DNA from: Ralstonia sp.
Lineage (GTDB): Bacteria; Pseudomonadota; Gammaproteobacteria; Burkholderiales; Burkholderiaceae
Assembly (NCBI GenBank): GCA_046537905.1
Contig: JBKHJW010000013.1
Span: forward strand, 36,466-68,465
Length of the DNA: 32,000 bases
Direction: 5' to 3'
The position numbers were made by a program, and so were the translations under genes. Positions within the stretch are counted from its first letter, which is position 1. The number at the start of each line of letters is the position of its first letter. The notes below the pieces were generated by a model. That model saw nothing but the letters and a program-made list of their open reading frames with translations, was not told the origin of the DNA and made no database searches. Shown here in pieces: positions 1-32,000 of the stretch.

Positions 1-54
1 GACAAGCATGCCGCCTCACAGGACGGAGGCGGCGAGACGGATGCGGATGGGCGC

Positions 55-750
55 TTAGACCGTGCGCTTGGTTGGCACCAGCGAGCGCCAGAAGCGCTGG
101 CCGAAGCGGCGCACGTCGCGCAGGTTGCGCTTGAGCAGGTAGTCGAGGTCGGCGATCTGTTCGTCGACGGCCTCGGTCAGCAGGCTCACCGTGTCGGCGG
201 GCGGCAGTTCTAGGTAGGCGTCGGCTTCACCGTATGCATACTGCACGCGCATGCCGGCCTTCTTGGCGATGTGCATCATGGCCGCGTTGCGCGACAGGCA
301 ATGCATATAGAGCGTGCGCACCTTGGTGTTGCGACCGTGCATGGCGGCGCGCTGGAACAATGCGCTGCCGATGCCCTTGCCGCGCGCCGATTCCGACACC
401 GACACGCCAAACTCGGCCACGCGGCCCTGCGGGTTGTCGCGCAGGTAGGCGAGGTGGCCGACGCCGATCAGCGTCAGGCGCTCGTCGTACACGCCAAAGA
501 CCTTGTCGTGGTCGAAATCGATGCTGTCGACATAGGCTTCGATCACGTGGTCGCCCACCACCTGGCCGAAACGCAGCAGGCGGTCCTCCTCGCCCAGGGC
601 AAGAAAGTGCTTGAGCAGGCGCGACCGATGATGGGCGGCAAGCTCGCGCACCAGCACGGTGGTCCGCGGCGCGCCGTGCGCGGCTGCGGTCTTGTCGATG
701 TCGTCCTGGGTGACGGCACCGATGGCCTTGCTCAGTTCGAGCGGGTTCAC
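55..750 (-). CDS. GNAT-family N-acetyltransferase (231 aa, GTG start)
   Basis: The C-terminal half has a GNAT-style acetyl-CoA pocket motif (VSESARGKGIGSALFQRAA). Codon third positions are strongly G/C. The start codon on the minus strand is GTG at 748-750. Confidence 0.7.
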   Translation of the reverse strand: MNPLELSKAIGAVTQDDIDKTAAAHGAPRTTVLVRELAAHHRSRLLKHFLALGEEDRLLRFGQVVGDHVIEAYVDSIDFDHDKVFGVYDERLTLIGVGHLAYLRDNPQGRVAEFGVSVSESARGKGIGSALFQRAAMHGRNTKVRTLYMHCLSRNAAMMHIAKKAGMRVQYAYGEADAYLELPPADTVSLLTEAVDEQIADLDYLLKRNLRDVRRFGQRFWRSLVPTKRTV

Positions 751-850
751 GACAACGTTTCCTATTCCAGGCGTCCCGGGTGGGCCGCGAGATGATCAAA
801 AGGCGGCGCAGGTAGCGCCACCGACACACACAATCGGTATGCAACTGAGT

Positions 851-867
851 GTTGTGCATTGCACAAC
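851..867. promoter_or_regulatory. Perfect 8+1+8 palindrome GTTGTGCA-T-TGCACAAC, candidate operator
   Basis: Read directly from the divergent GNAT/kefF intergenic region, about 100 nt upstream of the GNAT start. No cognate regulator can be identified in the window. Confidence 0.3.
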
Positions 868-1156
868 GACATTGTAGGGCAATCAGGGATTTCCCGTAAA
901 CGTGGTGTCAGCGTTTCGCCAGGTTTTCTCGACAAATCATTGATTTAACGCAGTCTGACGCGGGTCTTGCCCGTGTCGCACATCAACAACGCCGGATGCT
1001 GCGCCGCGCAAACGAGCGGCGTTCGGCGCGCTTCTGCAAGATAAGTGCTTGATGCTGCGCTCACTGTATGTCGGGGTTTCGCTGGTTCCGCTGCTACACG
1101 ATAGCCGTGCGAAGATGCGCGTTCAAGACGCCCCGCCTTCCCATCCCGCATTGTTC

Positions 1157-1714
1157 ATGACTGCCTCGCGCATCCTGGTGATCTACGCGCACCCCGCGCA
1201 GCGCCGCTCCCGCGCCAACAAGCCGCTCGCCCAGGCGCTGGCCGGTCTGCCCGGTGTGGCGATGCATGACTTGTATTGGCGCTACCCCGATTTCGACATC
1301 GACGTGCGCGCCGAGCAGGCGGCCCTGGAGGCGGCCGAGGTGGTGGCGTTCCAGTTTCCGGTGCAGTGGTACGCCACGCCGTCGCTGCTCAAGGAGTGGC
1401 TGGACGTGGTGCTGGAGATGGGCTGGGCTTACGGGCCGGGCGGCACGGCGCTGCGCGGCAAGCACGCGCTGGTGCTGGCGACCACCGGCGGCCGCGCCCA
1501 CGCCTATGGCCCCGATGGCACCCATGGCCACGCCTTCGACATGTTCCTGCTGCCGTTGCAACAAACCGCTGCGCTGTGTGGCATGCACTGGCTGCCGCCG
1601 CACGTATTGCACGACGCCGACGACGCCTCGGCCGAGGCCATCGCGGCCCATATCGCGCAGGTGTGCGCCGCACTGCAACCCTGGCTGGCCGCCCCCAACG
1701 GCATGCCGGCCTGA
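1157..1714 (+). CDS. kefF: KefF/KefG-type flavodoxin-like NAD(P)H oxidoreductase, ancillary subunit of the K+ efflux system
   Basis: Read from the internal ATG at 1157, the protein (MTASRILVIYAHP...) carries the blocks I recall from E. coli KefF/KefG: YAHP, YPDFDIDV..EQ, FQFPVQWY, LKEWLD, GWAYGPGGTAL.GK and TTGG. Its stop lies 18 nt before kefC. The 36 upstream codons of the tracked ORF show no such similarity. Confidence 0.8.
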   Translation: MTASRILVIYAHPAQRRSRANKPLAQALAGLPGVAMHDLYWRYPDFDIDVRAEQAALEAAEVVAFQFPVQWYATPSLLKEWLDVVLEMGWAYGPGGTALRGKHALVLATTGGRAHAYGPDGTHGHAFDMFLLPLQQTAALCGMHWLPPHVLHDADDASAEAIAAHIAQVCAALQPWLAAPNGMPA

Positions 1715-1731
1715 CGCTTCCTCCCTTCGCC

Positions 1732-3663
1732 ATGCAATCGCACGACCTGCTCGTCAATTTCGTCATCTACCTGGCCGCGGCCGTGGCGGCGGTGCCGCTG
1801 GCGCGCCGGCTGGGCCTCGGCTCGGTGCTCGGCTACTTGCTGGCCGGCGTGATCGTCGGGCCGTGGGGCCTGCGGCTCATCACCAATGTGCAGTCGATCC
1901 TGGATTTCTCCGAGTTTGGCGTCGTGCTGATGATGTTTGTGATCGGGCTGGAGCTGGAGCCGGCGCGGCTGTGGTCGCTCCGGCGCAGCATCTTCGGCTA
2001 TGGCGGGCTGCAGTTGGCGGCGTGCGCGCTGGTCGTCGGCCTGGCGGTGATGGCGGTCGGCCAGCCGTGGCGCGCGGCGGTGGTGGCGGGGCTGGGGCTG
2101 GCGCTGTCGTCCACGGCGATTGCGTTGGCCACGCTCACCGAGCGCAACCTGATGCGCACGCCGTCGGGCACCGCCAGCTTCGGCATCCTGCTGTTCCAGG
2201 ACATCGCGGCCATCCCGATGATCGCGCTGCTGCCGCTACTCGCGCCCGACACCGGCGACGCGGCCGGCGGCCACCACTGGCAGGCGGCGGCCAAGGCGGT
2301 GGGCGTGGTGGCGGCGGTCATCTTCGGCGGGCGCACGCTGCTGCGCCCGGTGCTGCGCGCGATTGCCCGCACCAACATGCGCGAGATGTTCACCTCGTTC
2401 TCGCTGCTGCTGGTGGTGGGCATTGCGCTGCTGATGCACAGCGTGGGCCTGTCGATGGCGCTCGGTGCCTTCATTGCCGGCGTGCTGCTGGCCGACTCCG
2501 AATACCGCCACGCGCTGGAAACCGACATCGAGCCGTTCAAGGGCCTGCTGCTCGGGCTGTTCTTCCTGGCCGTCGGCATGTCGATCGACTTTGGCGTGCT
2601 GATGCGCCAGCCGCTGGCGGTGGCGGTGCTGGTGGTGGTGTTTCTGGTGGTGAAGATCGGCGCGCTGCGCCTGCTGGCGACGCGCTTCGGCATCGCCCGT
2701 GGGCAGGCCTGGCTGTTTGCCTTCCTGCTGTCGCAGGGCGGCGAGTTCGCCTTCGTGGTGTTCGGGCCCAGCGTGGCGGGCGAGGTGCTGGGCGCCGAGA
2801 CGGCCGCCACGCTCAACCTGGTGGTGGCCTTGTCGATGGCGGCGACGCCGCTATTGCTGCTGTTCCACGACAAGATCCTGGTGTCGCGCCTGACGGTGGG
2901 CAAGCGGCGCGCGCCCGATGCCATCGCGCCGCAGGACAACGCTGTCATCATCGCCGGCTTCGGCCGCTTCGGGCAGATCGTCGGCCGCATGCTGTACAGC
3001 CAGGGCTATAGCGCCACCGTGCTCGACCATGATCCCGACCAGGTCGACATGCTGCGCCGCTTCGGCTTCAAGGTCTTCTATGGCGACGCCACTCGCATGG
3101 ACCTGCTCGAGACCGCCGGCGCCGATACCGCCCGCATGATGGTGGTCGCCATCGACGACATGGAGACCAGCCTGGAGATCGTCGACCGCGTGCGCGAGCG
3201 CTTCCCGCACCTGAAGCTGTACGTGCGGGCGCGCAACGTGTCGCACGTCTACCAGCTGCGCGATCGCGGTGTCGAGGTGATCGAGCGCGAGATGTTCGAG
3301 GGCTCGCTGTTGCTTGGTCGGCGCGTGCTGGAAGGGCTGGGCAAGGAGCCCTACGAGGCGCACCGCATCGCCCAGACCTTCCGCCGCCACACGCTCAATT
3401 CGATGGACCAGGTCTACCCGGTCTACCGCGACCAGAAGAAGCTGGTCTCGCTCGCCCAGCAAGGGCGCGACGAGCTGGCCGAGATGTTCCAGCGCGACCG
3501 CACCCAGCGCAAGCGCCTGCGCGAATCCGGCATGCCATGGGGCGAGGGCGATGCGCACAGCGCCACGCTGCAAGCGCCCGCCGAGCCCGAGCCCACCGAC
3601 GAGATCGACCCCGGCCAGCCCATCGACTGCCCGGAGCGCGCCGGCATCCGCCGCGAAGATTGA
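1732..3663 (+). CDS. kefC: Glutathione-regulated K+ efflux antiporter KefC/KefB (643 aa)
   Basis: Read from ATG 1732 (MQSHDLLVNFVIYLAAAVAAVPLARRLGLGSVLGYLLAG...), the protein has a multi-TM cation/H+ exchanger domain. This is followed by a KTN/RCK domain with the Rossmann motif IIAGFGRFGQ. The tracked ORF from 1276 is an upstream extension that overlaps kefF in another frame. Confidence 0.9.
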   Translation: MQSHDLLVNFVIYLAAAVAAVPLARRLGLGSVLGYLLAGVIVGPWGLRLITNVQSILDFSEFGVVLMMFVIGLELEPARLWSLRRSIFGYGGLQLAACALVVGLAVMAVGQPWRAAVVAGLGLALSSTAIALATLTERNLMRTPSGTASFGILLFQDIAAIPMIALLPLLAPDTGDAAGGHHWQAAAKAVGVVAAVIFGGRTLLRPVLRAIARTNMREMFTSFSLLLVVGIALLMHSVGLSMALGAFIAGVLLADSEYRHALETDIEPFKGLLLGLFFLAVGMSIDFGVLMRQPLAVAVLVVVFLVVKIGALRLLATRFGIARGQAWLFAFLLSQGGEFAFVVFGPSVAGEVLGAETAATLNLVVALSMAATPLLLLFHDKILVSRLTVGKRRAPDAIAPQDNAVIIAGFGRFGQIVGRMLYSQGYSATVLDHDPDQVDMLRRFGFKVFYGDATRMDLLETAGADTARMMVVAIDDMETSLEIVDRVRERFPHLKLYVRARNVSHVYQLRDRGVEVIEREMFEGSLLLGRRVLEGLGKEPYEAHRIAQTFRRHTLNSMDQVYPVYRDQKKLVSLAQQGRDELAEMFQRDRTQRKRLRESGMPWGEGDAHSATLQAPAEPEPTDEIDPGQPIDCPERAGIRRED

Positions 3664-3684
3664 TGACTGCGGCTGCGTGCCGCG

Positions 3685-4476
3685 TCAGCTGTAGACGCTG
3701 ACGTTGCTGCCGACCGCGACCGAAGCCGCCGACTGGCCGCCCAGGCTTTGCGACAGCTTTTGCAGGAAATCCTGCAGCGTCACCGAACTGGTGCTCGACG
3801 AAGCGCTGGTCGACGAAGCGCTGGCGGTCGTGCTGGTCGTGCTCGTGCTACCGCTCGAAGTGCCTTGCGCGTCGCTCACCAGCTTCTGGAAGTCCGACTG
3901 CAGCGTCGACAGCGCGCTGTTGGACGACGTGTTCCCGCTGTTCAGTTGCGAGATCAGGCTCTGCAGGCCCGATGCCAGGTCCGAGCCGTAGCCGGACGTG
4001 TTGCTCGAGCTGGACGTGCTGCTGGTGCTGGCGCTCGAGGTGCTGTCACTGCTGCTGGCGCTCTTCAGTGCCGAGAACAGGTCGTGCGTGAGCTTGCGCA
4101 TGTCCTGGCCGACGGTCGAGTTGCCGCTGTCATCGGGCGGCGGGGGCGGCGGCATATCGCCATCGGGCGGCGGCATCGATCCGTTGGCGGCGCTGGTGGA
4201 GGTGGTGCTGCCCGTTGCGCTTGTTGCGCTCGCTGCGCCGGTCGAGTCGGTTGACGAGGTGGAACTGCTGCCACTGGTGGACGAGGTGCCCGACAGGCCG
4301 AGCTGGCTGAGGGCCTGCTCGATCGCCTGCATGAAGTCGCCACCGCCGCCGTGCCGATGGCGGCGCACCGGCGTGGTGCTGGTGGCGTCGTCGGTGGAGC
4401 TGGTCGCGCTCGTACTGGTCGACGAGACTGCGCTCGTCGTATAGAGCGCGCTGCTGCTGATGGAAGAGATCGTCAC
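3685..4476 (-). CDS. Ser/Thr-rich, cysteine-free low-complexity protein with five short amphipathic helices (hypothetical)
   Basis: The 288-aa ORF (3685-4551) is over half Ser/Thr, with islands DFMQAIEQALSQLGL, MRKLTHDLFSALKS, LASGLQSLISQLNSG, LSTLQSDFQKLVSDAQG and TLQDFLQKLSQSLGG plus a PPPDGDMPPPPPPDD stretch. The start is uncertain: ATG 4551 sits only ~22 nt from the upstream terminator, GTG 4476 follows a GGGGG run, and ATG 4332 is also possible. No signal peptide is visible. Confidence 0.5.
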   Translation of the reverse strand: MTISSISSSALYTTSAVSSTSTSATSSTDDATSTTPVRRHRHGGGGDFMQAIEQALSQLGLSGTSSTSGSSSTSSTDSTGAASATSATGSTTSTSAANGSMPPPDGDMPPPPPPDDSGNSTVGQDMRKLTHDLFSALKSASSSDSTSSASTSSTSSSSNTSGYGSDLASGLQSLISQLNSGNTSSNSALSTLQSDFQKLVSDAQGTSSGSTSTTSTTASASSTSASSSTSSVTLQDFLQKLSQSLGGQSAASVAVGSNVSVYS

Positions 4477-4572
4477 GGTGTGCCCCCGGGAATTGGCGTG
4501 GTTGGTCCTGCTCCCGGATTGACGGCCGCGGCGGGGGCGGCCTGAAGGCACACACTGCGAAGACGGTGTGAA

Positions 4573-4600
4573 GAAAAAAGGAGCGCACCTGGCGCTCCCC
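4573..4600 (-). terminator. Rho-independent terminator after the DUF1835-like gene
   Basis: The minus strand reads GGGGAGCGCCAGGTGCGCTCC followed by TTTTTTCTTC. The GGAGCGC/GCGCTCC stem is followed by a T-tract, about 35 nt downstream of the stop at 4635. Confidence 0.7.
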
Positions 4601-4634
4601 GACTGACTGGCACAACGGCAGGATGCCGCCGTTC

Positions 4635-5429
4635 TTAAACCGCCACGCTCACATTGCGGCGCAGCTCGCAGGTGGCCAGCGAATCGGACTCGCCGCGCAG
4701 CAGCAACTGGCCGTTGCCGACCAGTTCACGGCAGCGCCAGAAGACGAACCAATCGCTGGCGAGCAGCCCGTCGATGGCGCCCATGATGCTGGCGACCACG
4801 TCACGGGCGCTGGCCCAGTCGGTCGGCACGTGTTCGAGGATCACCTCGTCGACGGTGGCGTACGACACCGGCACCAGCGTATTGCCTTTCCACAGCCGCA
4901 CGTCGGCGTTCTCGCGCACGGTCTGCTGCCACTCGTAGGCCAGGCGCCCGATGCGCAGCACCGAGACCGGGGCGATGGTGGAGAAGCGCCGCGCCAGCCG
5001 CGCCCCCGGATACATGCCGATGGTGGTGAGCGCCCCCTGGCTGCCGGGCATCTCCAGCTCGCGCATGTCCATGCCGATTTCGTTGATCCGCTGCGGCGAC
5101 TGGCACAGGTGGAAGGCCACCCGGCGCAGCATCAGCTGGTCCGACGCGCTCTGCCCATGCCAGAGCGCGACCTCCGTGGTCTGATCGCGCAGATCGGCAA
5201 GCGACGCCAGCGCGTCGTGCATCTCGGCGGCAAAGTCGATCTTGCTGTTGGGGGCGACGCGCTGCCAGAAGCCCGAACGCGCCATGGCGGCGCCGTCGAC
5301 GTCGGCCAGCGGCCCGACGGCGAGATCGTCGCGCAAGACCACAACGGAATCGGGGCGGCCAGCCTGTGCGAGCGCCTGCTTGAGCGTGGCGCCGGCAACA
5401 TCGCCGTTGACGACATGGATGTATTGCAT
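4635..5429 (-). CDS. DUF1835/DUF3658-like protein (264 aa)
   Basis: The N-terminus MQYIHVVNGDVAGATLKQAL... and the later ALWHGQSASDQLMLRRV block match my memory of the DUF1835 family pattern (IHIV.GDSAAG.LK). The family assignment is from memory only. Confidence 0.6.
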   Translation of the reverse strand: MQYIHVVNGDVAGATLKQALAQAGRPDSVVVLRDDLAVGPLADVDGAAMARSGFWQRVAPNSKIDFAAEMHDALASLADLRDQTTEVALWHGQSASDQLMLRRVAFHLCQSPQRINEIGMDMRELEMPGSQGALTTIGMYPGARLARRFSTIAPVSVLRIGRLAYEWQQTVRENADVRLWKGNTLVPVSYATVDEVILEHVPTDWASARDVVASIMGAIDGLLASDWFVFWRCRELVGNGQLLLRGESDSLATCELRRNVSVAV

Positions 5430-5621
5430 GGCGGCAATTGTAGCGACAGTGTCATCGGCGTGCTCTCGTTTTGCGCAGGTCTGCCGATATTCCTTTGCGC
5501 GGCGTCAGAGGTCCCATCCGTAGGGGGAATGGCGCCCCAGGCAACGCTCAGGCACCCGTGCGAAAATCGCGCCTTTGTTGCAAACCATAACGAACCGGAA
5601 CGAGTCGGTGAGGAACCATTC

Positions 5622-6932
5622 ATGAAGACCATGTCGATCGCGCGGGGCATGCGCCCGGCCATGTTGGCGCTGCTGCTGGCCGCGGGCGCGCTGGCCTCGG
5701 GGCAGGCGGCCGCCGTGCCGCCCGCCGAGATCTACAAGCGCGCCCAGCAGGAGAAGCCGGCGCTGATCGACACCATGAAGACGCTGGTCTCGATCGAATC
5801 CGGCAGCAAGGACATCGAGGGCCTGGACAAGATCGCCGGCGTGATTGCCGATCGCCTGCGCCTGCTCGGCGGCGACGTCAAGCTGGTCGACCCGAGCGAG
5901 CACGCCTACCGCATGGCCGACACGCCCGAGAAGATCGGCAAGATGGTGCTGGCGCGCTTCAAGGGCGACGGCAAGCGCAACATCATGCTGATCGCGCACA
6001 TGGACACGGTGTACCTGAAGGGCATGCTCGCGCAGCAGCCGTTCCGCATCGACGGTGAGCGCGCCTACGGTCTGGGCATCGCCGACGACAAGAATGGCGT
6101 GGCGGTCATCCTGCACACCGTGGCGATCCTGCAGGCGGTGGGTTTTAAGCAATATGGCACGCTCACCGTGCTGATCAACGGCGATGAGGAGATCAGCTCG
6201 CCGGGCGCGCGCGCCATGCAGGCCAAGCTGGGCGCCGAGCAGGACGCCGTGTTCTCCTGCGAAGGCACCCGCGTGAACGCCGACAAGCTGTCGCTGGCCA
6301 CCAGCGGCATCGGCGCCATCCTGCTGGATGTGAAGGGCAAGGCCTCGCACGCCGGCGGCGCCCCGGAGCAGGGCCGCAACGCGCTGTATGAACTGTCGCA
6401 CCAGGTGCTGCAGATGCGCGACCTGTCCAACCCGCAGACCGGCCTGAAGGTCAACTGGACGGTCGCCCAGGCGGGTACCAACCGCAACGTGATCCCGGCC
6501 GTGGCCAGCGCCCAGGCCGACGTGCGCCTGCTGCGCGCGGCCGACGCCGACAAGCTGGAGCAGATGGTGGGCGAGCGCATCAAGAACAAGCTGATCCCGG
6601 ATGCGCAGGTGACGGCCAAGTTCGAGCGCCGCCGCCCGCCGCTGGAAGCGACGCCCGCGTCGCGCGCGCTGGCCGAGCACGCCCAGAAGATCTATGGCGA
6701 ACTCGGCAAGACGCTTGAGATCGACGACAAGGCCGAAGGCGGTGGGACGGACGCCGCATTTGCAGCGTCCAAGACCCAGGCGCCGGTCATCGAACGCTTC
6801 GGCCTGGCGAGCTTTGGCGCGCACTCGAACGATGCGGAATACGTCGACCTGAACTCCATCGTGCCGCGTCTGTACCTGCTCACGCGCATGGTGATGGATG
6901 TGTCACGCGACCGCGTGGGCGTGACCAAGTAA
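5622..6932 (+). CDS. cpg2: Periplasmic M20-family glutamate carboxypeptidase (carboxypeptidase G2-like, 436 aa)
   Basis: Read from ATG 5622, the protein has a signal peptide (MKTMSIARGMRPAMLALLLAAGALASGQAAA). Long blocks are colinear with Pseudomonas CPG2 as I recall it: HMDTVYLKGML...PFR..GE.AYG.GIADDK.G.AVILHT, TVL.N.DEE, GKASHAG.APE.G.NAL, GGGTDAA and AEYVD...I.PRLYL. The tracked ORF start at 4623 is an artefactual extension antisense to the neighbouring gene. Confidence 0.9.
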   Translation: MKTMSIARGMRPAMLALLLAAGALASGQAAAVPPAEIYKRAQQEKPALIDTMKTLVSIESGSKDIEGLDKIAGVIADRLRLLGGDVKLVDPSEHAYRMADTPEKIGKMVLARFKGDGKRNIMLIAHMDTVYLKGMLAQQPFRIDGERAYGLGIADDKNGVAVILHTVAILQAVGFKQYGTLTVLINGDEEISSPGARAMQAKLGAEQDAVFSCEGTRVNADKLSLATSGIGAILLDVKGKASHAGGAPEQGRNALYELSHQVLQMRDLSNPQTGLKVNWTVAQAGTNRNVIPAVASAQADVRLLRAADADKLEQMVGERIKNKLIPDAQVTAKFERRRPPLEATPASRALAEHAQKIYGELGKTLEIDDKAEGGGTDAAFAASKTQAPVIERFGLASFGAHSNDAEYVDLNSIVPRLYLLTRMVMDVSRDRVGVTK

Positions 6933-6975
6933 CACCTCGGCGTGCGGGTGGGGTGACAACATTCCACCCATCGCG

Positions 6976-7032
6976 GCGACACGGGACGGTAGCTTGATCG
7001 GTTTTCCACCGATCCGCTCCGTCCCGTGTCGC
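6976..7032. repeat. Nested perfect inverted repeat (14-bp outer arms, 7-bp inner arms)
   Basis: GCGACACGGGACGG (6976-6989) pairs with CCGTCCCGTGTCGC (7019-7032). Inside it, GATCGGT (6996-7002) pairs with ACCGATC (7008-7014). The structure lies between the cpg2 stop and the porin, and its right arm contains the porin GTG start (7026). Confidence 0.8.
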
Positions 7033-7226
7033 GTTATCTCTTTCGTTACCCCGCCGTACGCGCGGGGGCGCTGTTCGCCCTGTTGTCGTCTCCCGCGCTG
7101 GCCGAGTCCGGCGTGTCGGTATCCGGTTTCATCGATGCCGGCGTGTACCACATGAGCGACCGGCCGACCGCGGTCGGCTCCATCCAGCCCAGCTCCATCA
7201 CGCTCAAGGGGCGCGAGGATCTTGAT

Positions 7227-7248
7227 GGCCTTGGCCTTGGCCTTGGCC
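7227..7248. repeat. Hexanucleotide tandem repeat (GGCCTT x3.7) encoding GLGLGLG
   Basis: Read directly as ggcc ttggcc ttggcc ttggcc. It lies immediately upstream of the pentanucleotide tract, inside the porin coding sequence. Confidence 0.9.
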
Positions 7249-7250
7249 AG

Positions 7251-7285
7251 GGCTGGGCTGGGCTGGGCTGGGCTGGGCTGGGCTG
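7251..7285. repeat. Pentanucleotide simple-sequence repeat (GGCTG)x7
   Basis: Read directly as seven perfect head-to-tail GGCTG units (35 bp). The unit length is not a multiple of 3, so any change in copy number shifts the reading frame. Confidence 0.95.
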
Positions 7286-8165
7286 CCGTCTTCAATCTCA
7301 CCAACCGGTTCAACCTGGGGGATGGCCGCCAGAGTCCGAACGGCGCGTCGCCCTTGTTCTACGGCGAATCGACCGTCGGCATCGCTGGCCCATTCGGGTC
7401 GCTGCGCGCCGGCCGCGGCATGACGCCCATGTGGGTGTTCGACGAGCGCTACGATCCGTGGGCCAACTACCAGATCGTCAGCTCGATTGCGTGGTATGTG
7501 TTCCACCCGTCCTATCGCACCGATCCTTACAACAACGGCGCCTTCGGTGACGTCTCACGCCTGAACAATGGCCTGTTCTATGACTCGCCTACATGGCAGG
7601 GCTGGCATGCCCACGCCAGCGTGGGTGTGGACAAGCACACTGCGCCAGACGTGTTCGGCAACGTTGACCAGGTCCGCCCCGTTGCCGCCTCGCTCAATTA
7701 CGACGCGGGCCCATGGTCCGGCATGCTTACCGCCGAGCGCAATTCCGCACGCGACAACACCTGGTTTGCCGGCGTCACCTATGACGTTGGCGCCGTCAAG
7801 GTGATGGGCTCGTACAGTCAGACACGCTTGTCCGCCGCCAGCCAGACATTCCTGGGCGACGCCACTGCCCGCCGCACGGCGGCCACGCTGGGCGCAGCAT
7901 GGAACCTCAGCGGTGCGGTCACGCTCAAGGCCGGCATCGGCCGCGACTTCCAGGGCTATGGCGCCGACGGCCTGACCGACTACGCCAGCCTTGGCGCGGA
8001 CTACGCGCTCTCCAAACGCAGCACGCTCTATGTCAGTGGTGGGGTGCAGAAAGGGGCGCGTGTGTCCGATATCCGCCGCATCGGCGCCGGTATGTCGCAT
8101 ACGTTCTGAGACCGTCGGCGCGCCAGCCCTCTATATAAGACACCGTCGCGCGCTTGCGGCGGGCA

Positions 8166-8200
8166 TGAAAAAGCCCCGCGCGGCGCGATGCCAGCGGGGC
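8166..8200 (-). terminator. Probable rho-independent terminator of the small secreted-protein gene
   Basis: The minus strand reads GCCCCGC-(14 nt)-GCGGGGC followed by TTTTTC, about 70 nt downstream of the stop at 8272. The loop is rather large. Confidence 0.5.
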
Positions 8201-8271
8201 TCGAGAGGGCCAAAGGCGGGAAATGGAGGATGCCTGGAGACCGGCCCGGAACCAGGGTGCCGATCAACCGA

Positions 8272-8556
8272 TCAGTTCGGCACCGGATAGCCGTAGACCG
8301 TGCCGCCGCCTTCGCGGGCGCGGCCGGCCGGGTCGCTGCGCATGCCTTCGGTGTACGGATCGAACCGGCTGCTGCGCGCGCCTTCGGTGTAGGTGTCGAA
8401 GCGTCCGGAGCGGGCGCCATCGCTGTAGACATCAAAACGCGAGTCCCGCGCGGCCTGGCCGAACACTTCGATACGGCTGGCCTGCGCCCATGCGCTGCCC
8501 GCCGCAAGGGCGCCTGCTGCCACCAGCGCGGCAATACCAATGTGCTTGAGTCGCAT
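8272..8556 (-). CDS. Small secreted repeat protein (94 aa, hypothetical)
   Basis: The internal ATG at 8556 is preceded by AAGGAG. The protein has a signal peptide MRLKHIGIAALVAAGALAAGSAWA followed by three 12-aa repeats ARxSRFDxY(S/T)(D/E)G. The longer tracked ORF (to 8730) has no ribosome-binding site or signal-peptide logic. Confidence 0.6.
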   Translation of the reverse strand: MRLKHIGIAALVAAGALAAGSAWAQASRIEVFGQAARDSRFDVYSDGARSGRFDTYTEGARSSRFDPYTEGMRSDPAGRAREGGGTVYGYPVPN

Positions 8557-9046
8557 GGCGAACTCCTTCTTCAACTGATTTTCGGTGCTGTTTTGGGTGC
8601 GTGGTCTTGTCATGTCCTGCCACGGCCTGAAGCGTAGGCGAGCTGCCCCACGGTATCCACGGCGGTGCGACGAACGGTTTGTTGTGGGCGCCGAAATGAT
8701 GCAAGCCGGCGTGGGTGACCCATCCGGCAAGTTGGTGCTTAGGCAATCGCTACGCCTTTTTGCCTAATCAAGATCCTGTTTCAAACAGCGCCGTCAATAT
8801 TGATGCACCACAGCAGGGCACGACGAGCCGGCAAGCCTTGCCGGAGGCCGCTTTGGTGCGTCGCATCAAGAGCGATGCGTGCGTACCACACTTGGGCGGT
8901 GGATTCTGTGAATTGCTTTGCCCGGGCTAAGGGCTTTTGTTAAATTTGCGCGGCACTTCCGACACGGAAGTAAGGAAATCTGGAGGAGCCCACCCTCATG
9001 CACACGGGGGCGGGTGTTGAGACAACTCTTTTTATTACGAGCCCAC

Positions 9047-10210
9047 ATGAAAAAGTCTGCCATTCTGGTTGCAGTCGGCGCCCTGTTCGCAGGTTCGGCC
9101 TACGCCCAATCGAGCGTGACGCTGTACGGTATTGTCGATACCACCATTCACTACACCACCAACGCCAATGCCAACGGCAACAGCCTGCTGCAGATGGACA
9201 ACGGTGCGGTGTCCAACAGCCGTTGGGGCCTGAAGGGCTCGGAAGACCTGGGCGGCGGCAACAAGGCTCTGTTCGTGCTGGAAAGCGGTTTTGACCCGCA
9301 AACCGGTCGCGCTAACGGCGGTGGCCTGTTCAACCGTCAATCGTTCGTGGGCCTGTCCAACAAGGACTATGGCACGCTGACGGCTGGCCGCCAGTACAAC
9401 TTCGGCTTCTCGATGGGCGGCAACTTCGACCCGCTGGGCGTGGGTAACTACCTCGAGAACTCGTGGGTGTACTACGGCATCACCGGCCTGCGCGTGTCGA
9501 ACATGCTGAAGTACGAAGGCAAGTGGAACGGCCTGTACGTTGGCCTGGGCTACGGCTTCGGCCAAGCCGCCGGCAGCACGGCCGACAACCGCTACCTGGG
9601 CGGTGCCGTGTCGTACGAATTCGGCCCGGCCATGATCGGCGCCTTCTACCAGCAACAGCAAGATTCCACCACTGCCGGCAACAAGCAGAAGGTGTGGGGT
9701 CTGGGCGGTAACTACACCGTCGGCCCGGTCAAGCTGTTCGCCGGCTATATCGACAGCAGCGACGGCACCGGCTGCACGAACGCGGGCTTCGGCTATGGCG
9801 GTTGCGCTGGCGACCGCGCTACCCTTGGTTTGAATACGAACGACGCGCAGGCGCCGTTCACCGCTGCAGCACTGGGCGCGGGCGCAGTGCCGGGCGCAAC
9901 CAAGCGTCGTGACCACGTTGGCCTGGGCGGCGTGACGTACCAAGTCACCCCGGCGCTGGCACTGACGGGCGCGTTCTACTACGACAGCATCAGCAACGCT
10001 GCGCTGATCGCAGGCGACACCGGCAAGCGCTACACCGGCGTGCTGCTGGCTGAGTACGCGCTGTCCAAGCGCACCCAAGTGTATGGCACGGTTGCCTACG
10101 ACAAGGCCAAGGATGCTGCTGTCCCCGAAATGGCGGGCGGCACGGCCAACGGCCAGAACGCCAAGACCAACCAAGTTGGCGCTGGCGTGGGTATCCGCCA
10201 CATCTTCTAA
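9047..10210 (+). CDS. Gram-negative porin (OmpC-like, Burkholderiales type, 387 aa)
   Basis: Read from ATG 9047, the protein has a signal peptide MKKSAILVAVGALFAGSAYA. This is followed by QSSVTLYGIVDT, alternating beta-strand patterns, and a C-terminal ...GAGVGIRHIF ending in Phe. Confidence 0.9.
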   Translation: MKKSAILVAVGALFAGSAYAQSSVTLYGIVDTTIHYTTNANANGNSLLQMDNGAVSNSRWGLKGSEDLGGGNKALFVLESGFDPQTGRANGGGLFNRQSFVGLSNKDYGTLTAGRQYNFGFSMGGNFDPLGVGNYLENSWVYYGITGLRVSNMLKYEGKWNGLYVGLGYGFGQAAGSTADNRYLGGAVSYEFGPAMIGAFYQQQQDSTTAGNKQKVWGLGGNYTVGPVKLFAGYIDSSDGTGCTNAGFGYGGCAGDRATLGLNTNDAQAPFTAAALGAGAVPGATKRRDHVGLGGVTYQVTPALALTGAFYYDSISNAALIAGDTGKRYTGVLLAEYALSKRTQVYGTVAYDKAKDAAVPEMAGGTANGQNAKTNQVGAGVGIRHIF

Positions 10211-10237
10211 TCGACGCTGTCACTCGATTGGGAATGG

Positions 10238-10267
10238 AAAAGGCGCCTTCGGGCGCCTTTTTCTTTG
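10238..10267 (+). terminator. Rho-independent terminator of the porin gene
   Basis: AAAGGCGCC-TTCG-GGCGCCTTT followed by TTCTTTG, starting 28 nt after the stop codon. Confidence 0.85.
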
Positions 10268-10375
10268 TGGGTGCCAGCAGTCGCCGCAGCTGGGCGTCGG
10301 ATCTGTAATCCGCGCGGAATATGACTGCAACGGCCGCGTCGCGCGCGGCCGGCATCCAGGAACAATGCGAGGGGC

Positions 10376-11080
10376 TTACGCCGCGAAGCGGTAGCCGACG
10401 CCGACTTCGGTGAGCAGATGCTCGGGTCGCGCGGGATCGCGCTCGAGCTTGTGGCGCAGGTGGCCCATGTAGATGCGCAGGTAGTGGCTGCTGTCCGAAT
10501 GCGCCGGCCCCCAGACTTCGCGCAGCAGCTCGCGGTGCGTCATGACCGTGCCGCGCCGGCCGAGCAGCACGGCCAGCAGACGGTATTCGATGGGGGTGAG
10601 GTGTACCGGTTCGCCATTGCGGCTGACCAGGCGGCGCGCCAGGTCGACCTGTACATCACCGAAGCTGATGACGCTGCCGCCGTCTTCGCCGCGTTTGGCA
10701 TGGCGGCGCAGCAGCACGCGCAGGCGCGCGATCAGTTCGCCCACGCCGAAGGGTTTGGTCAGGTAGTCATCGGCGCCGGCATCGAGCGCGGCGATCTTGT
10801 CCTGCTCGTCCACGCGGGCCGAGAGCACCAGCACCGGCACTTCCGTCCAGGTGCGCAGGTCGCGGATCAGCGACATGCCGTCGCCGTCGGGCAGGCCGAG
10901 GTCGAGGATCACGGCATCGGGCTGACGGGTGCCGGCCTCGATCAGGCCCCGATCCACGCGGTCGGCCTCGAACACTTCGCAGCCCTCCGCTTCCAGTGCG
11001 GCACGCACGAAGCGCCGGATGTGCGGTTCGTCGTCGATGACCAGGACGGTAGGGGTGAAGGTGAATGCCATGGCGCGCAT
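10376..11080 (-). CDS. kdpE: OmpR-family response regulator, KdpE-like (234 aa)
   Basis: The protein is nearly colinear with E. coli KdpE as I recall it. Matching blocks are VLVIDDE..IRRF.R.ALE, ILDLGLPDGDG, VLSAR..E.DKIAALDAGADDYL.KPFG.GEL.ARLRV.LRR, HLTPIE.RLLAVLL, and SHYLRIYMGHLR.KLE.DPARP....TE.G.GYRF. The start could be ATG 11080 or ATG 11071. Confidence 0.8.
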   Translation of the reverse strand: MRAMAFTFTPTVLVIDDEPHIRRFVRAALEAEGCEVFEADRVDRGLIEAGTRQPDAVILDLGLPDGDGMSLIRDLRTWTEVPVLVLSARVDEQDKIAALDAGADDYLTKPFGVGELIARLRVLLRRHAKRGEDGGSVISFGDVQVDLARRLVSRNGEPVHLTPIEYRLLAVLLGRRGTVMTHRELLREVWGPAHSDSSHYLRIYMGHLRHKLERDPARPEHLLTEVGVGYRFAA

Positions 11081-11120
11081 TGTAAACCTGCCGACCGCCG
11101 ATTGCCGATTGCTGACGCCC

Positions 11121-11153
11121 CAAAAGACAACGGACCCCGAAGGGTCCGTTTGT
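11121..11153 (-). terminator. Rho-independent terminator of the HiPIP gene
   Basis: The minus strand reads ACAAACGGACCC-TTCG-GGGTCCGTTGT followed by CTTTTG, about 20 nt downstream of the stop at 11175. Confidence 0.75.
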
Positions 11154-11174
11154 CATGGTGAGGCTAGGGGGCGC

Positions 11175-11486
11175 TTAGGCCTTCTTGGCCCAGGCGCTGC
11201 ACCAGCCCTTGTTGGCGACGTCCTTGCCGGCAAACAGCGGGCAGCCGCCCTGGGCCGCCGCGCCACCCTGGTAGAGCGCGCAGTTGCCGCAGTGCTGGTC
11301 GGCTGCGTGCTTCGGATACTTGGCCTTGTCTGCCTTGGTGGTATCGGCCACGTAGCCGAGGGCGACGGCTTGCGGGTCCTTTTCCGAGACCATCGGGTTG
11401 GCCGCGCGTGCCAGGCCCGACATGCCGACGGCGCCCGCAGCGGCCACGATCGGAATGCTCTTCAGGAATTGACGACGATTGGACAT
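11175..11486 (-). CDS. High-potential iron-sulfur protein (HiPIP) with twin-arginine signal peptide (103 aa)
   Basis: A Tat motif (SNRRQFLK) precedes the ...GLARA cleavage region. The mature part has the four-Cys HiPIP pattern (C..C.....C......W C), seen in HCGNCALYQG...GGCPLF.GK.V...GWCSAW. Confidence 0.85.
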   Translation of the reverse strand: MSNRRQFLKSIPIVAAAGAVGMSGLARAANPMVSEKDPQAVALGYVADTTKADKAKYPKHAADQHCGNCALYQGGAAAQGGCPLFAGKDVANKGWCSAWAKKA

Positions 11487-11774
11487 TGCTGATTCCTTTT
11501 GTGGGAGTGTGTTGTGTGGCGTCCTCTGCGTTGCCCGTTCCAGAGAATCGGGTGCGCCCTAGGGGACAGCGGACGGCGTCGGCGCGCCGCTTTTCCGCAG
11601 GTGCATTCTGGCACACCGGCGGCCCTGCGGCATCTGCGCAGCGTCAATGTTCTCCATACCTGGGTGCAGCAATTGCTCACTTCGGCTGGCCGTAGCCCTG
11701 GTAGGGGCATGGGTGAATGGAGCCTGCGTGGCTGATAGATTACGCGCCAATCGAGACCGCCCCCCAACCCCGCC

Positions 11775-12362
11775 ATGACCGACTTTGCCCGCCTGCTGGA
11801 AGGCTATCTGCACGCCAAGGATGACAATTTGCCGCACGTGATCGACGGCGTCTTCGCGCCCGATGCACGGCTGACCTTTTCGCTCGCCACGCAGAACATC
11901 GCCTTCCCGCCGCAGACCGACGGCGCCGCCGCCATCGCCAAGACGCTGGTGACCGACTTCGGCCAGCAGTACCGCCGTTGCCGGACGTACTACGTCACGC
12001 GGCGTGGCGACTTGCCCGACGCGCCAGAACGGGGCGACATGCCGGTCGCCCTGGCGCCGATGCCGTGGCTGGTGGTGATGCAGGAGCGGAGCACGGGGGC
12101 GCTGCGCGTTGGCCATGGCGTCTACCGCTGGACGTTCGCTCGCGCGGGCAAGGATTGGCGCGTGAGCGCGCTGCACATCCATATCGCGCGCATGGACGTC
12201 ATCGACAACGCGCGTGCCGATGCCGGATGCGCGGCCATCCAGCAGGCGTTGCCGTATCCGTGGGTGGATGCCGCGGTGCTGCGCACGACGGTGGCGCGGC
12301 TGGCGGCGGAGGATGCCGGCCTACGCTGGCTCGCTCCCTTCGGCGAGCCGGCGCGGGACTGA
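11775..12362 (+). CDS. Hypothetical protein, possibly NTF2/SnoaL-like fold (195 aa)
   Basis: This is a clean ORF with high GC3 and ATG at 11775. The fold guess rests only on size and the alternating pattern around GVYRWTFARAGKDWRVSALHIHIARMD. Confidence 0.45.
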   Translation: MTDFARLLEGYLHAKDDNLPHVIDGVFAPDARLTFSLATQNIAFPPQTDGAAAIAKTLVTDFGQQYRRCRTYYVTRRGDLPDAPERGDMPVALAPMPWLVVMQERSTGALRVGHGVYRWTFARAGKDWRVSALHIHIARMDVIDNARADAGCAAIQQALPYPWVDAAVLRTTVARLAAEDAGLRWLAPFGEPARD

Positions 12363-12822
12363 GTGCGGCCGTTGCCGTGCCGGTGGCAGCGTCGGCCTGA
12401 CCATCGTGATAACCCTGATTTCGTGCGATTGACGCTCAAGATCGAACGATCATCGCGCGACGCACGCACGGCTGCGATTGTTCCGGTGCGTCACGGCCTC
12501 TAAGCTCCCGGTCACAACGACAGGACACCTGCGCATGACCGGCGCGCCCTCGATCGACGTTCGTGCGCGCGCCGATGCGCGGCCGTTCGGCCGCTTCGCA
12601 CCGCGGGTGCGCTCGGCTTTTGCGTGATCGCGCGGGGGCGGCCTCGACACCGCCATCATGGCTTCATCGCGGCGGAGATGCCGCGTGGGTGAGGCATCCG
12701 CAAGGCCAGCCTGGGCTCGGCGCGCTCGCGATCTTGGTCACAGGTCGCGACACGCGCGCGCACGTGCCCGTGGTACAAAGCGTGGTGTCCTAGTCCCGAG
12801 TCACCGCCACAGGAGTTCACGC

Positions 12823-13908
12823 ATGGGCCGCGATGCCGACCTGCCGTTCAAGACCGCCGGCCTGGAGTTCGTCGAGTTCGCCACGCAAGACCCGGCCGGG
12901 CTTGCGCGGATGCTCACGGCGCTCGGCTTCAAGGCCATTGCGCGGCATGTCAGCAAGGAGGTCACGCTGTACCGGCAGGGCGATATGAACTTCCTCGTCA
13001 ACACGGAAGCCGATTCGTTCGCGCATCGCTGGGCCGAGGAATACGGCGTGGGTATCTGCGCGATCGGCATCCGCGTGGGCGATGCGCAACGCGCCTACGA
13101 CCGCGCCGTCGAGCTGGGCGCGTGGCCGGCCGAGGGCGAGCCGATCGGCCCGGCTGAGTTGGTGATCCCCGCCATCCAGGGCGTGGGCGACACGCACCTG
13201 TACTTCGTCGACCGCTGGCGCGGCAAGCACGGCGCCCGTGGCGGCCTGGGCGATATCTCGATCTACGACATCGACTTCCGCCCGCTCGACCCGGCCACCG
13301 CACACGAAGACTGGCACCACGCCGGCGCCGGCCTGGCGCGGGTCGACCACCTCACGCAGACCGTTGGCGCCGGCCGGCTGCAGGACTGGATCGATTTCTA
13401 CCGAAACCAGCTCGGCTTTCGCGAGATTCACGAGCTGCACACCAACTGGCACGTGGCGGCGGATTCGCGGGTGATGGTGTCGTCGTGCGGCACCATCCGC
13501 ATCCCCCTTTATGAAGAGGGCACGCACCGCGCCCACCTGATGCATGCCTACCTGCCCGACCACCCCGGCGAGGGCGTGCAGCACATCGCGCTGGCCACCG
13601 ACGACATCCTGCGCACGGCCGCCGCGCTGGCCGCCAACGGCCTCATCTTCGTCGAGCCGCCGCCGCGCTATTACGACACCGTCGACGCGCGCCTGCCCGG
13701 CCACGGGCTGGACCTCGACGCGCTGCAGCGCTACGGCATCCTCGTCGACGGGGAGATCCTGGACGGCGTGCCCAAGCTGTTCCTGCAGACCTTCGTCAGG
13801 CGGCATCCGGGCGAGATCTTTTTTGAGATCGTCCAGCGGCGCGGGCACCACGGGTTTGGGGAAGGGAATCTGGCGGTGCTGACGGCCGCAGGCAACGCTA
13901 CGGCCTAG
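12823..13908 (+). CDS. hppD: 4-hydroxyphenylpyruvate dioxygenase family protein (361 aa)
   Basis: ATG 12823 follows AGGAG (12811-12815). The protein is colinear with Pseudomonas HppD as I recall it: GLEFVEFA, LYRQG..NFL.N, RAY.RA.ELGA, IPAI.G.G...LY..DR, IYDIDF, VDHLT, IRIPL.EE, GEG.QH.A..TDD, PP..YY......RLP.HG, GIL.DG, LLQ.F, FFE..QR.G..GFGEGN. The tracked ORF start at 12658 is an unsupported extension. Confidence 0.85.
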   Translation: MGRDADLPFKTAGLEFVEFATQDPAGLARMLTALGFKAIARHVSKEVTLYRQGDMNFLVNTEADSFAHRWAEEYGVGICAIGIRVGDAQRAYDRAVELGAWPAEGEPIGPAELVIPAIQGVGDTHLYFVDRWRGKHGARGGLGDISIYDIDFRPLDPATAHEDWHHAGAGLARVDHLTQTVGAGRLQDWIDFYRNQLGFREIHELHTNWHVAADSRVMVSSCGTIRIPLYEEGTHRAHLMHAYLPDHPGEGVQHIALATDDILRTAAALAANGLIFVEPPPRYYDTVDARLPGHGLDLDALQRYGILVDGEILDGVPKLFLQTFVRRHPGEIFFEIVQRRGHHGFGEGNLAVLTAAGNATA

Positions 13909-13918
13909 CCATGTGAGG

Positions 13919-13975
13919 GTGGCGCGCCCGGCTGGGATCGAACCAGCAACCCCTGCCTTCGGAGGGCAGTACTCT
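13919..13975. repeat. attL: 57-bp copy of the 3' part of tRNA-Arg (displaced or duplicated att core)
   Basis: Identical to 22105-22161 (gtggcgcgcccggctgggatcgaaccagcaacccctgccttcggagggcagtactct). It lacks the tRNA 5' acceptor and D arm, so it is not a functional tRNA. Confidence 0.9.
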
Positions 13976-13991
13976 CTGCGCCGACGACGAC

Positions 13992-14864
13992 TCAGAATGG
14001 CAGTATCCGCTGCACTGCGCCGCGTAACTGCTCTGGTGCAAGATGCGCATAGCGCTCTGTTACCGTCACCGACGAGTGCCCTAGCAAATCTCTAACCGTC
14101 TGCAACGGCGTACCTGCCATCACAAGCCAACTAGCGCAGGTATGCCGCATATCGTGGATACGGAAATCCACGATCCCCGCCCTCCGGCACGCCGCCGAAA
14201 ACCCCGTCTGAAACGTTGTGATCCGCCGCCCATCCTGGGTGGCGAAAACCCACGGACTGCCCGGCGCATGGCTGCCACGCCACGCCAACAGATCCCGCAA
14301 TGCATCGACGGCAGCATCATTGAGCGGAACCGACCGCCGCCGCCCGGACTTTGTGTGCTCCGCGTGTAGCGTCAACAGCCGTCGATCCAGGCTGACTCGC
14401 GCCCATTCCAGTTTAATTAACTCTGATTTCCGGCATCCTGTATTCAGTGCTAGTCGAATGAACGCGGGAAGGTGAGGGCGACGTGCGTAACGTTCAGCAG
14501 CCTCACATAATGCCGACGCCTCTACCGTAGAAATCCAGCGTACACGACCCTCTGATTCGCCAATACCAAGGCGTAGCGCGGGATTGGCGAGATCAGGGCG
14601 ATCATGCTCGATACGCACGTAGTTGATCGCCGCCGACAACAGCTTCAGCTCACGATTCACGGTGGCAGGCTTGACGCCATCCACAACACGACGCTCGACG
14701 TAAGCGCGCACGTGCGCCCGCTTTAGATCAACTATCAGCATCCCACCAAAGTGGGGTTGTAATCGCTGAAGCGAATAATAATCGCGTTGTCTACTACGAT
14801 GCACGACCGACGACATATAGATGCCAATGACATCCTCAAACGTCATACTCCCCGCCTGCTGCAT
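13992..14864 (-). CDS. int: Tyrosine-type site-specific integrase (290 aa)
   Basis: The catalytic signature is readable: Arg in LALNTGCRKSEL, HDMRHTCASW (H-x-x-R), LLGHSSVTVTERYAHL (His and the nucleophilic Tyr). The gene sits 17 nt from attL. Confidence 0.9.
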   Translation of the reverse strand: MQQAGSMTFEDVIGIYMSSVVHRSRQRDYYSLQRLQPHFGGMLIVDLKRAHVRAYVERRVVDGVKPATVNRELKLLSAAINYVRIEHDRPDLANPALRLGIGESEGRVRWISTVEASALCEAAERYARRPHLPAFIRLALNTGCRKSELIKLEWARVSLDRRLLTLHAEHTKSGRRRSVPLNDAAVDALRDLLAWRGSHAPGSPWVFATQDGRRITTFQTGFSAACRRAGIVDFRIHDMRHTCASWLVMAGTPLQTVRDLLGHSSVTVTERYAHLAPEQLRGAVQRILPF

Positions 14865-14920
14865 TATCTTTGGTGTAGTTTACCGCTGCAATTAACAGGC
14901 CGCCACGGCAGGGGAGAAAC

Positions 14921-15592
14921 ATGGGGGTAGAAGATCGCAATTGGTACCACGACCGTAAAAAACAGAAGCCAATCAATCCTGACTGGCAAAGGGAATACAA
15001 CCGCTGGTACGGCAAGCCGAACACGCCCACACCCAAGAAACCCGGCATGCACTGGACGCTAACGCTGGCGTGCTGGGCCACGTTCTTTCTTGCGGTGTAC
15101 ATCGGCGTCAGATACATCATGAGCTTCAAGGTACCGGCCCCGAGCGCACCAATTCAGCCCGCGCCGCCTATCGTCGAAAACACCCCGCAGCGACCGGCAC
15201 AACCGGTTCGACAACCGCAACCAGAAATCGTGCTTTACAAGTGCGAGGACCACGGCCAAACAACGTACTCCAAAACGCCGTGCCCCGAGCCTGTCCGCAT
15301 CATCACCACCCAACCAGAACCGCCAGCGCAAACACAACCACCATCGCAGCACGTTGACCCGAACGCAGAGCTAGCACGTCAGTGGGATGCACGTATGGCC
15401 CAGCGTGACCGCGACATTGCCGCTGAACAAAGCGCACTACAGGCGCAGACCAATGCGACAAACACACAGTGCAATCAGCTACGCAGCAACCTGCTCAGCA
15501 TCCAGCGAATGCCGCTGACGTATCAACAAACTAGTCCGTGGCGAGAACAGATGAACGGCATCCGCAGCCAGATGAACCAACTGCACTGCTAA
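14921..15592 (+). CDS. Membrane-anchored DUF4124-like protein with Pro-rich linker and C-terminal coiled coil (prophage accessory gene, 223 aa)
   Basis: GGGGAG lies 4 nt before ATG 14921. One TM segment is present (WTLTLACWATFFLAVYIGVRYI), and the LYKCEDHGQTTYSKTPCP motif resembles the DUF4124 core (Y.w.D..G...ys..pP). The gene is on the strand opposite the phage core genes. Confidence 0.6.
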   Translation: MGVEDRNWYHDRKKQKPINPDWQREYNRWYGKPNTPTPKKPGMHWTLTLACWATFFLAVYIGVRYIMSFKVPAPSAPIQPAPPIVENTPQRPAQPVRQPQPEIVLYKCEDHGQTTYSKTPCPEPVRIITTQPEPPAQTQPPSQHVDPNAELARQWDARMAQRDRDIAAEQSALQAQTNATNTQCNQLRSNLLSIQRMPLTYQQTSPWREQMNGIRSQMNQLHC

Positions 15593-16647
15593 TGCAAAGA
15601 CGGCGGATCATCGTCGTCAATCACCTCCGGAGGGTCAAGCTCAAAGCCATCCTCCGCCAGCGAGAACCAGAAGCACTTACGACCATGCGACACGTAGGTG
15701 CTCATCCCCTGCCAATTCGCGCCGCTCTCCACCAGATAGCGCATCGTCGCATCCATGCCAGCGCGAAACGAGCCTTCATCATCCTCAGAGCGAAACTGCC
15801 CAATGGTCTCCCGCTCCGGAATCTCGATACCCTTGGATGACCAGTAACGCCGCTCATTGAGCTTGTGCTGCGTTCCTTTGGTGATGTACTTGCTCAGGTA
15901 CGCAGCAACGCGATGGACACCCACAATGCGCCTACGGCCCTTGCTCTTCGGCCCCTGAATATCGACGTTGCCGTTACCCTTGCCGACCACCGCATGCCAT
16001 GCGTCGCGTAGCGCAATCGCATCACGCCAACCGCGCACGCCGACATGGATATGGATGCCTCCGCTCTTGTGGTGTTCGATCACGGCAACGAAGTGAAACG
16101 CATCGCCCTCGCGCACCAGCCGGGAGTCTTTGCGAACGCGACGCACGAAGGCTTTCCAGTCCCTCGCAGCGCGCTCACGATCAGCCATGAGGCCGCGATA
16201 CGTCAACGTCAGCAGATGATCGAGACGAGCGGTTTTAGCCAACTCGCGCACCTTGCGCCGCGCACGCTGCATAGCGCTCGCCATCGACTTTTCCTGATCC
16301 TCTGACTTGCCACGCTCCGATTTCGGCTTCGGCACGACGATGCCGAATTTCCCTTCAAACGGGTTGCCGTAGTGACGACGAACCGGATAGCCGACTACCT
16401 CGCGTTGCCCATCCGGCCAGCGCCGCACACGGACGATGATGTCATCACGGATGGACTCTTCGCCAAAGCCCGCCTGTTCACGCAAATCACGCTTGCGTTG
16501 TTGATACGCGAGGGCCGAAAGGTCGGAATCCTTGACGCCCATTTGTTGCAGTTGCTCTGCCGACAAATGGAACTGACGATTGTCATAGCTTTGTGCTATT
16601 GTGGTTTGCAGCATGACCGATGCCTGAACGTTTCCGGTTGTGCACAC
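15589..16647 (-). CDS. Rolling-circle replication initiator (phage pII-like Rep, HUH class)
   Basis: An HUH-type motif is present (GGIHIHVGVRGW), with a downstream catalytic Tyr block (AAYLSKYITKG). Size and position next to the hairpin-rich intergenic region fit a Rep. The start is uncertain (GTG 16647 or ATG 16614). Confidence 0.7.
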   Translation of the reverse strand: MCTTGNVQASVMLQTTIAQSYDNRQFHLSAEQLQQMGVKDSDLSALAYQQRKRDLREQAGFGEESIRDDIIVRVRRWPDGQREVVGYPVRRHYGNPFEGKFGIVVPKPKSERGKSEDQEKSMASAMQRARRKVRELAKTARLDHLLTLTYRGLMADRERAARDWKAFVRRVRKDSRLVREGDAFHFVAVIEHHKSGGIHIHVGVRGWRDAIALRDAWHAVVGKGNGNVDIQGPKSKGRRRIVGVHRVAAYLSKYITKGTQHKLNERRYWSSKGIEIPERETIGQFRSEDDEGSFRAGMDATMRYLVESGANWQGMSTYVSHGRKCFWFSLAEDGFELDPPEVIDDDDPPSLH

Positions 16648-16957
16648 GCCCTGGGAGGTTTGCAGACCTCGCCGGGGCTTTCTTTTTTGGACCCTTCAAT
16701 GTTGGTCCACTACCCGCAGAGCCTTGTATTTGCTGGCTCGGTTCTCAAGTGTTAGTGATTCAAGTCTAGGGGCGCGCTTCGCGCGCCCCGCCTGCCGTCG
16801 CTGCGCTCCGTCACGCGTGTCGCGCGAAGCGTCTGCCCATCCCCACCTACCACCCACCTCTACAAAACGCGCTAACGGCCCGCCCGACGCATCCAAAGAC
16901 CAGATTGAGGCCTTCGGCCTAGAGGCGCTCGCCGCGCGGCCTCTCAGCTCGCCCAGC

Positions 16958-17160
16958 AGGGTTGTCACCGTTCCGCTAAGTTCGTCGTCCCTTTCGCGAA
17001 CATAGCGTCGGCTCTGTGGGCTTTCGCGGCATAAACGGCTACCTCCCCACCTCCAAACAAACGGAGGCGGGTCCCCTCCATTTATTCCACGTCCCACAGA
17101 GCCGCCGCTCTCATGTTCGCGGGACGACGAACTCAGCGGAACGGTGACAACAGCAGCCCT
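16958..17160. repeat. Large imperfect inverted repeat (arms ~63 and ~68 nt, loop ~72 nt) in the phage intergenic region: candidate packaging signal/origin hairpin
   Basis: The left arm is agggttgtcaccgttccgctaagttcgtcgtccc...ggctctgtggg (16958-17020). The right arm, cccacagagcc...gggacgacgaactcagcggaacggtgacaac (17093-17160), is its reverse complement apart from a few mismatches and indels. The loop holds a further CCTCC/GGAGG hairpin. Flanking hairpins include GGGGCGCGC-TTC-GCGCGCCCC near 16770-16790. Confidence 0.75.
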
Positions 17161-17230
17161 CGCAGGCTCACCGAGAGAAAGACGCCGGGACTCAGAATCT
17201 AGCGGCCCGGTAACTTTGAAAGGCAAAACC

Positions 17231-17527
17231 ATGGAACAGCTTTCCTTCACCCTGATCGGCGGCCTCTGCACCATGCCTCTGTGGTTTGCACTGCCGCGCC
17301 GTCGCACCATCAAGCGCGGCAAGCTTCCGTTCCGCCCGTGGCAGCAACTCACGCTACGCCTGCCGATCCGCCGCCTCATCCGCGCCGCCTCGCACTTCAT
17401 CTGGACTCGCCCCGATGGCAAGCAATTCGTCTGCCGCACGTTCCGCGCTCTAGTTGCCCGCGTGATGGACTACGACGGGCATCTAATGCAAGGCCTGCTG
17501 CGATCAACAGCACTACGAAAGCGCTAA
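17231..17527 (+). CDS. Small basic hypothetical protein (98 aa), prophage accessory gene on opposite strand
   Basis: The ATG at 17231 is preceded by AAAGG. Third-position G/C bias is strong across the frame. The protein is Arg-rich (MEQLSFTLIGGLCTMPLWFALPRRRTIKRGK...). The first 29 codons of the tracked ORF (from 17144) fall inside the hairpin arm and were dropped. Confidence 0.45.
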   Translation: MEQLSFTLIGGLCTMPLWFALPRRRTIKRGKLPFRPWQQLTLRLPIRRLIRAASHFIWTRPDGKQFVCRTFRALVARVMDYDGHLMQGLLRSTALRKR

Positions 17528-18702
17528 TTACGCGCGATGGACTGCACCGGCTTCGGATGACGAATCAACCCGTCACCACCATAACCGGACCACTCCGCAG
17601 CACCATCACGCACAACCGCCGCTGCTGGCACCGGCTCACGCGACGAATCGACTCCAGACGCTAGAACTTGATCGCGCGCCGCATCCGCAGACGCCACCGG
17701 CGCGACTTCCTGATACGGATCGAACGGCCGATTCGCAAGCCACTGACGCGACTGCATTTGATCGAGGCCCGAATCGGTGCCCTGTTGCGTATACGCACGG
17801 CACCTATCGCCCATGCACACCGCGCCAACAACACGCGGCATCGCCTTGACCTCTCTCAGCGCGCTATATGCAGGAGCACTCTCAGGATGACCCGGCACCA
17901 CTGGAAAAAAGGCCGCAAGCTGCTCCGCTGGATCAGCAGAGCGAACACCGGTAGCAGCAGAAGAAGCCACAGGAGCGCTGGCCGCGCCCGGCGCGCCAGC
18001 CTTTGCAGAAACGTCAGCATCGGGATGCACCTTCTTTTCGACCTGGTGATAGACGCGCCAGATCGCCAGCACCGCAAGCATGATCGCGCCAATCATCACA
18101 ACCATCGCAGGCGGGATGCTGTACTTGCGCTTGATATGCAGGCTGGCGGACTTGTACAGCCCGAATGACGATTTCGGCAGCGACCACTTCTTTTTGATCG
18201 GCGCGGACTTGAAGGCCTCGGGATTGCCGACCTCTGGCCATTCGTACCACCAGCGCCCGAGCAAACCGACATCGCGCAAGTGAACATGCTGACCCACCAG
18301 CTTGCGAATGTGCGAATCGAGAAAGCCCGGTGACTGCGTGATCAGCAGAAACGTGACACCCGTATGCCGCACCGTCTCAAACGCGGCGACGTGATTCGGC
18401 ACGTTGCTAGCCGCCGACCGCACACGAAAGATGCGCTGCGCCTCATCGATGACGATGAGCGACTTCTCAGGAAACGTGAAGTAGGGCAGCGAACGCTGAT
18501 CGGGGTCCTCAGGATCGACACGCATCTCCGTCCATTCCGCAACCGGCGGAAGCGGGATATAGGGCAAACGCAACTCCGGAATGCCCTGCATGAACAGCGG
18601 TCGGCCTTGCTTCACCGCCTCAGCCATCATCTGTACCGCCAACGCGGTCTTGCCACCGCCAGGCGTAGCGGTAATCAGCGTGATAGGTTGCGTCGCACTC
18701 AT
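17524..18702 (-). CDS. Zot-like / pI-like filamentous phage assembly ATPase (392 aa)
   Basis: Walker A (TATPGGGKTA) and Walker B (SLIVIDEAQ) motifs are present, with a central TM segment (AMVVMIGAIMLAVLAIW) as in the Zot/pI family. Its ATG overlaps the stop of the upstream gene (ATGA). Confidence 0.85.
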   Translation of the reverse strand: MSATQPITLITATPGGGKTALAVQMMAEAVKQGRPLFMQGIPELRLPYIPLPPVAEWTEMRVDPEDPDQRSLPYFTFPEKSLIVIDEAQRIFRVRSAASNVPNHVAAFETVRHTGVTFLLITQSPGFLDSHIRKLVGQHVHLRDVGLLGRWWYEWPEVGNPEAFKSAPIKKKWSLPKSSFGLYKSASLHIKRKYSIPPAMVVMIGAIMLAVLAIWRVYHQVEKKVHPDADVSAKAGAPGAASAPVASSAATGVRSADPAEQLAAFFPVVPGHPESAPAYSALREVKAMPRVVGAVCMGDRCRAYTQQGTDSGLDQMQSRQWLANRPFDPYQEVAPVASADAARDQVLASGVDSSREPVPAAAVVRDGAAEWSGYGGDGLIRHPKPVQSIARN

Positions 18703-18974
18703 CCCGTGACCCTCCCGAACCGCTTCAACGTCATCAGCGAAATGCGCGCGACGATACCGCCCGCAATCACGCTCAGCGCCGTGAAAAATCCCGAGATCGC
18801 CAACACCGAAGCAACCGAGCCAGTCAGCCCACCGAGCGAGCCCTTAGCGGCGGAAAACGCGGCACCGACCGCCGCATCGAGCCCGACAAACGTAACCAAC
18901 CCGATACCGATAGAGACCAGCAACTGGCGGGCAAGCGGCCCAATCAGGGCCATCAGAAAAGCAGCAATCGGCAT
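18699..18974 (-). CDS. pVI-like minor coat / DUF2523-like membrane protein (91 aa)
   Basis: This is a small, very hydrophobic protein (MPIAAFLMALIGPLARQLLVSIGIGLVTFVGL...) directly upstream of the Zot-like gene, as in many inoviruses. ATG 18974 overlaps the pIII-like stop codon (TGATG). Confidence 0.65.
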   Translation of the reverse strand: MPIAAFLMALIGPLARQLLVSIGIGLVTFVGLDAAVGAAFSAAKGSLGGLTGSVASVLAISGFFTALSVIAGGIVARISLMTLKRFGRVTG

Positions 18975-20236
18975 CACTCACCCCCGCCTTGCTTTGCGCC
19001 GACCACGATGAACGCAGCCGCCAGCCACCCCATAGCGATCACCAAGGGGCGAATCATCGAACCGAAGCTACACACCGGCGCCCAACTGATCGCGAAGCTA
19101 CGGCCCATCACCGTAAACGGAACATCAGCTGGACAGGACGCGTTATCCGGCCCCCAACCACCATCAGGCGTAATCGCAACATTGATCTGCTGTTCCTTCA
19201 GGTCGGGCGCATCGGGAATCTGCCCCTCCTCGGCACAGCCCATGCGCGTTTCGTGCCCTGTACACGGGTCGTCCTGCTTCTCAGGGGCCGTATTGACCAC
19301 CACCCCGCTCGCGTTGGTCTGCGTGGCGGTATTGCCGTTGGCATCGACCTCCTGTTTAACCACGTTGAGCGTCGCCGTCTTGCCATCTGCATTAGGCGTG
19401 ACGACAGCCACATCGCGATAGCGCTTCCCCGTGATAGGGTCCACATATGGGTCACTCAAGTTGATCGTGATCGGCGTAGGAGAGGGCGCTAACGTGACAG
19501 GCAACGGCACCTTCGCCGCCGACAGATCAGTCGCCACCTGGTCGGGCATCGGATAGATCAACGCCTTGTTCCAATTGGCGTCATTCGCGGCCTGCGTCGC
19601 GGGTGCATTAGGGTTAGGCCCGCACGTACCCGTACCAGAGGAATACACGTAGCCAGCCACACAGCCACCCTGAAACACCGTCACCGTATAGGTGCCGTAT
19701 TGAGGCGCGGCTGGATTCTTCACCGAGACATACACACAGCCACCACCAGAACACGGGCCAACGATACCAACGAACGTATAGCCCGCCGAGGTCACAGCAG
19801 CACCGGGACTATCTCCAACCCCATTCCCGTTGTCGACCAAGTACTGAAAACCGTCAAAGCCCGGATCACTCGCATGCGGACTGGTAGCAGGAGCACACCA
19901 CCCACCAGGCTGCAAGCACTGCTGAATCCCAGCCTGCAACAGGTATTGCAGGATGGCGCTGGTCGCAAGGCCAACGGGATTCAAGCGGATCGCCGCCAGC
20001 CCAACGCTCGCCGCAGTCGAACCGAGCCGCGCAGTCGCCGGAATCTTCGCAACAACACCAGCGACGCGAGCCTCCATCTCCACAGCTGCCGCCCCACCGT
20101 TGATCGTGGTCGCACCAACCGTAGCCCAACCGCCCGAAACCGTGCCGATCGGCGGCACCGGGTAGACCGGAATCGTCGAAGCAAACGCGCTATTAAACGT
20201 CACCACTAACGCAAATACAGCGAGCATCAACCGCAT
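18974..20236 (-). CDS. pIII-like adsorption / minor coat protein (420 aa)
   Basis: An N-terminal signal peptide (MRLMLAVFALVVTFNSAFA) and a C-terminal membrane anchor (PLVIAMGWLAAAFIVVGA) are present. Gly/Pro/Thr-rich linkers and the position between the coat and pVI-like genes support the call. ATG 20236 overlaps the upstream stop (TGATG). Confidence 0.65.
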   Translation of the reverse strand: MRLMLAVFALVVTFNSAFASTIPVYPVPPIGTVSGGWATVGATTINGGAAAVEMEARVAGVVAKIPATARLGSTAASVGLAAIRLNPVGLATSAILQYLLQAGIQQCLQPGGWCAPATSPHASDPGFDGFQYLVDNGNGVGDSPGAAVTSAGYTFVGIVGPCSGGGCVYVSVKNPAAPQYGTYTVTVFQGGCVAGYVYSSGTGTCGPNPNAPATQAANDANWNKALIYPMPDQVATDLSAAKVPLPVTLAPSPTPITINLSDPYVDPITGKRYRDVAVVTPNADGKTATLNVVKQEVDANGNTATQTNASGVVVNTAPEKQDDPCTGHETRMGCAEEGQIPDAPDLKEQQINVAITPDGGWGPDNASCPADVPFTVMGRSFAISWAPVCSFGSMIRPLVIAMGWLAAAFIVVGAKQGGGE

Positions 20237-20328
20237 CACTCACCCCCACCGCTCGAGAAAAAAATAACGGCGGCCGGAAGGACCACCGCCAAGAACCCTG
20301 CCCAGGTCCAGAAATCAGTTGCGAGCAT
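20236..20328 (-). CDS. 30-aa hydrophobic peptide (pVII/pIX-like minor coat candidate), absent from the ORF track
   Basis: My translation of the minus strand is MLATDFWTWAGFLAVVLPAAVIFFSSGGGE. Its ATG overlaps the stop of the 110-aa ORF (TGATG), and its stop overlaps the pIII-like ATG (TGATG). Confidence 0.5.
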   Translation of the reverse strand: MLATDFWTWAGFLAVVLPAAVIFFSSGGGE

Positions 20329-20660
20329 CACAGCCCCCTACGCAACGCCACCACCGCCCACGCGGCCACCATCGCCGCCACAACGCCCCAGCCAACGGTC
20401 ATGCCGTCCGTGAACTGCGCAGTCGTGTCGCACACCGGGAACGACAGCGAAGGCGCGGCAGCATCCGCCAACTGCGTCACAGCGCCGTCTTGCGCGATAA
20501 CAGAACGACGAACGACCCACGCACCGGAGGACTGCACAAACTCCGATACGTAGGTCGTCTGTCCCACGCTTTGACCGATCGGGGCCGCGCTATACACCGC
20601 GTCCGTCGCTTCCGCGTTGGAGGAGAAGCAACGAGCGCCAACCAGCGCCCCCGAGGCCAT
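20328..20660 (-). CDS. Hypothetical phage structural-module protein with C-terminal TM anchor (110 aa)
   Basis: This ORF has a C-terminal hydrophobic segment (GWGVVAAMVAAWAVVAL) followed by RRGL. Its ATG overlaps the major-coat stop (TAATG). Confidence 0.5.
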   Translation of the reverse strand: MASGALVGARCFSSNAEATDAVYSAAPIGQSVGQTTYVSEFVQSSGAWVVRRSVIAQDGAVTQLADAAAPSLSFPVCDTTAQFTDGMTVGWGVVAAMVAAWAVVALRRGL

Positions 20661-20845
20661 TACAGCGCCTTGCGCAACATCTTGAACGCGAAGATGCCGA
20701 CGATCACCACGAGCACCGCAGCGCCCACGGTTGCGGCATCCGTACCAGCGCCGGTCAGGGCCGTGGTAACGGACGGATCGACGGCAGCATTCGCGGCAAC
20801 AGCACCGCCCAGCGAAGCCAGACCAACAGCGATTTTCTTGAGCAT
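20660..20845 (-). CDS. Major coat protein (g8p-like, 61-aa precursor)
   Basis: ATG 20845 follows GGAGG. A signal peptide MLKKIAVGLASLGGAVAANA is present. The mature ~41-aa peptide has an acidic N-terminus (AVDPS..), a hydrophobic core (AAVLVVIVGIFAF) and a basic C-terminus (KMLRKAL), the classic inovirus g8p layout. Confidence 0.8.
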   Translation of the reverse strand: MLKKIAVGLASLGGAVAANAAVDPSVTTALTGAGTDAATVGAAVLVVIVGIFAFKMLRKAL

Positions 20846-20909
20846 GGTTTCCTCCATATCGAGAGGTTGAGAAAAGCCGCCGCGTTGCTCACCGCGACGA
20901 CCAGGGAAC

Positions 20910-21050
20910 TTAGAGACGAAGCCAATCGGCAAGAGCACGCAGGCGTCGCGAACGCTTGGCGGCGGTCATATACGGGCCAGCGAAGCGCTTGCGATCCAAA
21001 CGGCGCGCTGCCCAACGGCAGCCGATGTAGGAGAGAAAGGGGAGCAGCAT
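20910..21050 (-). CDS. Small hypothetical phage protein (46 aa)
   Basis: MLLPFLSYIGCRWAARRLDRKRFAGPYMTAAKRSRRLRALADWLRL. Its ATG overlaps the stop of the upstream 60-aa ORF (TGATG). The call rests only on coupling and position. Confidence 0.35.
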   Translation of the reverse strand: MLLPFLSYIGCRWAARRLDRKRFAGPYMTAAKRSRRLRALADWLRL

Positions 21051-21232
21051 CACGACCTCCGAATACGCTTGATGCCCACTGCGTTGCAGTGAAGAACGCG
21101 AAGGCGCTGCGCCGCAGGCTTGTTCCAACACGCTTCGATCGAAGCGACCAGCGCAAGCACCACGCGACGAATCTGCGCACCGTGCCGATGGCCAGCACCG
21201 CCGAAAAGGTCAAGCTGCCTGTGATCGCGCAT
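21050..21232 (-). CDS. Small hypothetical phage protein (60 aa)
   Basis: A tracked ORF (MRDHRQLDLFGGAGHRHGAQIRRVVLALVASIEACWNK...) located between the g5p-like and coat genes. It competes with an overlapping 160-aa ORF in another frame, which I consider less likely. Confidence 0.35.
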   Translation of the reverse strand: MRDHRQLDLFGGAGHRHGAQIRRVVLALVASIEACWNKPAAQRLRVLHCNAVGIKRIRRS

Positions 21233-21277
21233 CGCATCCCCCGTTAACTGAAAAAGCCCGCCGCAGCGGACTCTCGA

Positions 21278-21616
21278 TTACAGCGCAGCAGCCTGCGCCT
21301 TCGGTGCGTTCGCGGGCGGACGAACCTGCTGCTCAACGGGAACCAGATCGACCACGCGCAACGTCAACTTGCCTTCGAACTGACCAAGGCCAATCGTCGC
21401 TTCGAACTTACCCGGGCGAACCTTGCCGTTCAGATGCTTCGGCAGCATCACCATGCCGGGCATCGTCTCGCTCATGACCTGACCATCAGATGTCGTGTAC
21501 TCAGTGGTCGTCATGCACGCGCACTCTTCCATGTGGTACGGCTGCCCGTTCTTCTTCGATGTGCCTTCACGGACGGTGATGGCGTGGATGTCGACAACAA
21601 CGCGGTTCTTCTGCAT
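21278..21616 (-). CDS. g5p-like ssDNA-binding protein candidate (112 aa)
   Basis: This is the first gene of the minus-strand structural operon. Its size is typical, its beta-rich sequence includes VVVDIHAITVREGTSKKNGQPY, and it has a Pro/Ala-rich tail. The assignment is mainly by position and size. Confidence 0.5.
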   Translation of the reverse strand: MQKNRVVVDIHAITVREGTSKKNGQPYHMEECACMTTTEYTTSDGQVMSETMPGMVMLPKHLNGKVRPGKFEATIGLGQFEGKLTLRVVDLVPVEQQVRPPANAPKAQAAAL

Positions 21617-21693
21617 GGCACTGCTCCTATCAATTTGCCGGTCCTTGCGGATGCCGGGATGGTGTAGAGTTCAGCTACATGACAACTTGCCAA

Positions 21694-21742
21694 CATGGCG
21701 ATATGTCATGTGAAAGATAGTATGCATGGCGATATGTCATGT
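21694..21742. promoter_or_regulatory. Two copies of an 18-bp operator-like site CATGGCGATATGTCATGT, 31 bp apart, in the divergent phage regulatory region
   Basis: The copies are at 21694-21711 and 21725-21742. In the first copy the preceding A completes ACATG...CATGT half-site symmetry, while the second copy is preceded by G. A related half-site ACATGA lies at about 21677. They lie between the g5p-like gene (minus) and the Cro-like gene (plus). Confidence 0.55.
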
Positions 21743-21765
21743 CAAGGCAATCACTAAGGCCGACC

Positions 21766-22170
21766 ATGAAAACATCGATTGATTTCTTCAATGAATTTGT
21801 TGAAGCCAATAAGCCGGCTGGCCAGAAGCGCATCCAAGAGCTATGCGACGTTGACCAGACGACCGTAAGCCACTGGAAGAAGCGAGGCGGAATGACGCCG
21901 GCCGCAACGGTCAAGGTTGGAATGGCCCTCGGGTACCCGAGCGACCTATGCTACCGAATCGCCGCCATCGAAGCAGAGCGCAGTGAGACGGGTCGCAAGT
22001 TCCTTACGACGATGGCGCACGCCGCAGCATCCATCGCAACGATGGCAGTACTCGGTACCGTGGGATTGGTGGTCTCAGGCATCGGCAACAATGCTCAAGC
22101 CCAAGTGGCGCGCCCGGCTGGGATCGAACCAGCAACCCCTGCCTTCGGAGGGCAGTACTCTATCCATTGA
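21766..22170 (+). CDS. Cro/YdaS-like HTH regulator with hydrophobic C-terminal tail (134 aa in the integrated state)
   Basis: The HTH region QKRIQELCDVDQTTVSHWKKRGGMTPAATVKVGMALG resembles the Cro/YdaS pattern (..vsqW.krg.iP). The tail IATMAVLGTVGLVVSGIG is hydrophobic. The last ~21 codons are encoded by the att repeat and tRNA sequence. The ATG at 21739 lies inside operator copy 2, so I prefer ATG 21766. Confidence 0.6.
   Translation: MKTSIDFFNEFVEANKPAGQKRIQELCDVDQTTVSHWKKRGGMTPAATVKVGMALGYPSDLCYRIAAIEAERSETGRKFLTTMAHAAASIATMAVLGTVGLVVSGIGNNAQAQVARPAGIEPATPAFGGQYSIH
22105..22161. repeat. attR: 57-bp att core within the intact tRNA-Arg gene
   Basis: Identical to 13919-13975. It covers tRNA positions 21-76 plus 1 nt beyond the CCA end. 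Confidence 0.9.
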
Positions 22171-22181
22171 GCTACGGGCGC
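22106..22181 (-). tRNA. tRNA-Arg (anticodon CCG), 76 nt with encoded CCA
   Basis: The minus strand folds by hand as follows: acceptor GCGCCCG/CGGGCGC, D arm GCTC-AATGGATA-GAGT, anticodon arm CTGCC-CTCCGAA-GGCAG (anticodon CCG). The variable loop is GGGTT, the T arm is GCTGG-TTCGATC-CCAGC, the discriminator is G, and CCA follows. Confidence 0.95.
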
Positions 22182-22525
22182 ACGTCGGCACAGGACGTGC
22201 CGAAAAGAAGTCGCATAGGATAGCGTGTTTGCCCGCAACCGTCCATCGCGTCCCAAGACAGCGGCCGTTCTGACATGCTTTTGACCTGCGTCGAAAAGTG
22301 ACGCTACGGGCAGACCCGCGTGTCAAACGGCAGGGCATTACGGCTATAATCGCCCGTCATTTGTCAAGAAAATACGGGGACAGGTCTGTTCGGGCCCATG
22401 TGGCGGCATCGCACGGTCATCCTGCCCTCGTTGCGGCCCCCACGCACTGCCGGCGATGCTCGTGATTGCAGCCGGTGGCGCTCAGGCGGCCGCCCTGAGC
22501 GATTCCACCCTCCTGAGAGTTGAGC

Positions 22526-23401
22526 ATGAGCGACGCGCAACACGACGAACACGAGCCCCTGATCAAGACCCCCAAGCAGCTGATCATCGCGGTGGTCGCT
22601 GCCTTTGCCTTTGCCGTTCCCATTCTCATCATCATCCTGCTGGCCAACTATGTCGGGCTGGGCGTCAAGGAAGGCGCGGGTAGCTCCGGCATGTCGGAAG
22701 AGGCCGTCAACGATCGCATCAAGCCGGTCGCGCATCTCGAACTGAAGGACGCGAATGCGCCGCGCGTCTTCAAGACCGGCGAGCAGCTCTACAAGGAAGT
22801 TTGCGCGACCTGCCACGCCGCCGGCATTGCCGGTGCGCCCAAGTTTGGCGATGCCGCCAGCTGGGGCCCGCGTCTGCCGCAGGGGCTGGATGGCCTGACC
22901 AAGGTGGCACTGGCCGGCAAGGGCGGCATGCCCGCACGCGGCGGCACCTCGCCCGACGACGTAAGCGACTACGAACTCGAACGCGCCATCGTCTACATGG
23001 CCAACTCGGGCGGCGCCAAGTTCCAGGAACCGGCTGCGCCGGCGGGTGGTGCGGCCGCCCCGGCGGCATCGGCAACGGAAGCCGCAGCGCCGGCCGCTCC
23101 GGCAGCGGCCGCACCTGCCGCCGCTGCTCCGGCCGCAGCCGCCGCGCCGCAGGCCTCCACCGGCGACGTCGGCAAGAAGGTCTACGACTCGACCTGCCAG
23201 ATGTGCCATGGCGCCGGTGTGGCCGGCGCGCCCAAGTTTGGCGACAAGGCTGCCTGGGCCCCGCGCATCGCAACCGGCAAGACTGCGCTGTACAACAGCG
23301 CGCTGCACGGCAAGAACGCCATGCCGCCCAAGGGCACCTATGCCGGCTCCGACGACGACGTGAAGGCCGCTGTCGACTACATGGCCGCTGCCGCCAAGTA
23401 A
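22526..23401 (+). CDS. Membrane-anchored dihaem c-type cytochrome (cytochrome c5-like domains joined by an Ala/Pro linker, 291 aa)
   Basis: An N-terminal TM anchor (LIIAVVAAFAFAVPILIIILLA) is present. Two haem-binding motifs, CATCH and CQMCH, are each followed by AG.AGAPKFGD and a distal Met (GGMPARG / NAMPPKG). The linker is PAAPAGGAAAPAASATEAAAPAAPAAAAPAAAAPAAAAAP. A TTG at 22520 is an alternative start. Confidence 0.85.
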   Translation: MSDAQHDEHEPLIKTPKQLIIAVVAAFAFAVPILIIILLANYVGLGVKEGAGSSGMSEEAVNDRIKPVAHLELKDANAPRVFKTGEQLYKEVCATCHAAGIAGAPKFGDAASWGPRLPQGLDGLTKVALAGKGGMPARGGTSPDDVSDYELERAIVYMANSGGAKFQEPAAPAGGAAAPAASATEAAAPAAPAAAAPAAAAPAAAAAPQASTGDVGKKVYDSTCQMCHGAGVAGAPKFGDKAAWAPRIATGKTALYNSALHGKNAMPPKGTYAGSDDDVKAAVDYMAAAAK

Positions 23402-23420
23402 GTCGTCTTCGCCTCCCAGG

Positions 23421-23447
23421 AAAGCCCGCCGTGTGCGGGCTTTTTTG
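23421..23447 (+). terminator. Rho-independent terminator of the cytochrome c gene
   Basis: AAAGCCCGC-CGTGT-GCGGGCTTT followed by TTTG, 20 nt after the stop codon. Confidence 0.85.
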
Positions 23448-23559
23448 TTGCTGGCGCTCGCGCGCGACGACGGTGCGGTACGTGGCTTGCTATGCCATGG
23501 ATGAGGTGCGACGCGCGGCGCAGCCGCCGCGCGCCAGATGACGCAAACGGAGGTTGCCC

Positions 23560-23973
23560 ATGCGACATGAACGACTCACGGCGGCCAGCTGCCTGGCCGC
23601 AATGCTGCTGGTTGCAGCGCCCACGGCGCAAGCCGCCGACAACTGGGTAAAGCTCGCCCCGCTGGCCAACAGCGGCGGCACGCTCTATCTGGATCAGGAC
23701 TCTCTCGAACGCAGCGCCGACGGCACTGTGCGCGCCACCTCGCGCGATGCCTACGATGCGCCGCGCCAGCTGTCGAACGGCAAGGCGTACCAGTACGACG
23801 CGCGCACCTCGGTGTACGACTGCAAGAACGCGCGCATCCTGCCCGTCAGCGCGCGGATCGAGGACAGCCAGCATGGCACCGTGCTGGCCAAGACCATCGA
23901 CGGGCCGCGCTGGGAGGCGGTCGTGCCCAATTCCGAGGGCGAGGCGATCCTGCGCGCGGTCTGCAGGAAATAA
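23560..23973 (+). CDS. Small secreted protein, possibly surface-adhesin-E-like fold (137 aa)
   Basis: GGAGG lies 7 nt before ATG 23560. A signal peptide (MRHERLTAASCLAAMLLVAAPTAQA) is present. The mature part has the W..L....G..YLD..S......V.......Y........G......R....YDC pattern I associate with the adhesin-E family. The family assignment is from memory only. Confidence 0.5.
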   Translation: MRHERLTAASCLAAMLLVAAPTAQAADNWVKLAPLANSGGTLYLDQDSLERSADGTVRATSRDAYDAPRQLSNGKAYQYDARTSVYDCKNARILPVSARIEDSQHGTVLAKTIDGPRWEAVVPNSEGEAILRAVCRK

Positions 23974-23986
23974 GGCGCCGTATCGG

Positions 23987-25066
23987 CTATTGCACCGCCG
24001 GCGCAGGGGCCAGATCGACGCGCAGGGTGCCGTCCATGTCCATGCGCGTGGTGCCGCGCGCGGCCGCTTCGCGGTAGTGGTAGAGGTCGAAACGTAGCGG
24101 CTCGCGCGTGGACGAGTCGGTGACCAGCACGCGGCTGTTGGTCACCAGCACGTTGTACATCTTCAGGTCGCCCGACTGGATCCAGATGCGGCTGGCGGCG
24201 GTGGTCGGCGCCGGGGCGCACATCGGCGCGGCTGGGCCGAAGCCGAGCACCAGCCCGTCCGGCGTCACGCGGGCCGTCTTCATCTCGCCCGTGAGCCGTG
24301 GCGGCGGAAACACGGTGGTCTGGTCCAGCACCATGGTGTCGCCGTCGAGCTTGGCGCCGCTGCGATCGAGCGGGGCCAGCCCCGCCAGCTGCAGCCCCAT
24401 CGATTTGAGCAGCCCCAGCGTCTGGACCCCCATTACGCCCAGGTCGGTGGGCGTGTAGACGAGGTAGCGCGACTCCTTGAGCGCCAGCGTGCCGCGCATG
24501 CCGAAGGGCAGCCACACGCCCGGGAAGTGGTTGCGCAGTTTGAGCCCGCCCGCCACGTCGAGCACCCCGTCACCGGGCGTGAGCGACAGCGCATTGAGCG
24601 AGCGCGGTGCGTAGTCCAGCAGGTAGGTGTTGAATAGCGCATCGAGCGAGGCCTTGGGCACCGTCACCTCGCCACCCAGGATGCGGATGTCGAACTGGCT
24701 CGGGTCGTCCATGTCGACGGGCTGGCCGGGCGTGTGGGGCACCAGTTGCGCGGTGAGCTGATGCACGTGGAAGCCGATGTCGCCGGTGATGCGGAAATCG
24801 ACGTTGCGCATCTGCACCACGGGCGGCGCGCTGCGGGAGTCGCGTACGGCGGCATGCTGGTCGCCTGCGACGCGCGTGCCGCCAGCGGTCGGCTCGCAGC
24901 GCTGGCTCCATTGTTGGCGTACGCTGGCCAGGTCTTTGCGTTGCACGGCGGCCATGGGCGGTTCGGCGGCGCGGCACAAGGCGCTGGCCAGCAGGCCGGC
25001 CAGGCCGAGCGTCAGCAGCGCGAGGCGCAACGAGAAAGCGGCGAGGGCAAGGGCGGGGGCGATCAT
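23987..25066 (-). CDS. Exported protein of unknown family, paralog B of a tandem pair (359 aa)
   Basis: A hydrophobic N-terminus is present (MIAPALALAAFSLRLALLTLGLAGLLASALC). The protein is colinear with the upstream paralog (VDFRITGDIGFHVHQL vs VDFRFDGGVGFLVDQL; LDALFNTYLL vs MAALFNTVVF; VFPPPRL vs LFPPPAL; FDLYHYRE vs FNLYRYRE). Its ATG overlaps the upstream stop (ATGA). Confidence 0.65.
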   Translation of the reverse strand: MIAPALALAAFSLRLALLTLGLAGLLASALCRAAEPPMAAVQRKDLASVRQQWSQRCEPTAGGTRVAGDQHAAVRDSRSAPPVVQMRNVDFRITGDIGFHVHQLTAQLVPHTPGQPVDMDDPSQFDIRILGGEVTVPKASLDALFNTYLLDYAPRSLNALSLTPGDGVLDVAGGLKLRNHFPGVWLPFGMRGTLALKESRYLVYTPTDLGVMGVQTLGLLKSMGLQLAGLAPLDRSGAKLDGDTMVLDQTTVFPPPRLTGEMKTARVTPDGLVLGFGPAAPMCAPAPTTAASRIWIQSGDLKMYNVLVTNSRVLVTDSSTREPLRFDLYHYREAAARGTTRMDMDGTLRVDLAPAPAVQ

Positions 25067-26193
25067 GGCGCGGTCCTCTTGGCGAGTTGCACGGTGGTCT
25101 TGGCAGGGCGCGCGGCAAGCGTGTCGAACGAGGGCATCAGCACGCGGATGCCGCCGTCGGTCGAGAAGCGCAGCGAGCCGGCGCTCAACTGTTCGCGATA
25201 GCGGTACAGGTTGAACATGAACGGCTGCGACGGATCGGCAACGACGATGTCGATGCGCGCATTCATCGGCATCGAGCGCATGAAGCGGATGTCGCCGCCG
25301 CGAAAGAGGATGTACGGGCGCTGTGCGTCAGCTGCATTGGCCAGCGGCGGCATCTGCGGAGCGCCGTCGCCGATCTGCATGACCAGCCCGTCGCGCGCGA
25401 CGCGGATGGCGGACAGCTTCAGGTCGAGCGCCGGCGGTGGGAACAGCTTGGGCACCTGCATGACGATCTCGCTGCCGGCGAGCTGCACCGCTGGCGTGGA
25501 CACCGGCAGCAGGTCGGCCAGTTCGATATGCGCCGCGCCCATCAGCGCGCCGGCATCCTGGTTGCGCACCTTGACCACGTTGGGGCGGAAAACGATGGTC
25601 TGCGGGTCACGCAAGACGAGCGGGCCGCGTAGCTCGATCGGCACCCAGGCGCCGCGGCGGCGCATCTCGGCGCGCATGGTCAGCGTGCCGTCGTCGAGCG
25701 CGAAGGTGAAGCGCCGCAAGGGCGGCTCGCTGCCCGGCCCGCGCGCGAAGACGACGGTGTTGAACAGCGCTGCCATGCTGTCGGCGCTCACGCGCACGGT
25801 GCCGGACACGGGCTGCAGCGCGTAGGAGGACACGTCGTCAAGCCAGATCGGGTCGCCGGGCTGGCGCGGCACCATGCGCAGCGCGAGCTGGTCGACCAGG
25901 AAGCCGACGCCGCCGTCGAAGCGGAAATCGACGTGGCGCAGGTAGGAGATGGCATCCGGCTGGCCGGAGTCGCGCAGCGTGGTGGGGCGCACCTCGCGCG
26001 TGCCGATGCCGCCCACCGAGAATGGCGCGCGCGCCTGATGGCGGGCCTCCTCGAGCTGCCTGGCCTTGGCCGCCTCGATGCCGCCGGAGGCGCCATCACC
26101 GGCGCTCGCGCAGCTCTGCAGCGACAGCGCCGCACACAGGATGCCCGCTGCGCGGACGGCCCACCCACGTTGATGCAACCTCAAGTCCCACAT
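25063..26193 (-). CDS. Probable lipoprotein of unknown family, paralog A of a tandem pair (376 aa)
   Basis: ATG 26193 is preceded by GAGGAG. The signal peptide has a lipobox-like LSLQSC. The longer tracked ORF (to 26466) overlaps the divergent merR promoter region and has no ribosome-binding site. Confidence 0.65.
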   Translation of the reverse strand: MWDLRLHQRGWAVRAAGILCAALSLQSCASAGDGASGGIEAAKARQLEEARHQARAPFSVGGIGTREVRPTTLRDSGQPDAISYLRHVDFRFDGGVGFLVDQLALRMVPRQPGDPIWLDDVSSYALQPVSGTVRVSADSMAALFNTVVFARGPGSEPPLRRFTFALDDGTLTMRAEMRRRGAWVPIELRGPLVLRDPQTIVFRPNVVKVRNQDAGALMGAAHIELADLLPVSTPAVQLAGSEIVMQVPKLFPPPALDLKLSAIRVARDGLVMQIGDGAPQMPPLANAADAQRPYILFRGGDIRFMRSMPMNARIDIVVADPSQPFMFNLYRYREQLSAGSLRFSTDGGIRVLMPSFDTLAARPAKTTVQLAKRTAP

Positions 26194-26278
26194 CGACGGT
26201 CTCCTCGTCGTGAGAGGGCCGGAAACCACCCGGCGACTTGGCGCGGTCGTGTTGCCGCGCTCGTGTAGAATTTTTTGC

Positions 26279-27130
26279 ATGCCTGCCCGCAAACCAACCG
26301 GCGATGCCGGTCCGCCAGCCCAACCGCCCAGTGCGCCCGGTATGCCCGTGCGCGAGTTCACCATCGATGAGCTCGCGCGTGCGGCTGAGACCACCGTCCG
26401 CAACGTCCGCTCGTACCAGGACCGCGGCCTGCTCGACCCGCCCGAGCGGCGCGGCCGCGTGGGCATCTACACGCAGGCGCACCTGGGGCGGCTCAAGCTG
26501 ATCAACCACCTGCTGGCGCGCGGCTACACGCTCGCCAACATCCAGGAACTGCTCAAGGCCATCGTCGAGGGCCACGATCTGCGCTCCATCCTCGGGCTCG
26601 AATCCGCCATCAGCAGCCCATGGTCGGAAGAGGCGCCCAAGCATTTTTCGCTGCTCGCGCTCGCCAAGCTATTCGGGCGATCCATGTCTCGCCAGGCGCT
26701 GGCCCGCGCCATCGCACTCGGCCTGCTGGAGCCCGACGGCCTCGGCTACCTGGCCCGCAACCCGAAGGCGCTGATGGCGGGCTCGCAGATGGCGCGCGCC
26801 GGTTTCCCGCTGGTCGACGTGCTCGACATCATCGAGCGTGCGCGGCCGCATGCCCAGGCGGTGGCCGATGACCTCGTCGCCATGGTCGTGCGCGAGCTCG
26901 ACAGATATGGCGAAGGCCAGCTGCCGCCGGTCGAGGACGTGCCGCGCCTGGTCGACGTGATCTGGCGCATCCGGCCGCTGGCGCTGGTGGCGGTCGAGGC
27001 CGAACTGATGCGCGCGCTCGAGATTGCCGCCAACAAGTACCTCGGCGACCGCGTGGCACAGGTCCTTGAGCATCTGCACGAACCGCCGGCGCCGAACGGG
27101 TCACGCGAGCCGCCCGCGTCGAAGTCTTAA
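26279..27130 (+). CDS. MerR-family transcriptional regulator with long C-terminal domain (283 aa)
   Basis: A MerR-type HTH is present (FTIDELARAAETTVRNVRSYQDRGLLDPPERRGRVGIYTQAHLGRLKLINHLLARGYTLANIQELL). The start is taken at ATG 26279, and ATG 26342 is also possible. Confidence 0.8.
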   Translation: MPARKPTGDAGPPAQPPSAPGMPVREFTIDELARAAETTVRNVRSYQDRGLLDPPERRGRVGIYTQAHLGRLKLINHLLARGYTLANIQELLKAIVEGHDLRSILGLESAISSPWSEEAPKHFSLLALAKLFGRSMSRQALARAIALGLLEPDGLGYLARNPKALMAGSQMARAGFPLVDVLDIIERARPHAQAVADDLVAMVVRELDRYGEGQLPPVEDVPRLVDVIWRIRPLALVAVEAELMRALEIAANKYLGDRVAQVLEHLHEPPAPNGSREPPASKS

Positions 27131-27143
27131 GACGTTGTCTCCT

Positions 27144-27180
27144 GGCGCGCCCTGCGTGGGGCGCGCCTCATCTATTTCTA
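27144..27180. terminator. Hairpin between convergent genes (possible bidirectional terminator)
   Basis: GGCGCGCC-(8 nt)-GGCGCGCC forms an 8-bp G/C stem, followed on the plus strand by the T-rich TCATCTATTTCTA. It lies between the merR-like stop (27130) and the hydrolase stop (27198). Confidence 0.45.
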
Positions 27181-27197
27181 CGTTGCCTGCGACCGGA

Positions 27198-28094
27198 CTA
27201 CGATCCAGCCGCGCCAGCCGATGACAGCTTGCGGCGGATCGACGGTGACGGTGCCTCGCCGTTGGCAGCGGCATAGGCCTCGATTTCCGAGATCAGCTTG
27301 GGCAGGCGCTCCAGCGCCGCGCGGTTGTCCTCGTCCCACGGGTGGAACGACGGCCGGAAGTAATCCAGGAACTCCGGAATGATCTTGCGCAGCGGCGCCG
27401 GGTGGATCCACAGGAAGTGGAACGCTTTGCCCAGCCCGAGGAATTTGTGTTCGCAGGTGCGGTCGGCAAAGATCAGCCGCAGGTGCACGTAGAACACCAT
27501 CGCCCAGAACGAGACCGTGGTCAGCAGCATGACCGACGTGCGCAGGATGTAGCGGCGCAGGCCCGGCTTGATGGCGAGGTTCCACACGTCGTAGCTGACC
27601 GCCTTGTGCTCGGTCTCTTCCATGGCGTGCCACATCCAGACCTGACGGTAACCGTGCTGGGAGTTGCGCCCGAGGCCGTCGTCATGCGCCAGCACCTGGT
27701 TGGCCAGCATGGCCGTGTAGTGCTCCAGCGCCACCGTCACCGCCAGCTGGTGCGACTTGGGCGTGTATTTGCGCAGCACGTTCAGGAACTTGCCGACGAA
27801 GCGGTCGATCCGGTTGGCGGGCAGGCCGGCGCGGTCGAGCAGGTCGTTGTACAGCACGTGCTCGCGCGTGTGCATGGCTTCCTGGCCGATGAAGCCGGCC
27901 ACGGCCTGCTTCAGTTCCGGGTCGGTCACCAGGTGGCGGTAGTTGCGCACGCTGTCCATGAAGAAGCGCTCGCCTGTCGGGAAGAAGATCGACAGCGCGT
28001 TGAGGAAGTGGGTGACGTGGTTGCCTCGTTCGTGCCAGTTGCTGATGCGGTCGGCTGGCAGGTGAGGATGCACGTCGCGGCGGACTGGCATCAT
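27198..28094 (-). CDS. Predicted metal-dependent hydrolase (PF10118-like, 298 aa)
   Basis: His/Glu-rich helical motifs typical of that family as I recall it are present: HFLNALSIFFPTGERFF, GQEAMHTREH, ALEHYTA, WHAMEETEHKAV. Its ATG overlaps the stop of the upstream gene (ATGA). Confidence 0.65.
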   Translation of the reverse strand: MMPVRRDVHPHLPADRISNWHERGNHVTHFLNALSIFFPTGERFFMDSVRNYRHLVTDPELKQAVAGFIGQEAMHTREHVLYNDLLDRAGLPANRIDRFVGKFLNVLRKYTPKSHQLAVTVALEHYTAMLANQVLAHDDGLGRNSQHGYRQVWMWHAMEETEHKAVSYDVWNLAIKPGLRRYILRTSVMLLTTVSFWAMVFYVHLRLIFADRTCEHKFLGLGKAFHFLWIHPAPLRKIIPEFLDYFRPSFHPWDEDNRAALERLPKLISEIEAYAAANGEAPSPSIRRKLSSAGAAGS

Positions 28095-29155
28095 GGGCGG
28101 GTCTCCTGGAGAGCGGTCTCGGGGTGAGTGGCGGGGGTGCGGCCTTGTCCTTGTCCCTGCGCTTGTTCAAGGAAGGCGCAGAGGTCGGTGCCCACGCGCA
28201 CGGGGTCCTCCTCCATCGGGATATGGCCGAGCGCCGGATACATGCGTAGCGTCGCGTGAGGGATGCGGCGGGCGAATTCGCCGGCGTGCGCGGGCGGGAT
28301 CCACCGGTCGCGCTGTCCCCACAGGATCAGCGTCGGCACGCGGATGGCGGCCAGCACGCTGGTATCGACGCTGTCGAAATCGAACTTCGACACCATCTTG
28401 CCGAAGGCGGAGCGGGCGCCGTCGGCGTAGAAGAACTCGGTATAGCGACGCAGGGTCGGCGCCGACACGCGGGCCGGGTCGCCGTACACGTCGCGCGTGG
28501 CGGCGCGCACAATGCCTTCGGGCAGCAGCCACGGCGTGGTCAGTCGCACCGGCAGGTGATTGAACAGGTCGAGGTAGACCGGCAGCTTCATCGGGAAGCC
28601 GGCGGAGTCGATCAGCACGAGTTTCTCGATGCGCTCCGGGTGGCGTGCGGCGTAGTCCCACGCCACCATGCCGCCCAGCGAGTTGCCGACGAGCGAGAGC
28701 TGGGTCAGGCCGAGCGAATCGATAAAGGCGTCGATGAAGTCGCGGTACAGCGGCAGCTCTGCGGTGCGCGGGCGGCCGTGCGCGTCGCGCAGTGGCCCGG
28801 TGATCCCGAACGGCGGCAGGTCCAGCCGGATCACGCGCCAACGCCGCGTGAGCTGCGGCAGCACGCCGTCCCACGTGTGCAGCGACGCGCAGACACCGTG
28901 GATCAGCAGCAGCGTGCCTTCCGCGTTGGCGGGACCTTCATCGGTGTAGTGCACGCGCGTACCCATCAGCGGCAGGTAGCGCGACTGCGGCTTGGCGTAG
29001 CGCGCGATCAGCACGTCGCGCGGGATGCTGCGCAGGCCGAGGCGGCCGGGGCTGAGCATGGCACGCGCGGCGTCGAGCAGCGTGGCGCGCCGGGGGCTGG
29101 CGTAGACCTCGCCCGAGGCGTTGCCGAGCGGCGGAGTCGATGCGGTGGTCTTCAT
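28091..29155 (-). CDS. Alpha/beta-fold hydrolase (354 aa)
   Basis: Read from ATG 29155, the protein has an HG oxyanion region (LLLIHGVCASLHTW) and a nucleophile elbow GNSLGG. A C-terminal His region (ALGHIPMEEDP) is also present. The tracked 402-aa version overlaps the SDR gene and was trimmed. Confidence 0.8.
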   Translation of the reverse strand: MKTTASTPPLGNASGEVYASPRRATLLDAARAMLSPGRLGLRSIPRDVLIARYAKPQSRYLPLMGTRVHYTDEGPANAEGTLLLIHGVCASLHTWDGVLPQLTRRWRVIRLDLPPFGITGPLRDAHGRPRTAELPLYRDFIDAFIDSLGLTQLSLVGNSLGGMVAWDYAARHPERIEKLVLIDSAGFPMKLPVYLDLFNHLPVRLTTPWLLPEGIVRAATRDVYGDPARVSAPTLRRYTEFFYADGARSAFGKMVSKFDFDSVDTSVLAAIRVPTLILWGQRDRWIPPAHAGEFARRIPHATLRMYPALGHIPMEEDPVRVGTDLCAFLEQAQGQGQGRTPATHPETALQETRP

Positions 29156-29165
29156 CGGCCGGTCT

Positions 29166-30056
29166 CTACTTGGCGCGGGCGGTAGCCGGCGCGGCCTCGT
29201 CGCGCAGGTTCTTCTTGCGTGTGCGGCGCGCCTTGAACACGACCAGCGCCTGGTAGGCGGCAGGCAGGATGCGCGCCATCGCGTCGGCGGCATAGGCATC
29301 CGGGCCGATCAGCACGCGGCGCTTGTTCTTGCGTACGCCGTCCAGGATCACGCTTGCCGCCTTCTCGGGGCGGGTGATGAAAAACTTCTCGAACTCGTCC
29401 TTGCCTTGCTGCTCGTCGCGGACCAGGAAGCCGTTCATGCTCGGCGACATGCGGCTGGACTTGGCGATGTTGGTCTTGATGCCGCCCGGGTGTACGCAGG
29501 TGGCCGACACGCCGCAGTCCATCAGGTCCAGCTCCTGGCGCAGCGCGTCGGTGTAGCCGCGCACCGCGTATTTGCTGGCGTTGTAGGCGGCCATGCCGGG
29601 CTGCGCGAAGACGCCGAAGATGCTCGACGTGTTGACCACGTGCCCCTCGCCGGTGGCTTTGAGCAGCGGCAGGAAAGCCTTGGTGCCGTGCACGACGCCC
29701 CAGAAGTTGATGTTCATGATCCAGGCCAGCTCGTCGTCGTCCATGCCTTCGATCGTGCTAGATAGCGCCACGCCGGCGTTGTTGAAGATCAGGTTGACCT
29801 TGCCGTGCGCGGTGGCGGCTTCTTCGGCCCAGCGGTAGACGGCCGCGCGGTCGGCCACGTCCACGGCGTGGGTGGTGATGCGGATGCGCTCGCCTTCATG
29901 CGCGCGGACGAGCTGCACGGTCTGCGCAAGCGCGGCCTCGTTGCGATCCGCCAGCGTCAGGTGGCAGCCCTCGCGTGCCAGGGCCAGCGCCAGCGCGCGG
30001 CCGATGCCCGACGCGGCACCGGTGATGGCGGCAACCTGGTTGTTGAACGACTTCAT
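29166..30056 (-). CDS. Short-chain dehydrogenase/reductase (SDR, 296 aa)
   Basis: The cofactor motif TGAASGIGRA, an NNAG motif and the catalytic YNASK are present. The stop lies 10 nt upstream of the hydrolase start. Confidence 0.85.
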   Translation of the reverse strand: MKSFNNQVAAITGAASGIGRALALALAREGCHLTLADRNEAALAQTVQLVRAHEGERIRITTHAVDVADRAAVYRWAEEAATAHGKVNLIFNNAGVALSSTIEGMDDDELAWIMNINFWGVVHGTKAFLPLLKATGEGHVVNTSSIFGVFAQPGMAAYNASKYAVRGYTDALRQELDLMDCGVSATCVHPGGIKTNIAKSSRMSPSMNGFLVRDEQQGKDEFEKFFITRPEKAASVILDGVRKNKRRVLIGPDAYAADAMARILPAAYQALVVFKARRTRKKNLRDEAAPATARAK

Positions 30057-30137
30057 GACGTGGTCTCCTGTGGGCCGGCGCGTGGTGGAAAGGGGGCAGG
30101 TCGCGCCGGCACGGCCCCGTTCTGGGTTGGGTATGCG

Positions 30138-31757
30138 TCAGACGCGGTCGAGCGCTTCTTCGGCGGTGGTGTTCTGTGTGGCGGGCACGGTGCGCGCTGG
30201 CACGCGCCGCGGCGTGCCTTTGGGCGCGGGCAGCGCACGGGTGCGATAGTCGGCCAACCGGAAATGCGCGGTGGCGCGCCGGAACTGCCAAGTGAAGCCC
30301 GGCCACAGCGTGGTGTTCTTGCCGGTCTTCGGATCGAGGTACCAGCTCACGCAGCCGCCTTCGGACCAGATCGCGTGGGCCAGCCGTTTCTGCAGGCCAT
30401 CGTTGAAGCGGCGCTGCACATCCGGGCGCACGTCGATGGCCGCCACGCGATGCGCGCGCATCGACTTGAGCGCGTCCACCACATACGCCACCTGCGACTC
30501 GATCATGAACACCATCGACGAGTGGCCAAGCCCCGTGTTCGGGCCCACCACCATGAAGAAATTCGGAAAGCCCGCCACCGTGGTGCCCAGGTAGGCTTCG
30601 GCCCCGCCGCCCCAGGCATCGACCAGGTCGACGCCGCCCGTGCCCAGGACGGCGCCGCGCGGGAATGGATCGGTGGCGTGGAAGCCGGTGCCGAAGATCA
30701 GGCAATCGACCTCGCGCCGCGTGCCATCGGTGGTGACCACGGCATTCGGCTCGATGCGCGCGACGCCGGTGGTGATGACGTCGACGTTCTGCCGCGTGAG
30801 CGACGGGTAGTAGTCGTTGGAGACCAGCACGCGCTTGCAGCCGATGGTGTAGTCGGGCGTGACCTTGTCGCGCAGGATCGGATCAGCGATGCGGCGCTTG
30901 ATATGACGGCGCGCCATCAGCTCCACCGCCTTCATCAGCTTGGGGTTGACCACGAAGCCCAGCACGCGCGATTCGAGCATCCAGTAGATGCCGGTGCGCA
31001 TCAGCTTTTGCGTGAAGGGCAGGTGGCGGAACAGCCAGTGCTCGGCGCGCGACACTTCGCGGTCGGGCTTGGGCAGGATCCACGGCGGGGTGCGCTGGTA
31101 CAGGTCGAGCCGGCCCGCCTTGGGCGCGATCTGCGGCACGAACTGGATGGCCGAGGCACCGGTGCCGATCACGGCCACGCGCTTGCCGCGCAGGTCGTAG
31201 TCGTGCTCCCACAGCTGCGAGTGGAAGGCCTTGCCCTGGAAGGTGTCGATGCCGGGGATGTTCGGCCACGCCGGGCGGCTCAGGCCGCCCATGCCGGAGA
31301 TCAGCGCACGGGCCCGGTAGCGGCGGCCGTCGGCCATGTCGAGATTCCACACGCCGGCGACATCGTCGAAGGCCGCGCGTGCCAGCGCATGGTTGAAGCG
31401 GATATGCCTGCGCACGCCAAACTGGTCGGTGCAGCGCTCCAGGTAGGCGCGGATTTCCGGCTGCGGCGAGAACATGCGCGACCAGTCCGGATTGGGCGCG
31501 AACGAGAACGAATACAGATGCGACTGCACATCGCACGCGCAGCCCGGGTAGTGGTTGTCGCGCCAGGTGCCGCCCACCGAGTCGGCCTTCTCGAAGACCA
31601 CGAAATCGTCGATGCCGTGCTGCTTGAGCTGGATCGCCATGCCTAGCCCGGCAAAGCCGGTGCCGATGATGGCGATCTCGACCAGCTCAGGGGTGTCGCT
31701 GCTGCGTGCGGCCGAACCAAAGGCGTCGGCGCGCGGAAAGTCGGTCCGGGCGTTCAC
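30138..31757 (-). CDS. Flavin-dependent Baeyer-Villiger-type monooxygenase (539 aa, GTG start)
   Basis: Two Rossmann motifs (IIGTGFAGLG and VIGTGASAIQ) flank the type I BVMO fingerprint F.G...H...W (FQGKAFHSQLW). GGAGA lies 6 nt before GTG 31757. Confidence 0.8.
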   Translation of the reverse strand: MNARTDFPRADAFGSAARSSDTPELVEIAIIGTGFAGLGMAIQLKQHGIDDFVVFEKADSVGGTWRDNHYPGCACDVQSHLYSFSFAPNPDWSRMFSPQPEIRAYLERCTDQFGVRRHIRFNHALARAAFDDVAGVWNLDMADGRRYRARALISGMGGLSRPAWPNIPGIDTFQGKAFHSQLWEHDYDLRGKRVAVIGTGASAIQFVPQIAPKAGRLDLYQRTPPWILPKPDREVSRAEHWLFRHLPFTQKLMRTGIYWMLESRVLGFVVNPKLMKAVELMARRHIKRRIADPILRDKVTPDYTIGCKRVLVSNDYYPSLTRQNVDVITTGVARIEPNAVVTTDGTRREVDCLIFGTGFHATDPFPRGAVLGTGGVDLVDAWGGGAEAYLGTTVAGFPNFFMVVGPNTGLGHSSMVFMIESQVAYVVDALKSMRAHRVAAIDVRPDVQRRFNDGLQKRLAHAIWSEGGCVSWYLDPKTGKNTTLWPGFTWQFRRATAHFRLADYRTRALPAPKGTPRRVPARTVPATQNTTAEEALDRV

Positions 31758-31796
31758 GTGGCGTCTCCGTGGGCGCCGTTTCAGCGCCTCTTAATG

Positions 31797-31814
31797 TGAC
31801 ATTGGTCGATGTCA
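31797..31814. promoter_or_regulatory. Inverted repeat TGACAT-N6-ATGTCA upstream of the monooxygenase operon (candidate operator)
   Basis: Read directly, 40-57 nt upstream of the GTG start. Only 6-bp arms are present, so chance occurrence is plausible. Confidence 0.25.
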
Positions 31815-32000
31815 TCGTAGGGGGCGCTGCTGGGTGCGTCAATCGGTCGATTGGAGACGCGGCTCTAAAAGCGGCGCGGCAGGCGTTTGAAACGGAATGC
31901 GCTTACAAATCCGGGACTTGCGCGCGATTGGGTAGGGTCAGGATGCGGCTTTTGCTGCACTCAGTGTGTCTTGCAGGCGCGTGATCAGGCGCATCACACG

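Follow-up and report, generated by a model that had tools for sequence, protein, structure and literature searches.

What is the 8.2-kb block of genes that separates hppD from a tRNA-Arg gene in this Ralstonia sp. contig, and does it still move? We analyzed the whole 32,000-nt stretch of DNA around it, hereafter the window. The 8,186-bp unit is very probably a temperate filamentous phage (an inovirus, M13-like) of Ralstonia sp., which integrates by its own tyrosine integrase at tRNA-Arg(CCG).

A repeat search found a single direct repeat, whose two 57-nt copies are 100% identical and spaced by 8186 nt. The sole tRNA in the whole window, according to ARAGORN and in agreement with Rfam, is located at 22106-22181, and the right repeat therefore spans tRNA nt 21-76 plus one base past its 3' end. 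An earlier reading made from the letters alone (the sequence-only reading) had described exactly this arrangement, i.e., a perfect 57-bp repeat bracketing 8.2 kb, with the 3' 56 nt of a tRNA-Arg as its right copy. The hppD stop codon, at 13908, lies 10 nt before attL. The GC content is around 0.69 in the flanks and 0.56-0.63 within the element. The limits of the element are the following:

13919-13975, minus strand: attL, a displaced, incomplete copy of tRNA-Arg(CCG) beside hppD that covers nt 21-76 and one further base; perfect 57-nt repeat
22105-22161, minus strand: attR, the repeat copy that supplies the intact tRNA with its 3' 56 nt
22106-22181, minus strand: intact tRNA-Arg(CCG), the attB target (ARAGORN; Rfam RF00005, 66.7 bits); same tRNA at the empty sites

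The repeat is not a product of chance, because three contigs without the 8.2 kb contain the same 57 bp a single time, and the 60 nt on either side of it are identical too.

To the sequence-only reading, the interior looked like an inovirus gene set (HUH Rep, a g5p-size gene, coat protein, pIII, pVI, and Zot/pI). Pfam and PHROGs profiles agree and show the set to be a full one, identifying a tyrosine recombinase, an HUH Rep, a ssDNA-binding protein, Coat_B, pIII-like, pVI-like (DUF2523), and Zot/pI proteins, and the prophage proteins have 48-88% amino acid identity to those of the Ralstonia phages p12J, RSS1, and RSM1. The genes and the intergenic hairpin are listed here by position, with amino acid identities:

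13992-14864, minus strand: tyrosine integrase, 290 aa (PF00589, 2e-36; phrog_1, 4e-71)
14921-15592, plus strand: ORF223, DUF4124 membrane protein (phrog_21784, 5e-92; 62% identity to RSM1 ORF13)
15589-16614, minus strand: HUH Rep, rolling-circle replication initiator, 341 aa (PF23343, 2e-15; phrog_3419, 1e-91; 81% identity to p12J ORF9)
16961-17151, minus strand: long imperfect intergenic hairpin, with inverted-repeat arms of 31 nt
17231-17527, plus strand: ORF98, a possible intergenic gene in reverse orientation (phrog_19405, 1e-55)
17524-18702, minus strand: pI/Zot-like assembly ATPase (PF05707, 1e-20; phrog_197, 5e-72; 64% identity to RSS1 ORF9)
18699-18977, minus strand: pVI-like minor coat protein, DUF2523 (PF10734, 1e-15; 67% identity to RSS1 ORF8)
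18974-20239, minus strand: pIII-like adsorption protein (phrog_13221, 3e-119; TspB C-terminal match; 48% identity to RSS1 ORF7)
20236-20328, minus strand: small ORF of 30 aa (phrog_16542, 5e-10; 74% identity to RSS1 ORF6)
20328-20660, minus strand: ORF110 (phrog_12382, 8e-44; 60% identity to RSS1 ORF5)
20660-20845, minus strand: major coat protein precursor, 61 aa (PF05356 Coat_B, 3e-14)
21050-21232, minus strand: ORF60 (phrog_9247, 7e-25; 76% identity to RSM1 ORF3; also a homologue of RSS1 ORF1)
21278-21616, minus strand: ssDNA-binding protein, g5p analogue (phrog_2866, 3e-34; 88% identity to p12J ORF1)
21694-21745, no strand: divergent control region, a sigma70-like promoter between two copies of CATGGCGATATGTCATGT (candidate operators)
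21766-22170, plus strand: XRE-type HTH regulator, prophage form, 134 aa (phrog_638; homologues with PF01381)

The pI/Zot-like ATPase has a P-loop (ATPGGGKT) and a single transmembrane segment. The coat precursor shows a signal peptide, an acidic N-terminus, a hydrophobic core, and a basic C-terminus, and is likewise annotated as 61 aa on a circular contig described below. ORF110 is probably structural, and a terminator-like hairpin (20291-20265) overlaps the 30-aa ORF. Rep carries the motifs IHIHV and YLSKY, and ORF98 is annotated as a gene in several contigs. The prophage gene set has no gene for a pIV secretin, and no excisionase, XisF-like ones included, was recognized among its genes. The intergenic hairpin folds as DNA at -87.8 kcal/mol (z = -14.75), and its region is about 87-88% identical to the intergenic regions of RSM1 and RIP1; in RIP1, the packaging signal was predicted to be a long hairpin (PMC10975378). 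The hairpin is thus a candidate packaging signal or complementary-strand origin.

The tyrosine recombinase that had been noticed next to attL has an intact active site, since alignment to the HP1 integrase shows that R, K, HxxR, H, and Y are retained. Its stop codon, ending at 13992, is separated from the attL repeat by 16 nt, while gene callers mostly place its start at 14846 (284 aa). Its best NCBIfam matches are Xer models, with scores around one fourth of the family cut-offs, far too low for it to be XerC or XerD. Integrase relatives with 56-87% identity adjoin inovirus genes, and relatives occupy the same tRNA-Arg(CCG) in R. mannitolilytica, uncultured Ralstonia, Cupriavidus, and one IMG/VR contig. 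The block of identity between attP and the tRNA is 57 bp in this phage, whereas 50-52 bp are kept in the relatives, where the mismatches of the int-proximal copy are restricted to tRNA nt 21-26. In a second episomal phage (L083), attP identity runs from nt 26 to 76 only. The crossover would probably take place 3' of tRNA nt 26, in the anticodon stem-loop.

Public assemblies contain all four recombination junctions (attL, attR, attB, and attP), each at 100% identity. attL and attR occur in the window and in further lysogen contigs, three of which (L008-L010) carry a prophage 100% identical to that of the window. The empty attB, with one 57-bp copy, is found in three contigs (L005, L006, and L011) that read hppD followed by tRNA-Arg, exactly as had been predicted. 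To the left, these contigs match the window at 100% identity for 6.7-10 kb; over the 9.8 kb to the right, they depart from it by a single 6-nt indel, to which L011 adds one mismatch. As for attP, L075 encodes a 171-aa protein whose reading frame must cross this junction. This contig is 8,216 nt long and its ends overlap by 30 nt, which makes a unit of 8,186 nt, and the circle is 100% identical to the excision product predicted from 13976-22161. The exact 137-nt attP junction is present in three further samples, and neither attL, attR, nor attB is on any of the attP contigs. The junction was not found in IMG/VR or JGI metagenome contigs. Hence, the in silico equivalents of the PCR checks proposed by the sequence-only reading were positive for both the circular junction and the empty site. 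As free circle and empty site are both in public data, the element is real and recently mobile.

These junctions could in principle be read in another way. The attP sequence might come from tandem prophage copies rather than from an excised circle, and the empty sites could be siblings that were never lysogenized instead of excisants. CTXphi and similar filamentous phages arise from tandem arrays, where replication runs from one copy into the next and excision plays no part; under this model the integrase would serve for entry only, and contigs with an empty site would represent ancestral non-lysogens. A head-to-tail dimer gives a junction exactly equal to attP, and one contig of coverage 1.9 (L076) would look the same for an array and for a circle. 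However, the ends of L075 join by a k-1 overlap, and the contig passes through the 57-bp repeat with no branch to hppD or to the 5' half of the tRNA. Such an unbranched contig would be unexpected in a de Bruijn assembly if attL and attR k-mers were at comparable depth, which argues against tandem arrays. Every long lysogen contig contains a single prophage copy, and tyrosine integrases normally catalyze excision too. We thus regard production from tandem arrays as unlikely.

Much less probable still is a cryptic remnant, immobile and fixed in the lineage. The lack of a recognizable excisionase or secretin would fit it, but all prophage ORFs are intact, both repeats are perfect, the element is present or absent in an otherwise identical background, and independent samples contain a 100% identical circular copy. 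We give just as little credit to integration by a host recombinase (XerCD or other) with the phage recombinase being incidental. It is true that the related RSS phages integrate at dif by means of host XerCD (PMC4471427, PMC3816273) and that the integrase is small, with Xer models as best matches. Yet those matches score low, the target is the 3' half of a tRNA and not dif, the integrase gene directly adjoins attP, and this integrase clade and the tRNA-Arg site travel together in Ralstonia and Cupriavidus elements that differ in their other genes. This points to the phage-encoded Int as the probable catalyst.

attP lies within the 3' end of the XRE-type regulator gene, and integration therefore cuts the protein from 171 to 134 aa. 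The prophage-form ORF crosses attR and stops within the tRNA, whereas the circular form extends into 13976-14095; both forms are found in public data and relatives have the same layout. An upstream ATG at 21739 would give a prophage form of 143 aa. The regulator is modeled as a five-helix bundle (pLDDT 89-95), with Cro/cI/HigA proteins as best structural neighbours. Its gene is convergent with that of the integrase, with an overlap of 104 nt. No ssrA-like C-terminus is evident on the 171-aa form, which ends in ...SALANL. A promoter scan revealed an ssb-directed promoter on the minus strand (TTGACA-17-TACTAT, 10/12 matches), and CATGGCGATATGTCATGT occurs only twice in the 32 kb, for a chance expectation of 0. 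Lysogeny is probably controlled by the divergently transcribed regulator through these two 18-nt repeats flanking the ssb promoter. The shortening upon integration resembles what is described for phiRSS0 ORF13 and for mycobacteriophage integration-dependent immunity, and may act as a switch.

We propose the following cycle for this temperate phage. In the circular replicative form, attP matches the stretch of tRNA-Arg(CCG) that begins at the anticodon stem and reaches the 3' end, and Int, encoded beside it, would recombine it with the tRNA gene. Integration would remake an intact tRNA at attR and leave a 3' pseudo-copy at attL by hppD; excision would restore hppD-tRNA-Arg and free the circle. 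The latter would be copied by rolling circle through Rep and the ssDNA-binding protein, recognized via the long hairpin, coated by the Coat_B protein with the pIII-, pVI-, ORF110-, and ORF30-like minor proteins, and exported by the pI/Zot ATPase via a secretin presumably supplied by the host, since no pIV is encoded.

The sequence-only reading was right on all structural points and overstated only the rarity of tyrosine-integrase, tRNA-targeting inoviruses. The element is of a known kind, because tyrosine integrases with tRNA genes as targets are familiar from Pf4/Pf5 and from many predicted inoviruses. Pf4 has a tyrosine recombinase and uses the 3' 27 bp of tRNA-Gly (PMC4471427, Table 1), tRNA-Gly, -Met, and -Sec are among the Pf sites cited in PMC10011098, and for 582 inovirus prophages the canonical att criterion was a "direct repeat in a tRNA or next to an integrase" (Roux et al. 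2019, PMC6813254). Like our element, P. aeruginosa Pf4/Pf5 are inoviruses with their own tyrosine recombinase, the 3' part of a tRNA gene as site, and no pIV secretin. They differ in host genus and in the tRNA, which here is tRNA-Arg(CCG), and the identity block found here is longer (57 bp). No nucleotide similarity to them was found, the phage searches matching Ralstonia and Burkholderia records only. The Cupriavidus taiwanensis STM 6070 prophage is by its description also a Burkholderiaceae inovirus predicted to integrate in a tRNA via its own XerD-like tyrosine recombinase, but with tRNA-Met, a pIV secretin, and a pfam05144-type pII (PMC10011098).

Outside the inoviruses, phiRSA1-type P2-like myoviruses of R. 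solanacearum also target tRNA-Arg(CCG), with its 3' 45 nt serving as attB (PMC5694545), and an RSA1-like prophage (YO035_4) is located at this tRNA-Arg/cytochrome c locus as well. The phages of this type are tailed and have dsDNA, and their integrase is just 34.5% identical to this one. In mycobacteriophage BPs (Clusters G, I, N, P), attP is also inside the repressor ORF beside a tyrosine integrase gene, so that the prophage yields a C-terminally shorter repressor in both cases, from 136 to 103 aa in BPs (PMC4557955). The layout recalls its integration-dependent immunity. Unlike here, BPs and its kin are tailed actinobacteriophages with no sequence relationship to this phage; in BPs, the genes for repressor and integrase point the same way, and the long repressor bears an ssrA-like degradation tag.

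Among Ralstonia phages, the Habenivirus type (phiRSM1/RSM3, phiRs551, RIP1) shares the host genus, a tRNA gene as target, and the accessory order Rep, ORF13-like membrane protein, recombinase, attP, and reverse-oriented repressor. RSM1 is close in ORF223, ORF60, and the hairpin region, but its ORF12 is just 36% identical to our Rep. [quoted passage not shown] The regulator of the R. mannitolilytica relative is 48% identical to ORF13 from end to end, that of the window just 27%. RSS0 integrates at dif via host XerCD, without an integrase of its own, unlike the tRNA att and phage-encoded recombinase here. R. pickettii phage p12J (Porrectionivirus) shares the replication module, with Rep after pI at the genome end, but its pI is just 31% identical, and its record encodes no homologue of the tyrosine integrase or the XRE regulator. 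By these sequence comparisons, the phage is a mosaic, with replication genes like those of p12J, structural genes of the RSS type, and accessory parts of the RSM type, where the tyrosine-integrase/tRNA-Arg cassette fills the slot of the RSM serine recombinase. The combination of tyrosine integrase and tRNA is new only relative to the characterized Ralstonia inoviruses, which rely on XerCD or on a serine resolvase.

The element of 8.2 kb lodged in the tRNA-Arg(CCG) gene is a real, complete, and recently mobile inovirus prophage. The sequence-only reading had placed its limits at a perfect direct repeat of 57 nt, which is indeed the single such repeat in the window (13919-13975 and 22105-22161, with a spacing of 8,186 nt). 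The tRNA-Arg(CCG) gene at 22106-22181 (minus strand) is the sole tRNA of the window, in agreement with Rfam. From these coordinates, the right copy of the repeat covers nucleotides 21-76 of the tRNA, i.e., the 3' 56 nt that had been proposed, plus one base beyond the 3' end. The distance between the end of hppD and the left copy was likewise measured as 10 nt. Between the repeats the GC content is 0.56-0.63, compared with around 0.69 in the flanks. Since attP is identical in sequence to the 3' portion of the tRNA, an intact tRNA is restored upon integration.

We gathered contigs with the same locus by an exact-sequence look-up of the hppD protein. Three of them (L005, L006, and L011) lack the 8.2 kb and have a single copy of the 57-bp sequence, which is the empty attB site that had been anticipated. 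On the left side, the flanks of these contigs match the window at 100% across 6.7-10 kb, and along 9.8 kb of the right flank the sole difference is one 6-nt indel, with one further mismatch in L011. Both attL and attR are present in the window and in four other lysogens (L007-L010). Three of these (L008-L010) are 100% identical to the window throughout the prophage, and the only difference in L007 is a 9-nt intergenic deletion. For the last junction, a scan for the attP pattern (14 nt + N57 + 14 nt) in the contigs of IMG/VR and of the JGI metagenomes gave zero matches, and the junction was located indirectly. As the regulator ORF reads across attR, the excised circle must encode a chimeric protein of 171 aa. 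An exact look-up of this protein, encoded across the junction, found it in public data on a circular contig (L075) of 8,216 nt with a terminal overlap of 30 nt, hence a unit of 8,186 nt. This unit matches the circle predicted for 13976-22161 with 100% identity, and is the kind of small extrachromosomal circular genome (about 5-15 kb) expected of an inovirus. The exact attP junction of 137 nt was also found in three further samples (L076-L078), and attL, attR, and attB are absent from all four attP-bearing contigs. All four junctions (attL, attR, attB, and attP) were thereby observed. Tandem arrays of prophages would also produce an attP junction in place of a free circle, but this is a minor alternative, as L075 runs through the repeat unbranched. 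From the latter we infer that a free circular form exists. Other candidates were uninformative in this respect. An IMG/VR record (L044, IMGVR_UViG_3300001911_000002) was rejected as a possible circle because its last ~60 nt are Illumina adapter (AGATCGGAAGAGCACACGTCTGAACTCCAGTCAC), i.e., the end of the public record is contaminated, and four short Logan contigs with the integrase gene (L001-L004) break off within the repeat, as expected from assembly at k=31.

The host flanks of 10 kb (window 3919-13918 and 22162-32000) were found at 100% identity, or nearly so, in L005-L011 and in L062-L074, which come from many unrelated JGI, ENA, and SRA samples. Hence, one Ralstonia clone recurs across studies, with and without the prophage, and may be associated with laboratories or reagents. 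The indel that separates the window from the empty-site contigs is TGCCTT at 22600-22605, an extra Ala-Phe in the hydrophobic stretch near the N-terminus of the di-haem cytochrome c encoded beside the tRNA; calls of this gene vary among contigs between 289, 291, and 293 aa. In R. solanacearum and P. aeruginosa, filamentous phages alter virulence, motility, and biofilm formation, which makes the lysogen and non-lysogen of one clone a ready-made pair for comparing phenotypes. For annotation, the element is a cleanly delimited and recently active prophage, and four documented att junctions are rare for an uncultured host.

The inovirus genes that had been claimed (coat, pIII-like, pVI-like, pI/Zot, Rep, and a gene of g5p size, here the ssDNA-binding protein) were all found. 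They are listed here with the amino acid identity to the closest protein in the Ralstonia phages p12J, RSS1, and RSM1.

Features of the element in phage orientation, with domain or family matches and closest phage
minus strand, first: ssDNA-binding protein, phrog_2866; p12J, 88%
minus strand, next: ORF60 (RSM1, 76%) and ORF46
20660-20845, minus strand: major coat protein, 61-aa precursor, PF05356 Coat_B (3.2e-14)
minus strand, after the coat gene: ORF110 (RSS1, 60%), then a 30-aa ORF (RSS1, 74%)
minus strand, after the 30-aa ORF: pIII-like protein; RSS1, 48%
minus strand, after the pIII-like gene: pVI-like protein, DUF2523; RSS1, 67%
minus strand, after the pVI-like gene: pI/Zot morphogenesis ATPase, PF05707 (1.3e-20), phrog_197 (5e-72); RSS1, 64%
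between pI/Zot and Rep: intergenic region, ~0.9 kb
minus strand, after the intergenic region: HUH Rep, PF23343, phrog_3419, motifs IHIHV (HUH) and YLSKY; p12J, 81%
plus strand (reverse orientation), after Rep: ORF223, DUF4124 membrane protein; RSM1, 62%
minus strand, after ORF223: tyrosine recombinase, PF00589; no match in the three phages
21766-22170, plus strand (reverse orientation), beyond attP from the integrase: XRE-like regulator; no match in the three phages

The major coat protein is small, with a signal peptide, a hydrophobic core, and a basic C-terminus, and the rolling-circle Rep occurs together with the ssDNA-binding protein, both as in inoviruses. The P-loop of pI/Zot reads ATPGGGKT. 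The element encodes no secretin, and searches of its ORFs against Pfam, PHROGs, and NCBIfam brought up no excisionase family; ORF60, ORF46, and ORF98 are without an assignment. Folding of the intergenic region gave a hairpin of 191 nt at 16961-17151 (-87.8 kcal/mol, z = -14.75), which is homologous to a region of RSM1 and RIP1 where a packaging hairpin was predicted (PMC10975378). The same region includes an ORF of 98 aa in reverse orientation (17231-17527, plus strand) matching PHROG 19405 (1e-55). The RSM1 annotation treats the homologous stretch as non-coding, and this ORF may be a real gene overlooked in the annotation of RSM-type phages. An ORF of 247 aa (16696-17439) was dropped because it overlaps the hairpin and has no family match, and a terminator-like hairpin (20291-20265) was given little weight because it overlaps the conserved 30-aa ORF. 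The deletion in L007 (window 16772-16780) is at the edge of a 23-nt inverted repeat just upstream of Rep (16775-16797 and 16809-16831), possibly an origin or a regulatory element.

The element is a mosaic, each phage record covering at most 26% of it. An 88% DNA match to RSM1 could have been taken for Rep. Protein comparison ruled this out: the match covers ORF223 and the intergenic region, and Rep is only 36% identical to RSM1 ORF12, against 81% for p12J. The gene order in RSM1 is Rep, ORF13, the serine recombinase ORF14, attP, and the repressor ORF15 (PMC4471427). Here, a tyrosine integrase occupies the slot of ORF14, and this gene order indicates that the lysogeny cassette was swapped relative to RSM1. 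The element also shows that this cassette is exchanged en bloc on backbones of the p12J-, RSS-, and RSM-like types. A second phage in episomal configuration (L083, ENA ERZ23872302 NODE_1429, 6,973 nt) has the same regulator-attP-integrase cassette (integrase 84% identical) with RSS-like structural genes. Its replication protein is Rep_trans (PF02486) in place of the HUH Rep, hence the replication module was also exchanged. In a MAG of uncultured Ralstonia sp. (L013:6609-10937), an element of 4.3 kb at the same tRNA-Arg(CCG) encodes the regulator, the ssDNA-binding protein, Rep, an ORF223-like gene, and the integrase (84% identity), and lacks the coat, pIII, pVI, and pI genes and the long hairpin. 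It represents a remnant left by deletion or else a satellite-like mini-element that needs a helper inovirus.

The recombinase matches PF00589 (2e-36) and, when aligned with the HP1 integrase, keeps the R, K, HxxR, H, and Y residues (TGCR, TKSG, HDMRH, GHS, RYAH). It scores around one-quarter of the cut-offs of the XerC and XerD families and thus, by sequence, belongs with phage integrases rather than host Xer paralogues. Integration of the RSM type, by a resolvase-like serine recombinase with a 13-bp attP core in tRNA-Ser, does not fit the element: its recombinase belongs to PF00589, no part of the element matches RSM1 ORF14, and the target is tRNA-Arg. The RSS type, which uses dif and XerCD without a phage recombinase, does not fit either: the att site is the 3' half of a tRNA and a phage integrase is present. 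Relatives of the integrase that share 56-87% identity with it occur together with inovirus genes in R. mannitolilytica, uncultured Ralstonia, Cupriavidus, Burkholderia, and several IMG/VR contigs; those at 49% identity or less showed no such linkage. A collection with one genome per species gave integrase relatives of only 84-87% identity. Four of the inovirus-linked relatives are located at tRNA-Arg(CCG). The int-proximal copy of the repeat in these four has mismatches only in tRNA nucleotides 21-26, and the attP match of the episomal L083 begins at nucleotide 26, which from these alignments puts the crossover 3' of nucleotide 26. It probably lies in the anticodon loop, the usual arrangement for such identity blocks. 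The integrase of L015 (Burkholderia sp. Ax-1724, 10001-11630), 61% identical, adjoins inovirus Rep, Zot, and pVI genes; its downstream tRNA, at ~700 nt, is a tRNA-Val(CAC), and tRNA-Arg is absent. A change of target specificity may have occurred within the integrase clade. The P2-like phage phiRSA1 uses tRNA-Arg(CCG) as its attB as well (PMC5694545), and in R. solanacearum this locus harbours an RSA1-like prophage, whose integrase shares only 34.5% identity with that of the element.

The sequence-only reading had considered this architecture less common, which was an overstatement: inoviruses with a tyrosine integrase targeting a tRNA are already established in Pf4 (PMC4471427), other Pf phages, and Cupriavidus STM 6070 (PMC10011098), and the tRNA/integrase-based att criterion is canonical for inoviruses (Roux et al., PMC6813254). 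The proteins of the element are already in NCBI, with generic names, under uncultured Ralstonia sp., and related predicted elements are present in IMG/VR. The characterised Ralstonia inoviruses use either a serine resolvase (RSM, Rs551, RIP1) or XerCD (RSS), and we found none with a tyrosine integrase in the literature. Tyrosine integrase/tRNA-Arg is a third integration strategy of Ralstonia phages, beside serine-resolvase/tRNA-Ser and XerCD/dif.

The attP site lies inside the ORF of the regulator, which has 134 aa in the prophage and 171 aa in the circle. Both forms are present in public data, and the prophage form is shorter than the viral one, as in phage BPs. The same layout was found in relatives and in L083. 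In the circle, the ORF converges on the integrase gene and overlaps its 3' end by 104 nt. An XRE-type protein is supported by homologues carrying PF01381, one of them named helix-turn-helix domain-containing protein, and by a structural model with a confident N-terminal domain of five helices, whose Foldseek neighbours are all Cro/cI/HigA-type HTH proteins, with weak E-values (0.2 or more). Many database homologues end in the tRNA-encoded ...ARPAGIEPATPAFGGQYSIH, some with quite different HTH domains. The reconstructed circular forms of three relatives and the real episomal L083 have a similar basic tail, which is not independent evidence because the tail is antisense to the conserved 3' end of the integrase. 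Searching viral contigs with the alignment of the regulator yielded zero new loci. The 171-aa form ends in ...LPSPTSALANL, with no terminal LAA-type motif resembling an ssrA tag, although it may carry a degron of another type. A sigma70-like promoter towards the ssDNA-binding protein gene is flanked by two exact copies of an 18-nt motif (CATGGCGATATGTCATGT) found nowhere else in the window; these are candidate operators.

We tentatively propose, as a possible if rather doubtful scenario, that the phage and its Ralstonia and Cupriavidus relatives sense their own integration state through this regulator. The episome would produce the 171-aa form, with a basic tail of 39 aa encoded antisense to the 3' end of the integrase, and the prophage the 134-aa form ending in tRNA-encoded residues. 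A difference in stability or activity between the two forms would amount to a switch for integration-dependent immunity in a filamentous ssDNA phage. The layout is worth testing, and offers a concrete system to study the coupling of immunity and integration in these phages. Its functional analogue would be the integration-dependent immunity of mycobacteriophage BPs (PMC4557955). Closer to the element, the regulator of R. mannitolilytica is 48% identical, end to end, to ORF13 of phiRSS0, in which attP (dif) is placed within the 3' end and 26 aa are lost upon integration (PMC3816273). A shuffling test of the post-attP tail gave only suggestive evidence of homology with that of RSS0 ORF13, with p of ~0.01-0.03 in three tails and 0.26 in one other. 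ORF13 at dif may share such a switch and, if this is true, Yamada's 2013 hypothesis becomes directly testable.
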